Positions 1 through 64,000 of a DNA stretch of 64,000 bases are shown here, in pieces. The position numbers were made by a program, and so were the translations under genes. How positions within the stretch are numbered: the stretch's first letter is position 1; every line of letters begins with the position of its first letter. The stretch comes from Leptogorgia sarmentosa (taxonomy: Eukaryota), in the NCBI GenBank assembly GCA_964658305.1, contig OZ210885.1, positions 8,494,001-8,558,000 of the forward strand, written 5' to 3'. The notes beneath the pieces are model-generated. The model did not search any database. It was not told the origin of the DNA and saw nothing but the letters and a program-made list of their open reading frames with translations.

Positions 1-2269
1 GGCAACTGCTTGTCTTGTTTTGCTTAATAAACATTCTGCCACAAATGCGTTACCTGGCTAGCCACATGTACGCTCTGCGTACCTATTTTTAATTGTGTCC
101 TTCTCCGGCGCTGAGCATGCTCTGGCTGTTGCTGGCTTATGTTTTTACACTGCGTTTCACTGCGCTCTACACGACGTTTACAGTTAACCGCTGGTTGGAA
201 GATACGCAGTCGCTGGAATCCTCAAACCAGCTGTTGCAATTATTGTTTGAATATGAACAATTTCTACTTTTGGCGAAGGTTGAGAGGTGCTACTCAAACA
301 GACGTATCTGGTTTTCCCCGGAAATCATTTTACTACAGCTACGTTGTAAAACTGCTGTTCCTGGCATCAAGCACAAAAAGAATTAGTGAACATGGTCCAA
401 TCACACGATACGATGCCGTTTGTAAATTTCATAAACCCACCCTATACCATAGCCACATTGTGGTCAAATATTGTATGCATTGTACAGGGCATCCATACCA
501 GTGGTACTGTTGGTAAAACTTGGTTACAGATCGCTAAAGTTAGAACCGTGAAGCAAGGGTCATGTATGCCAGTGGGCTTCGCTTCAAAATAATGAAAATA
601 TACTTTGTTTTCAAATGTAGTCGATTATATACAAGTTGTAACCTGTTGTACAGTACAACAGGTTACAGGTACGAGTTCAGATAAAATGGTTGAAATGTAC
701 GACGGATTACAAACGAGCTCTCTTTCTCTCCAACACGTTTCCGAAAGTTGAAATACAAATTTTTATAAATCTTTTTTTCACTGAGTATATAAACACCATC
801 TAAAATCCTAATAAACTGATCTTTCGAACGGTGGGTTGCATGCTAGTTAAAACACAACACACAAAAAAAAAAGATTGATCGCCGAAAACGTAAGGCATAT
901 TAGCATCTATCTGATAAAAACAGAGTCCAATATGTTGAATTCCATGTCCTTATTTCTCCTTGAAGCCACATAGTCATGAAACCGATGTAATGTTCTTTTT
1001 TTTTCGCCCCCTCCCCCCCCCCCCCCGCCCCCCCCCCGCCCCCCCCCCGCCCCCCCCCCCCCTCCACCAGGGAGAGAGAGTAGGAGAGAAAGAGTACTTT
1101 TCGTAAGTTATACATTTTTCTAAAATGTATTAACGATTATGCTGCACGAATCTGACGAAATGCTTCTGAATTTCACATATTCGCTACGAAGCACAAGTTG
1201 AATACATACAGTGAATATTTAACTCACTGTGATGACTGCGTCGCTATTTAGAGTGTACTCCCTCTCAAATATGGAACGTTACGTGAAACCCAAGAACTCA
1301 AACGATATGCATCAATCCGCTTCATAAACGTTCTTGTATTAAAATGTGAAGCCTATTTTTTTAGTAAATAGCGATGTACACAGTGGGGTAACTACTAGGG
1401 ACCCAACCTGGCCGGGGGCCCTGGGAAGAGGTTTCTTCAGGGCCGTGGCTTATGTGAAATTCAAATAATTTTAATTGAAACTGAAGATGCAAAAAAGTTC
1501 GAAGTTAACAAAATGTTTCATATCATTCAGTAGCTAGCTGAAACAATTTTGTTGCCTTTTAAATTGTGCTTGGATGTATATTAATAGTTGTATATTACAG
1601 TCGAACTTTTACTGTTGTCATTGTTTCTGCTTTATAGGAACTTATTTTAATGTGCTTCTTTTTTCGGAACGTTTTTGCCTTTTGGGTATAATTGAAGCAG
1701 AAGAGATGTTAAATAGCTATAATATGTTCGATAACAAATAGCAGAATTAATTAAAATGCATATCATATGCAGAATTCAGGAGAATACTTCGTAGAGTTAG
1801 CATAGTAAAAATGTGAAGCTAAGAGGTATAACTACTGAAAGAGGCCATCCACAACAGTTCAACCGAGGGCCGACACTGGAGATTTACGCCGCTGAATTTG
1901 CAACGTAAAATAAACATTTTGTGAACGTTCTTTCAAGTATTTTTATTTGAAGAAAAAATAATTATTTTAATTTAATAAAAGTATTCCAATATTCAATTTG
2001 GTACCGGCGGGGTAACATTTGCGGAGTTGTTTGACAAACATAGTATGAAAAGGATTTAATCTTTTCTCTAATGGCATCGTTGCTGGCGTTCCTTCAGAAC
2101 CGTTAAATCCGTATACGTCAGCAAAATCTTATTTCTTATCGAAACTCGCGCACTTTAATACTAACTTTTAAGCAGAGCGGAAGTCGAGAAAACGTTTATG
2201 CAAATTTTCGTTTACCTATTCTGAACAACATTTTGATATCCTTGTTTGATTTGTGTTTAAGATGCTTAC

Positions 2270-2491
2270 CATCGTCTGTTCCAATAAACACTCGCTGATC
2301 ATCTGCACTGAAATCCAGAGCATTAACTGCACTCTCCCCTTGGAACACAAAAAGCTGTTCATAATTATCCATTGTCCAAAGGATTGTACTTCGGTCCCAC
2401 GACCCTCCAGAGGCTAGTATTGTCCCACTTTGTGACACAGCCAAACACCTAACATCGTCAGAATGTCCCAGTAGTTGTTGAACTTCTCTAC
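2270..2491 (-). CDS. NLR gene exon: WD40 repeats
   Basis: GHSDDVRCLAVSQSGTILASGGSWDRSTILW...AVNALDFSADDQRVFIGTDDG; 222-bp phase 1/1 exon. Confidence 0.85.
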
Positions 2492-5400
2492 CTGTTTATA
2501 AAATAAGATAGCACGTATATAAAAGGGTGTAATAGGTAATTTTCACTCACATCGTTACTACATTGGGAGTATTTTTCAAAACATTGCGGCGATAAAATAA
2601 ATGATTGAGACAAGTAACTACATTAACTAACCCATCAGCTACACTCTGTTTACACCGCTAACTTCCATTTATACTATTACGCCCCTATAGCAACTTAAAC
2701 AGCAATGTAAGCGATAGACAAACACCGAAACGATCTTCAATACTAAAAACAAAATAACTGTAATTTTGCGGAATTTACTGAAGCGTGTTTTACAGGCGTG
2801 TGTTTTCATTCGTTACTTCTTGGGATTTCATAAAAGTATGCCCTCATCTTTGTTGTGCAAGTCCATAAATATAGGTATCGAGCCAACATGAACACTTGGG
2901 TAAGACTCGCTACCGGTCCCTGTTGCCTCGATAACTAAAGTGGTAGAGTAACGGTCAATGCCGAACAGTTTACTGAAACTTATAATATATTTACTAGTGT
3001 TTAAAATTTAGTGGCTGATGTTGGTGGTAGAACAGAAAGTAGATAATTGGAAAGCATGTATGAAGCTATAAACAGGAAATATTGAATTTGTCTGCTTCCA
3101 AAACTGAAAGTTTTGTCAAAAACCGTGGCAGTGGGCTGTAGGTCTAAAAAATTTGGATAATTATCCGTGTAACGAAATGAGATTTGGATGGCGTAATATT
3201 ACACCATTTGCCCTTCATTAAGCGAAAAGAGAATCTCATTAAGATAATCTTGTACCTTCAGCAATACAAGTGCGAATATCAATAACACATTATGTGAAAG
3301 TCACTAAGCATGGAAAGAAATTCAATAGCAACAATTTTCGTGGTCTTGCGTAAAAGTTGAAAAACACAAATCAAAGATCGAAATTCAATAAGAATACAAA
3401 GGATACTCAAAAAAACAAAAGGCTTTTTCGTTTGAATACAAGTGACGTTCAATTAGAGAAAAATGTAAGTTCAATAAGGTTGAATGCAAATATAATACAC
3501 CATTTGCCCTTCATTAAGCGAAAAGAGAATCTCATTGAGATAATCTTGCACCTTCAGCAATTCAAGTCCGAATATCAATAACACATTATGTGAAAGTCAC
3601 TAAGCATGGAAAGAAATTCAATAGCAACAATTTTCGTGTTCATGCGTAAAAGTTGAAATACACAAATCAAAGATGGAAATTCAATAAGAATACAAAGGAT
3701 ATTCAAAAAAACAAAAGCCTCTTTCGTTTGAATACAAGTGACGTTCAATTAGAGAAAAATGTAAGTTCAATAAGGTTGAATGCAAATATAATACACTCAA
3801 GGGAAAGCAGTGTGTAACAGGGGACGCGTAAATGAATTTTGCTGCTGGGTTACTTCATTTGCATTGGGAACGTTGGTTTACAATCGTCGCTTGTGAAATC
3901 AGCTTTAGACATTTTTGTGAGTTTGTTGTGCGTTGCATTCCACGAGGTCTTGCAAGGGAAAACATTAATGGTTAAGCGGGTGTATACTGCTACGTGTAAT
4001 ATAATTGTGTGTAGTGTAATGTGTAGAGAGCGAGTATTGAGTAAATTTAGACTCAAACCACATTGCTTATTATGTGCCGCTTTTTTGAACTTACATTTTT
4101 ATGTTATTGAACATTCCTTGTATTCAAACGAAAGAGCCTTTTGTTTTTTTTGAATATCCTTTGTATTCTTATTGAATTTCAATCTTTGATTTGTGTATTT
4201 CAACTTTTACGCATGAACACGAAAATTGTTGCTATTGAATTTCTTTCCATTCTTAGTGACTTTCACATAATGTGTTATTGATATTCGCACTTGTATTGCT
4301 GAAGGTGCAAGATTATCTTAATGAGATTCACTTGTCGCTTAATGAAGAGCAAATGGTGTATACTCAAGGGAAAGCAGTGTGTAACAGGGGACGCGTAAAT
4401 GAATTTTGCTGCTGGGTTACTTCATTTGCATTGGGAACGTTGGTTTACAATCGTCGCTTGTGAAATCAGCTTTAGACATTTTTGTGAGTTTGTTGTGCGT
4501 TGCATTCCACGATGTCTTGCAAGGGAAAACATTAATGGTTAAGCGGGTGTATACTGCTACGTGTAACATAATTGTGTGTAGTGTAATGTGTAGAGAGCGA
4601 GTATTGAGTAAATTTAGACTCAAACCACATTGCATATTATGTGCCGCTTTTTTGAACTTACATTTTTATGTTATTGAACATTCCCTGTATTAACGTGAAA
4701 ACGTCTTTTGTTTTTTTGAATATCCCTTGTATTTTTATTGAATTTCCATCTTTGATTTGTGTTTTTCAACTTTTACGCATGACCACGAAAATTGTTGCTA
4801 TTGAATTTCTTTCCATGCTTAGTGACTTTCACATAATGTGTTATTCATATTCGCACTTGTATTGCTGAAGGTGCAAGATTATCTTAATGAGATTCTCTTG
4901 TCGCTTAATGAAGGGCAAATGGTGTATTAATACTTACTTATTTGCGCGAAATATGACGCGTGTATACAGTGGTTTATTTTTATTTTATCAAACTGTAACT
5001 ATCACCAGACTTTTCTGCCATTCCTAATAGAAAGACAACTGCATTGTGGATAAGTTCAAAAATGGTGTCATACCAATTTTGTAGCAGAGGATTAGGGACT
5101 TTTAGAGGAGAGGATTATTAAGATCTACTACGTGACCAACTCGACGACGAGCTTTCCGAACAAACAAATTTTTATGCTGAACAAAAAAAAACAAGCATAA
5201 ATTGTGGTATCAACGGCTTTGTTGTTATCAACGCAACGTTAACCTAAGTATTATAACGTCTTCAAAGCAACGTGAAGACTAATTACAACGTGAGAGCTGT
5301 AAATTCAAGTTGACTCGGCAGCAACGATCGCATTGCTTTAGCTGAACCTGTGTAGCTGTTTCTTGAAAAAATTCCAACATCTATATTTAAAGCATAAAAA

Positions 5401-8400
5401 GGTCAGCACTCATTTTCAAGCTGAAATTTAGACCCCGTCGTCGAGTTTGTGGCGTTTTACATCTTAAGGTCCCTACTATCAATTATTGGACGACGTCGCA
5501 CGAAATACCGCGAGTTATCGTTGGCGAGCGGATCAATTATTTGCCGATTCCGAGAAGCACGTAAGTAATATGAGAACAACCGATATATAACTGAAGCAAA
5601 GCATATAGCCACATTAACTAGAGTGATACGAAGCATAATGGGACGAGCCCTGAGGCCAGTGGCCAGTGAGCTCCATGAGATTATAGCGCCGTAAATTTCC
5701 GATGTAATCAACTACTGTACATGTGACAGCAGGTAAGTTAAACATGTATTTTATTAAACTTTTTATCTAGTTAATTCATTATCAGCACTAACAAAAAGAA
5801 TTGAAGCTGAAGGCTAGTACAACGTTTCTTGACAAGGGGTGATTTTGCACTGCAAAGTTTTGTTAATAATAATAACGTCACCCGAGTGGCTTTGCGAAAT
5901 TGAGAGCGATTTCAAATTTGCTCAGTTTTTTATACACGTATATCGCGCAGCCGCTCAACTTGCATAACTCAGAACTGATGATTCTTTCAAATGTGAGTGA
6001 GGATATGGTTGCACATATAATTACAATTACAAGCAGAGGCGGCATTGAATGTGTGTTTTATCCCTTTTCCGGACTGACGATCGGTCAAAAGAAAAAAAAA
6101 CTATTGAAAACCCCAAACCTTGCCATTAGTTTTATCCATAGTACGTTACCACACGGTTACCTACCTGTGTCAAGGTCAAAGATTGTGATTGAACCATTCA
6201 TTAAACCACAAAGGACAAGAGTAGCGGATGAGGTATTGGACGTCGCTAATGAGCATACTTCTAAATCAAACGTTTTTCGAAAGATTTCAGGGCCACCAAG
6301 ATCTAAACATGAGAATTCCGGTATAAGACGGCAAGTCTCCGTGCATGTTGCACGGAGTTGCTCTAATAGCGTCTTTATCCCCGGATACTCTTCATTTGAT
6401 AGCAGTCTGCCTGTAAAACAAAATTACACAACATTATTAACGTACGTAACAAAATCATAACATTTAAAATAGCTATATAAAGATTAAGACATTTTTTTGA
6501 CTGGGAAAAATTAAAATTGAACAACTAACGGGCCTATCTGATTATACTATATATATCTGTTTCTTGATTATTAACACAATAGGTTCTTAAAATTAATCAT
6601 ATGAGTCCCTTTCTAATTTGTAAAGGAAGTTTTCCATTGTTTTAACAAAATTTTCGTTCCCCTTTAGTGACTTTCATATAAAGGAGACATAAAGTAGATA
6701 ATATCAAAGTTTGAAAATGAGACACTGAAAAAACGTTTTTGAAAACTTTGCAACTGTTGAAATGATGTTTTATTCTGTTTTATATTGTGACAGTAAAACG
6801 AAAAGTAATTTATTTTATGATAACGGAACGAGTATTTATGAAATGATTTATTTCCACATATGTTAAACTGACAAGGGTTAATTCTGCTATATACCAGCAG
6901 TTGTCATGCTTAGTTGCTAGTTACAATTATTGACATCAGAACCAACGATTAACAGAGTATAGCATGCATGTGTTCTTGATTAAGTTAGCAATGTTCTTTA
7001 CGACGGGAAGGATATGCAACATGTGCGGTTATGCATAAAGTCCATAAATATCGAATTCAGCTCTGGGAAGAATAATCCTTCTTTGGTCATGTCTTCAAAA
7101 AATCTTGGAATTTTTCATTGTATATAGTCATTTTCGGGAAGTTGAGATCACATACATATTTACGATCGTGCTATAGTTCTCTTATCTAATCATTGGTGGC
7201 TGACAGTTGATAGTTGAAGTACAGATGAAATACTGCATAACAGGTAGCCTTATAGCTTTTATATACTGCTGTTCTGATTGATTTAGCTTCTTAGAAAATT
7301 CAACAAAATTAATGTCATGGTTTCATCTGCCTTTGTAAATTTACGAGATCAGTTAAATAATCTGAGTCAGCTCTACATGAAACATAACTATCGACAAACT
7401 CAGCAATATCTTCATCACTATATATCTTTACGATACTCAGGAGCATTTTTTATCCCGAATAAGCCGTGGATAAGTGGAGAACCTCTTTCCGGAAATTCAA
7501 CGCGATAGAAGAAGTCAACAACTTCTCCAACTGGATGACTTGAGCTTTTAACGAAGTTGTGAATGAATAATTGTACCATATGTCAAAAATTTCTTGCATA
7601 TGTGACTAGATCTTTCTGTATCAGTTCAGATTTCTTCTGCAATGTCATTTGTTTAATTTCGTCGTTAGTAGAATCTTTATTGTCTATAAGACGACCAAGA
7701 ATTTAGGTCAAATGAATCCACTGTGTTTCAGCTGCTGAAAATGAACAGAACCACGTATAGCATTACCAAGCTGACGAATCATGGCAAATAGATCTTTTTT
7801 ACACCTTTCAAAGTATGGAGGTAATCCGCGTAAAAAACTCCAAATCCTTCATCCAAATTTATTAACTTGTTGACACAACTTTCTGATTTTAAAATTTTAA
7901 CTTTAGTTTTACAGTTACGCAATGATAACTTGCACTTCCTTGAAATTCCCTGATCTGTAGTTTCTTTAGTTCGTTAAAAATGTTTGGGACAGACTGCGCG
8001 AGTCTTCTATCTTTGCTTCGCAATTACCATTTACATATAGTGCTATAATGAACAAGCATTCCTTCTCCTGGTGCAAAACTTATTATTCTGTCACCATCTT
8101 GGGTAATATCGGTTTCTTGTAATAATGTATCCATAAGACCTGATGACCGTTCAGTCGCTGCACACCACTCATCATCTGTATCATCATCAATCAAGTCATT
8201 CTCTCAACTACTTCTTGACCGTGAGCGTTCACATTTTCTCAAGTGTTCATTCCATCCATGGAAGTAATTTCCGACCACTCCTCTTCATTATTATCCACTT
8301 GATTTGATACATAGCTGTCCATTACTTGTATTCCTTCGTTTTTAAATAATTCACTGGTACGAACGAAGAATTGAGCTGGTTCTGAAGTTTTACTAATAGC

Positions 8401-11400
8401 ATTCTGAAAATGATAATGTTGCAAATACTAATACCTTTGAAGACGTGAGGTTGGGCGTGGTTAAAACGTGAGACGTATTCAATACTTCATATAAGCATTC
8501 ATGACTATCTCGCATTCCGGAATTCACGCGATCATATCAAATTGCATAAGGAGTTGATGTCGACATATGATATCGCAAGTCATTGGGTCTTTAAAATAGA
8601 GACAGCGCTTTGCGATTGTTTGTGAAAAATGTGGCTTTCTAAAAACCAAATTTACTCTTTTCAAAACCATATTTTAATAATATATTTATTTATAATATAA
8701 GTAGGGTAAAATCTGCAACGTGATTGGCTAATGAGCGTGCATTATCACAGCGTAATGCACGCATCTAGCTATTAAAATTCTCCCGCGATTCTTTGGTTTG
8801 ACAAAAAGACAATAAAAATACATATATTCTAAAAATACATCCATAAAAAACGCTTGAATTGTTTGCTTTCGCTCAGCTAAAGGAATAAAGCTGTGTTGCT
8901 GCTTGGCAACATTTGAGAACACGCTTGATTACATGTAAAGAGAATTGTAATTTTGATCTTCCTAACGAAGTTTTTTGTTGCGCTAATATTCTCTTATATT
9001 ATAAAAGAAATAGAAAAACTCGTCGCGTGCCATTATGCTGTTATAATTGTACTCGGGCAATGTTGTGAGAATACTCGAGAATCGCGTAAAACACTCGGCT
9101 ACGCCTCGTGTTTTACGCGATTCTCTCGTATTCTCCCAACATTTCCCTCGTGCATTATAACAGCATAATGGCACGCGACTCGTTATCTATTTCTTAAATA
9201 CACTATGTTCTGTCCATTCATGCAGCATTTGCCTGGACGCTAAAGTGTATGATCGGTATGTGCGTAGGTTCAAAACAGAATACTTGAAACTATATATGAT
9301 TTCGTTTGTTTTGTCTCGCGCTTAATAAACGCATAAATCCATTTTATTACATGCTACAAAATCTATTTTCCTGGGATTGAGACTTTCAACCATTCTGTGC
9401 AGCAAATTGATACCCTTGTCGTGAAAAGGGTATCAATTTTAACTGATTTTGTCTGCGTAATACTTAAAACTTCACAGGGGTATATTTCTCGCATTTTACA
9501 CTATTTCGCAACCAAACTCTGCAATCTTACTAACTTTGGAATGCTCTTTTACGCTGTTATTTTGAATTGTATATTATTTCGAGGTTTTTGAAGATTTTCT
9601 CTATTACGTAAGCGGTCCATTGACGCCCTTTTTACAATGCCAGAAAGCATAAAACATCGCTTCGCAAAACAAAAGTAGAAAGACTGTTAAAGTTCTGTGA
9701 ATTCGCAAAGCACCGATCTCATGCTTAACACCAAAAAATACTTTACTCCAATACAACAGAACGTTACCTACAGTTTTGTAAATTCTTAATATTATTGATT
9801 ATTTAATGTCTCACTGAATTTGATTCCAATCTCCAATAGTATATGGTGTGGGTGAATGACAGTGACTGTGAAAATTGACCGATCGCATGCATACTTTGTG
9901 TGAATCATGGGCGTGAATTACCCATCGAGACGCATCATATGTAAGAACCGCGTATACATACGAACTAGCTGGTTAACAACAGAGAATCTTTGTTTTCGGA
10001 TAGCATGCCTAATGGAGTATTTATAAAGATAGGCATAACATTCATGAAGTAATACTTCGCGTTATATAGTGTGGTAACGACCCAAAACAATTGCCATTCA
10101 TCTACATGCAAGCGTACTTGGGCAGTGGTGGTAGCCGTTTCGACGTATCGAGCAAAGACCCTTAGTCGTTAATTAGTAGTGGGGTCGGGGGAAAGCACAA
10201 GGGTTTTTATATTAGTGAATATATGGAAACCAAGTAAAAACCAATCGGATGGATTTGATACACCAGTTTTCGAAAGCCTTCTCCAGAAATGCGGAATCTT
10301 ATCGTATCGTGTAGGCAGTGAAACAAAATTTAGCAAAGAAAGAAAGTAATTACCTAACAGCTGTGGACCAATAGAATGCAAATTCTTCTCGATAACCGTC
10401 GAAGACAGCATCAACGACGTCTTGAGCAGTTCGATTTCTTTCGAGGGCTGATCCAGAAAACGAAAATCTGATATTAAGGAGGGGAGATCGAATTGATTCA
10501 CCTTTTCATGAAGCCAGATAAAATTGAAGAACAGTTTATGTAGTTCATCAAATTGCTTGGAGGAGTGGAGGTGATAGGTCAGATACTTGAAATAATAATC
10601 CTTGTTGCCTTCAAATTTTCCCCAATCACCGTTCTCGCAATGACCACGAAGTGCCTCCACGAACAAACACTGGACATAACTTAGTTGGCCTCCTAGTTTT
10701 GCACGTGCAAAACCCAAAAGGAGATCGTGGAGACGATAGCTCTTCTTTCCATGGATACCAGATCCTGAAAATTATATTCAGACCATTCACTTTGAGTATT
10801 CTTTGTTGCAGGACAGGACAGCCGTCTGGGGCCGCAGGCAGGCTATAGTACAACAATTTTTCGGATTTAGCATACCCCAGGGAGATGGAAGTATTTTCCC
10901 TTCAAGTCGATTAGTTGCTCATCTAGGAATGTCAGTGGAAAACACTGAAAATATTGGGCAAATGAACGGGCAAATTTGGCTTGCCCACATACGGAATTAA
11001 TTTTGCGAACGTAATTACGATTATAGCTGAAAATTTATTTTTCTATTTGACATTGGTTCGATGAAATGTTCAGCCTAACAACTTGTTGACAGTTAATATA
11101 AAGTTTTGGCAAAGGAGCTGAATTCGTGAATTTCATTTGATTATGGTGCAGGAAGCAACAGACAAATTTAGCGATCGCAAAAGTTTAAAAATAATACAAC
11201 AAACACAAAGCTATCATCACAGTTGGGAACAGCGTGCTGAAGATAATATGTATGCAAAGTTTGAAGAATAAAAATCATAAAATGGGGAAATTGTGCCCAT
11301 TCAAATTTGGCACAATTTACATACTATTTATAACGCAGAAGTGATTTAATTAACACTTATTGGCTGGGCCCAAGGGAAACAGTGTGTTTTGTGGACCCGA

Positions 11401-14400
11401 GACCGTCGATGTTTCCCGAGGCGAAGCCGAGGGAAACATCGATGGTCGAGGGTCCACAAAACACACTGGTTTCCCGAGGGCCCAGTAAATAAGTGCTTTA
11501 GCAGGTCGTCCAAAGGTCGCGTCTTCACGTGATGGCGCACGTGATTTTTTGTTGTTGTTCACCGGTGAATAACGTATTATCTCCCTCCCTTGCTGATGTG
11601 AGGTAGACAGTTTAATTTCGTCACTCTCACGTGATACGCTCTCGACCAATGAAACACAAGAAAAGAGAAACTTTGACGATTGGTATATAATAATTATCAC
11701 TTATTTACTGAGACCAAGGGAAACATTGTGTTTTGTGGCCCCGAGACTGCCGTTGTTGCCCGAGGCGAAGCCGAGGGCAACAATGGCGGTCGAGGGACCA
11801 CAAAACACAATTTTTTCTCGAGGTTTCAGTAAATAAGTGTTTTGTTGTATAGTTTAGTGTCAAAATATGAATGAATTCACCGGTTTAATACTGGAGTTAA
11901 CTTTGAAACCAAAAAAACAGACATTAAATGGGACGCCTTACGCCGTACATGTTCAATAAATTTCAAAACATCGTACGATTGAATGAACTTTGGACTTCAC
12001 GGTTGACGCGCATGCGCATTATGCCCATTTAATTGTTGCCCGGTCAATAATTTTTTGATTTTTGACCGGTTGCGAACATGACGTTATGTGGACCGGCACG
12101 TGATACGGTTTTGTCCAATCAGCAAACAGGAACTTTTGATTCCAACTATATAACAATAACCATTATCGTCTGAAATGGATATAATTTTGTTCGCACTGAT
12201 ACAATGTACACACAATAAGCGAACTGTGTCTGGCAATGATATTCCCATTTTATGATAATTCTTCTACTTTGCAGTTATAGTAATTGTTGCATGCTGTTTC
12301 CAACTGTGGCGATAGATTTTTGTTCATCTTCATTTACCTTTTTGAATCATCGACTTCTTTTCGAGCTCATCAAGTATACGTCTTCCATCACGACGGCTGC
12401 ACGAAGTTCTTCCGGCTACTTTGGAAGACCAAAACGGCTCAAGAATGTCTGATGGTACATCCGTATCTTCTGGAAATAAAGCGAAATGTAGAAACTTTTC
12501 TCGTATTTCTTCGTCCAAATGTTGAAAGCTGGCGTTAATGGCTGTTAAGACGTTATCGTAAGGATAAGCGTTGGCGGGATATATTGAACGTAATTTTACC
12601 AAGTCCGCTGTTTTGAGGTCATTTAAAACGTCCTCCCAGTCTTGTTCGTCGCGAGTGTCGGCTAAACTTGAACCCACTAGGGACAGAGCTAGCGGTAGAT
12701 CGCCGCAGTGGTTTAACAGTTCCTCTATAATTTGCCACATGTTTGAACTAAACTTAGACTGCTCGTCCGCGGTGACTCGGGCAGTTTGATACAAGAGCTT
12801 GTAAGAATCATGCCGTTTTAAAAATTTCAGTGTGTACAGAGCAGAACCTTGTAAACCGCGGACAACTTCAGAATTCCTTGTAGTTATTAATAATTGGCAT
12901 TTTCCAGAGAGATGATCAAATACAGAAGCGTGGTTTACATTCCAAACATCATCAAGAATCACCAAGCAATCTTTGTCACTCTGCAATACATAGGAATCTA
13001 CTTTATCGCATCTGTTGATACTTTTCGAGTTGTCTTCTGAAAGGGTAAAATTGACTGGCTTAAATTAATTTAACGTGGCTTCTGATTCAGAAGGACGACC
13101 CTCACCAACTCTCATGACAGAAACGTGGTAAAGGAATCGGGATCAATGAAAGTTTATACTAGAAAATAGAAGTACATATATGCAGCAACCCCTCGCTTTA
13201 TAGGACTAAAACTTGAATTTTCTGCGAAATACTACATTTACTTACATAAAACGTTTTAAATATTATTCAAGTCAGTCTTTGATATGAAACAATTTTCAGC
13301 CAGTGTTCACTCGTGTTCTTTTAGGATAAAATTTGTAAATATTTTGGGAAGTTTCGCTTTTAAAAACATGAACATGGAATTGAATCGTGAGTAGATTAAA
13401 TGCGGCTACGGCGACCTTAAGTCTTAAGGTCTGATTCCACGACGGCGAAATCTTTCGCGAGAAACTGTGTCTGCGAAATGCGGATGGTTGCACATGAACG
13501 ATTCTATTGAATTCTCCCACATTTTTCGCTTTCGCAGTGAATAGAACTGACTTCTACTCCCTGGCGAAGCGAAATTTTTTCTCGAGAAATCATATTTGCC
13601 TCTATGACGCATGCGTGCAATTATTTCGCGCGAAAATTTTCGCATTTTGCCAAGAAATGTCGCCCGTGGAATCAGGCCTTTACAGCGTAGATCTTGTCTT
13701 TGTTTTCGCCTTTCCAAAAGCTTTAAAAAGGTTCGGCTCTTCATGATAGTCCGCCATATTTTTGAGATCAGTGATGATCATTCACGATATCCCAAAACGG
13801 CGGCCAAACTGAGGAACTTCAGACTCTGCATGCTGTCGTTTATCCGGGTGTAAATAGCCGTGCGGAATTATTACGCTTGCCCCGCGCTTACGGCCGGACA
13901 TAACGGGGATAAAGTAAATTAGCACTACGGGTCTCTTTTGAGAACGGTTTTCTTTTGAGAACGGTTTTCTTCTGAGAACGTTGAAAATTTTCAACCAGAG
14001 AACGTCTTAAAATTCACTATGTTCAATCCTAATCGCATGTCAAACATTTTTAAGCGTTTTTCTTGTTACATCGTGGCAATGAGTATTATATAAACACTAG
14101 GAAAGGCGCACATACCGTATTTGCTTTTATCCAGCCTTGCGCGGCACGGATATCAGGGAACGTTATTTCTCCACCAATGTCTTTTATGAGGAGGTTAATC
14201 AGCGCTAGACAGTCTGGAGTTTCCCCAATGTCAAGCCATATTACCTGACGAGATTCTTTGGCAGCCCAAGCAACGGCCAGAGCTAAGATGGTCTTACCCA
14301 GACCTCCCATACCACGGATACCAACGACGTCGCCCCCACGATTCCCAACCACACCAACTCTACTATTTCCATCCGCAAGTAACCTTAATATGTCGTTCAC

Positions 14401-17400
14401 TTCTGATGGTCTTTCCACCATGTCACGAGGTAGACTGCGCAAACCATGGGCAACTAACATATAAAATAAGAATTGATACTGTATTAGTAGACCCACTTTT
14501 GTGTGTGTAACGAATCGACAATTCATTACATATATTGGCTGGCACACCCATTTGCTAACGCTGTGTTGTGTTGTTCTACAGGGTGTCCCAAAAAACCCTA
14601 CCATTGAAAATAATCTATTGTTATAATTTCAATGACTAGCACAATAAAATAAACCCAAGAGTGCAGAAATTATTGAAAATTTCTTAATAGCTATTGAAAT
14701 TATCGTTATAGATTATTTTCAATGGTACCGTTTTATTGGGGAGGGACCCCTCTATCTATTTAGAAGGCGTTGCGTTTAAAAATGCACATTCTGTGACTAG
14801 CTTTTTAGCTAAATTCATGTACATTCTCTCTTATATTGTCTCAAACTGGCTACTTTTACTTGTAATCATATAGAGGGCAAATATATTGATTACGGAAGAG
14901 GACATTTTTTCCTCATTCATGGAAAATTACTTAACCCTGATTGGCTAAATCTTGAGAATTTTTGGCGTAGGGCGTCCTCGCATTATTTGTCGTGCGTGAA
15001 ATCGTCAAATTAAATTTGTTTGAAAGCAATTTGCTAAATATTTAAGGAAATTCTGTACATATAAAGTTAAGTGGCTTCCCAACAGATCCGAATATACTCC
15101 TACAATTACTCTCTCTGGCTAATTTGTGGCGCGTAATCACACTGTAATATTTTTTTTGATACTTTTTTTGTGGCGAATAATTTCTTTGTTTCTCATGATT
15201 TTCCGTCGCGTTGATATTTTGCTGTAAACATTTAATTTCATTAAAAGTACTCTCAATTTTGTCCGCATGGCTTTGAAGCTCCTTTGAATGATGATCAAAT
15301 TTTTCCGAGTGTTGTTCAAGTTCCTTTGAGTGATGATCAAATTTTGCCGAGTGTTGTTCAAGTTCCTTTGAGTGTTCTCCGAGTTCCTTCGACTGATGGA
15401 CAAGTTTTTCCGAGTTTTTCGCGACACATTTTTCAACTTTTTCAATTCTGCAGACCAGTTTTGAATGGATGTTGTCAAGTTTCTCTACCACGGCATTTAT
15501 CTGCAGCGATACAAGTAAAGAGTTTGAAGTATTTCAGTTTATATTAAATATACATGAATAAACATTAAAGATTAAAACATCTACAGAGATACAAATTATG
15601 CTTTATTGAAAGAACAATACATGTATGAATGTGCGAATTTTTCTGGTCAGCATTAGAAATTAAATTATATTTCGAAGCATCATGCATTATTCTGTTTAGA
15701 AATATTGCCCCATTTTCCCACAATGTGCTCCAAAAATACGACCAAAAATGGACACTGCTGAATCAGCTATATTTAGCTATCACATCTTAAATTGCCTTAA
15801 AAAAGAAGCAGAAATTCTATAATTAAATATGCTTCTGGAACTTATTGATCGATTATAAAGCAAATTCAAGAGTTGCAGGATAAAAATAAATATAAAACGG
15901 GCCATCGACAAAATTTACATTCATCTTCGCGGAAGTATTATAGCCAAAGCGTTAGCATTAAAAAGGATTTCAAATTTCTCTTTAAAAAGGCATAATTCAA
16001 GTTTCGTTGTACTTCATTTCGGATTCATATTCGAAAGGTATGGTATAAGCATTGCCGCCATTAGGTTTTCGTTCTTTGGATGCCGTAGGCCTAGTTCAGA
16101 CGTCGTACATTTCATGTGCCAAACCTAATGTTAACGAGCTAAGTTCTTTGTTTGAGTTCAATTGGATTGGGCTCGGTAAATCAAAAGTTCGACGTCTCAA
16201 GTTTCAACTGGCCTTATTCCACAGACACCAAAGAATATGCTCAGGTTGGATTCGTATTGAATAAAACAATGATCCTGTAGTTATAAAGCAGTAGCATGCA
16301 AAATACTTCATGGCATTTCAACAAATAAACTACATGACCTCATGCATAAACACGTCAGAAGGGTAGATACGTACTTACAATTCTGGGCTTAGTGGTAAAA
16401 GCAGGAACGTTTCCGTCCCGACCACCAGAACCAGAATTCCATGCAAGATAACCTCTTGTGACGTCATTATACATAAGGTCTATTGAAATTTGATATGCAT
16501 GTCTGCTAGTTCTTAAACATTTCAGAGAATTGTAGTTCAACGTTGGAACATCAATAGTAATTTAGCAAGGAAAAGTAATTGCTATCTACCAAAATTTAGG
16601 TTTATCTCTTGCCTATGAGAATGCCTCAATTGTTTTGCTTAATGGGGTGCATGTAATCGGGCTAGTTTTTTCCTAAAAGAGTATTTATATTAGTATTTAT
16701 CAATAATTGATATGTAGTGTGTTTTATTTATCGGTACACGCTTTGTTCTAAGTATTCTGTTGCAAACGTCTCCCCCAAAAAAGTATGCACATGTTTGACT
16801 TGTAACGTTTAACGGGTAAAGCAAAACTCATAAAAACAGCATTACCGAAAAAAAGCACAGATTGCGTTCCCACGCTGAAAATTTGCACTCGCGGCTCGCA
16901 TTTGGAACATGTCTTATATTAATTTAAACAGCGTCTTCCTATTTATTCAACGACTGTTAGATGAAAAATCAAAAGTTCCTCAAACCTTTGTGGCGTCCAA
17001 ATCGTAGTTTTTGATACAACGGCAAAGTTCAGCTACACTTTCTGCAATTAGTTTTGCGTGACGACCATCAACAAGAATGTCTGGAAATAATTAAGAAAAT
17101 TTATCTTGAGTATCGCAAACACTATAAATATACCGCTGCTAATAGGCGTAGCACAAAGGATACATGAAAAAGCCAGTGCCGGATTATCTAGGGGGCAATG
17201 GGGGCATTTGCCCCGGGCCCCAGCTCAAACGCTTATTTACCGGCCCAAGAAAAACTGTGTATAAAAAATTTCAGTTACTGTGGGGTTTCAAAAAAACATA
17301 AATTTTGATTAAAAATTGGTCAATTGAAAGCCAGGAAATTCTAGAGTCCTAAATTACTGAAGAACTATCTGCGTCTATAGACAACGATAAGATTGCAAAC

Positions 17401-19712
17401 TTCAACCTACTTATAGCATCATAGCCGTACGAGGCGGCGGTGCAAGGGGGCAACTGCCCCCCAAAAAATTTCAAATTGGCAAATTCGGGCACTGATTTTG
17501 AGCATAATTGGGGCAAAAATCTGAGGAATAAGGTAATATATCAACAATCCTCCAGTCGTTCACCTGAACGAACGTACTAAGAAAGTGGAGTTAGGACTCT
17601 GAAATCGCCGTTTCCGGCAATCCAGAGGTTGTAAAAGTTCAAAAATTTCTCGCTCGGCGCCAACCAGTGGCGCCTCGTGACAGTCGCTACCCTCAAATCC
17701 GGGCAAAGATCTTTCTGCTCGCCTGAAAAAATGTACCCCGTACGCTTATGCTTAGCATTGAACACGAAATACTAGACTCACTTAAGTTAATGTCGAAGTG
17801 GCTGGTAAATGCCACTTTCACGTTAAAAATTTCGAAATAGTACAATTCAGAGCAACAGCGTTAAAGAGTATCACAAAGTTAGTAATCCTGTAAAGTTTTC
17901 AAATTTGTATATTTTAGTATTACCCATGCATTTATATCCCTATCGAGAAAAGTCTATCAATTTTTGCGAGCCTAATACTAAAATGAAAAAAAAAAAAAAA
18001 AAAACTTTTTTAAAAACTTTTATTCGACTTTTGAATGATTGAAGTTTTGAACACAAATGTCGAACTGGAATTGGTACGATTTACGAAGTCTAATTCATGT
18101 GAAAATTTTGATTTTATTCATATTTCAGCATAATAATATTAGTTGTACTATACCATGTATATGAATGTCTGCTAGTTCTTAAACATTTCAGAGAATTGTA
18201 GTTCAACGTTGGAGCATCAATAGTAATTTTGCAAGGAAAAGTAATTGTTATCTACCAAAATTTAGGTTTATCTCTTGCCTATGAGAATGCCTCAATTGTT
18301 TTGCTTAATGGGGTGTTGTATACAGTATTAAAGGCATTTAACTTCTGCACTAATAATGAAGGTCTAAAAATTAATCACTGTCACCAATTCAACACTATAG
18401 ATTTCTACGTAAAGTTTCAAAGTATAGCTACTCTTTTGGAGAATTTTATTTTTTTTTTACCTGTTCGACCCCATATAATTTCAACGATTGATCGTATTGA
18501 GAATCGCATTGAATTGTATATATGGTAGTAATATGAATCAAATTGGATAATGATAATAATAATTAAGAAATAGATAACGAGTGGCGTGCCATTATGCTGT
18601 TATAATGCACGAGGGAAATGTTGGGAGAATACGAGAGAATCGCGTAAAACACGAGGCGTAGCCGAGTGTTTTACGCGATTCTCGAGTATTCTCACAACAT
18701 TGCCCGAGTGCAATTACAACAGCATAATGGCACGCGACGAGTTTTTCTATTTCTTCTATAATATAAGAGAATATTAGCGCAACAAAAAACTTCGTTAGGA
18801 AGATCAAAATTACAATTCTCTTTACATGTAATCAAGCGTGTTCTCAAATGTTGCCAAGCAGCAACACAGCTTTATTCCTTTAGCTGAGCGAAAGCAAACA
18901 ATTCAAGCGTTTTTTATGGATGTATTTTTAGTATATATGCTGTTATAATGCACGCTCATTAGCCAATCACGTTGCAGATTTTACCCTACTTATATTATAA
19001 ATGAATAATATATAAGAAAAATTCTTTCAACACATGGGGTTTTCTTACCGGAGATAAAAAATGATCTGCGCAAAACATATTTAAAGGCATGATGAAATTC
19101 CGGCAATAATGCTAATAATACAGTACCTGTTTTATTCCAGAAATCTAGTTCATCACAAATTATTTTTTCGTCAGCTATTGGTAAATTTAATATTTTGACC
19201 AAAGATTCCATTCCTTGAAACGAGGCATTGAACATATGTAGTGTCCATTCAGAGATGTTACAATGAGCCCATGGGTTTCTGATGTCCGACCGAACTTTGT
19301 TTGCTTCAGCTGCAGCACCCGAAGATACAAAAGGAGCTGCCTTGCTGATAATAGTCAAAAGTGCTGACATATCCATGGTTTCATCAAATCCAGTGAAATG
19401 TGCCATAAAGTCCGTGACGAATAGTTTCGCCAACGAGACAGGATCTTTAACAGCATAATCATAAGCTGCTTTAGTGCGCTTGTGGATAATGTTATTGTTA
19501 ATGTTTTGATATTGTAGGTTATGGGTGGAAGGGGGTAATTTCTTAATTTTGTATGCTGCGAAATCTTGCTTGTGAATTTCATCAGGTGGTTGGCATAAAG
19601 AATGATACCATTTCCCAAGTTCAGTGTCGACAACTTTCCTCAATGCAGGTGCAAGAACTTTGGTAAAGGCAATGCCAACTAAAACCCAATGTTGTTCTTC
19701 CTCTGATATCAT
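2270..19712 (-). CDS. APAF-1-like STAND/NLR protein: HEPN-like N-terminal domain + coiled coil + NB-ARC + WD40 (multi-exon; 3' end probably beyond window start)
   Basis: Phase-compatible GT-AG exons: 19712-19127, 17080-16986, 15500-about 15143 (donor uncertain), 14453-14116, 12980-12338, 10764-10354, 6410-6165, 2491-2270. Motifs: RNPWAH (RX4H), P-loop GMGGLGKT, Walker B LVILDDVW, LLITTRN, CGDLPLAL (GxP), FALFPED, YRLHDLL (MHD-like), WD40 GHSDDVRCLAV...ASGGSWDRSTILW. Confidence 0.85.
3202..4924. mobile_element. Internally duplicated long-TIR MITE with TA target site (Tc1/mariner-like)
   Basis: TA|CACCATTTGCCCTTCATTAAGCG at 3200 mirrors CGCTTAATGAAGGGCAAATGGTG|TA ending 4926; left arm (about 297 bp) tandemly duplicated, core plus right arm (about 567 bp) tandemly duplicated. 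Confidence 0.7.
6165..6410 (-). CDS. NLR gene exon: linker and first WD40-like blade
   Basis: 246-bp phase 1/1 exon GRLLSNEEY...LVLCGLMNGSITIFDLDT (not in ORF track); acceptor ttttacag, donor G|GTAGGT. Confidence 0.75.
6900..8425 (-). pseudogene. Degenerate Helitron/Helentron RepHel (Rep domain) relic in an NLR intron
   Basis: Broken frames give TSELFKNEGI, FAPGEG, LRSKDRR, PPYFERCKKDLFAMIRQLG, TWFCSFSAAETQW and YRVEFPERGSPLIHGL (decayed HUH motif); several stops and frameshifts; boundaries approximate. Confidence 0.8.
8691..9197 (+). repeat. Interspersed hairpin-containing repeat, copy 1
   Basis: Near-identical reverse complement of 18563-18999; central imperfect palindrome around CTCGGCTACGCCTCGTG. 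Confidence 0.85.
10354..10764 (-). CDS. NLR gene exon: MHD-like motif and APAF-1-type helical domain
   Basis: SYRLHDLLLGFARA...YYFKYLTYHL...FNFIWLHEK...LISDF; acceptor ttttcag, donor G|GTAATT. Confidence 0.85.
11350..12155. repeat. Non-autonomous repeat with two CCCGAGGCGAAGCCGAGGG-centred palindromes
   Basis: Fold-back units at about 11353-11495 and 11698-11842. Confidence 0.6.
12338..12980 (-). CDS. NLR gene exon: NB-ARC Walker B, GxP and winged helix
   Basis: CLVILDDVW, LITTR, CGDLPLAL, LFPED; acceptor tgcag, donor G|GTAAAT; phases match both neighbouring exons. Confidence 0.9.
13660..13875 (+). repeat. Interspersed repeat related to 35460-35685
   Basis: Shared ...TTTCCAAA(A)GCTTTAA...CTCTTCATGATAGTCC...GAGATCAGTGATGA...CCGGGTG(T/C)AAATAGCCGTG. 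Confidence 0.7.
14116..14453 (-). CDS. NLR gene exon: NB-ARC P-loop
   Basis: VVGIRGMGGLGKTILA; acceptor ttag at 14454, donor ACG|GTATGT at 14116/14115. Confidence 0.88.
17174..17310 (+). repeat. hAT-like transposon end (CAGTGCCGGATTATC...)
   Basis: CAGTG terminus; diverged inverted copy at about 27900-28031. Confidence 0.6.
18563..18999 (-). repeat. Interspersed hairpin-containing repeat, copy 2 (inverted, about 70 bp internal deletion)
   Basis: Reverse complement of 8691-9197; ORF-track peptides 18586..18777 and 8983..9174 are almost identical. Confidence 0.85.
19127..19712 (-). CDS. First coding exon of NLR gene: HEPN (DZIP3-like) domain
   Basis: ORF 18990..19712 up to donor AG|GTACTG at 19127/19126; helical domain with D-x-S-A-L-L and RNPWAH (RX4H) motifs. 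Confidence 0.65.
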
Positions 19713-22700
19713 TATCGTTCTATGAAGTAAACATAAAATAATGGTGTTACAATTTTAGCTACCGAAGCACAAAGCTTTTGTAAACAGTACAGACATAATC
19801 AGTTTCTGACATTTTAATGTTTTACAAATATGTGAAAGTAGAAGTTTCTTTGAAAATACTGGAACGTATGTCCTTTGAAAATACTGTATGAGTAACCCAG
19901 TTTTGAATAATCAGACAAGCCAGATTTATACAATTTGTAAGACGAGTGGAAAGTATTGACCACTCAACGCTGTCTCCAAATATTCGGCTTCGTTGCCTCG
20001 CAGTGTGTTCTGTATTTCGAGCATATTATGGATAGTTGTAAACTGACGACGATCAAATATATTTCTTTCGTTATTTTTATCATTCAAGCTGTGCCGCTCT
20101 AAATAATATAATAATCGCTTTAAAGTCACTTAGATCATAGACAAATCAGTGGCGTAACCGAGGGGTGTCAGGGTGTCCAGTGACAGGGGGCCCCCGAACT
20201 TTAGGGGCCCCCGACAAAATGAACATAAAAAATTGATAGCACATTTCTGGGGAATTCAAATACGAAAAACAGACAGATAGGCAGGTGCGGGTGGAGTTGC
20301 CTATTAATTGGGACTTATGGTGTATCCTTTACCTGTTCTTTGGAAGAGAGAAGCGAAATTCATTAAATTCAAATTCGGGTTCGAGTCTATTCTGTAACAA
20401 AGTGAGGTTTGCCGTTGTGACAATCGTCTATGCTCAGATTTAAGTAAGACATTGTATTTTTTACACATAATGTCCATCCGGAAATATGCATATGTATATC
20501 TATACATAGCCTACAGATATAGGGAATAATTAATTTATTAATAAACGTCGCACCTTCGCAACTACAGTGCGGCGGTTAATCGAGGATAAAAGAGAACTCA
20601 CGCAGGGACGTTTTTAACAACACGGTTGTCAAGGTGACGATGATGTGAAGGAAATTGATATTCTATTCTGAACAGTTTTTGTTCATTCGTTAGGTTTTTG
20701 GGCAATAAAAATTACGAGCATTTACGTTACTTCCATGCTATCAGTCAAATATTCGTAATCTTGCAATAATTAAAAATGAAAGTTTTATGTTATGAGATGT
20801 ATCCATGATCTTTTACTGATAGAAATGTTGCTGAAGATATAATATAGTTTTTAATGAAATTTGTAAAAAAAATTGCGCGAGGGTACACACTACCAGTATT
20901 GAAGTTTGCTTGCGTATGAATTTAAAGGCCTCGTCGTAATCTAATCATAATTAAAAACATGAAATTTGCGATACAGACTGCAAGTTGTCAAATTACAATG
21001 CAATTAAGGTCCGTCTGCGTGTTGTTTGACTCTCTGGTCATTGCATGTTCAAGTCGGAATAAGCTCAGTTCAATTTAGGATTTTCAGTAAATCGTGCCAC
21101 GTAGCGCTGTATGTCTAATGCAAGACATGCCAATGACTGAACATTCGCTGGAGTCATACGTCTCCATGATATAACAACCCCAAGAATACACTGCAGATAG
21201 TCATGAAAAGCTTTTTTATTGAAAATTGAAGTCTACAACACTACAACATACAAACAAACGCTTTTGCATGACGAATTGCTTAGATAAACTAAGTGGTGTG
21301 TGAGGAGTTTATTATGTGCTCACGAAATCACAGATAAAGTAAGAGAGACATACTCCAAGTGCACGTTTATTTGGCATTTTGTTGCAGACGCATGATATCG
21401 TACTTTGAAAGGAAATTTGCAATGTGACATTTTATAATTATAACGTTTCTCTGCAAACTGGAAACAATTTCGAAACATTTTCGTAGAGTCACCGAGTGTT
21501 AAAATGACTTTTGAAAGAAAAAGCGATTCTGTATTCATTTTGTGTCACATAACTCAACGCCGTCATATCTCGCGAACGTTCGAGCAATTCTGTTTGCGGG
21601 TTTCACTTGAATGGTGCTGCGTCGAAGAACAATATAACTGACATAACTCAGCAAGACACTCATATGTGACATTTTACGTGGGAACAGAAAGCCGCAATGA
21701 TTAGATTAGGGTCAGCAATAAAGATTATAAATATAACTGATAGCACAATTTACATGGTTTTTTTCGGCGCTCATTTCAGGCTAAAGTTTATGCAAATTTG
21801 GGTAAATCTTTTAAAATACAATATGAAACTGCACTACGGTCGTTGTGAAACATTCAAGATCGTTAAGGTCACAAAGACATTGCATGTCAACATGCGTTTG
21901 AATGTAGCGGAATATTTTATATATGTTTCAACTCTGATTCCAATGAAGCAATGAATTACTTGCTTTCTATGGTGACAGTTGATCAATACTAAAACAATAC
22001 GCAGATTCGACTTTTGGGACAAAGGCTCTTAGTTGAACTTTTGCTAAGATACAATCCTTGGCGAGTGGATTTTCCGGTGCTCTTGATGCCATTATTCGTC
22101 AGACTATACCTAAATTAAACGATGAACTCCGACAAAAGGCGTTCGCTCCAAATATTGAAACTTATTAATTGCATCGTTTAGGTAGTGAGCAATTGCAAAA
22201 CCCTTTCTGGAGTTTGCTGTTGTGATCCGCTTCCCGCACTGGCGCGCCGCATATTGAATATTTCCTTACACACTACTCGGTAAAATAATTCAGTGACAAT
22301 AAATTTGATGAATTCTACTCACCACAAGACATTCGGTGTATAAACTACATGAAGCTGAAGCAAGTTGCTGTTTAAGCTTCGGGAATATTGTTGCAAAGTG
22401 CAAAGTAATGCATGTTGGGTTTCATGCAACAAAACAGTACATTGAAATGATTTCTCTCACAATAATAAGACGTCTGAACGACCAATACAAGCTTACCCTA
22501 TGAAGGAAAATACCAAAATGCTTTTCGCCTGACATGAGTTCGTAGCTTTACACCAGGGCACATTGCAACTCAACTTATTTTTAATCCGTCATGAATTTAA
22601 AATCATCCGGTTTTATTTTCCCTCTTCTTAGGAAATATAATTATCATATGAATGAAAAATTAAAGACAGTTCGTATACTAAATTTCGCAAAGATTTTGGC

Positions 22701-24880
22701 AGTTAAATACCCATCACAGTGAAGTAGATGTTACCGTGATTTTCAAACATAAGTCATGTGGGAAAGAGTTTGGTAGATATACGCGCGACAATTTTAAAAC
22801 TAAAGCACATTCTTACATTCCTTTAAACAACCCCATGTAGTTCGTTTACTTGCATGCTGTCAGTCAATTTAATCTCAGTCTTTGTTTTATGGTAGACGCA
22901 ATCTTTAAACTTTTACAGACTGAAATGTTGCCAATCATATACTATAGTTTTTAATGAAACTTGTAAACAAACTTGCGTGAGGTACACACTGCAATATTGA
23001 AGTTTGCTTTCCTATGAATTTGAAGACTTCGTCGCAACCTAATTAGTCAAGAACAGTAAATTTTCTAACAGCGCTACAGACTGAGCGTTGCTAAGTTGCA
23101 GTTATATCGCTGAAAACCTGAGAGCAATAAAGGTCCACCTGTTGTTTGGTCCCTGGTTATTGCATGCTCAAGTCTGTATTGAATAAGCCCGAAGTGAGGA
23201 TGGAGGCTGCTTTGTTTGGCAATGCTCAATTCAATTTAGGATTTTCAACAAATCGTGCTAAGTAGCGCTGTATGCATGACATGTCAGCGATTGAACACGC
23301 ACCAGTCACATGTATGTTCACGATGGTATAACCACCCAAGAATCAGTACAAATAGTAATGAAAAGCTTTAAAGCATTTAATAAATAATGATTTATGACCC
23401 CAGCTTTTATTAAAAGATCCAAATCTTTTCTAGTTTTATCAGTATCTTGTTTGAATAAATCAAGTTTAATTTACAAACATGTACAAGCGCTCTTGCATGA
23501 CAAATATCTTAGATAAACTAAGTATTGATATGAGGAGTTTATGTGCAATACAAGGCTCACAAGATCACAGATAATTAAAAGTAAGAGCGACATAGAACAC
23601 CCTCACATAACCTGAAACGATATTACACGAATGGTAGAAGCGTAAAGGCATGTTTGTTTGTCATTGTGTTGCAACGTCATCAGATGGATATTGTGCTTTG
23701 AAAAGAAATTTGTTATATGGGATTTTGTAACGTTGTTGTGCCAACTGGAAATAGTTTCAAAACTTTTATTATAGTACTCACCAAATGTTAAATTCGCAAA
23801 GATGTTAAAAGGACAAAAGCTTCTGTATTAAACTTCTACGACGTAAATAAATGTCGTCACATATTGAGAACGTTCCAGCTTTTGTGTTTGTGGATTTCAC
23901 TTGAATGGTGCTGGGTCAAAGAATAATATAAGTCATGTGTCACGAGTTGCGTGGGAGCAAGGAGCAGCATGTACTTACCATGCATCAGACATTGAATATG
24001 AGTGCGAATTAAAATCGACTCAGACTTGTATAGGGTGCCGGTTCCAAAAAAGTTTTCTTGATAGAAATCACTCTTTTGTTGTTAATCTCGGATTATAAAT
24101 TCACTATAAGTTTAAATTCACTTCTGACGAACAGCATCATAAATGCGTGTTGTTTAGCCTCATTTGCATCAAATAGATTTATTTGGCAAGTTCCACTTTA
24201 ACAATTTTTTCCTTCATTTATAGTTTTTAATGGACGTGAAACTGCAGAGACCTGTCCAAAGTTAATACAACAAAGGTTGGATACAGACATAAAGAGCAGA
24301 CCATCATGTGTTTGCTAAAGTTGCAATAACAACTCAACTGATCATACGTCAAGTATGGCGTAGCGTTCGCAGTAATTGCAACTGTCATTCAATAGAAACC
24401 TATCACAAAGTCATGGCTAGCTGCTCTATATAGAATTGTAAGGTTGAAAATAAAATTGTAATCAGCAGGAACCAAACCAGAGTTATTGTGGTAAATATCA
24501 AGTGAAGCAATAATAATTTTAATACACATTAATACACAGGCAGAAAGCTAAAAACATCATACACTACAGTCATGCTTTGTAGCGGGAAATTCTAACTTTT
24601 TACACGTCTCTGCGACGCAATCATTGCAATTTTCAGGGCACCAGATTAACTTGTACATTTAATATATTTAATAGGGAGCTAGGGCAATCTTTCTAGTTTT
24701 AAAGTGCCAAGTTTAATTTGCATGTACATGTGCCAAAATTAAGAAAAACGTCAACAATAAATGTCTAAAGATTTCACAGTTCGAAAGGAAGTGGCGAAAG
24801 GAAAACAATTAAAATATTCCACAGAATCAAAACACTTCACTTATAAAAACTCTTTGATATCAATCACACTGATGAATAAA

Positions 24881-25116
24881 GCAACTTTGTTATTTCACGC
24901 AGTTCGGTGCCAGCGACATAATTATTTGTTATTGATTCATTAGAGAGAGTATATAAAATCGACGGATTATCGCACAACGTTTGTATTTTCAACAATATGC
25001 AACTTTGTTATTTCACGCAGTTCGGTGCCAGCAACATAATTATTTGTTATTGATTCATTAGAGAGAGTATATAAAATCGACGGATTATCGCACAACGTTT
25101 GTATTTTCAACAATAT
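24881..25116. repeat. 118-bp tandem duplication
   Basis: GCAACTTTGTTATTTCACGC...TTTTCAACAATAT at 24881-24998 and 24999-25116, one visible mismatch. Confidence 0.9.
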
Positions 25117-25462
25117 ATAACATAATCGATATCATTAAAAAGATTGGGCTACATTTGGTTTGGTATACAAAGATAATTTAAAGAAAGAGATTTAAAAGGT
25201 AATCTTCAAGCTAACATTATATGCAGTTAGATTTGCAAGTCTGAGAGATCATCTGACCATGTCGGTATAATATCTATAATATTCGAACATTAATTGGCTT
25301 ATAAGCTATTATTTGTGATTCTATATATTTGGTGAGTTTGCCATTTTGCAAGAGTAATAGTAAATGACAAAGATTTGCCATTCGCTTTGCAATTTTAGGC
25401 TTTAAGGTCTATTTTCCGCGTCGCACACTGTAAATGGGCATTCATTGGGTATGGTGCATTTA

Positions 25463-25869
25463 ACCGTATTTAGCTAAAAGGACGAAAAATTCGACTGGGA
25501 CGAATTCTTCGACTGAATGATATAATTTGTTAAAGTAAATCCGGAGACGAACTTAACAGTCGCATCAACATACCCTGTTTAGTTCGTCTTTTTTGTGCGT
25601 CGTTTCGACGCACTTAACAAACGAATTATTCGTCCAAAACCAATAATTCGTCTGGGTAAATACGAGACGCTAATATCACACTCGTACTAAAGATCAGTTG
25701 TTGAACTGAAGTACGAAATATACCATATATTCCTATTGATCCAGACTTCTGAATCGAATCGTGACCGAAACAAACACAAAAAACCGACGTGTGGTTCGTC
25801 TCGTGGTTAGCAAGGCTAGTCGAATAATTCGTCCTAGACGAATTATTCATCTTTCTGGCTAAATACGCT
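25463..25869. mobile_element. MITE, PIF/Harbinger-like
   Basis: Imperfect TIRs CGTATTTAGCTA...GACGAATT / AATTCGTC...TGGCTAAATACG in TTAA context. Confidence 0.55.
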
Positions 25870-26182
25870 TAATCATAACTTTCATAAGCTTAAATCAACA
25901 TATAGTTCCGGTTTCATCCCAATCAGAACCTTCCCATAATTTTGAACGTCTACTGCCCAGATGTCAAAATGTGATTGTTTAAGGTGTGAAAACATAACCA
26001 TTAGTCGCTTTGTGTCAAAGTATGTCAAAGTATGAATGATGTAATTATTGAATCTGACGAAATCAACACATAATATTATTACAACGAGAAATTTGGCCGT
26101 GGGGCTTCATTTTTCATTTCAAAGTAGATGTTGATTTGGTGACCATGATTGTGCCAGCATTGTAACAAGAGAGAATAACTAC

Positions 26183-26890
26183 AGGCTATGTGTGAAACAA
26201 GGAACGGGGAACCGGGAAAGCGGATCGTAAAGGGAATACATGAATCTGTAAAAGCCGGAACCTGTAAAACCAGGACCTGTAAAAGCCGGAGCCTGTAAAA
26301 GACGGAATCTTAAAACAAGGAATCTCTGAAGCCAGGAATCTGTAAAACCAGGAATTTGTAAAACTAGGAATCAGTAAAATCTAGAACCTAAAAAACCAGG
26401 AATCTATAAAACCAGGAATCTGTAAAACCAGGAATCTGTAAAATCAGGAATCTATAAAATCAGGAATCAATAAAACCAGGAGTCTGTAAAACCAGGAATC
26501 TGTAAAACCAGGAATCTATAAAACCAGGAATCTGTAAAACCAGGAATCTGTAAAATCAGGAATCTATAAAATCAGGAATCATTAAAACCAGGAGTCTGTA
26601 AAATCAGAAATCTGTAAAATCAGGAATCTGTAAAATCAGGAATCTATAAAATCAGGAGTCTGTAAAACCAGGAATCTGTAAAATCAGGAATCTGTAAAAT
26701 CAGGAATCTATAAAATCAGGAGTCTGTAAAACCAGGAATCTGTAAAATCAGGAATCTGTAAAATCAGGAATCTATAAAATCAGGAGTCTGTAAAACCAGG
26801 AATCTGTAAAATCAGGAGTCTGTAAAACCAGGAATCTATAAAATCAGGAATCTTTAAAATCAGGAATCGGTAAACCAGGAATCGGTCAAA
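26183..26890 (+). repeat. DNA-transposon end with 16-bp subterminal minisatellite AAAA(C/T)CAGGAATCT(G/A)T
   Basis: More than 30 tandem 16-mers at about 26330-26890 after GGCTATGTGTGAAAC...GGAACGGGGAAC; related to 55239-55470. Confidence 0.8.
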
Positions 26891-27899
26891 ACGAGATGGT
26901 TTAAAGAGATCAATAAAAATTCATTTGCCGTGCAATGCTATAACCAAATTCATTTGACATCAGTTGTTTGTTTACTTTGTTACTGTTGCTGCCAAACAGC
27001 CAAAGCGAAATGAAAAAATATATAAAATTGCTGCTTTTTTATTCCACATGACAATCATAAAAGGTAAATTCATTGAAATGATTTAATCACCCTGTTCAAT
27101 GGTTAAAATATACCGTTTACGACACAAAAATATTTCGCCGAAAATGTTCGTACTAAAAAGTATTTCCAAAAATATAGAAGGGAAATTAAATAAACTGGTG
27201 ATCGCATTTTTTAAAAATTTAAATTTTAACTTAAGATAAACTGCAAGTTTCCGATATATATTTCAATTTTTTTCATTAAAACAGACATACAAAAGAGATT
27301 TTTTAAGTTGTTTTGCCCAATGAAACGTTTTAACCTTCAGAAAGTCTATTTTGATTTAACACAAAAATCTAAAGTTCGTTAGTATTTTGAAATAATAAGA
27401 AGGCAGTCTTACATTTACAAAACGTAAACTTTCTTAAATTAAGCTGTTAACAGACTTAATGTGGCGCTAAACCAGCAATTCATAAAAATACGCAAAATTT
27501 TATATGCAAACAACACATACGCTTGTCCTGTATTTCAATCCACTGATCCTCGTTTCTCCTGCCTTCTCTATCTTTGCGAGAACGTATGCGTGCATTCCAA
27601 CGCCATTTCTAGCCATGACCTGATTGAGTGTTGTTAACGTTAGCATTGTCAGCATTACGCTTGGCCAGCCAATCACAGTTGGCTGGCCATTCTCTATAGT
27701 AATTTTCCAAGTTTTACCTTGGCCTAAAATAGTTTTATAACACTTGTTTTGCAGCAAATATCAAATTTGTTTTGACGTTTCTTGCAGAACCCTATAAGGT
27801 ATTGACTTGTTTATAACATAAATCATAATCTCCATACTGCAACCAATTGCAAAATACAACATTTTTTTTTTTCGCTTTCATTTGGCCTATTTTTAATGA

Positions 27900-28031
27900 A
27901 AATTTATGTTATTCGGAAACCCCACTGTAACTGAAATTTTTTATACATTGTTTTTCTTGGGCCGGTAAATACGCTTTTGAGCTGGAGCCGGGGGCAAATG
28001 CCCCCATTGCCCCCCAGATAATCCGGCACTG
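27900..28031 (-). repeat. hAT-like transposon end, inverted relative to 17174-17310
   Basis: Ends GATAATCCGGCACTG at 28031. Confidence 0.6.
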
Positions 28032-28448
28032 GGCCAAGTGAAAAAGATATTCAGACAAGATTTTAGGGGAAGTATTCAAAGAAATCCCGACTTTCTGGTT
28101 AACATATGCTCGAAAATTGTTTTTTCCCAAATGTCGCCGAATAGAATATCACACATAGCTCTAGAACATGTTCTATTTATTACTGAGATGGTTAAAGCTT
28201 TTCTCTTTAACACAATCAGGGCTAACAGATTTAATTTCCACATTTAATCTAAGAGTGATTTATCATTTTCGGTTGTTGAGTAGAAAAATAATATACCTTG
28301 ATGGCTACTTTGCCTCGATATTGTTCAACGTCTACGGACTGTATACTGCCATATTCGTCGTTATTCCTTGAGTGCCTACTATTATTGACATACGCAAACG
28401 GCTGGCAGAAATTTATTTTGGGCTCACTTTCTTTGGGATACTTAATTA

Positions 28449-28680
28449 AGCCTGGTTTCCATTAAATCGTAATTGTCGTAAAAGTCGCAGTGAAACGTTG
28501 CCAAGATTATAACGATTTATTGGAAACGTGAGTTGTGGCGATAATTACGACACTTACGATAAAGTCGCAAGAATAGGCTATTGGCGATTTTGGCGACAAC
28601 GACTTCAACGACATTTGTGAGTTTTACGATGATTACGACGGCGACTTTTACAACAATTACGATTTAATGGAAACCAGGCT
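28449..28680. mobile_element. PIF/Harbinger-like MITE
   Basis: About 40-bp TIR AGCCTGGTTTCCATTAAATCGTAATTGT / ACAATTACGATTTAATGGAAACCAGGCT with TTA on both sides (28446-28448, 28681-28683). Confidence 0.85.
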
Positions 28681-29979
28681 TTAGTAACCGCGCGTTCTTT
28701 ATAATATGTTGTATTGCAAAATCTATTCATATAAAAGGTTTTTACAGGCAATTTTGTCGAGCTTCGTTAGCTCAGGAGTTACGGTCCCGACTCGCCAGCA
28801 GCGACCCTACAGGTTCGATTCTCGCGTGTTGGCTTTTTGTCATTTTGTTTGTTTATTTTCAAGCTTTTTCTCTCAGCATTTTGTTGTTAGGGTCAGAATT
28901 ACTGTTTGGGCCTGGATTAGAAAAACAAAAAGAAAAAGAAAAGACAATATTTTTCTGTTTAGAGTCAGAATTGCCATATAATATTCTCGACCCAGTACCT
29001 CCCGAGCAAAGTGATCCCAAAATAAATTTGTGCAAACGGCTCACTCTGTACAATTCGTTTGGACCACTTGTGTGTTGCAGGCATGTTGAACTAATTCTAG
29101 AAGAGAATCACTGCTTCAATCAAGTATCAAACATTTAGAGTAGAAAGCAGTAAATAGCATACAAACAGCACCTGGTGTTAGCGCGTCTTTCCTATCAGCC
29201 AATAAGGGACTAGGAAAACTATCTGCCCGGAAAACGGTGACAGCATCGTTACCTCAAAATGTATACAAAAGGAAGATAAAATTTTGGAAATAATCCTAAG
29301 CGTGTATCCGTACAAACAACTTTTTACTTCGCACGAACAACATGTTTGTTGTTTGTGCCCACGGGACAGTACAAACAACATGCATGGTTGTGCCCACAAA
29401 TTGCTACATGTTTTTAACCACTGATAATATTAATCTTATTTTTATGTTTTTATACTTGCATTACTTCCGCGACAAATTATACGTACGTAAAACCAGAGCA
29501 AAATTCATTCCCCTGATATAGGTATATTCACTGACAGTGTATACCTACTGTTAAGAAAAGCTTTGTATTTTGAAAGATAACAAACAAATAAAATTTACTA
29601 AACAAAAAAATCAGAAATAGTTTCGACATGTCATCATGAAAAGAAATTCCGAAATCTCTTGGCACAAAAATCTACCAGCCACCTGATTATGATTCCTCTT
29701 GGAATCTCTTCCTTTTGATGGATCAAGCCGTTCAGGCTAATAGTATGCACGCACCGCACGGAAAAGTTCAGGTCCTTTCTGATCGTTACTTGGCCGCGCA
29801 AGCCGTAGAGGTTAAAATATTCGATGTTCGAAGCCAAATGTCTGCCGCCAGCCTTTACGCCATTTACGAAACAGTAAAGGCTGCCTTAGAGAAGGACGAT
29901 AAGCAATATCTTGAGGATATTGAAGCTGATCTGAAAAAGCAAGTCTATGACCGAATGACGTACCGAAGCGTACTATTAA

Positions 29980-30139
29980 TAGCGAGGTTCAGATTTTACT
30001 TCCACTACCACTGCCGCTACCATTAAGAGACCATAAACCAATCAGATTCTTCAAGTCTGTTCGGTTAACCAATCACATTCGCGATAGGTAAGTGTATGGT
30101 TGCGGTAGCGGTAGTGGAAGTCAAATCTGAACCTCCCTA
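29980..30139. mobile_element. Short palindromic MITE
   Basis: TAGCGAGGTTCAGATTTTACTTCCACTACC / GGTAGTGGAAGTCAAATCTGAACCTCCCTA inverted arms. Confidence 0.7.
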
Positions 30140-32303
30140 ATGAGTTGTTGGGTGCTGTGAATAGCAATGCTTCGTGCATAAATACAGCGGCTTTATACAG
30201 GCGTTTGGGCAGGACGTTTCGGTTTGTTTATACTTTGTTTCTGCCTCGTTTACTTAACTATTGACTTTGATATATATTACTATTTACTATAATATTTATC
30301 TAGTGTAAACTACAGGCACTGAAGCACACTGGCTATGTGACAAAGCTTTATGTAATATGACCTCGACAGCATGTATAATGGTAGATGCAACAAGCAAAAT
30401 AGATAATGTTGCCCACTGCTCAGTGCCATTCAGTGTCACCCTGTACTCATTGTTTTTCTTGTTATTCCCGGCTATGTATTAGAGATACCATGCAGCTGTT
30501 TTAATACTTACTACTCTTTTACACAATAATCAATATTTTGGAATCCCAGCTTATTTATTATTTTATATTTTAGATCTGATGTTACTGGAAACTGCTTGAA
30601 TAGTTCTGTGTCCTTGGTACAAGTAGGTACAAATATCTAGTGCAATCATTAAGAGTTTTGACATCAATAGAGCTTTTTACCAATGCGGAATTTTATTCTG
30701 AGTACCCCTGAATCTCTTCTGTTGTGAATGACATTCTGAGTATTTCAGCAACAATGATAACACGAAATATGATAAAGTTGCATATTACTCTAATTAGCTT
30801 ATTTTATGAAAGAAAAGCAAATTTTATCCCAATATCACATGAATTTGTTTTCTTTCAAAATTTCGCTTTTTTACCCTAAAACAGCATCACAAAAATGACC
30901 TTATGTTATTTTTGGAACAATCTTTTAATATTAACTAACCAAGACTAAAACACTAACCAAGCCCAAAACATATGCTGGATATGCAAGATAATGCTGGAAA
31001 ATTAATCAAGTAATCAGGTATATTTGCAACAGCAACATAACCATTGAAAAACACCCTGAAAAACATTGCAAAACAATATATATGATATATCTTTAAATAA
31101 CATTAGAATGATAAAGTTGTCCGCAAAATGTTGAGACCACACCATAACTAACATAAATAATTAGCATGAAAAGCTACTGTGGCAAAATGTCCTAGAAACA
31201 TCGAAACCATCACATAGTTATTGGAGAATAGGTTGTTTGCAACGGCGTAAATTTGGAATTTCAGTTGACTGGCAGGTATTGCGAAAATCGATCCAATTGG
31301 AAAGATTTTAAGATTTAGAGACAATATTCGTCAGAGATATATTCGGCTAACAAAGAACAAACAAATACGTGGCTTCTAGACGACTTGAAGATTTACAGTG
31401 GTATCTATAGACCACCTGGGGATAAGTTGCCAGAAGTAGATGACACCTGGCAACATGTGCACAGTTTTGTTGCTGTGGCAATGGAGAATATTCAAGTGTC
31501 CCTGTCATCCGGAAGGTCATTGAAAAGTTGGAAAAATCGATCAAAATACATTATTGGAAAGGTTCCTGGAACAAGTAAGAAGTGGACCCCGTGGCTTAAT
31601 TATAGAAAGCCTTGCGTAGATGAACTGCCAAAGGAGTGCATTTACTTGTCAGACGTTCAACTTGACGATGACTCAAAACTTCAGACTTCAACTAAAAGGC
31701 AAATAAGGAATTTTTTAAAAAACAAAGAATAAGGTTAGATTGAGAAAGGAAGTTTTAATTAGTATTGATATGAAATAAATTCTGTGGAAATTAGTCCGAT
31801 TGGTCTCGATGCCAACTCATTCATACAGACAGATGCTGGTTTTGTTGTTTTAAAGGCAGCTTTATAACTGAATTGTAACTGAATTCAAATTTCGACCTGG
31901 GAAAGCAGTTTCATCACTTCGCTAGATCTCACAGGTTTTGTGAGAAATTGAGCCAAGTTCTCAAAAGCGTCAGCTATTATCCGACCATGGTTTCAAGTTA
32001 TTTTGTATTTCGTGTAAAGCTGAAAACGTTCGATTGAAATGAAGCGCTGTGAGAATGGCGTAATGTTACAGTATGTCCTCTGTAAACGGGACATAAAAAA
32101 ACTGCATTTCATTTTTTCAACGTCGACAATGCTGTAAAGAAGTCTGGTAATAGTAATTGAAAGGACGTGAGCCACCTTAAGTGGTTACCAGTCCGATGAA
32201 CGAGAGAACATGTGTTATGAAAGAAATGTTAACGTTTGAACGTATGTAAGAGAAATTTAGCCCTTTTTCTAAAGTTTTCATATTAAATCATCAAATTATA
32301 ACA

Positions 32304-32321
32304 TGGCGCCCAACGCGGGGC
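32304..32321 (+). promoter_or_regulatory. Primer-binding site complementary to tRNA-Lys(CTT)
   Basis: TGGCGCCCAACGCGGGGC directly after ...ACA; one mismatch to the classical TGGCGCCCAACGTGGGGC. Confidence 0.85.
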
Positions 32322-32337
32322 TGAATTTCATTGAAAA

Positions 32338-35219
32338 ATGACCGAACTTAAGGAGAAATTAACGCGAATACGAGCTGTGCGCGGGGGAAATCGAGGTGTT
32401 ATTACCAAGTTGATCAATGAAGCCGAAGCACACTTGGAGGAAGAAATCGTACCACGAGGACCATTGAACACGATCACTGGGTTACTCGAAGAAAAGCTTA
32501 CCTTTGTAAAGGAGTTAGACCAGAGAATAATCGAAATTTGCGAAGTTGACGACATAGTAAATGAAATCGAAGAAGCAGAGGAGTTAGTATCGAGAGTTTT
32601 AGACACTCAACGACATATATTTGAGAAAACGCACAAGGTCGAAGAGGCCCATAACGAAGTACAAGGTGGTCAGAGCCTAGACAATGTGCCGACGATTATT
32701 ACGAACGAGGAACTGGTGCAACAACAACAAAGCGAAGAAACTGTCCCTAGCACGTCGGCTAGCAATAGCAACACAAGTAATAGTCAATCTGTGTCAACAA
32801 GTCAACCCGAGATAGCTGAATCCGCAGGTACAGAAGGTACAGTGAATAATGAGCACAATTCTGTTAATATTAGCAACCATAATGCGCCAGTGTCCACACA
32901 AAACCGATCAAAACTACCAAAGCTTGTTTTACCAAAATTTCGGGGCGAGGTGACTCAATGGAGAACGTTTTGGGACAGTTTTAACAGTGCCATACATACC
33001 AACAGCTATTTAACGAAGATAGACAAATTTAATCATTTAAATTCATTACTGGAGGGACAGGCTTTACGTGCAATTCAAGGACTAACCCTNNNNNNNNNNN
33101 NNNNNNNNNNNNNNNNNNNNNNNNNNNNNNNNNNNNNNNNNNNNNNNNNNNNNNNNNNNNNNNNNNNNNNNNNNNNNNNNNNNNNNNNNGACGGAAAGCA
33201 ACTATGAATCAGCTATCGATATACTAAATCAACGTTTTGGTAAACCGCAGCATGTTATTTCTACACAAATGGACGAACTCCTAAAAATTCCAGCATGCAC
33301 CACTGATAAAACCTCACAACTACGATTTGTTTACGATAAGATTAGCATAAATGTGCGAGGACTAGAAGCACTGAGGGTCAACTCGAGCCAGTATGGTAGT
33401 CTTTTAATACCGGTTGTCATGTCCAAGCTACCACCAGATGTTCGACTTCAGATTGCGAGAAACACTGCACAAGATGTATGGGAAATGTCGGAGCTGTTAG
33501 GTGTTATTAGAAAAGAAGTCGAAGCACGAGAGATAAGTGATGGAATCAAAGTGAATTCTGAAAAACCCAAAGTATCACAACTGAAACCAACATCCCAAGG
33601 TTCTGCTGCTGCATTGGTAGCTAATTCCTCACATTCAGAAAATAAAATTCAATGTGTGTATTGTTCTGGTAATCATTTTTCTGCCTCTTGCATGAAGACC
33701 AGCGAAGCGCAGGCTCGACTAGAAATCCTAAAACGAGATCGAAGATGTTTTGTTTGCCTCAAAAGGGGGCACCGAAGTAATCAGTGTTCTAATCAAAGGG
33801 GTTGTAGACGATGTAATGGTAGGCACCACCAATCTATCTGCAATCGACGTTCGTCAACAATGTTCACGAAACCTGATACAAAAGAGTTAGCAGCCCCATC
33901 GAAAGGAAGTGAAGGTGTTCATTGGTCCCAAACCATTGGGCGACAAATCCAACCTGAAACACCAAACCCTAGTACCCACTCAGTACATGTCCAGAGCACC
34001 ACCACTACCACCAGTGCAAGGGGACAAGTTATGTTACAAACAGCCACTGCCTTAGCAACCAATGAAGATGGATCTAGAACAACCAGAGTAAAAATACTAT
34101 TTGACAGTGGGAGTCAACGCTCCTACATCACTGATAGTTTGAAATCAAGATTGAACATAAAACCCAAGAAAACCGAAACACTGCATCTCAACACATTTGG
34201 TGAACGAAGTTACCGAAAGCAGAAGTGTGAATTGTCGCCATTGTTCCTCCGAACCAATAAAAAGGAAGATGTTAGGATTTCTGCACTCAGCTTTCCGGTT
34301 ATTTGCTCTCCTTTAGCTACAAAAATCGAAGTGGATCAGTACTCCCATTTACAAGGTTTACAACTGGCTGACAGTTCTGACTCTGATGATTCTATTGATG
34401 TCCTTATTGGTTCCGACCATTATTGGGACTTTGTTGAAGGTGATACAATTCGAGGAGAATGGGGGCCTGTAGCAATTGAAAGCAAGTTCGGCTGGCTTCT
34501 CTCTGGACCAACCAACAATGGGTTGTGCAATGAGATATGCACAACAAATCTGGTGATATCGGGTTGCAGCGTCAACCAGTATGAAACAACACAAGATCCA
34601 TTAGTTGATGTATTAAAGAAATTCTGGGAGACAGAATCAATTGGAATCAAAGGAGATCCAGAGTCCAAGGAAATTATCGAATCATTCAACGAGAGCGTGC
34701 ATTTCAACGGAAAACGATATGAAGTTAGCATGGAAGCAAGGTTGCCCTTCAATACCGAGTGACTATCAGTTGTGTGAGAAACGTTTAAGATCTCTACATC
34801 GCAAGTTGTTACACCAGCCAGAGTTACTACGAGAATACGATCAAATTATCCAACAGCAGACACGTGATGGAATTGTAGAAAGAGTTCCAGACGAAGAGAC
34901 CAAAACCACTGATAAAGAATCTGTCCACTATTTACCCCATCATGGAGTTGTACGACGAGATCGCGTGACGACCAAACTTCGCATTGTTTATGATGGGTCA
35001 GCCAAGCCACCAGACCGTGAATATTCATTAAATGATTGTTTAGAGACGGGCCCTAACTATATCCCTCAGTTGTTTGACACGCTTGTCAAATTTAGATGGC
35101 ATAGAATTGGCCTAACTGCAGACATTGAAAAGGCCTTTCTCATGGTTGCAGTTAACGACATGAATAAGGATATGTTACGTTTTCTTTGGCTGAAAGAACC
35201 AAACGATCCGAACTCAGAA
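32338..35219 (+). pseudogene. BEL/Pao gag-pro-pol polyprotein (frameshifted and truncated)
   Basis: KLPKLVLPKFRG...FWDSF gag region; three Cys/His knuckles (CVYC..H..C, CFVC..GH..C, CRRC..HH..C); protease LFDSGSQRSY; RT YLPHHGV, KLRIVYD, LNDCLETGP, ADIEKAFL; frameshift near 34725; coding similarity stops at about 35219. Confidence 0.88.
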
Positions 35220-36150
35220 TTTTATGGAAAAATAAAATAAATATAAATATAAAACGGCAATAAATGATGTGTCCGACCATCAATGAGGTGTCCGACTGTC
35301 TACGGAAAAAAAATTTGCGCCGGCGACCTTTCAGGCAATTAGTAAATATACGCAAAACAAAAGTTCACTGCCGACAACATATTGACGAACTATCCTGTGT
35401 TTCAATCCATGGTCGTTTCGTCCCATTTCTCAGCGTTTTATATTTTCCGAGAAGGCTTTTAAAGTCTTACGCGCAGATCTCGTCTTTGTTTTCCCCTTTC
35501 CAAAGCTTTAAGAAGCTCCTTGAAAGCTTTAAAAAGCTTCGACTCTTCATGATAGTCCATGGTATTTTAGAGATCAGTGATGACCGACGATGCACCATGA
35601 CCGAAAATGGCGGCCAAATCGAGCAACTTTGGACTCCGCTATGTTGCCCTTTACCCGGGTGCAAATAGCCGTGTGGGATTATTACCCTCACCCCGGGCTA
35701 ACGCCCGGACGGCGCTTCGCGCCATGGCTCGGGGATAAACATAATAATAATTTTGAATGGGGGATCAGGCAGCTGGAGCAGTCGGTGTAATGGCAAGGGT
35801 GCGGATTTCCGCGCAGAGCACCCGCGTTCGATCCCAATCGGGGTACAATATTTTTTTCCTTATTTTATTCGACCTTTAATTTCAAACTTTAATTTTGTCA
35901 AAGATTTTTCAATCATATATTTAAAAAATACGCATATAATTTTGCCAATGATTAAAGTTAAGGTTAGGATTAGGGTTTCGGTTTGCGTTAGTGTTAAGCA
36001 CTGTTGAGGCGCTGAATACGAGTGAAAGCGGTGCCGACAATCTCGGAGGTGTCCGACCGTCAACGGACATATAGGTGGCTCATATATATATCGAGAAAGC
36101 GCCGAAGCTATTTTCCCTTTCGTAAACGGTCGTTGCTTTCCGAAACGGTC

Positions 36151-36396
36151 AGTAGTATTATATAGGCCGATCGAGCCCCTTTTTCAGGGTGGTGCAGGGT
36201 GGTACAGGGTGGTGCAGGGTGGTGTAGGGTGGTGCAGGCTGCGTGAGGTGGTGCGAGGCTGCGCAGGGGTGCGCAGGGATGCGCATGCGTATTGAGGCCA
36301 TGAACTCATTAGAATATCGTGTTCTGATTGGTTGAATTTCACAATTCGGATACGTATCGGGATACGTGTCTGATCGTGCCCTGATTGTTTGAACAG
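36151..36396 (+). repeat. Polinton left TIR
   Basis: Reverse complement of 51658-51903; starts AGTAGT; contains 10-bp AGGGTGGTGC-type repeats. Confidence 0.95.
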
Positions 36397-36504
36397 CGTC
36401 TTTACAATTCGGATACGTAACGCCATAGTGGCATAAAACTATATACCTTTACCAGCGAGTCTACATCATTGATTTAGTCCTTACCGCTGGTGATTTGTAT
36501 TAAA

Positions 36505-36576
36505 GCTGTGATAGTATAGTGGTTATTACGATGCGTTGTGGCCGCAAAAACCCAGGTTCGATTCCTGGTCATGGCA
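36505..36576 (+). tRNA. tRNA-His(GTG)-like gene inside the Polinton
   Basis: 72 nt; acceptor stem GCTGTGA/TCATGGC plus discriminator A; A-box TAGTATAGTGG; anticodon arm TGCG-TTGTGGC-CGCA (GTG at 36538-36540); T arm CCAGG-TTCGATT-CCTGG; T6 terminator at 36579-36584. Confidence 0.85.
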
Positions 36577-36925
36577 TCTTTTTTCAGTAATGTATTATAA
36601 TAGCCAATATAATTATAACTTATCCTCGGATACGTATGCGGATACGTATCGGGATACGTGTCTGATCGTGCCCTGATTGTTTGAACAGCGTCTTTACAAT
36701 TCGGATACATGTTCTGATTGTTTGAACAGCGTCTTTACAATTCGGATACGTATGTGGATACGTGTCTTGTCTGATCGTGTCCTGATTTCTTTACAATTCG
36801 GATACGTATCTGGTAATGCTCTGATTGGTCGAACAGCGTAATGTTACGCTACAGCCGCGCTGTGATTGGTTCATGGTTTTGGCCATAAGGCTATATAACT
36901 CCACTGTCAACTCATACCCACATCA

Positions 36926-37684
36926 ATGTTTGGGTTACACTTGGTTTGGTGTCTTTGCTTTAGTCAAAAATCGACAATTTTTCAAGACGCTAGTGAAGGA
37001 TTGGATCGTTTGAAAAAAGCCTTGGAGAACCTAGAAGCTTGTCGTAATACAATGGAATGTTTACACGGTTTACCAGCATCGTCTACAGTGACTCAGAAGG
37101 GAACGTTTTGGTTTTGTGGTCAGAAGCCGAGTTGTGAGTTCTTTTGCCCCGATCAAGATTGCTATATGTTTGGAAAAGCTACGACAGCTTTTCGTGAAAG
37201 TGGTTGCCTTCATCCAAGGTGTTACGGACATGGGCGCTTGGCAAAGATGCGAATGGTTAAAGATACGAATAATCAGAGCTATGGTAGACCATTTTTCGTG
37301 TGTTCTGAAAGAGACAATCCTTGTTCGTTTTGGCAGTGGGGTGATGTTTTTGAAGGTATCAAACCCGTCTGCAACCATAATTTGATATGTCGCACCAAGA
37401 AAGTGAAGAAAGAGGGCCCTAATCAAGATCGTTTATTCTATTGCTGTTCTCATCCGAGAGAGAGTGCTTGTGACTTCTTCGCGTGGAAACCCGACGAAGA
37501 TCCCCTTGAATCGGGTTGTACGTGTTTGTTTAGTATGCCACCGTCCTACCGATATACAGTGCGCAAGAGTGGGGAGACGTTTACAAGCCACGAAACGGAC
37601 CGAAGGAAAGCCTACGAGGAATTTCTTCGCCAAAAGGAAGTTGATGAACTGATTGAGGGATTTTCGAACATGCGGATTAGCTAA
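36926..37684 (+). CDS. Polinton protein with three GRF-type zinc fingers (first ATG at 37052)
   Basis: CLHG...FWFC...CEFF; CYGHG...GRPFFVC...CSFWQW; CNHN...GPNQDRLFYCC...CDFFAW. Confidence 0.8.
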   Translation: MFGLHLVWCLCFSQKSTIFQDASEGLDRLKKALENLEACRNTMECLHGLPASSTVTQKGTFWFCGQKPSCEFFCPDQDCYMFGKATTAFRESGCLHPRCYGHGRLAKMRMVKDTNNQSYGRPFFVCSERDNPCSFWQWGDVFEGIKPVCNHNLICRTKKVKKEGPNQDRLFYCCSHPRESACDFFAWKPDEDPLESGCTCLFSMPPSYRYTVRKSGETFTSHETDRRKAYEEFLRQKEVDELIEGFSNMRIS

Positions 37685-37898
37685 TAATTTGAACAAAACT
37701 GTATCTTTGTATGTATTTAAATAAATATTTTTGTATTTATATCGTGTCATTATGTTGTCGTTGTTCATTTTTAACCTACTTTACCTAGAGTGAACATGTC
37801 ATGTTTAAAGGGTGGATTGCCCTCTATAAAATTTAGACGAATACGTTGCATGTTTGCATGTTGCTCGGGAAAGATTGTGATTCAACAGTCCAACCTTG

Positions 37899-38981
37899 AT
37901 GGCGGAGAAATACCTCCACAACCTGTATTACAATCCCGAAAGTCCGGCAAGTTTTGGCGGTGTGGAGGCTGTTTACCGTGCCGTAAAAGAAGACGGTAAA
38001 TTCCAACTTTCTCGAAATAAAATAAGAACCTGGTTGAAACAACAAGATACATACACTTTACATAAACCAGTCCGATACAGATTTAAGAGAAATAGAGTGA
38101 TTGTTGGGGGTATAGATAAAGAATGGGAAGCTGATTTAGTTATTATGGATTCCCTGAGAAAAGAAAACACTGGTTACAAATATATTTTGACCGTTATTGA
38201 TGTATTTTCTAAGTATGCATGGGCAGAACCCTTGAAGACAAAGTCTGGGGAAAACTTGGTTAAAGCGTTTGAAAAGATATTGAGAAAAGGTCGGAAACCC
38301 GAGAAGTTTCATTCTGACAAGGGGACTGAGTTCACGAATAAACACTTTCAAACATTTCTAAAGAAAAAGAAAATCCTATTTTTCACCACATATAACGAAA
38401 CCAAAGCGTCAGTAGTTGAAAGGTTTAATCGAACGTTGAAAGGGAAAATGTGGAAATATTTCACTGCCAACAACACACTAAAGTATATTGACGTCCTACA
38501 AAAATTAGTGCGTTCCTATAATCATTCGAGACACCGTAGTATTGGGATGCGACCATTTGATGTCAATGTCGAAAACGAAAATATTGTGTGGGAAAGATTA
38601 TATGGTGGTGAGGGAAATAAACGCAGCAAGTACAAGTTTAGTGTTGGCGACCAGGTTCGAATAAGTAAAGCGAGACGAACGTTTAAAAAAGGCTACCTAC
38701 CCAATTGGACTGAAGAAGTGTTTACTATCACAAAGCTGATACCAAGGAAACCCCCTGTGTATAAAATTGCTGATTATCACGGAGATGAATTAGAAGGCAC
38801 GTTTTATGAAGAGGAACTACAAAACGTTATCAAGCGAGATAGTGACTATTATAGAGTGGAGAAAGTTATCAAATCACGCATGCGTAATAAACAGAAGGAG
38901 TATTTTGTCAAATGGTTAGGTTATCCAGATAGTTTTAATTCCTGGATACCGGCTAGCAATGTAAAGAAAACTTCGAAATAA
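37899..38981 (+). CDS. Polinton retroviral-like DDE integrase with C-terminal chromodomain
   Basis: WEADL, YILTVIDVFSKY, SDKGTEF, VERFNRTLK; C-terminal YRVEKVI...YFVKWLGY...NSWIP. Confidence 0.95.
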   Translation: MAEKYLHNLYYNPESPASFGGVEAVYRAVKEDGKFQLSRNKIRTWLKQQDTYTLHKPVRYRFKRNRVIVGGIDKEWEADLVIMDSLRKENTGYKYILTVIDVFSKYAWAEPLKTKSGENLVKAFEKILRKGRKPEKFHSDKGTEFTNKHFQTFLKKKKILFFTTYNETKASVVERFNRTLKGKMWKYFTANNTLKYIDVLQKLVRSYNHSRHRSIGMRPFDVNVENENIVWERLYGGEGNKRSKYKFSVGDQVRISKARRTFKKGYLPNWTEEVFTITKLIPRKPPVYKIADYHGDELEGTFYEEELQNVIKRDSDYYRVEKVIKSRMRNKQKEYFVKWLGYPDSFNSWIPASNVKKTSK

Positions 38982-39050
38982 AAGTTATAATACCAATGAT
39001 TTAACGTGTAAAATATCCCAACAATAATAAGAAAAAAATATATACATGTT

Positions 39051-39761
39051 TTATACACTCGAGTCAGAATATATCGTAGTACTTGATCCTGAAGATGAAC
39101 TCGTGGTGAAGTTCATCGATATAATTTCGTCAGTATTCTGATGTCGATCTCGCCAACAGCAACACAAAAAACGCTTTAGTCTTATAATAGTATATAATAG
39201 TACCAGAGTGAAGACGAATGTTGATAGGGATATCGCTATTTCTCGGGATCTGTTGTGTGTTTGGGATTTGATATTATTTGGGTGGTGAGTAGTGGTGTAG
39301 AATAACTGATCAGATGAAGGTTTCTTGTGGTATGGAGTTGAGGGTGAAGTTTTGTAGCTACGATGAGTGGGCATTGTCGAAGAATCTGCGCGTGTTGATA
39401 ATTGTGGTGTATGAACGGATGTTGGCGTCGAATAGCAGTCACTTTTGATTTCAACCTTCTTCGATGTTTTTATTTTACCGCATACTTGTGGATTCTGACG
39501 CAGGTCGATCACATTGAGGTTCTTGTATGCCGAGATGGTTTCATCGTCGACCCACGTTATGTTGTTCCCTCTAAGATCCAAGGTTACGACCACCTCGTGT
39601 TCATCGATTAACGGAACCTTTTCGAGAGAACACCCCACACAATCCAATAGTCGGATACTTTTAATATATTTACAGCAACTGTGACTGCCAGAAACTTTGT
39701 TTAAAAATAAAATAAAAAGTAAAATGCTGAGAAATTCTATTGAATGCATCTTTCTGTTCAC
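39051..39761 (-). CDS. LRR-containing type I membrane protein (Polinton accessory gene)
   Basis: Signal peptide FLSILLFILFL; Cys cap; LRRs TLDLRGNNITWV and VIDLRQNP; S/T/P-rich stalk; TM IAISLSTFVFTLVLLYTII; CCC; Ser-rich tail. Confidence 0.75.
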   Translation of the reverse strand: MNRKMHSIEFLSILLFILFLNKVSGSHSCCKYIKSIRLLDCVGCSLEKVPLIDEHEVVVTLDLRGNNITWVDDETISAYKNLNVIDLRQNPQVCGKIKTSKKVEIKSDCYSTPTSVHTPQLSTRADSSTMPTHRSYKTSPSTPYHKKPSSDQLFYTTTHHPNNIKSQTHNRSREIAISLSTFVFTLVLLYTIIRLKRFLCCCWRDRHQNTDEIISMNFTTSSSSGSSTTIYSDSSV

Positions 39762-39898
39762 GACGCGAGAAACACCTTATAGCACAAAGTGTCAAATATC
39801 AAAAGCACGCGTACTCTCATACCGCCGGGGGATTTCAGATCAAACTTATAAGATCCATGACTCAACGTGTTGTATTCATTTGTCACTTACTCACCGCC

Positions 39899-40654
39899 AT
39901 GGCTAGTCAGTTTTATCTTACTTTACCATCAAACAGTTCAATGGAATATTTTCCAGGCAATACTCTGACAAATTTTAAAACTAAACTTGCACAACCCATT
40001 GAACTAACAGGGGATTGGGAGGTGGCTCTTTCTGAATTCCAGTACCCTCGTAGCTGGTATAATTTACGCGATTTTGATAATCATATCTACTACGATAGCG
40101 GTGGAGATGATATCTATTCGACAAGTGTTATCCCCCATGGGTACTATCCAACCATCAAAGAGTTTGTTGTGGCTGTAAATAAAACGTTAAAGACAGACGC
40201 GCATGGAGATATTTGGCTAACATACAATAAAATAACCCGCAAAATCACGGTACATGTAAAAAATAAGGCAAAGTTGGCTTTAGCTGGCCGCTTTGCGAAT
40301 ATGATTGGATTTGAGAAGAAAGAGGTAGTTATAACGAAGAAAACAGAAGCTCCATTACCCGTCGATTTAGAAGCTGGATTTCACGCCATGTATTTGTACA
40401 CAGATATCGTTGAACCACAGTTAGTAGGGGATACTAAAGTTTCCTTGTTGAAAGTTATCAAATGTACGGGGGAGTTTGCCGAAAATATAAATGTTAGTTT
40501 TCCAAATCTTCAATACGTTCCAGTGAATGTAAAGTCATTTGAGACCGTTGAAATAGATATAAAGGATGACACACAGGAAAAAGTGCCATTTGAGTTTGGG
40601 AAGGTGATCGTGACACTTCATTTCAGACAGAGAAGATCTCCTCTATTTATATAA
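39899..40654 (+). CDS. Polinton minor capsid protein (penton)
   Basis: FYLTLPSNSS...NTLTNFKTKL..PIEL.G.WEVAL, YLYTDIVEPQLVGD...LL, VTLHFR; ATG in good context at 39899. Confidence 0.88.
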   Translation: MASQFYLTLPSNSSMEYFPGNTLTNFKTKLAQPIELTGDWEVALSEFQYPRSWYNLRDFDNHIYYDSGGDDIYSTSVIPHGYYPTIKEFVVAVNKTLKTDAHGDIWLTYNKITRKITVHVKNKAKLALAGRFANMIGFEKKEVVITKKTEAPLPVDLEAGFHAMYLYTDIVEPQLVGDTKVSLLKVIKCTGEFAENINVSFPNLQYVPVNVKSFETVEIDIKDDTQEKVPFEFGKVIVTLHFRQRRSPLFI

Positions 40655-40656
40655 CC

Positions 40657-41151
40657 ATGAGACATACATTTATACCTGACGCGAACGATTGCAAAATGTT
40701 TTACTTGAAAAATCAGAATGGTGGGACCCTTTCCGGTTTCCATGGGGCTAGAATACAGCGGGGGTATGGACTTGGTAGTTTTTTCAAGAGTATTGCTCGT
40801 GTTGCCATACCTTTGGTGAAGAAGGGTGTAAACGCAATTGGTAAAAAGGCAATAGAAACCGCTGTAAATGTTGGTCAAGACGTACTAGCAGGGAAACGTT
40901 TAAAACAAGCAGTGACAAGCAGAGGGCGACAAGCTGTGAGCGATTTAGCTAAACAGGGCGTGAATAATGTCAAAAACCAACTTGGGGGCGGTTCTAAGAG
41001 GAAGCGAGCAAATCGGTCAGGTCCTTTAAGAACTGGTTCTCAAAGGAAAGTTGTCATTTCTACTCAAGCTAGTAAACGGAGAACATCACCACTTGATACA
41101 CAAGAGAATATTTTTGCTAGTCCACCTACTAAGAAATGGCGCAAGCGATAA
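40657..41151 (+). CDS. Polinton basic core / putative membrane-active virion protein
   Basis: QRGYGLGSFFKSIARVAIPLVKKG amphipathic helix; Q-x-G-x-G putative protease sites; K/R-rich; lies between the capsid genes. Confidence 0.7.
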   Translation: MRHTFIPDANDCKMFYLKNQNGGTLSGFHGARIQRGYGLGSFFKSIARVAIPLVKKGVNAIGKKAIETAVNVGQDVLAGKRLKQAVTSRGRQAVSDLAKQGVNNVKNQLGGGSKRKRANRSGPLRTGSQRKVVISTQASKRRTSPLDTQENIFASPPTKKWRKR

Positions 41152-42482
41152 ATACCCTACATAAAGATTCATGCGGCTGCGGAAAATCAGAACTCGAATT
41201 ATTTACAGTACCACCTACACAGATTGAAATGAACAAAGGTTTTTGGGAAAGTGTTGATCCTGTTTCAAGCGTTCAAACCTCTGACACTATTGAATTTCTT
41301 TGTGCTGCTAACCCCGACGTCTACACAGACCTGGCGAATAGCTACCTTCACGTGAAAGCGAAAATAACAAGGGCGAATGGTGCTAACCTAGAGGTTGACG
41401 AACAAGTAGGGCCCGTGAACCTGTGGTTGCACGCAATGTTTTCTCAAGTTGAAGTTTTCTTGAACAATAAACTTGTTACACCATCAAGCACGGCGTATCC
41501 CTACAGAGCGTACTTAGAAACCGTATTAAATTTCAGTAAAGACGCCAAATCATCTCAGCTAACGTCCGCGTTGTTTTACAAGGACAAAGCCGGGAAAATG
41601 GACTCTGTGAATCCTATGGCAGATGACGATAATGTGAATACCGGACTAAAAGATCGCTATAACCATTCGAAGGAAAGCAAAATGGTTTCCATGGAGGGAA
41701 GAATTCACTCTGACCTTTTTGCCCAAGAACGTTACATTTTAGGTGGGGTTCCTATTAAGCTCAAACTTGTGCGATCAAGTGCTGCGTTTTCGCTGGTGTC
41801 TTCAGTTGATCCACCTGCCTACAAAGTCGTGATAGAAGATTGTGTCTTCCGTGTGCGCAGAGTCAATGTTTCTTCTACCGTCATGATTGGTCATACAGAA
41901 GTCCTGAAACATACCACGGCAAAGTATCCCATCAACAGAGTCGAATGCAAAGTGTTTTCCGCTCCGAGAGGAAACTATTCTGGAAATCAACCCAATATCT
42001 TTCAGGGACAATTGCCTGATAGAATTGTCATCGGCATGGTTGATTCCACGGCTTTCAATGGTTCCTTCAGGAAAAATCCGTTTAATTTTAAAAACTACGA
42101 TATGACCTATCTTGGACTAACCGTAAATGGGGAGCATTTGCCTAGCAAACCACTTCAGATGAAATTTGGTGTCGAACAAGGGGCCAACTACGTATCGGCG
42201 TTTCAAACATTGTATGCTGGTGCGAATAAGCTGTTTCAGAACGAAGGTAATGGCATCTCGCGCGACGAGTACCCTAATGGTTACACATTGTTCGTGTTTG
42301 ATCTGACAGCCGATCTTTGTTCAAGAGATCATCTACAACCTATTAAAAACGGCAACGTCTCACTGGAAGTTCAGTTTGGTACAGCTCTTAACTGGGCTAT
42401 AAATATCGTGGTGCTCGGAGAGTTTCAAAACCTTATTGAAATCGACGCTAACCGCAACGTGCTGTGTGATTTTAACAGTTAG
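41136..42482 (+). CDS. Polinton major capsid protein (double jelly-roll)
   Basis: 448 aa; KSELELFTVPPTQ, YPYRAYLET, P.RIVIGMV...AFNG...NPFNF, GYTLFVFDLT. Confidence 0.92.
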   Translation: MAQAINTLHKDSCGCGKSELELFTVPPTQIEMNKGFWESVDPVSSVQTSDTIEFLCAANPDVYTDLANSYLHVKAKITRANGANLEVDEQVGPVNLWLHAMFSQVEVFLNNKLVTPSSTAYPYRAYLETVLNFSKDAKSSQLTSALFYKDKAGKMDSVNPMADDDNVNTGLKDRYNHSKESKMVSMEGRIHSDLFAQERYILGGVPIKLKLVRSSAAFSLVSSVDPPAYKVVIEDCVFRVRRVNVSSTVMIGHTEVLKHTTAKYPINRVECKVFSAPRGNYSGNQPNIFQGQLPDRIVIGMVDSTAFNGSFRKNPFNFKNYDMTYLGLTVNGEHLPSKPLQMKFGVEQGANYVSAFQTLYAGANKLFQNEGNGISRDEYPNGYTLFVFDLTADLCSRDHLQPIKNGNVSLEVQFGTALNWAINIVVLGEFQNLIEIDANRNVLCDFNS

Positions 42483-42483
42483 A

Positions 42484-42948
42484 ATGAACACTCTACAGAT
42501 TCTAAACGTGCTTCAAAGTGATTCGTTTACCAAGTCAGTGTTTACGAGTGTGGTCCCTTCGGATCGTCTACCGGATACTATATCAGAAAAGCCCAGGGGA
42601 TTTGTTGTGAATGTCGATACTAGTGATGGTCCTGGCTCGCACTGGGTAGCTATTTACCTGACAGCTGATGGAAAAGGGGAATTTATGGATTCTTACGGAC
42701 AAAAACCTAGCTACTACAGCGAGAACTTTAAAACATTTTTAGAAGATAATAGCAGTACTTTTATTTATAATAAGTTAACTTTACAGTCAGCATGGTCTAA
42801 TGTGTGTGGGCAGTATTGCCTGTTTTATGCACTCCATAGATGTAGAAATATACCAATGTCAACTATTACTAATATGTTTACGAATGATAAGGAATGGAAC
42901 GATATGCTTGTAAGGGATTTTATATGTAAATGGTTTTTTGTGCAATAA
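42484..42948 (+). CDS. Polinton cysteine maturation protease (adenain/Ulp1-like)
   Basis: GSHWVAIY, DSYG, LQ...CGQYC catalytic motifs; ATG at 42484. Confidence 0.93.
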   Translation: MNTLQILNVLQSDSFTKSVFTSVVPSDRLPDTISEKPRGFVVNVDTSDGPGSHWVAIYLTADGKGEFMDSYGQKPSYYSENFKTFLEDNSSTFIYNKLTLQSAWSNVCGQYCLFYALHRCRNIPMSTITNMFTNDKEWNDMLVRDFICKWFFVQ

Positions 42949-43013
42949 ATGTATTCAACAAACGATTTTTGGTTCTATGTTTTTTATTTATTTCAAACAA
43001 TCATACATTTTTT

Positions 43014-43745
43014 CTATCTAAACCATTTGTATGGTCGACTATTCAATTGAACTCGTTGCTTCTTTGCCGCAGCTCTAGTTCGTGACAAAGGTGGTTTAGA
43101 TGGGGGTTCTTCTTCGAGTTCATGCATTGCCCCAGTTTTAAAATCTCTGATTGTCTTTAAACGATTCTCGTTCCTAACAATTCCCTCAGGAACATTGACA
43201 TCGCTCAGTACTTTTGCAAAGAGTCTCCAGCCGTGAGGATTGAAATTCTTTCTGTGACGTAGCGCATCGTTCACAAGATCTATCACGTTACTCCCCACCA
43301 CAGGTTTTCCCTCGTAGATTATCTGGCCTTTGTCGTCCCATGTAATCAAATCTTTATTTTCTTTCAATTTTTTAACCAGTTGTCGGGCTCGAGATTTCAT
43401 CGTAGGAGGAACACTTTCCATAATATCAGCTTCAACATTGTTAGGTAAATCTACGCTGTCTTCTGGTTGTGTTTCAGGCTTGTCGTCAGTTGGTTTAGGG
43501 GGTACGACGCTTACTCGAACTGGCTGACTCATTCTTTTATCATAATAGTTCAAGTAGCGTTGGAGTATTTGGTTGTACAGTGTAGCTTTCTCATCATCAG
43601 TAACGTCTTGTCTTCTAAGTAAACTATTCATTTCCCCATCTAAATTATTCACTTGCGAGGTCAAAGGCGGAACTAGTGGTTTTCTTTCTGTTGTATTCTC
43701 TGCCAAATGTTCTGGCACAAGGACTAAGCGTTTAACGTGTTCCAT
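43014..43745 (-). CDS. Polinton conserved protein of unknown function
   Basis: 243-aa intact ORF with W...G.I...G..V.GSNVIDLV motif; ATG overlaps upstream stop (TAATG). Confidence 0.7.
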   Translation of the reverse strand: MEHVKRLVLVPEHLAENTTERKPLVPPLTSQVNNLDGEMNSLLRRQDVTDDEKATLYNQILQRYLNYYDKRMSQPVRVSVVPPKPTDDKPETQPEDSVDLPNNVEADIMESVPPTMKSRARQLVKKLKENKDLITWDDKGQIIYEGKPVVGSNVIDLVNDALRHRKNFNPHGWRLFAKVLSDVNVPEGIVRNENRLKTIRDFKTGAMHELEEEPPSKPPLSRTRAAAKKQRVQLNSRPYKWFR

Positions 43746-44074
43746 TACTTAATCAAAAGACTGGCTAATTGTTCAACTATCGGTGTAAGGATCAGAGGTA
43801 GAAAACCTTCTCCCTTTTGTAAAAGCAATTTTCTTCGTTTATTCAAAGGATTTCGCTTGTCGGCAACAAAACGTAATTTCTCTTTGACTGGAACAAGTCG
43901 CTTCAAAACACGTGGACTAACTTTAATTGTTTTCAAATAAACATTCAAACAACACTCCGTCAACGCCTCCAGCAGATCGTTGTGCGCGACCTTAAGTATA
44001 GCCTTTCGTTGAGTGGGAGTGCACTTTCGTAAAACTCTTAAAAAGTCGGAGTTCCTTCTGATACGAGCTGACAT
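43745..44074 (-). CDS. Polinton small basic protein with QKGEGFL motif
   Basis: 109 aa, K/R-rich; C-terminal Q-x-G-x-G site followed by a hydrophobic helix. Confidence 0.7.
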   Translation of the reverse strand: MSARIRRNSDFLRVLRKCTPTQRKAILKVAHNDLLEALTECCLNVYLKTIKVSPRVLKRLVPVKEKLRFVADKRNPLNKRRKLLLQKGEGFLPLILTPIVEQLASLLIK

Positions 44075-44110
44075 GACTAAATGAAGTTCAGTGCATTGAG
44101 GTGACTGTTT

Positions 44111-44782
44111 TTACGTTCGTGGTACATAAACGTAATGTTTATCGGTCGGGAATATGCCTGAGCGCAAGCGTGTTTCATCCGGACACGTGGGTGTTAAGTC
44201 GATAAATAAATATGAAAACGGTTCTGCTGTAGCCATTTGATACGCTTGCTGAAAAAACTTCACATTTTGGGGGTAAATCTGCTTAGCTAAATGAATAACT
44301 TGGCTCGCATCTCTCACATTCTTTGTTAGCACAATGTAACTCGCGTTTAATGAAATTGTACGATGATCTTTACTCTGATGAAATAAGTTTTGGACAATGT
44401 AAATCACGCTGAGATTACCATGATGAGATTTTTTAGTAAACAATTTTGCTATTACTGCATCCCTCTCACCCATCATATCATCAAATATATAAAGATTTCG
44501 CGTTTTTGGGTTGATACTATCAAATATTGCATCTGGTACACCTTCAATAAACTCCATCTGCGGGACTAATGATTTTATCTCGGCAAATGTATCTTGATAC
44601 TCAGAATAAAAATATTTTATGTTCTCTGGTGGTGGATCAATCATCACTTGAAAGTGACTTAGCAATTTCTTAACAAATGTTGTTTTGCCGGTTTTTGTGC
44701 CTCCTGAGACAAGGAGACCAAAAGGATGTGTTAATTGTAACGAATACATCGGTAAACTGAGTGAACTGAGTTCACATCGCAT
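44111..44782 (-). CDS. Polinton A32/FtsK-like packaging ATPase
   Basis: Walker A GGTKTGKT, Walker B YIFDDM, SHHGNLSVIYIVQNLF, RTISLNASY. Confidence 0.93.
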   Translation of the reverse strand: MRCELSSLSLPMYSLQLTHPFGLLVSGGTKTGKTTFVKKLLSHFQVMIDPPPENIKYFYSEYQDTFAEIKSLVPQMEFIEGVPDAIFDSINPKTRNLYIFDDMMGERDAVIAKLFTKKSHHGNLSVIYIVQNLFHQSKDHRTISLNASYIVLTKNVRDASQVIHLAKQIYPQNVKFFQQAYQMATAEPFSYLFIDLTPTCPDETRLRSGIFPTDKHYVYVPRT

Positions 44783-44976
44783 TATTTATACTTTTTCATA
44801 CCACCTCGTAATATCATTAGCTCTTTCAGGATGCGATCTAAAGGTAGTATTTTCGCTTGATTCAAATACAGTTTTCTATCTTTAATTGATAGATGATGAT
44901 AATCAGCTAAGTGGTTGGAAAGTTTTAGCAAACCCTGTTTCCCACATAGCGGACAGTCTTTACGCAAACGTGGCAT
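44782..44976 (-). CDS. Small C2H2-type zinc-finger protein
   Basis: MPRLRKDCPLCG...LSNHLADYH; stop overlaps ATPase ATG (TAATG). Confidence 0.6.
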   Translation of the reverse strand: MPRLRKDCPLCGKQGLLKLSNHLADYHHLSIKDRKLYLNQAKILPLDRILKELMILRGGMKKYK

Positions 44977-45024
44977 GATGTAAACTAAACTTAACAAACC
45001 ACAACATGAAAACTAAATAGGAGA

Positions 45025-45230
45025 AAAGTCCCGTGGAGGGACAAATCGTGTCCCGCGAGTCCCGTAAGGCAATATTAGATTTTGTAAAAGTCCCGTGGAG
45101 GGACACAAAGTCCCGTGGAGGGACAAATCGTGTCCCGCGAGTCCCGTAAGGCAATATTAGATTTTGTAAAAGTCCCGTGGAGGGACACAAAGTCCCGTGG
45201 AGGGACAAATTAAGTCCCGCGAGTCCCGTT
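45025..45230. repeat. 82-bp-period tandem repeat with GTCCC-GTGGA-GGGAC hairpins
   Basis: GTCCCGTGGAGGGAC at 45028, 45090, 45110, 45172, 45192; GTCCCGCGAGTCCCGT at 45050, 45132, 45214. Confidence 0.9.
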
Positions 45231-45385
45231 TCAGCAAAACTAACCCATACACACCGTAGGGTCTCAAATTAATTTATATAATGCACATATAAGTTTTTCT
45301 CAAAATGGATTGTTATTTGAATAGTCATACACACATATTAGGTCTAGGAAGATATATTTATACAAACTATACTATTTACAAAATC

Positions 45386-48300
45386 CTAAATATCTAAAGG
45401 AACGGTTGTTACACCGTCCTCCAAAACTTTACGTTTTGGATAAAAATAACTAAAAGCGTTTTTAACTTGAACATATGTGCACATCTTATTATTTAAAACC
45501 CTAAATCCCCTATTTACACCCGACCCACTACGTTTACTCAAAATGACATCTAAATATTTATCCTTATTAATTACATTATTTCTCTTATTTACACCTTTAC
45601 AACTAAATTTATCTTTCCCATCCCCAAAACAGTAATATGTTTTGCTACAAAGACTAATACATCCATCCCCTTCCCACTCAACTTTAAATAAACCAGGCGT
45701 TCTCTTATCATATTTTGCATGCTCTACCGTGTCCGTTCGAGGAAACCAGTTACATTTATCGTTCTCAAACTCACACATATTTTCAGGTTTTATCAAATCT
45801 TCTAGACGTTCCCCGCTAATGGCAATATATGCACTGTCGGTATCCATTTCGCAATATTCGAAATCCGACCTATCTAAATATTTATCTAAAAAATCATAAT
45901 AAAATTGTAACATACGTAATTTGGCGTATTGGTAAACGAAGAATCCAACTTGAAGAGGCAAGTCCAGTTTAATTTTTTTCTTGCTGCTTTCCACCTCGTA
46001 CGTGTTGTCGTCGATAGCGTTCAATTCACGGAAAAATGGCGAGTTGATTAAGCTTGACACTTCGTCGTCGTCGCAAAATTTCACTTGACGATGTCGCTCT
46101 TTGTTCGTGATAGTTTTCCCATATGACGAATTCCCAACGAGTTTCATCGTATCTGCGATTATTGCTTTGGCAGGGTCAGCATCTCCAGCACGACGGGCAT
46201 TCGATACTGCGTCACCAAAGGGTTTGAAACATGGTTTAGGTGTATATTCTATCACCTGATAGACGCGTGTTACCTATAAAAAACAAAAATGACATTAGTA
46301 ATGAAACCTATGCTTATTAACCTATACGTAATACGTACCTCTAAACCATGTTGCAAATACCACTTTAAGAGAGGTGTGGCCAACAAAATTTTTTCACCGA
46401 CCATACTTCCAATGAGACTTCTGCGAGGTCGACGCATGATGTCGTTTTCTTCGGCGTAGGCTTTCATAAAGTCGCCTATATCGTCTCGAGATATCTCGGT
46501 GTTTTTGAATATAGGACACATTTCGGAAAATTGTTCACGTAAATGTTCTGGAACGTGGATGTCACACTCTACGCACCCAAATAACTTCTCATCTCTCACA
46601 GCATCGAGAATGGACTGTAGTGTCATTGTCTTCACCTTGTCTAATGGTCGTCGTAGTCGAGTAGCGATAAATCGTTGTAATTCTCTGTTCGTCTTTTTTC
46701 TCTCACGCCATTCACATTCCCAGCACTCGACAAGATTGAAACCTTGCTTGCGGATATACGAGCTGTTTCTCCGTGTCTCTTCGAGCAAGTCTTTCATGGG
46801 TTTGTCCCGCGTCGTGTTGGTGTCTTTGCCCTGGTTTAAGTGGCAATCATGGCCATGCCAATAACAACCTAATACGAAAAAAGAGAAAGTTAGCACATTT
46901 GACATGGTATCTTTAATCGATGTTTCCCATAAACGAACTTACCGTGAAATTGAAACACCGTTTGTGTTTCGGAACAGAATCCGTCCACTGGAAGGCGACG
47001 AGCTCCAATTCTCTTCTCTGTATTGTTATTTTGGTGTCTAATTTTAACACCACGTTGGTAAGCTTGCCATTCCAACCACTCTACAGCCATTTTACCACTC
47101 CATTGCTTCTTAAAGTTGTCGCCTTCCAGTCGACGAGTATACTGCCCCGTTGGCATATCTTGCATGATCGCCCAAAGGTATAAAGCATTCGCATCGTAAC
47201 CGACCACTTTCTTGCAGGGTTTGGGTTTTAAGTTCTTTCTTCTCATTTCTACGTTGCGTATATTTGTCTTGTCTTTTTCGTGGTATCTGTTGAATATAAT
47301 ACTAGGACCACCAACGTTATTATCTTTCATGGTATAGTACAAATCTTTGTCTTTTTCAGTAAATAGTGAGAAGTATATATCGGGAACATTGGAAAATAAA
47401 TATTTCATCGTCAAACCTGGCACGCTTACACCGTCCTTAAAAATATCGATATTTCGTTCTTTCCAAAACTGGCTCATTTTTTCAATAGCTTCGAGAAAGG
47501 GAACAACATCAAGATTATTATACCACACCAAAAAGTCTCGAAAAGTTCCCATACCATGATCGTTCCACACGCTTTGACAATAGCTGTACTGTTCGTTGGT
47601 GATGTCGGTGTTGGAAAGTGTTGAATGAAACGCCTCGTGAGGTGGTAAGGTGGGGAAATTTAACTTATCAAGGGAGTCGACCCATTCGTATGGAAAATAT
47701 CCTTTGGTCTGCGTGCACTCGTAGGCTTTGAGGAACTGTTCGTAGGAAAATCCAGGAGCCAAGTAGTTTGTAATGTCGAGAAACTTCAAGTGTGAGGTCT
47801 TCAGACACATGTGATTGTTGTTTCGCTTTATCACAAACTGGACTTCCTCATGTTTCACTAGGTGAGCAAAGAAGGGGTTTTTGGCAGCATTGATGTCGTA
47901 CTTGCCTGAGTTGAATCCGAGGACGGGCAGCTCCATGAGGTAGCGTTCCAACTTTTCCCGAAGTTTCTCGAGAGGGTGGGTCTTTTTATTTTCATCCTAA
48001 AAGATAAGAATGGATTAAATTGTATGTTGAAGCTGAAAATTTTGAAACCAGTGAAAATCATACATACCTCATTTGCCTCGTCCTCATTTGCTTGACTATT
48101 GTCATCTTCACTCTCCTGAAAAAAATAGAAAACAATAATAAGACTACGTATTGCAAAGAGCAAGTTGACCAACAAAATCGTATATACCTCGTTCAATGAC
48201 AGTATACACTGCACCATCTCTTCCATATCACCGCTTTCAGTACACACCTAAACACAATATAGTCATAAGTACAAGTCTCAAATTTAGTCATTCAAATGCA

Positions 48301-50668
48301 CAACTTACCTCATTGTTTCCCATTCGCTGATTGATTCGTTCAAATACATCGGAAAAGTGGTCCAACAGCAATGTGTAACTCTCTTGGCTGATTTGGACCA
48401 AATAGTCAATGAATTGTTTGATCATCTCTCTGGTATTGCCAGAGGACACAAAACACTTTGGTTGATCATAACCAGGGACGTTGGAGCACACAGAGACACT
48501 CAATGGGACATGTTCAGCTTCCCATGTAAGCTTTGCTGTGTTTCTAGGGTGGTCGTCTTCTTTCTGAAAATAACATTCAAAGTCGAATGTTGCCCGATAC
48601 GGAAAGTACTTCAAGTCTTCGGGGATCACAACACCTTCGTCTTCGAGCAAATCGAATATCGTTTGTGGGATTTTGTAAACGCCACCAGGGAACACGTGTC
48701 GGACAGTCGCTTCGCATCTTTTCTCGTGCTGATTTAATGCTTTTGCTGTTTTCCACAGCTTGTCACATTTAGAACAACAGTATGATTTTGAATACATACT
48801 TATATTCTTTATATAGCTGAAATGATTTCCATAGAGGTTGAGATATAGGCTGTTTGTGAAAGTGCGATGAGATCTCTGAATCAGTTGCGCAACGATCTTG
48901 GTATTCTCAGTATCTTCGTCCTCACATTCCACGAGTCGATACACGTAAATGTTCACTTCAAATAACTTTTCCAAGTCGGGAAGTTCTTCAAGGGTCACAC
49001 CATCGAAATCTTCGCCATCTTCAACGTACCGTTCAAAATAGTGTTGTGTGTCGCGTTCCAGATTGTGGGAGTGACATCCACGGTGTAGAGCCAAACAACG
49101 GAAAAAACACAGTTTGTCCTCGTACGGTAAACCAGTTTTCTTACTACAGTCTAGGGAAACAACAGCAGGATTTTCTAACACGTATTTGGGTAAACGAGTG
49201 CTACGTCCAATGGGATGATCGCGAAGTTTTGTCACGTAGAATGTGGCGTTAGGGATATCCGCAACCACCCACTTGGAATTGGGACGTTGTTGGCGAGCCC
49301 ATTCAAAAACATCCAGATTTTCTAGCGCTGACCGAATTTGTTCCAAATCCTCACGACTGCGAACCAAAAACGGTGCTTCGAATACCCGGTTGTTATTGGC
49401 TGACGAATGGTGGTACTGCATCTGCTCCGTGTCGTTGTTAAATAGTACGAAACCAAACGACAAATTCAGTTTGAAAACGGTCGTTTGGTCTTGGAATATG
49501 CGTTCAACATCCTGCACAAGTTCAGCCATATTCAAGGAGCTTAGGCGATAATTATACCAGTCCTGAACTCGATTGCCACGACTTTGTCTAGTCCGGATGG
49601 TGCGCCAGTTTTCTCGATGAAGTGTCGAAGGAAGGTCGGGTGGTGGGTAGAATGGATCTTGAGGAAACTGATTCGGTGGAATGGTAACCGTTGTCTCTAC
49701 CAAAACAAAGAATTATTTTTCAGACACACGGCTTAACTTTATAAATTTCCTATAAGAAAAACGAATATTTCAATAGTGTCAACACACAATTTTTACACCA
49801 ACCTTCGTTTACTCGAGCTCGTTTTGTCTGGGTCGATGTACCGTCGGTTGCCTTGCGTTTAAGACCACTAACTCGCCCGCTCGATTTCCCTACAGAGAAA
49901 AACGTTTACAATTCGATAAATTGTTTCAACGATATTATTGACTCTTTTTTACTTACCTTGGTTTACTCGGGTTGTTGCTGTCCTCTTCCGTTTCCCACCA
50001 CCAACCTGATGCACATTTCGTTGATGCGCTTGTAGCGGGAATATATTTCGAAACACCTCACCACAAATATCACACGTATATTCACGTTCCGCTCCTCGTC
50101 GCTCATGCATCTTTAGATGGTCGTTGAGCTTGTCCTTGAAAATAGAAAATAATACACGTTAGCAAAATTCAAATGAAAATTTATGTGAACAAATCTGTAA
50201 CCGGATCATACCTTTCGACTAAATTTCTTGTGGCATTTGTGGCACTCGAAGGTTTTTTCTTGATGGACTTTCTCATGGCGCTTTAATACATCGACTGTGG
50301 TGAAACTCTTATCACAGGTCTCGCAAGTAAACAACTTCTCCCCAGTATGTACACGCTTGATATGGCGCTTCAAGGTGCTAGCGCGTGTAAATTCTCGACC
50401 ACATTGATCACAAACATAACCAGACCTGGCTGGCTCTTCCCAGTCGTTCCATTCGACAAGAACTTGCTGTTGGGTTTCAGGCGACCAAGACTCGAACATG
50501 TCGTCCACCGCTAACGCGCACAGTTGTCGATTTAGTTCTTCATTCTCAAGATCTCCCATAAATTGATCTCTCCTAAAGTAAAAAACCATACTCTTAATAC
50601 TGCTAAAACCAAAACCAAATACAGTGCATTAGAACTTACCAGATACTTTCTTGATGTTGTTTGGCCAT
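45386..50668 (-). CDS. Protein-primed family B DNA polymerase with N-terminal C2H2 zinc fingers; 10 exons, about 1540 aa
   Basis: Exons 50668-50640, 50572-50212, 50134-49957, 49889-49803, 49696-48309, 48247-48188, 48115-48068, 47996-46943, 46868-46339, 46273-45386 join in frame (4623 nt). Exo FDFE, FNSGKYD, YNNLDV; Pol YDANALY, KLVGNSSYG, DTDS. Confidence 0.92.
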
Positions 50669-51079
50669 ATCTCAAAATAAATTTCTCGAAAGGAATAGCT
50701 GTGTTGCCGGTTGACAGGTAAAGACTGATGTATACTCGGTGGTAAAGTTCAGATAAAGACTGATGTATACTCGGTGGTAAAGGTATATAGTTTTATGCCG
50801 TAACGTAACGCTGTTGGACCAATCAGAACACGATCAGACACGTATCCGGATACGTATCCACATACGTATCCGAATTGTAAAGACGCTGTTCAAACAATCA
50901 GAACACGTATCCGAATTGTAAAGACGCTGTTCGTCCAATCAGAACACGATCAGACACGTATCCCGATACGTATCCGAATTGTGAAATTCAACCAATCAGA
51001 ACACGATATTCCCACAACGTAAACTTTCCTACACGGTACTATAAATACATTCCAAAAACCAAAAAATATCCATTACAGC

Positions 51080-51568
51080 ATGGACAACATAACAGCCATC
51101 ATCGATATGGACGGTTTTACCGTCGAAAAAAGATTTTATTGTAAGGAGCTGGCCATGATCAAGAAGAATAGCACCTATGCCACATCCATACTCTTCGACC
51201 TCGGCTTGAAATGGAACCAGCTGAATGAAAAAGACAAAAAATCAGCGCGTTACCTGGAGAAGCACATCCACAAAATTCGTTTCAACTCCCCATCAACCGT
51301 CCCACTATCCAACCTACCTGAAATCGTTAAAAATTATTTCAGCGAGCCAAACACCTTGGTAGGTTACAAAGGAGGACATTTTGAAAAAGACCTCCTGGAT
51401 CAACTGGGAATTCCGTTTGTAAATCTGGAACACTTCGGATGCCCCAAAGCCGAACAGCTGTTTCAGAAACTTGGATGGTTGGAGACGTGTGGACATCACC
51501 TCACCCCCGACGCATACCACCATTGCTCGAAAGTCGAGGTCGAAGCGTTTGCGATGTGGTTGTGGTAA
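51080..51568 (+). CDS. DEDDh-like 3'-5' exonuclease with putative E-C-H-C zinc site
   Basis: IIDMDGF (D9, D11), KELA (E23), KGGHFEKDLL (E102), CGHH (C137, H140), HCSKVE (H148, C149, E153); TATAAA at about 51039 and CCAAT boxes upstream. Confidence 0.65.
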   Translation: MDNITAIIDMDGFTVEKRFYCKELAMIKKNSTYATSILFDLGLKWNQLNEKDKKSARYLEKHIHKIRFNSPSTVPLSNLPEIVKNYFSEPNTLVGYKGGHFEKDLLDQLGIPFVNLEHFGCPKAEQLFQKLGWLETCGHHLTPDAYHHCSKVEVEAFAMWLW

Positions 51569-51657
51569 AAACAAACAAACAAAAACGGTTCTTTTAAGAA
51601 CCACCAAATCTCATAAAAGAATAAAAACGGTTAACTCGATCAAATTTTGGTACGTCA

Positions 51658-51903
51658 CTGTTCAAACAATCAGGGCACGATCAGACACGTATCCCGATAC
51701 GTATCCGAATTGTGAAATTCAACCAATCAGAACACGATATTCTAATGAGTTCATGGCCTCAATACGCATGCGCATCCCTGCGCACCCCTGCGCAGCCTCG
51801 CACCACCTCACGCAGCCTGCACCACCCTACACCACCCTGCACCACCCTGTACCACCCTGCACCACCCTGAAAAAGGGGCTCGATCGGCCTATATAATACT
51901 ACT
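51658..51903 (-). repeat. Polinton right TIR
   Basis: Reverse complement of 36151-36396; ends ACTACT, followed by TSD ACGGTC. Confidence 0.95.
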
Positions 51904-54900
51904 ACGGTCGACGCCTTCCCTGCTCGCATTTTAAATGTTACATAATACATTTCAACTATAAATATTTTTGTTTTCGATGTTTTCCAGCGAGCTCGAAATT
52001 AGCTCAGACGGTTAGGCACGCAGTGCGTGCGTTGTAGTTTTATAGTTCAAGCCCCGGCTCTCGCTACGGGTCTTCAGCTGCTTAAAGGCCTTCGACAGTC
52101 CACATTGTGCCTGTAACGATTATGTAGATAAAAACCCTCTACAGTCTCATTATTAATTAAAAGAAGCCGTTTAATTTTAAAACACATCAGCGCAAATTAA
52201 ACAACAACAAAATTGGCCACAAACCTAAGAATCCTGAACTATGCGTCATAAGAGCAGACATATTTGTTGCTTGCGATTTTCTATGCGCGAAACTTTAACA
52301 GCTAAAATAAAAGCAGCTAGGGTATAAACAAGGTCTATAAATAGTTTAGAATTGGGAAAGTGTTATCTCATGCAGGGTGTAATTTTGTCAATCATAAATA
52401 TTGAAATAAGTGAAATAAAGTGACGCTAAAATAATATCTTCGTAGATCAACAACTTTTTTGGCTGTTTTAAATTTAGAATAAAATTTAGAATTATATCCT
52501 ATCCATCTTTATAAGACCAGTTAAATGAAGGTTTCAAGAATCTGGAAATTGTATTCAAGCTTTTAGATTTCTTCAAGAGAAATAAGAGTGCTTCACATCA
52601 TGTTGTGTTGTTTTTCATTGATATCTTCCTTAAGTCTCGCTGAAGAGCAATAGTAGAGAGTTTAAACTTCGGGTATTTCGCGAGGAATAGGGGAACTCCC
52701 AAGTCGCGAAGTTGTATTTATCCGAACACAAAGCAAACGTAATAATGAATGTCTTTAAGGCTGCTTGCTATTAAATTAACAATTAGATCATACAGAATAT
52801 GCCAAAATTTTGCATTCCTTCGAGCCTGAAATCCGTCTCTGCCGCTAATTAAATAAAGGATCTTTTTCGCGATTGTTTCCCGCCTTCATTGAAAGCGTTC
52901 AACGCTTGCAACCATACACGAGTTTAAATGTTTCCAGTATCGTTCAGGTAGAATAAAGTAAATAAAAGGACTGATGGCAAAATTAAGAGATAATATCGCC
53001 ATAGGAACAGCGCGGAACACAATATTTTTACATCTGCCTTGAAACGCTTATCATTAACCGACCCTGGAGTCACAGTTACGATTGTTATTATGTTGTACAA
53101 GTGATTATAATTCTGATGTTCAAAAACGTTTGCTCTTTTTGGTTTTGAACGACTTAGGATTTTTTGAGCGTTTAGTGGAAGGGTGATTTAGGGGAAAAAT
53201 CCCCTCAGGCTTTGAGCACATTTGAGTGGTGTTCACCGTGGATAAATTGTTATCAAAATATCCAATTGTATAATTTCGTTCACGATCTTGTTTACTTTTA
53301 ACACATTCATTCTTCTGTTCATCGAGCGATTGAATGTGTTTGTTTTGTCTTCCGGGAGGTTCACTTTCTGTTCTCTACTCCTATATCCTGAACATTAGCA
53401 AGTCCGATAACCAATCGCTGATCTTACACACAAATATCACTATAAGTTGATACAAGAGCTTTCTTTATGGTATGGAACGAACTTAGCAACCAAACAAAAC
53501 ATCTGCCAATTGAAACACAAAACAAATTTGTTGATATATTATTTGCACCAGACAACACTTCGCTACGCGTCTACAAAAGCGGCCAGCGAAACCGAAATTC
53601 AGAATTGGAAATTGGAACCGTCTTACAGGTGAGCTTATACGTTATACGTTAAGCAAATATAGGATCAGTGGATTTATATATTCCGCATCTTGAATTTATG
53701 CAAAGAAGTTGTACAAATGTTTCATGCAAAGTTAAGACAAAATATGGCAACATGATAAATAATGCTCACTTTGAAAAACATGGGCCATTAACAACGACAC
53801 AGTATCTTGAAATCAATTGAAAAATTTTACATCGTCCATCTTTGTTCATGTTTTTGCAAAACCTCGCACTCTACTTCACTAGTTGAGTGCTGACAACGAC
53901 TGATAATTTCAATAGACGCAAGGAGTAGTATGGCTCAGGTATGTTACCGTATAGTAACTTTTATAATACAATTATTTGGTTTTTTCGGTAAAATATTTTG
54001 CTATTTACATTTTGCCATTAAAAGAGAAAAACCTGAACCAGTCTTCATCAACATAGCTGCAATTCGACAGATCCTGTGTGTAAACTGACCCATTTTGGTA
54101 AATAATATTTGAGATAAATTGTCGCTCATTAGGCATTTAAGTTAGAGATGTTTGCGGCACATGGATAACAAACGGCAAATCGTATATTGAGTTCTGCTGT
54201 TCGTTGTCCTGCTGTTCGTTGTCCGAAGTTGGGGTGATTCAGAAAACTAAAAGGTGAATCATTTTTACTGCCGAAAACTTGTAGAAATTATTTTAAAATA
54301 CCACGGGCGGAGAGAGAGGTTGAGCCAACAATGTATAAAGGCTGTCAGCGATTCCACAAAACAATCAACATCATTCAATCGAATGAATTGTTATATAGTA
54401 CATTCTTGAAGAGTACAAAAAGTCTATCTGTCTATCTAAACAATACAAAATTAAAAAATATTTCTTGAAATGTATAAATTGGGTATATCAAGAACGTACT
54501 ATTTGACCGCCACCCGGTCAGGTTTCAAATGTACTAAGTGACCGGCAGTCACAAAGTCGCAGTCTAATATAATAAAATTGTTTGTGGCAATTGAAATATC
54601 AGGCGGGAATCTTAATATGAATATTTATGCCCAGCAAGCGATTTTTAATGAATACATATTAAAACTATTCAGTTTTATATAAAATTAATTTTTACTGCCG
54701 AAAACTTGTAGAAATTATTTTATTTTAATATAAAATTGTTTGTGGCAATTGAAATGCCAGGCGGGAATCTTAATCTAAATATGAATATTAATGCCCACCA
54801 AGCGATTTTTAATGAATACATATTAAAACTATTCAGTTATATAAAATTCATTTTTACTGCCGAAAACTTGTAGAAATTATTTTAAAATACGATTTGAAGT

Positions 54901-55238
54901 TTGCCGCATGTGGTTAGCAGGGGCGCAGGGAAGGGTGTACATTCAGTGGCGAGGTGCAGTATAACGCCGACAAAACGGCGTGATCAAAGCACGCCATATT
55001 TAATTATAAAAGGTTTGAATCAGTTAGTGGTTGCTATGCTAATATAGCAAATTTTTTAATCGTGTTGTAGACAGCAGTCCTCCGTGCGGCCAACTGCTAA
55101 AATTACCGGCAAGGCAGCAACTCATTATTATTCAGTTCAATCTCGTAAATATTCAGGGCCCGGTTGCATCAAAGGCGTTTAGCCAAGGGATATGATTTTC
55201 CACGGACGGAGAGAGAGTTTGGGCCAACAATGTATAAA

Positions 55239-55470
55239 GGCTATCTGTAAAACCCGGAACGGGGAATCGGGGAACGGAACGAGGAACGGAACGAGGAACG
55301 GGAAAACCCGGAACGAGAAAAGCCGGAATCTGTAAAACCCGGAACATGAAAAGCCGGAATCTGTAAAACCCGGAACATAAAAAGCCGGAATCTGTAAAAC
55401 CCGGAACATAAAAAGCCGGAATCTGTAAAACCCGGAACATAAAAAGCCGGAATCTGTAAAACCCGGAACG
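55239..55470 (+). repeat. DNA-transposon end with about 31-bp tandem repeats
   Basis: GGCTATCTGTAAAACCCGGAACGGGGAA then repeated AAAAGCCGGAATCTGTAAAACCCGGAACAT; related to 26183-26890. Confidence 0.7.
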
Positions 55471-55826
55471 AGGTGTTACGGCAAAATGGTAAAAATAATG
55501 TAAAATGCACTTTTGACTGCACTTGCTATGCAACCTACCATGCAGATACAGAGAAATAAAAACATTTTCGCAACGTTCGCAACGAAACCAGGAATCATTT
55601 TCTTTCATTTATGTACGAGTGCCAGCCTCGTACCCAGGCTCTTCGCAGGGACGCAAGGGCGGGCGCGCAAGGGGTCTTGGGGAGGTCGCAATTGGGAAGC
55701 GAAGAGCCTGGCAGAAAGTGGCGTCAAAGTGGTAAATCGTGACCGAAATGTGGAAAATCGAAGATGTATTGATTTTGAAGGAATTTTCGTGGCTATTTAT
55801 ACTTGGGAATGATTAGTTGGGATGCA

Positions 55827-58800
55827 ATGGATGATAAAGAAGACTCTCTGCGGCCAGAAAGTCCCGAAGGTAAATATATTTCGAATTCATGAACTGAGTA
55901 AAACGGCATTTTAGACAGTAGACAGATCAGGACAACATTCATATATGTTTTGATATCAAGGATCACAACAAGAGGTTTTAATTTGTAACATAATTTAATA
56001 ATTAGACTGTCACTGTGTATTGACTGGATCTTACGAGCTAGTTTCTAAAGCCCTGTTTTTGAAAGACATTTTTGATTGGATTACTAGTCACTTATATGAA
56101 TTAAATGCGAATTATTGGTTGTGTTAAAAATTTAAATGAGTGAGTCTTTGTTTTATTTCCATACAGATATGGCTGACGAGTTCAATACCTCGTTTCAAGA
56201 ACTAACAATTGACGGTATTTAAACAAAGTTATTATGTATTTGCATGCTAACTATAGACTGTTATTACTTACATACACTAAAAGTAAAATGTATTCAATTT
56301 TATTGAAATTTTTTCGTTGTTTTGACAAATTTGTAGATGATGACAATGAAAGTGTTAGTATGATGGGTAGTAGTACCCCACCGCAATCTCCTCACCATCT
56401 ACCTGCTCAAGGAGAAAAACATGGCTTAACACCAGAATCAAAAGCTGCTGTTGAATCCAAACCCAAACGATTTGCAGGTCTGTTATCATTATGTTGTGAC
56501 TATATGGTCTGGATAGCTGGTCACGGTTGATGAGATGCTAAATGACTGGCACTAATTGCTTATATTTTCTATGCATAAAAATTTTTATATAGTAAATTGC
56601 TTTGCATATGCATACCCGGAAACAAGTATTACTAGCCAATATCATTTAGTATTTCATAAAATGTGACCATGGATTGCTGGTAATTATTATGCCTGTAGTT
56701 ATTGTCTTTGTAGTTTTATTAAATTATTTCAGCTACATAATTTTCCCAATAATAATTAGTTCAAAATATGTTCTTCTGATACAGGCTATAACCCATCAAG
56801 TCGCCAATGTCATGTAAGACGACAACCATTGGAAGATGACTTGAAAAGGATTGTGGCATACAAACATGGTTCAGATAATTATGTTGAACAATCAGCATTG
56901 CTGATTTTGTTAAACTTGGAGGCACATGAAAAGAACTTGCTTACAAGAAGTGTTACATCCATCTTTCCAGACAGCATCAAGAAGCGTATAATGGTTGATG
57001 GCCAGACAAAGTATCCTTAAAAAATAAACTGTGACCATAGTCTGGTCTGTTTCCATAAGAAAAGAGCAGCCTACAGTATGTCCGGTTGTTCAAACCTAGG
57101 TTAGCTTAACCCTGGGTTAGTGAAAAGTTGAAAAGCAAAATTCTGGGCGCCTGATTGTTGAGCCGTTGTAGTTTCTTAACATACTGTAACTGTTGTGAAT
57201 TGGTTGAAGTGTTGTGAAGTGAATTTTAAACAAAAACAACATACTGGTAAAATAGAACAGTGGGTAAACTTTTAACCCTAGGTTAGCGCTAACCCATCTT
57301 TGAACAACTCAGCCCTGTTATTTTGTACAAAATGATTGACAGTTTCAATAGTCTTTTGGAAGAGAAAAATACACATGCTATGGGAATTGAACTCTTATAC
57401 CCAGGATGACAAACCAGTTATGCAACCATGGTACACTAACTTGTTGCTGTCAAGTTTGTCTACATAAAAAATGTTTACATATTGTTATAAATCTTAACTA
57501 TGAAACAGAGTTGTCTACACCAACCTTGTTATTAGGTCGTATGGTAAGAACCCAAACATAAGTAAGGAGTTGTTCAGGGAAGTGAACAAAAACATTTCAC
57601 TGATGCAACATCAAATTGAGGAGATGAAACAACAACTTTTAAAAGATCAAGATAATCTAAAAGTAGCATTAGATGCTGAAGACCTGGTTCTATCAAAAAG
57701 ACTTTCTGATCAACATTGTTTAAATGTGAAACATTATTTGGAGTTCAATGAAGCACTGGTTACATTGTATGAACATGAAATAAAGAAGCTACAAGATTCC
57801 CAAGAGGATGGTCCGGTCACTGTTTCCCAAAAGAAACAAATTGAAAAAGAAACGAAATTTATGGAGAAAATATGCTGTGTTGGTTTGAGGGAAAGTGGAG
57901 ATGTTCAAAGTATTACTGATACAAACATTTTCCGTGACATGCTACATGATTTTGAAGAAAAGTGCCCCTTATTGCATGGTATCCTGGAAACTCTCTTAGT
58001 CACAGACCACAGGAGGAGAGTTCATAAAACAGTTGAATACAAATTGACTTGTGGAGTGAATGCATTGGCCCTCTTGTTGAGTGTAAGAAACCAGATGTGT
58101 AAAAATGATGTTAGTCTCCTACTTGGTCTTGTATGTATCACATATGGTGCTGGGAAACAATTCATCAACTTACTTCATGCTATTGGCTTGACTCCACATT
58201 GGGACACATTGTATGTACTAAATAAAATTATTTTCCTTCGCCTTTTTTCTATCATGGCTTTTCAAAATATTCTTCATAATGAACAATTTTTTCACATCTT
58301 TTTTCCAGAAACAATTTTCTTGATGAGCAGTTGAGAAAACTTCCTGAAACTATATCCGATAACTGTCCTGACACATCACCAATCATGTTGCTGATGGATA
58401 ACATCAATCTTTACAGAGGACGAAAACGCCATCTCCGACTTTTTAAAGACCAAGGGCCCAAAATGTGGAATTTTACCGGTCGAGCTGTTGTTATCCCTGA
58501 TATTGCTGACATTGAGCATTTAATGAAACGCCCTACAACTGTAACCATGTCACAAACAGATGTCACTGCCATTAAATGTGATGATTTAGTTTTGGGTAAG
58601 AATCATTTTCAAATGTAAATTATTATCAATTACTTACAGTATTGTTTGAGCTTAAAAACTTTGACCTTTTATTTGAAGGTGCTGAAGGTGCTTATATTAA
58701 GTGCTTTTTAGTGCTTAACAAGATTTAATGATACTATAAATTATATGTTAGATGGCCTGACACTTAATGTTCATACAGAATTACCAATCACTCCCACTTA

Positions 58801-61800
58801 ACTCTTAGACTAATAAATGGATGAATAATTAAAAAATATTTTTACCATTGATAAATGGTAAAAATATCACAAACAATTCAGTGGCGAAGCCAGCCTGACA
58901 ATTTGGTCCTGCTACTGTATGCAAATTCTTCCATGTTCATGCAGAGTAAAATATTTTTTATGTCAGGCCACACTTGTTTACCATTAGACTGTTAACGCAG
59001 GTGCTGGCTGCAAATGGCCTCTTAAAGATTTTACTCTGGCTAACAACAGACAGTTTTAGTCATCAAGGGGAAAGCTCCCAGCGGCAGTGGTTAAACTTCA
59101 AAATTTAAACCTCTATTACTCTTTTTACCATTCGGCATTAAGTATGTAATCACACAGGATCTTGTGCACAGTAATTAATGCAAAAGCCACCATGCATGGT
59201 GAGCAATTTGGCCAGTCTGTTCTTCAAGGATCACTCCTGTAGAGTGCATTTAGTTGAACAAAATCTTGCACTCTTCCTGATGAATCACAATTGTCTCTGT
59301 TATTTTCAATTAGAATCCATGCCTGAACACAAGAAAATCTGGAATGACTGGTGTGACAGATATTATTTGGAATTAATTAATATGAGTGTGAATGAAATAC
59401 CTAAACCACCAAAGGATTTTAATCAAATGGAAGAAGCTGAGTTAAATTCCTGGCTTTCGAAAATTGACTTCAACGAGGTCCCACACCAAGAGAAACAATT
59501 AAAAATCGATGTTCCATTGAAGCAAGACCTTTGTCAAAAGAGTCAAACATCAAAGACAGAGGTATTCAACCTTCCTTTATCTTTGGAAGATAATTCAACA
59601 CTGAATGGTACAGCATCAATATTTAACGAGTTTGCCAAAGAATTTTCCTTTCCATGCCCCACAAAGAGTGAGATCCCATTTAATAAGTCAGAAAAGAAGT
59701 TCGATCTTCATGCTGGTCGTAAACAGTTTGATTTTATGAGGTCGGTAGAGCTGCATCATGCACAAATGAATGAGTTCGAAAAGCAGTTGAAGAGCATAGA
59801 AAAGGGGTTGGATGGAGTTACAGTTGAAGATCTCCCCCCATCTTCAGACAGCGATTCTGATGATAGTGGAGATAAGGATACCCAAGAGTCTGTATCAACC
59901 AACAACAGCAAAACTCCACTACAGCAAAAGGATGAGATTTTTGCAGAACTCTGTCAGAAAATCAATGCACAGGTTCAAAGTCATGCCCAATCTGACTATT
60001 CTCTTGACAAACTTGTAGGCGAATTGATGAAAGATAGTAAGTCACTGAATTCCACAAAAGACAGATATGAGAGAACTATTTTTCATTATGCAGTTGAGAC
60101 AAGAAACCATGCACTGGTAAGGGTACTGCTAGCTATTGGAGTGAACCCAAATTGCAAGGAAGGCTGCGGAGCTACCCCACTGTCAATTGCTGTGATGAAC
60201 TCAGATGTTGCTATGTGTAAGCTGTTGCTTGATAACTTTGCTCTTCATAGCGGTCCATTTTATAGCAACATACCAAGCCCTTTGGCAATGGCAAATGCAA
60301 TGGAATTAGAACAAATTGTTACTTTGATTGAAGATAATGTTAAAAGTAATGAAAACCCATTGTTACCACCAACTCCACCAACTTGTGAAAGTTCTGATCC
60401 AGAAGACCATTTTGAAACTGCATTCACATATAAAAGATCAGTTTCTGAAGGCTTTCCTACAGGAATTGTGGGTGACGTTGGGACATGTAAGTTAAATCGA
60501 AGTGTGAAAAATAGGAACCTTACAGCATATGGTTGGTCTACCGAGATCCCAGGAGACATGCATGCTAAAGGCCATCTGTGTGAAGCTGCTTTTAAAGCTC
60601 ACAGTAAAGGTGGTTTTCATAAAATGGTGAGTGATGTCATGAAAAGACCGAAATTGACAGAAGAGGCCTTTAAGAAAAGAAAATTTCAGGAACAAAATCT
60701 CCAACATATACAGGAAGCTGTTCGGGATGGTAGCATTGCTTATTGTGTTGCAGCTGTTCAAGAGTTTATGTTGTCGAGTACATTTCCATCTGATGATGAT
60801 TTGAAGGATAATGAAAGAAAATATGGAAATCATAACAAGATTTTGCTGGAAAGATTCAAGCTTTGGTTGAAGGAATGCAGTGACATTGATCAAATGCATA
60901 AATACCATCAGCAGCTGTTTAGCTTGTTTGGTCCATTGTTGGATATGTTTATCACAGCAGGACGGGAAGGAGATGGCTTATTGCGAGAAACATCATGGGT
61001 TCTTTTGCTACCGATTTTCGCTCAACTGGATTTTCGGAACTACTGGACAGAAGCATTCGTTCATGTTGTGAACTTTACTTCCCTGTGGCCACTGGCATTT
61101 AGATGTATGGTGAAGAATAATTGCACGATTAACATCAGTGGGAAGCGTGGTCATAACTTAGATCTGGATGAATATGTGGAAACATATATTGTCAGACCTC
61201 TAAAAATGTATTCATCAGGTAATTTTTTTCAGTTGAATTATTTTTATTAGAGGTATAGTGTCACACTTAGTCAAAGAAAAAGTATGTGCTTTTTATAAAA
61301 AAAATTTGGTGTATGATACTGAAAGAAATGTCTTAATCGGAAGACATTGTTACCTGTATAACAAATGAAAAAGGCACTATTTATTTTCTGTTGGCTACGA
61401 AAGGAACAAAGCAGAAAAAATGTCTTTTAGTTTTAGATAAAATTACAGGCTTGTTAGCGAAACATTTTCATACAAAGTTTACGGTCTGGAAGGTTACGTA
61501 AGGTCTGGAAACCAGCAATAAACATACTTTTTCTTTGGCCATAAGCATGTTTTCTGAGCTGCATGTACTTTGTTTACAAAGTTGGCTAGAAATTATGGAA
61601 TGTTCTTGTTCTTTAGAGATTTCCATTGCACTATACGAGTAGTGGCAATAGCAAAATCTTTGCAATTTTATTCTATTCAATACAAGTGATACCAGCTTGA
61701 AAAATGCAGCACAACAGCCTTTTAATATCTATCCTTTTACGTAGGTCACACCTCGGTTGAAATGTGCAAGCGACTTATGGGCAGCCTTGACCTGCTACGG

Positions 61801-62142
61801 TCAGTAAGAAGCGTCTACTTTCACCCACAATCATTCAATTACCACCAAACGACAAAGCATAAAACTCAGAGCTCCGTCCCAGATATAATTAAAGGAATGT
61901 GGTTTTGTCTCTACAACAAGTTCTTCGAAGTATCCTCCGGACGAATTCCACTTGAGCTGCCAATAAGGAGTACAAATGAAGGTAGAAAGAAAGTGCCATT
62001 GAGGTTAATTGCCATTGTTGAAAAAGGTGAACAGAAAGTAAAGGAGAAAATGAAAGCGAAGCTCCATGAATGCTTTCCATTGTTCCGGTTAGCATCACCG
62101 GAATCTATTCTAGAGGATGAGGAGGAAGAAGTAGTGACATGA
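55827..62142 (+). CDS. Academ-like transposase with inserted ankyrin repeats; 8 exons, about 1249 aa
   Basis: Exons 55827-55869, 56167-56214, 56337-56477, 56785-57010, 57509-58210, 58309-58595, 59314-61218, 61745-62142 join in frame (3750 nt). Motifs LLMDNIN, IVGDVGT, PGDMH, NY..E, N.SG..G.N...DEYVE; ANK RTIFHYAV and GATPLSIAV. Confidence 0.72.
57075..57316. mobile_element. MITE inside transposase intron 4
   Basis: Imperfect TIRs GTTGTTCAAA...GGTTAGCTTAACC / GGTTAGCGCTAACC...TTTGAACAAC. Confidence 0.55.
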
Positions 62143-62201
62143 ACAATGCTTTTTTATAACACAACAGTGCAGCTGAAAAACCACAGTTAAATAGTTATGC
62201 A

Positions 62202-63854
62202 TTATAGTCTTAGAAAAATTCTGATTTCTCTATTTCTTAAGGAAATAGCCTTCTGTCCTTGAGTAATGAACGGCGATGTGAATTTGTCATTTGAAGCTCT
62301 CATATTCTCAGCAAGAACACCACTGATAATCAAATGCTGTATAAATTTCATTGCATCTCCATCATTCTTGAAAACCTTTTGGCCTATTCCATAATGGGGG
62401 ATATTATGGAAACCCTTGCTCTCCACATCCTTCTTAGATTTTGAGCCTCTGAATGTTAGTGCTAACTGTCTGGCACTAATTTTTGCATGAATTTGACACA
62501 TTTCAGCAACACATAAGCATACATTAATTGCTTCAGGAGTATAATCCTTAGGAATTGCAGGTGGTTTCAAACAGTTGTCACAATGTCCTTCACAATCAAC
62601 TGTTGAAGAGTCGTCAAAATACTCCAAAATGACTTTTCTCCTGCATGTTGAGGACATGCAATATGAGACAACACTATCCAATGACCGTAGCAAGTAGTCT
62701 TTGTGCTCCGGTGATTCGGTTGAAGTAATTTGCTGAATTCTTTTGCTTCTGTCTTCAAAGCGAAACATTACAATGCATTCAGAGTTAAGGCCATCTCGTC
62801 CGGCCCTTCCTGCTTCTTGGTAGTATTCCTCAATGGTTTCAGGAATTGTGAAATGGATCACATAACGCACATTCTCTTTGTCGATTCCCATTCCGAATGC
62901 ACTTGTAGCACATATGATTTGAACATTTCCTGACAGCCATTTTCTTGCATTCTCACTTTTCTCAAAATAATCAAGTTGGCCATGATAGTAAGCTGCTGGC
63001 AAGCCTTTTGTTTTGAAAATGTATGCTAACTCAATTGTATCTCGAGTGGTTGCACAATAGACAATACCACAGCAATCAGGGAAATTAGCACCCACATAAT
63101 CGACTAACTCCTCCTTTGCATGTGGTCCACTTTTTGCTAGGACACGATAAAACAGATTTGGTCGGTTACAGGTTGACTGAATGATAACTGGCTCAACAAG
63201 TAGTAACTTCTCAATGATCCTCTGCTGAGTTGTAGCTGTAGCAGTGCCAGTGAAAGCTGCAATGGGTACATTAAACTTCTTGAGTTCAAACAGAGATGCA
63301 TATGATGGCCTGAAAGTTTGTCCCCAAGTGTCTATGCAATGCGCTTCATCAATAACAAATCGTGATAATGTTTTGTTGACTGCCATTTGCTCAAAACATA
63401 ATGTTACTGACGATGAAAGGGCAGATTCTGGAGTCAGATAGAAGAATTTATAACATGGTGCTTCTTTAGTTAATTCATGCAGAACTGCATCTCTTGCTTC
63501 TGGTGCCATAGACGAATTGATGTAACAGACAGAGATTCCAAGTTTTTTTAGTTTTTCAACTTGGTCATCAAGCAATGCCATCAAAGGTGTGATAACAACA
63601 GTAACACCTGCAGCTACTATACCAGGAATCCAGTAACAAACAGATTTTCCAGTACCAGTTGGCATGATTGCAACAGTATCCTTGTTATGCATCAATGTGT
63701 CTATCACCTTCCGTTGTTCGCCTCGAAACTTTTCATGACCAAAGACCTTCCTCAAAATATCTATCACCACATCTCCTGTATCTTCATCATATCTCATAGC
63801 TGTTGGTGGAAGTGTCATGCTTGTGGGATCAATTGGTGTATGAAATGTGAGATC
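62202..63854 (-). CDS. RecQ-family SF2 DNA helicase (terminal exon; upstream exons probably outside window)
   Basis: MPTGTGKSVCY, VIDEAHC..WG..FRPSY, TGTAT, ATSAFGMGIDK, YYQEAGRAGRDG, RQC Zn site CRR...C...CDNC and winged-helix-like tail; in-frame acceptor ttttcag at 63855. Confidence 0.93.
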   Translation of the reverse strand, partial: DLTFHTPIDPTSMTLPPTAMRYDEDTGDVVIDILRKVFGHEKFRGEQRKVIDTLMHNKDTVAIMPTGTGKSVCYWIPGIVAAGVTVVITPLMALLDDQVEKLKKLGISVCYINSSMAPEARDAVLHELTKEAPCYKFFYLTPESALSSSVTLCFEQMAVNKTLSRFVIDEAHCIDTWGQTFRPSYASLFELKKFNVPIAAFTGTATATTQQRIIEKLLLVEPVIIQSTCNRPNLFYRVLAKSGPHAKEELVDYVGANFPDCCGIVYCATTRDTIELAYIFKTKGLPAAYYHGQLDYFEKSENARKWLSGNVQIICATSAFGMGIDKENVRYVIHFTIPETIEEYYQEAGRAGRDGLNSECIVMFRFEDRSKRIQQITSTESPEHKDYLLRSLDSVVSYCMSSTCRRKVILEYFDDSSTVDCEGHCDNCLKPPAIPKDYTPEAINVCLCVAEMCQIHAKISARQLALTFRGSKSKKDVESKGFHNIPHYGIGQKVFKNDGDAMKFIQHLIISGVLAENMRASNDKFTSPFITQGQKAISLRNREIRIFLRL

Positions 63855-64000
63855 CTGAAAATTTAAAAATCAAGTAAATAATGACAATAACTGCAAAACT
63901 AATACACAAATATCATATACTACTGGAATCCTAATTAATAATGGGCTGCTTTGATAAAGAACAAAATTCACTTTAGCTATAATTGTTAAGATTCATTAAC

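Follow-up and report, generated by a model that had tools for sequence, protein, structure and literature searches.

The locus considered here raises the question of how a histidine tRNA gene came to lie near the left end of a Polinton, and whether it is kept there as a working tRNA. Over the window, i.e., the whole 64-kb stretch of Leptogorgia sarmentosa DNA that was analysed, ARAGORN called a single gene, tRNA-His(gtg), at 36505-36576 on the plus strand, and Rfam RF00005 matched it with 58.4 bits (E 4.9e-10; gathering threshold 29). Both results confirmed a sequence-only reading of this DNA, which had described a 72-nt cloverleaf with a GTG anticodon, A and B boxes and a T6 run. The same reading had set the gene inside a TSD-delimited element and, indeed, TIRs and a 6-bp TSD were found around it. 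The element spans 36151-51903 (15,753 bp) and is flanked on both sides by the hexamer ACGGTC (36145-36150 and 51904-51909). Its 257-bp TIRs, at 36151-36407 (plus strand, with an AGTAGT end) and 51647-51903 (minus strand), are 98% identical, and their outermost 246 bp are identical. Long AG...CT TIRs, the 6-bp TSD, an rve integrase and a protein-primed DNA polymerase B (pPolB) place the element among the Polintons. In contigs from sequencing runs (designated X1, X4, X6 and X8), loose ends behind 36150 looked like the right flank, as at an empty site (14 contigs in X8, 10 in X4 and 8 in X6, judged by eye).

The protein genes of the element begin, on the plus strand, with a GRF zinc-finger gene (36926-37684; PF06839, E 4.6e-19), an rve integrase with a chromodomain (37899-38981; PF00665, PF00385) and a putative major capsid protein (41136-42482). 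On the minus strand are a putative packaging ATPase (44111-44782; Pox_A32 E 9.5e-5, under the curated cut-off) and a pPolB region of several ORFs (45386-50589; PF03175 on 46890-47936), which is probably spliced. The closest named homologues of integrase and capsid are octocoral proteins: the integrase matches a Paramuricea clavata protein at 77%, and the capsid matches P. clavata and Dendronephthya gigantea proteins at 70-71%, so that an octocoral host is likely; integrases of this Polinton clade are 74-94% identical. Pfam matched none of the ORFs labelled capsid, penton and protease, but homologues of these ORFs co-occur with integrase in many loci; the labels are putative, the 'F54H12.2-like' label of the homologues presumably denoting capsid in the case of 41136-42482. 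Several further features were seen in and around the element. A C2H2 zinc-finger ORF (50206-50589, minus strand; PF00096) at the far end of the polymerase region is probably an early exon of a spliced pPolB gene. A small membrane protein seems to be encoded by a 232-aa accessory ORF (39051-39749, minus strand), which has a signal-peptide-like start, a weak LRR_8 match (E 2.5e-4), a stalk rich in Ser/Thr/Pro and a hydrophobic segment. Downstream of the gene nearest the right end (51080-51626, plus strand; 162 aa, no Pfam match) come a histone 3' stem-loop (Rfam RF00032, 37.3 bits; gathering threshold 34), a purine-rich stretch and AATAAA; the histone-type hairpin was absent from the Polinton loci among 132 loci scanned by pattern. 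Outside the element, broken gag-like ORFs with DUF1759/DUF1758 matches at 32338-35240 (plus strand, containing a run of N) are presumably of a BEL/Pao-type retrotransposon, and a DUF6589/ankyrin ORF with a RecQ-like helicase ORF at 57603-63818 is likely another large mobile element.

The tRNA gene starts 354 bp from the tip of the element and 98 bp past the inner end of the TIR, so that it lies outside the TIR itself. It is flanked by two 73-bp direct repeats, at 36344-36416 and 36636-36708 (both plus strand, 98.6% identical), of which further copies occur at the right end. Between the first repeat and the gene, a block with a TATA (36440) and an initiator-like sequence (36430-36475, plus strand) points at the tRNA; 40 of its 46 bases are the same as in a minus-strand block at the right end (TATA at 50789), upstream of the polymerase region, and it therefore appears to be a copy of the putative pPolB promoter, for which we infer a possible Pol II role. 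The gene itself sits in a 157-bp segment (36469-36625, plus strand) that, in blastn against the element, matched only itself and is likely a captured fragment. Most simply, this arrangement can be read as the DNA-level capture of a host tRNA gene, together with short flanks, by the repeat-rich end, where it came to lie behind a duplicated promoter. The T6 run, the missing CCA and the missing poly(A) tail argue against retroposition. An A/B-box-like, tRNA-like stretch with a T run at 35776-35850 (plus strand), outside the left TSD and below the ARAGORN and Rfam thresholds, is probably the head of a host SINE.

The gene has the features of a eukaryotic cytosolic tRNA-His gene: a cloverleaf, a GUG anticodon (36538-36540), an A box (36512-36522) and a B box (36555-36565) with their conserved positions present, A73, and a T6 run (36579-36584, predicted Pol III terminator) 3 nt past its end. 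All 28 conserved tRNA and His-identity positions on a checklist compiled from general tRNA rules agree with expectation, and 19 of 21 cloverleaf pairs form, the exceptions being A27:A43 and U13:U22. Two G:U pairs (3:70 and 4:69) occur in the acceptor stem and the T stem pairs fully; these features and the A:A at the top of the anticodon stem are as previously described, while the U:U had been overlooked. CpG decay was rejected as a general cause of the G:U pairs (CpG o/e of the element, 1.07). The base preceding the gene is A, and neither G-1 nor CCA is encoded, which together with A73 is the eukaryotic pattern; in eukaryotic tRNA-His, Thg1 is reported to add G-1 opposite A73 (PMC9508852, PMC4338351). 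From its sequence, the gene looks more like an ordinary eukaryotic tRNA-His than a VA-type RNA.

On this basis, we tentatively favour, as the best of the readings although at something short of an even chance, that a captured host gene is kept as a predicted working tRNA. A host DNA fragment with tRNA-His would have been captured into the repeat-rich left end; transcription by the host's TFIIIC and Pol III would run from the internal A and B boxes to the T6 run; RNase P and Z, the CCA enzyme and Thg1 (adding G-1 opposite A73) would mature the transcript; and HisRS would charge it. When the element is at high copy number, its own tRNA would supplement the pool of His-tRNA where this is limiting or being destroyed. 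The reading is favoured because the anticodon loop, acceptor ends and terminator are kept and because a second Polinton locus, L049 (see below), keeps diverse, well-paired tRNAs. Against it stand the two mismatches and two acceptor G:U pairs, and the cloverleaf (-17.4 kcal/mol) lies above the minimum free energy structure (-25.1 kcal/mol), as is likewise the case for the tRNA-His of L049.

Whether the gene belongs to the element was addressed with other copies. Parts of the window were contained in 20 of 24 listed runs, none of them recorded as RNA, and ten of these contained half or more of its words; runs of organisms C, D and E and unlabelled runs had shares of 0.04-0.06. Contigs were aligned to the window for X1, X4, X6 and X8. 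Contigs bridging the tRNA and the element flank, i.e., with at least 31 letters on both sides of a junction, were present in three of these four runs (X1, X4 and X6), from two studies and under two organism labels. In X1, which may be the source sample, both junctions were bridged with zero differences; in X4 each was bridged, on separate contigs; in X6 the 3' junction was bridged; and in X8 there was no bridging piece among those listed. Since bridging contigs occur in several runs, the gene is not private to the window copy; the sequence-only reading had named presence in this copy alone as a point that would refute it. Its other alternative, that the gene is the head of an abundant host tRNA-derived SINE inserted in the element, is largely refuted and, in our estimate, very improbable. 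The summed depth of tRNA-His-like contigs, which is high in X4, X6 and X8, would fit such a SINE, but a complete acceptor stem is followed directly by T6, no body, tail or second tRNA-His copy was found in the 64 kb, and alignments of other copies break off at the borders of the tRNA, with loose ends that, by eye, resemble element flanks. The bridged junctions, the lack of SINE features and the L049 tRNAs at the same position support the earlier view that the tRNA belongs to the element.

The same contigs provide a measure of divergence. Long element contigs differ from the window at 3 of 1377 bases (X4) and 3 of 1057 bases (X6), and with the 246 identical TIR bases these few differences indicate that the window copy is young. 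Another X4 contig, however, differs from the window tRNA-His at 7 of 69 tRNA bases, a gap that predates this insertion in view of the low divergence of the element. If all 7 changes are assumed to have arisen neutrally in the element lineage, the sparing of 27 conserved sites has P = 0.025, in favour of a working tRNA; for 4 changes, P = 0.13. Among the differences listed, 1 falls in the 72-nt tRNA and 5 in 145 nt of unique flank, although these are small numbers. In the X4 contig at the 3' junction, a change at 36565 breaks T-stem pair 52:62, and 5 other letters and 7 gaps occur in 92 bases. Behind 36577, X8 has a loose end that agrees with 36584-36609 at ~22 of 26 letters, contains an insertion of 4 letters and apparently lacks the T run; in loose ends of X8 and X4 before 36504, blocks of 9 and 4 bases are shared with the window leader (all by eye). 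These diverged ends could stem from the host gene that served as donor or from a sister subfamily that has diverged. The broken T-stem pair and the T6 run apparently missing from the X8 ends both weigh against a working tRNA. Summed contig depth over the tRNA was 526.7 in X4, 585.6 in X6 and 18,848 in X8, compared with 20.3, 25.7 and 1,117 over element ORFs, a ratio of ~17-26 that is not a copy number. Because tRNA depth is far above ORF depth, tRNA-His-like copies already seem to be numerous in the host, and a plentiful host tRNA-His is a further point against a need for the element's own. X1 showed no extra tRNA-His depth. One X1 contig (depth 2.8) at 37329-37515 carries 32 other letters, and the 21 places listed are all A>G; this resembles ADAR hyper-editing as seen in RNA libraries, but the run is not recorded as RNA and a contig of such low depth may be an error.

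Searches for relatives yielded 135 loci, 55 with three or more core genes, of which 15, some of them redundant, are 10 kb or longer. Alignment scans returned at least 80, 8 and 44 loci, with none above 60% identity among the matches listed; scans with capsid, L049 capsid and ATPase added only L133-L135, and one integrase query against viral contigs gave no match. At the default ARAGORN threshold, tRNAs were found in only one of the 15 long loci, L049, and were absent from both long loci that show both TIRs (L002 and L133). A relaxed setting (ps85) gave noise on many loci and was excluded from the counts, and two tRNA-Ser of L131 were rejected because that contig is bacterial and its integrase match has only E 2e-4. 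The integrase of L049 is 47% identical to that of the window, and the locus has integrase and PolB matches and a GRF finger under the cut-off (E 6.4e-4). We took its left end to be an AGTAGT motif at 5428, where, by eye, a LINE-endonuclease-like reading stops. A cluster of tRNA-Leu(UAA), a gene with a UGA anticodon, tRNA-Trp(CCA) and tRNA-His(GUG) lies 730-1290 bp inside that end; the four score 60.5-65.8 bits, compared with 33.9 for a tRNA-like piece outside the element, and each is followed by a T4-T6 run. The order of end, tRNAs, GRF gene and integrase is common to L049 and the window, with an additional ORF in between. Within the cluster, the gene with the UGA (Ser) anticodon (6388-6459) lacks the long Ser arm; its body has a short variable loop and shares 79% identity over 76 nt with tRNA-Trp(CCA) next to it, so that its anticodon appears to have switched after a duplication. 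At the relaxed threshold only, a decayed fifth tRNA-like gene was seen (6270-6342, minus strand), and elsewhere in L049 two tandem penton-like genes occur at 10987-13106, with a 300-nt repeat at 72%.

The tRNA-His genes of the window and L049 are identical at 54 of 72 positions, with no similarity in their flanks. All 21 pairs form in the L049 gene, and its T stem consists of the same five pairs as that of the window, a stem that is presumably that of insect tRNA-His as well. The T stem therefore gives no sign of virus-specific covariation, and the argument that the sequence-only reading built on it fails. Differences between the two genes cluster at positions 9, 13, 22, 26, 27 and 43-45. Double-sided changes were not accepted as proof of viral selection, as they may reflect the genes of two hosts. 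An integrase tree was built from the window, 24 chosen loci and 13 of 120 homologues (38 rows). In it, eight database proteins form a group with the window (100/98), and L049 pairs with L057 on a backbone that does not resolve. Independent capture in the window lineage and in L049 is likely; shared ancestry of the tRNAs with losses is the less favoured alternative. The rarity of the cargo (1 of 15 long loci, and neither of the two with both TIRs) weighs against a working tRNA.

The gene could also be a neutral passenger, i.e., a host tRNA fragment captured at a recombination-prone end and drifting in one subfamily. The non-compensated changes (two G:U and one A:A), the T-stem-breaking change in one X4 contig, the homologous copies apparently without T6, and the absence of the tRNA from the two loci with both TIRs are all consistent with drift. 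So is codon usage: His makes up 2.65% of 3,964 element codons, compared with 3.09% of 2,396 codons in six flanking ORFs, and is not above homologues in integrase (1.94% vs 1.96%) or capsid (2.01% vs 2.50%). His codon demand was therefore rejected as an explanation, and since His has one anticodon, any gain would be one of dosage, which would count solely under amplification of the element or depletion of the host's tRNA-His. However, none of the 28 conserved positions has been lost, although the gene differs from another tRNA-His at up to 7 bases, L049 has well-paired, diverged tRNAs at the matching position, and the few differences listed fall mainly in unique flank rather than in the tRNA. 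On balance we regard a passenger as rather unlikely, and a working tRNA as the better reading.

A role at the DNA level was also considered, in which the A and B boxes would recruit TFIIIC and Pol III and keep the end open, or stop silencing from reaching the GRF and integrase promoters, with the RNA a by-product. In both the window and L049 the tRNAs sit between the TIR and the first genes, perfect boxes stand beside imperfect stems in the window, and TFIIIC sites are reported to act as chromatin boundaries in yeast (PMC3395662). Boxes alone would suffice for such a role, yet the anticodon loop, G1:C72 and A73 are kept; L049 carries several anticodons with paired stems, and ARAGORN found no tRNA at the right end of the window element. 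We consider this unlikely, a little more so than neutral drift.

In another alternative, the product could be a non-translating Pol III RNA that titrates an RNA sensor or nuclease, in the manner of a VA RNA or TMER decoy, or a tRNA cut from a Pol II transcript started at the TATA block 65 bp upstream. Adenovirus VA RNAs have a Pol III type-2 promoter near the genome end and are long, non-cloverleaf RNAs. The block that copies the putative pPolB promoter is directed into the tRNA; the positions that differ from the L049 tRNA-His cluster in the way described above; and the TMERs of MHV68 are reported to be Pol III tRNA-like genes at the viral genome's left terminus that are not aminoacylated (PMC4337559). 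The hallmark of those RNAs, an extended structured Pol III RNA or 3' miRNA hairpins, was not found here: with T6 directly after the tRNA, transcription would end before any 3' hairpin extension, neither the 124 nt downstream (z -0.74) nor the leader-containing form (z -1.16) folds better than shuffled sequences, and no VA-type Rfam match occurs in 30000-56000 at E up to 5. His identity elements are, moreover, intact, and a decoy seems to us distinctly improbable.

A broader extension of the working-tRNA reading, which we offer as speculation and think more doubtful still than a decoy, is that animal Polintons keep a terminal Pol III slot that repeatedly captures host tRNAs, that His recurs because invertebrates cut tRNA-His as an antiviral measure, and that the changes in the D and anticodon hinge would be adaptive rather than signs of decay. 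It draws upon the recurrence of His, which is seen in the window, in L049 and, among cryptophyte PLVs, in 8 of 10 tRNAs called by ARAGORN (PMC12220804). Human RNase L is reported to cut tRNA-His, -Pro and -Gln preferentially (PMC12170186), and phage tRNAs to evade tRNA-targeting defences (PMC11555353). If true, it would represent a eukaryotic parallel of phage anti-nuclease tRNAs; and if the benefit of the gene were to offset cleavage of tRNAs, an antiviral nuclease not yet described in invertebrates would be implied.

Comparison with known systems places the element among animal Polintons/Mavericks, i.e., the adintoviruses (PMC8502044), coral polintoviruses (PMC11131425) and vertebrate Mavericks (PMC8097293), with which it shares TIRs, a 6-bp TSD, integrase and pPolB and, by putative assignment, capsid and ATPase. 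The term 'tRNA' occurs 0 times in the main texts of PMC11131425, PMC8097293 and bioRxiv 10.64898/2026.06.19.733378 and once in that of PMC8502044, in a figure legend in a section on non-animal hosts; literature searches, mostly of papers outside subscription, returned no report of tRNA cargo in animal Polintons. Like MHV68 TMERs, the gene has a type-2 Pol III promoter and lies close to one end of the genome of an animal dsDNA virus, but TMERs, as described in PMC4337559, are uncharged and carry miRNA hairpins, whereas the window gene stops at T6 after a full tRNA-His with its identity elements intact. Virophages share occasional tRNA cargo, being reported in 18 high-quality genomes plus 12 others, and all seven complete tRNA-carrying virophages have an integrase; however, they are a different virus class, and the anticodons given comprise Met, Gln, Leu, Pro, Cys, Phe and ochre but not His (PMC6905037). 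Closest in cargo are protist PLVs, for which 558 tRNAs are reported among 8,300 PLV/virophage genomes and codon compensation and countering of tRNA depletion are raised as ideas (PMC12220804); the 8 of 10 cryptophyte ARAGORN hits that are tRNA-His are a precedent for the working-tRNA reading. The earlier statement that the standard Polinton gene set lacks tRNAs stands for the core set, but protist PLVs are reported to carry tRNAs, His among them (PMC12220804). Like them, the window has a tRNA gene inside an integrated Polinton-type element; unlike the rows of the PLV table (PMC12220804), which are of protists, algae and oomycetes, the element here is an animal-type Polinton with an rve integrase, pPolB, exact borders and sister copies. 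In phages, giant viruses and protist PLVs, tRNAs are familiar. A bounded, multi-copy example in an animal Polinton, with the four-tRNA site of L049, suggests a recurrent non-coding cargo missed by protein-centred annotation and raises the question of whether endogenous animal viruses add to the host tRNA pool. As judged from sequence, the element-borne tRNA-His would add an animal case to a class of cargo that relatives in protists are known to carry.

Follow-up and report, generated by a model that had tools for sequence, protein, structure and literature searches.

A predicted Maelstrom-type DEDDh exonuclease encoded by a Polinton, with relatives in large DNA viruses

We report that the right end of a 15.75-kb Polinton (36151-51903) carries a gene whose product, P0001, has a predicted DEDDh/DnaQ fold and candidate catalytic and zinc-binding residues that are conserved among its relatives, including two in large viral genomes. 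The gene occurs as a sole copy in the window, by which we mean the whole 64,000-nt stretch of DNA that was analysed, and encodes a 19-kDa single-domain protein with no Pfam domain and no HMG box. P0001 is predicted to be a DEDDh 3'-5' exonuclease of the Maelstrom (MAEL)/arenavirus-nucleoprotein (NP) type, stabilised by zinc and likely active on RNA. Because catalytic positions lost in animal Maelstrom are retained in its sequence, P0001 likely cuts RNA and may blunt host RNA defences. That it is an active RNase acting against RNA-based host defence, as the initial annotation had also proposed, is the reading that we tentatively prefer, at somewhat less than an even chance.

Terminal repeats, a target duplication, an integrase, a protein-primed DNA polymerase B (pPolB) and a packaging ATPase surround the MAEL-like gene and identify the element as a Polinton (Table 1). 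The insertion is young, because the 246-bp terminal inverted repeats (TIRs) are 100% identical, the ends are AGTAGT/ACTACT and the ACGGTC target duplication is present. The initial annotation had called the gene right-end cargo, and its ORF does end 89 bases from the perfect part of the right TIR. The capsid and protease ORFs gave no informative Pfam match; their homologues occur in identical order in metagenome locus L023. The ORF pieces of the polymerase region are likely split by introns, and matches to Exo I, II and III motifs occur within the region itself. The MAEL-like gene and the polymerase region are divergently oriented and are separated by the subterminal repeat block, whose likely promoter role is read from its consensus matches. 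The plus-strand capsid module and the minus-strand ATPase/polymerase module converge near 43.0 kb, and converging Polinton transcripts are a possible source of dsRNA.

Table 1. Features of the Polinton and of its MAEL-like gene (positions are those of the window)
Feature	Position	Strand	Basis or detail
Gene for predicted MAEL-like DEDDh exonuclease, 162 aa (P0001)	51080..51568	+	ORF, motifs, alignments, structural matches
Subterminal repeat block, likely promoter	50799..51047	+	CCAAT at 50819, 50935, 50992; TATA at 51040
AATAAA, candidate polyadenylation signal	51620..51625	+	52 bases after stop codon
Left terminal inverted repeat, starts AGTAGT	36151..36396	.	target duplication ACGGTC just before, 36145-36150
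Right terminal inverted repeat, 246 bp, ends ACTACT	51658..51903	.	100% identical to left; then ACGGTC 51904-51909
85-bp direct repeat (94%), family D6	50927..51011	+	copy 2 = 51658-51742, inner end of right TIR
Integrase (rve + chromodomain)	37899..38981	+	PF00665 E 1.6e-15, PF00385 E 8e-13
Four ORFs: penton, core protein, major capsid protein, protease	39857..42948	+	names inferred from order and size
Packaging ATPase	44111..44782	-	PF04665 E 9.5e-5, slightly under curated cut-off
Protein-primed DNA polymerase B region, several ORF pieces, unjoined	45386..50589	-	PF03175 E 5.7e-6

The MAEL-like gene sits between both copies of the 85-bp repeat. Two blocks of one subterminal repeat are found at each Polinton end (50799-51742 versus 36312-36848); the interval between the blocks is about 210 bases on the left and holds the whole MAEL-like gene, flanked by the 85-bp direct repeats, on the right. 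This repeat-bounded slot at the right end is a possible site of gene gain or loss by recombination. Other cargo includes a left-end gene (36926-37684, +) with GRF zinc fingers (PF06839, E 4.6e-19) and upstream CCAAT and TATA matches, a homologue of which lies close to the MAEL-like gene in locus L005, and an ORF between the integrase and capsid genes (39051-39749, -) with a weak LRR match (PF13855, E 2.5e-4), whose product has a hydrophobic N-terminus and is likely to contain a transmembrane segment. An 82-bp tandem repeat (45025-45229) separates the 3' end of the polymerase region from the ATPase gene. Immediately left of the Polinton are fragmented retrotransposon ORFs (32338-35240, +; DUF1759, DUF1758), which we take to be of the BEL/Pao type. 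Elsewhere in the window, an ankyrin + DUF6589 ORF (59178-61250, +) and an intronless RecQ helicase ORF (62202-63818, -) possibly belong to another mobile element, and two arrays of a related 15-16-bp repeat occur at 26199-26970 and 55272-55500.

The ORF of the MAEL-like gene runs from ATG to TAA without interruption. Its translation contains D9-M-D11, K22-E23-L-A, G98-x3-E102-x2-L105-L106, C137-x2-H140 and H148-C149-x3-E153, bearing out all motif positions claimed in the initial annotation. A loose, post hoc motif pattern was found in 1 of 100,000 shuffles of P0001; conservation is the stronger argument against chance motifs. The model of P0001 has the core topology b1-b2-b3-aA-b4-aB-b5-aC, as in DEDDh (DnaQ-like) 3'-5' exonucleases, and a check for a fold other than DnaQ/DEDD, which the initial annotation had proposed, thus came out DnaQ-like. 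In DEDDh enzymes, four acids hold two metals and a His assists cleavage of the 3'-terminal nucleotide. Four acids and a His are found at the Exo I, II and III positions of P0001, where D9, D11, E102, H148 and E153 are the catalytic candidates; alignment ends anchor four of these five positions, and E102 is placed by motif and secondary structure only. E23 on strand 2, C137 and H140 in C-x2-H, and C149 just before the last helix form an ECHC set and are the candidate zinc ligands.

The likeness to MAEL and arenavirus NP that had been proposed also held up, since both are among the best structural matches of the model, with key residues in register. Model residues 3-162 align to 383-542 of Lassa NP with the catalytic residues and G392 in register; in this alignment of the model, G12 of P0001 occupies the place of Lassa G392. 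C137/H140/C149 are in register with C290/H293/C302 of Bombyx MAEL. The longest structural alignments are with MAEL, including MAEL in the SIWI-piRNA-target-GTSF1 complex. DinG-exo, DnaQ, ExoX, ExoI and DexA rank level with or above MAEL and NP: DexA is the top Foldseek match, and DinG and DnaQ reach Z 11-12.2, equal to MAEL/NP, over shorter alignments of 137-139 residues.

A word-indexed search with P0001 gave 143 matches among 155 candidates, and an exhaustive search gave 784 clusters (50% identity) at E<=0.001; Pfam domains or informative names were absent among the matches listed. The host is probably an animal; among the matches listed, the only relatives with species names come from the corals Oculina patagonica and Porites harrisoni and are 34-35% identical to P0001. 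Near-full-length rows were aligned with the query in two sets, A1 (76 rows chosen from the best 120 of the 143 word-search matches) and A2 (74 rows chosen from the best 150 of the 784 clusters; identity to the query mostly 29-48%, with one row at 85%). C137, H140, C149, K97 and G99 are invariant in A2, and D9, G12, E23, E102, H148 and E153 are conserved in at least 90% of it. Positions 9, 11, 102, 148 and 153 read acid/acid/acid/His/acid in 74/77 (A1) and 69/75 (A2) proteins, and E23, C137, H140 and C149 are intact in 76/77 and 73/75, respectively. Conservation is likewise high at G12 (76/77 and 71/75), K97 (75/77 and 75/75) and H64 (73/77 and 65/75), the last a candidate for one His of the EHHCHC set. 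The acids of P0001, D-D-E-E, differ from the canonical D-E-D-D; in A2, E is found at position 11 in 25 of 75 rows, at position 102 in 74 and at position 153 in 72. As evidence, we rejected the equal H-to-C spacing (9) in P0001 and Bombyx MAEL, because this spacing spans 5-16 in the 20 commonest patterns of A2.

These patterns bear on whether P0001 cuts at all. A weak or dead RNA-binding Maelstrom mimic would stand in for Maelstrom on PIWI-piRNA-target complexes or shield element RNA, and so still counter host defence, by competition and not by cutting, as the long MAEL alignments (the SIWI complex included), the non-canonical acids of the family and the RNA binding of animal MAEL without DEDD activity (PMC4408791) would allow. 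Yet the five positions that animal MAEL has replaced are acid or His in those 69 of 75 A2 proteins, which share about one third of their residues with the query, and P0001 lacks an HMG box, falls about 40 residues short of Bombyx MAEL in the region that aligns and is only 7-15% identical to MAEL. We regard a mimic as unlikely.

Sequence searches gave no MAEL or NP link. Pfam searches with the query and all A1 and A2 members yielded none; the Maelstrom profile PF13017 matched 0/77 A1 members at E<=1 and was absent among the best 25 of 31 families for the 75 A2 members at E<=5. A PDB sequence search (query and both profiles) returned chance-level matches or none, and an Atlas match to Maelstrom (0.85) is a lead only. 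The median dN/dS was 0.16, with none above 0.40, in 77 pairs with unsaturated synonymous sites; these pairs are non-independent, come from 34 motif-intact ORFs of 33/73 sources and do not include the window's own gene, and the restriction to motif-intact ORFs depresses dN somewhat. By these sequence comparisons, relatives of P0001 are under purifying selection. Were the gene a functionless fragment lately taken up from host Maelstrom and carried as a passive passenger, the MAEL-like fold and the repeat-bounded slot at the element's end would be accounted for; this reading is hardly credible and already largely refuted by the 784 clusters, the dN/dS of about 0.16, the lack of a sequence match to Maelstrom and the retention of residues lost in animal Maelstrom.

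A quick tree of 80 rows had few well-supported deep branches and contained no MAEL or NP rows; we therefore claim no direction of transfer. Several variant forms were observed. P0129 has the domain in tandem (residues 1-166 and 169-337); the equivalents of D9, D11 and E153 are gone from its second copy, which retains E, C-x2-H and H-C, a loss that matches the one in animal Maelstrom. The P0274 cluster is a 338-aa form with a C-terminal extension and 127 members at 90% identity, including one annotation from the coral Porites harrisoni, on 126 contigs; we read this form as a high-copy element or, alternatively, a domesticated host gene. P0357 (1 match among 5,981 candidates), in which the N-terminal part of the domain is joined to polymerase without the C-terminal Cys/His, was rejected as a fused form, as it looks like a gene-prediction join.

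A metagenome scan covering 40 of 64 parts gave at least 72 loci with relatives, mostly 33-39% identical to P0001 among the matches listed; the closest of these, L001-L004, are too short for context. Among the matches listed, a Polinton core gene was present in 25/72 loci (most of them short), in 23/29 loci of at least 5 kb and in 14/16 of at least 7 kb. The MAEL-like gene lies within 1.9 kb of the 5' side of the polymerase in 16/19 polymerase-bearing loci among the matches listed, and these 16 comprise 10 divergent and 6 tandem arrangements. The divergent link is not independent, because all 10 cases come from one data set. Two loci, L021 (40-1291) and L036 (890-1945), each have two adjacent gene copies.

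The protein might also be a separate proofreading subunit for the Polinton polymerase, like bacterial DnaQ. This is very improbable, as the polymerase region matches its own Exo motifs, the gene is present in viruses with unrelated replication systems, and a published Polinton group is defined by linkage to cupiennin/gasderminX and not to mael (bioRxiv 10.1101/2025.02.07.637071, in the text available).

Relatives also occur in large viral genomes. No relative emerged when IMG/VR was scanned with A1 or with P0261, and a scan with A3 found two, L073 and L074, among 28 candidate stretches; both retain the candidate catalytic and zinc residues. The L073 genome (127,615 bp) encodes Ac81, thymidylate synthase and a DNA polymerase of its own, and its thymidylate synthase gene adjoins the MAEL-like gene. 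In the L074 genome (496,396 bp), the domain is C-terminal in a 1022-aa protein (7661-10729, +) whose long N-terminal part is of low complexity; the best BFVD match, A0A0K1Y8R3, equals this protein in length. A4 (seven rows) shows no variation at 8 of the 9 candidate residues, the exception being position 11 with D or E. Among viral models, the Foldseek matches comprised two nameless entries (E 4e-14 and 1e-10) and, also well above generic exonucleases, four ichnovirus ORFs and an uncharacterised protein (166 aa) of Drosophila-associated adintovirus 2 (E 4e-8, TM 0.79).

The caveats on the RNase reading are real: the non-canonical acids, the equal DNA-exonuclease matches, the thymidylate synthase neighbour in L073 and the frequent polymerase neighbour. 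The last three, together with carriage by DNA viruses, could instead indicate a DexA-, DinG-exo- or TREX1-like DNA exonuclease that supplies nucleotides, trims replication intermediates or clears exposed DNA ahead of detection by host DNA sensors. Against this, the E-C-H-C zinc motif is described, in the available text of PMC7968707, for MAEL and arenavirus NP and not for DNA-phage or most cellular exonucleases, G12 corresponds to the residue to which Lassa NP is proposed to owe its RNA specificity (PMC3429428), and the 10 divergent polymerase arrangements all share one data set. On this evidence, a DNA exonuclease seems improbable.

Under the preferred reading, an RNase directed at host defence, D9, D11, E102, E153 and H148 would form the two-metal site in the predicted register, E23, C137, H140 and C149 would bind structural zinc, and G12 may read the 2'-OH by analogy with Lassa G392. 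The gene would be transcribed from the repeat block that it has in common with the divergent polymerase. The enzyme could then trim 3' ends, either of dsRNA from converging Polinton transcripts or of small-RNA guides and duplexes, and the result would be a weaker signal to Dicer/PIWI silencing or dsRNA sensors. A host-conflict role fits best for a gene that is optional among Polintons, also present in unrelated large DNA viruses and, beside the proofreading domain of the polymerase, redundant. An active housekeeping RNase would turn over or trim transcripts of the element or of the host (for shut-off or nucleotide recycling) and have no part in silencing or sensing. To our minds this is quite improbable: the patchy presence among Polintons, as far as published accounts go, is more in keeping with host conflict than with a core function, which is an argument from pattern only.

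The novelty implied by the initial annotation is lower than thought, since published work already gives the label 'MAEL' to an adintovirus/Polinton gene. Panel A of Fig. S2 in the supplement of PMC8502044 labels genes 'MAEL' four times, apparently beside insect-virus maps; the accessible main text does not contain the term. In the text available from two preprints, insect polintons form mael-linked versus cupiennin/gasderminX-linked groups (bioRxiv 10.1101/2025.02.07.637071), and MAEL is among the adintovirus ORFs annotated by BLASTP, CDD and HHpred (bioRxiv 10.64898/2026.07.28.741253). P0001 and the published 'MAEL' are most likely one family, linked indirectly through the match to the adintovirus 2 protein model. 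The published label, in the portions available, stems from insect elements and says nothing on catalytic residues, a zinc site, a link to arenaviruses, function or presence in large DNA viruses. We found no functional or catalytic-site analysis of a viral MAEL gene in the openly readable literature, and the available text of the Polinton papers among PMC11161782, 10.1101/2023.08.22.554363, PMC13269885, PMC4501690 and PMC4517127 does not mention such a nuclease. To this label, the present work adds that the catalytic set is retained, that residues of the model are in register with Lassa NP and that the gene extends into large DNA viruses.

Together, these additions turn the 'MAEL' label into a testable counter-defence hypothesis, and the predicted active site of P0001 makes one answer to how Polintons stay active under piRNA/RNAi surveillance directly testable at the bench. 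PMC7968707, in its accessible text, describes the ECHC zinc site as common to Maelstrom and arenavirus NP, and states that the exonucleases of dsDNA viruses had yielded no zinc fingers. That view would have to change with a DNA-virus family that is widespread and has both motifs, and such a family bears on the origin of the arenavirus enzyme. A broader proposal, which we consider doubtful, is that Polintons and several large invertebrate DNA viruses share an active MAEL-type RNase that suppresses small-RNA silencing or dsRNA sensing. This would be counter-defence on the scaffold of a host piRNA factor, a third branch linking protist MAEL nucleases, animal Maelstrom and the arenavirus NP exonuclease, and possibly the pool on which arenaviruses drew.

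Among known systems, the best analogue for the mode of action of P0001 would be the Entamoeba histolytica MAEL EHI_192630, a Mg/Mn-dependent exoribonuclease with DEDD and ECHC residues (PMC4408791) that, like P0001, combines DEDD-type catalytic residues with ECHC (PMC4408791; PMC2628886, as far as their available text goes). EHI_192630 is cellular, whereas the P0001 family is viral and has D-D/E-E-E-h acids, and the two are likened by description. The full MAEL residue set is EHHCHC according to PMC2628886, whose accessible text does not mention viruses. In animals, the MAEL domain (Bombyx 5af0/9nhc, Drosophila 4ybg; PF13017) has lost the acids and has an HMG box, and P0001 is the opposite on both counts; Bombyx MAEL is without DEDD acids, inactive and RNA-binding, with animal substitutions at catalytic positions that include N124 and R306 (PMC4408791, text available). 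We infer that P0001 resembles the ancestral, active MAEL type. Lassa NP digests dsRNA, and its G392 contacts the 2'-OH; mutation of G392 disrupts both activity and immune suppression (PMC3429428, text available). The dsRNA specificity of Lassa NP also depends partly on stacking by Y429. Its exonuclease (4g9z, 3r3l) is a domain of a large RNA-virus nucleoprotein with canonical DEDDh acids and crystal chains of 506-517 residues, whereas P0001 is a stand-alone 162-aa ORF in a DNA element and lacks the N-terminal genome-binding domain of arenavirus NP. DnaQ-like DNA exonucleases (E. coli epsilon 1j53, the S. aureus DinG domain and T4 DexA) have the fold of P0001, reportedly without the ECHC zinc site. 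Thus, P0001 is not animal Maelstrom and not a nucleoprotein, and by analogy it would work most like protist MAEL and the arenavirus NP exonuclease.
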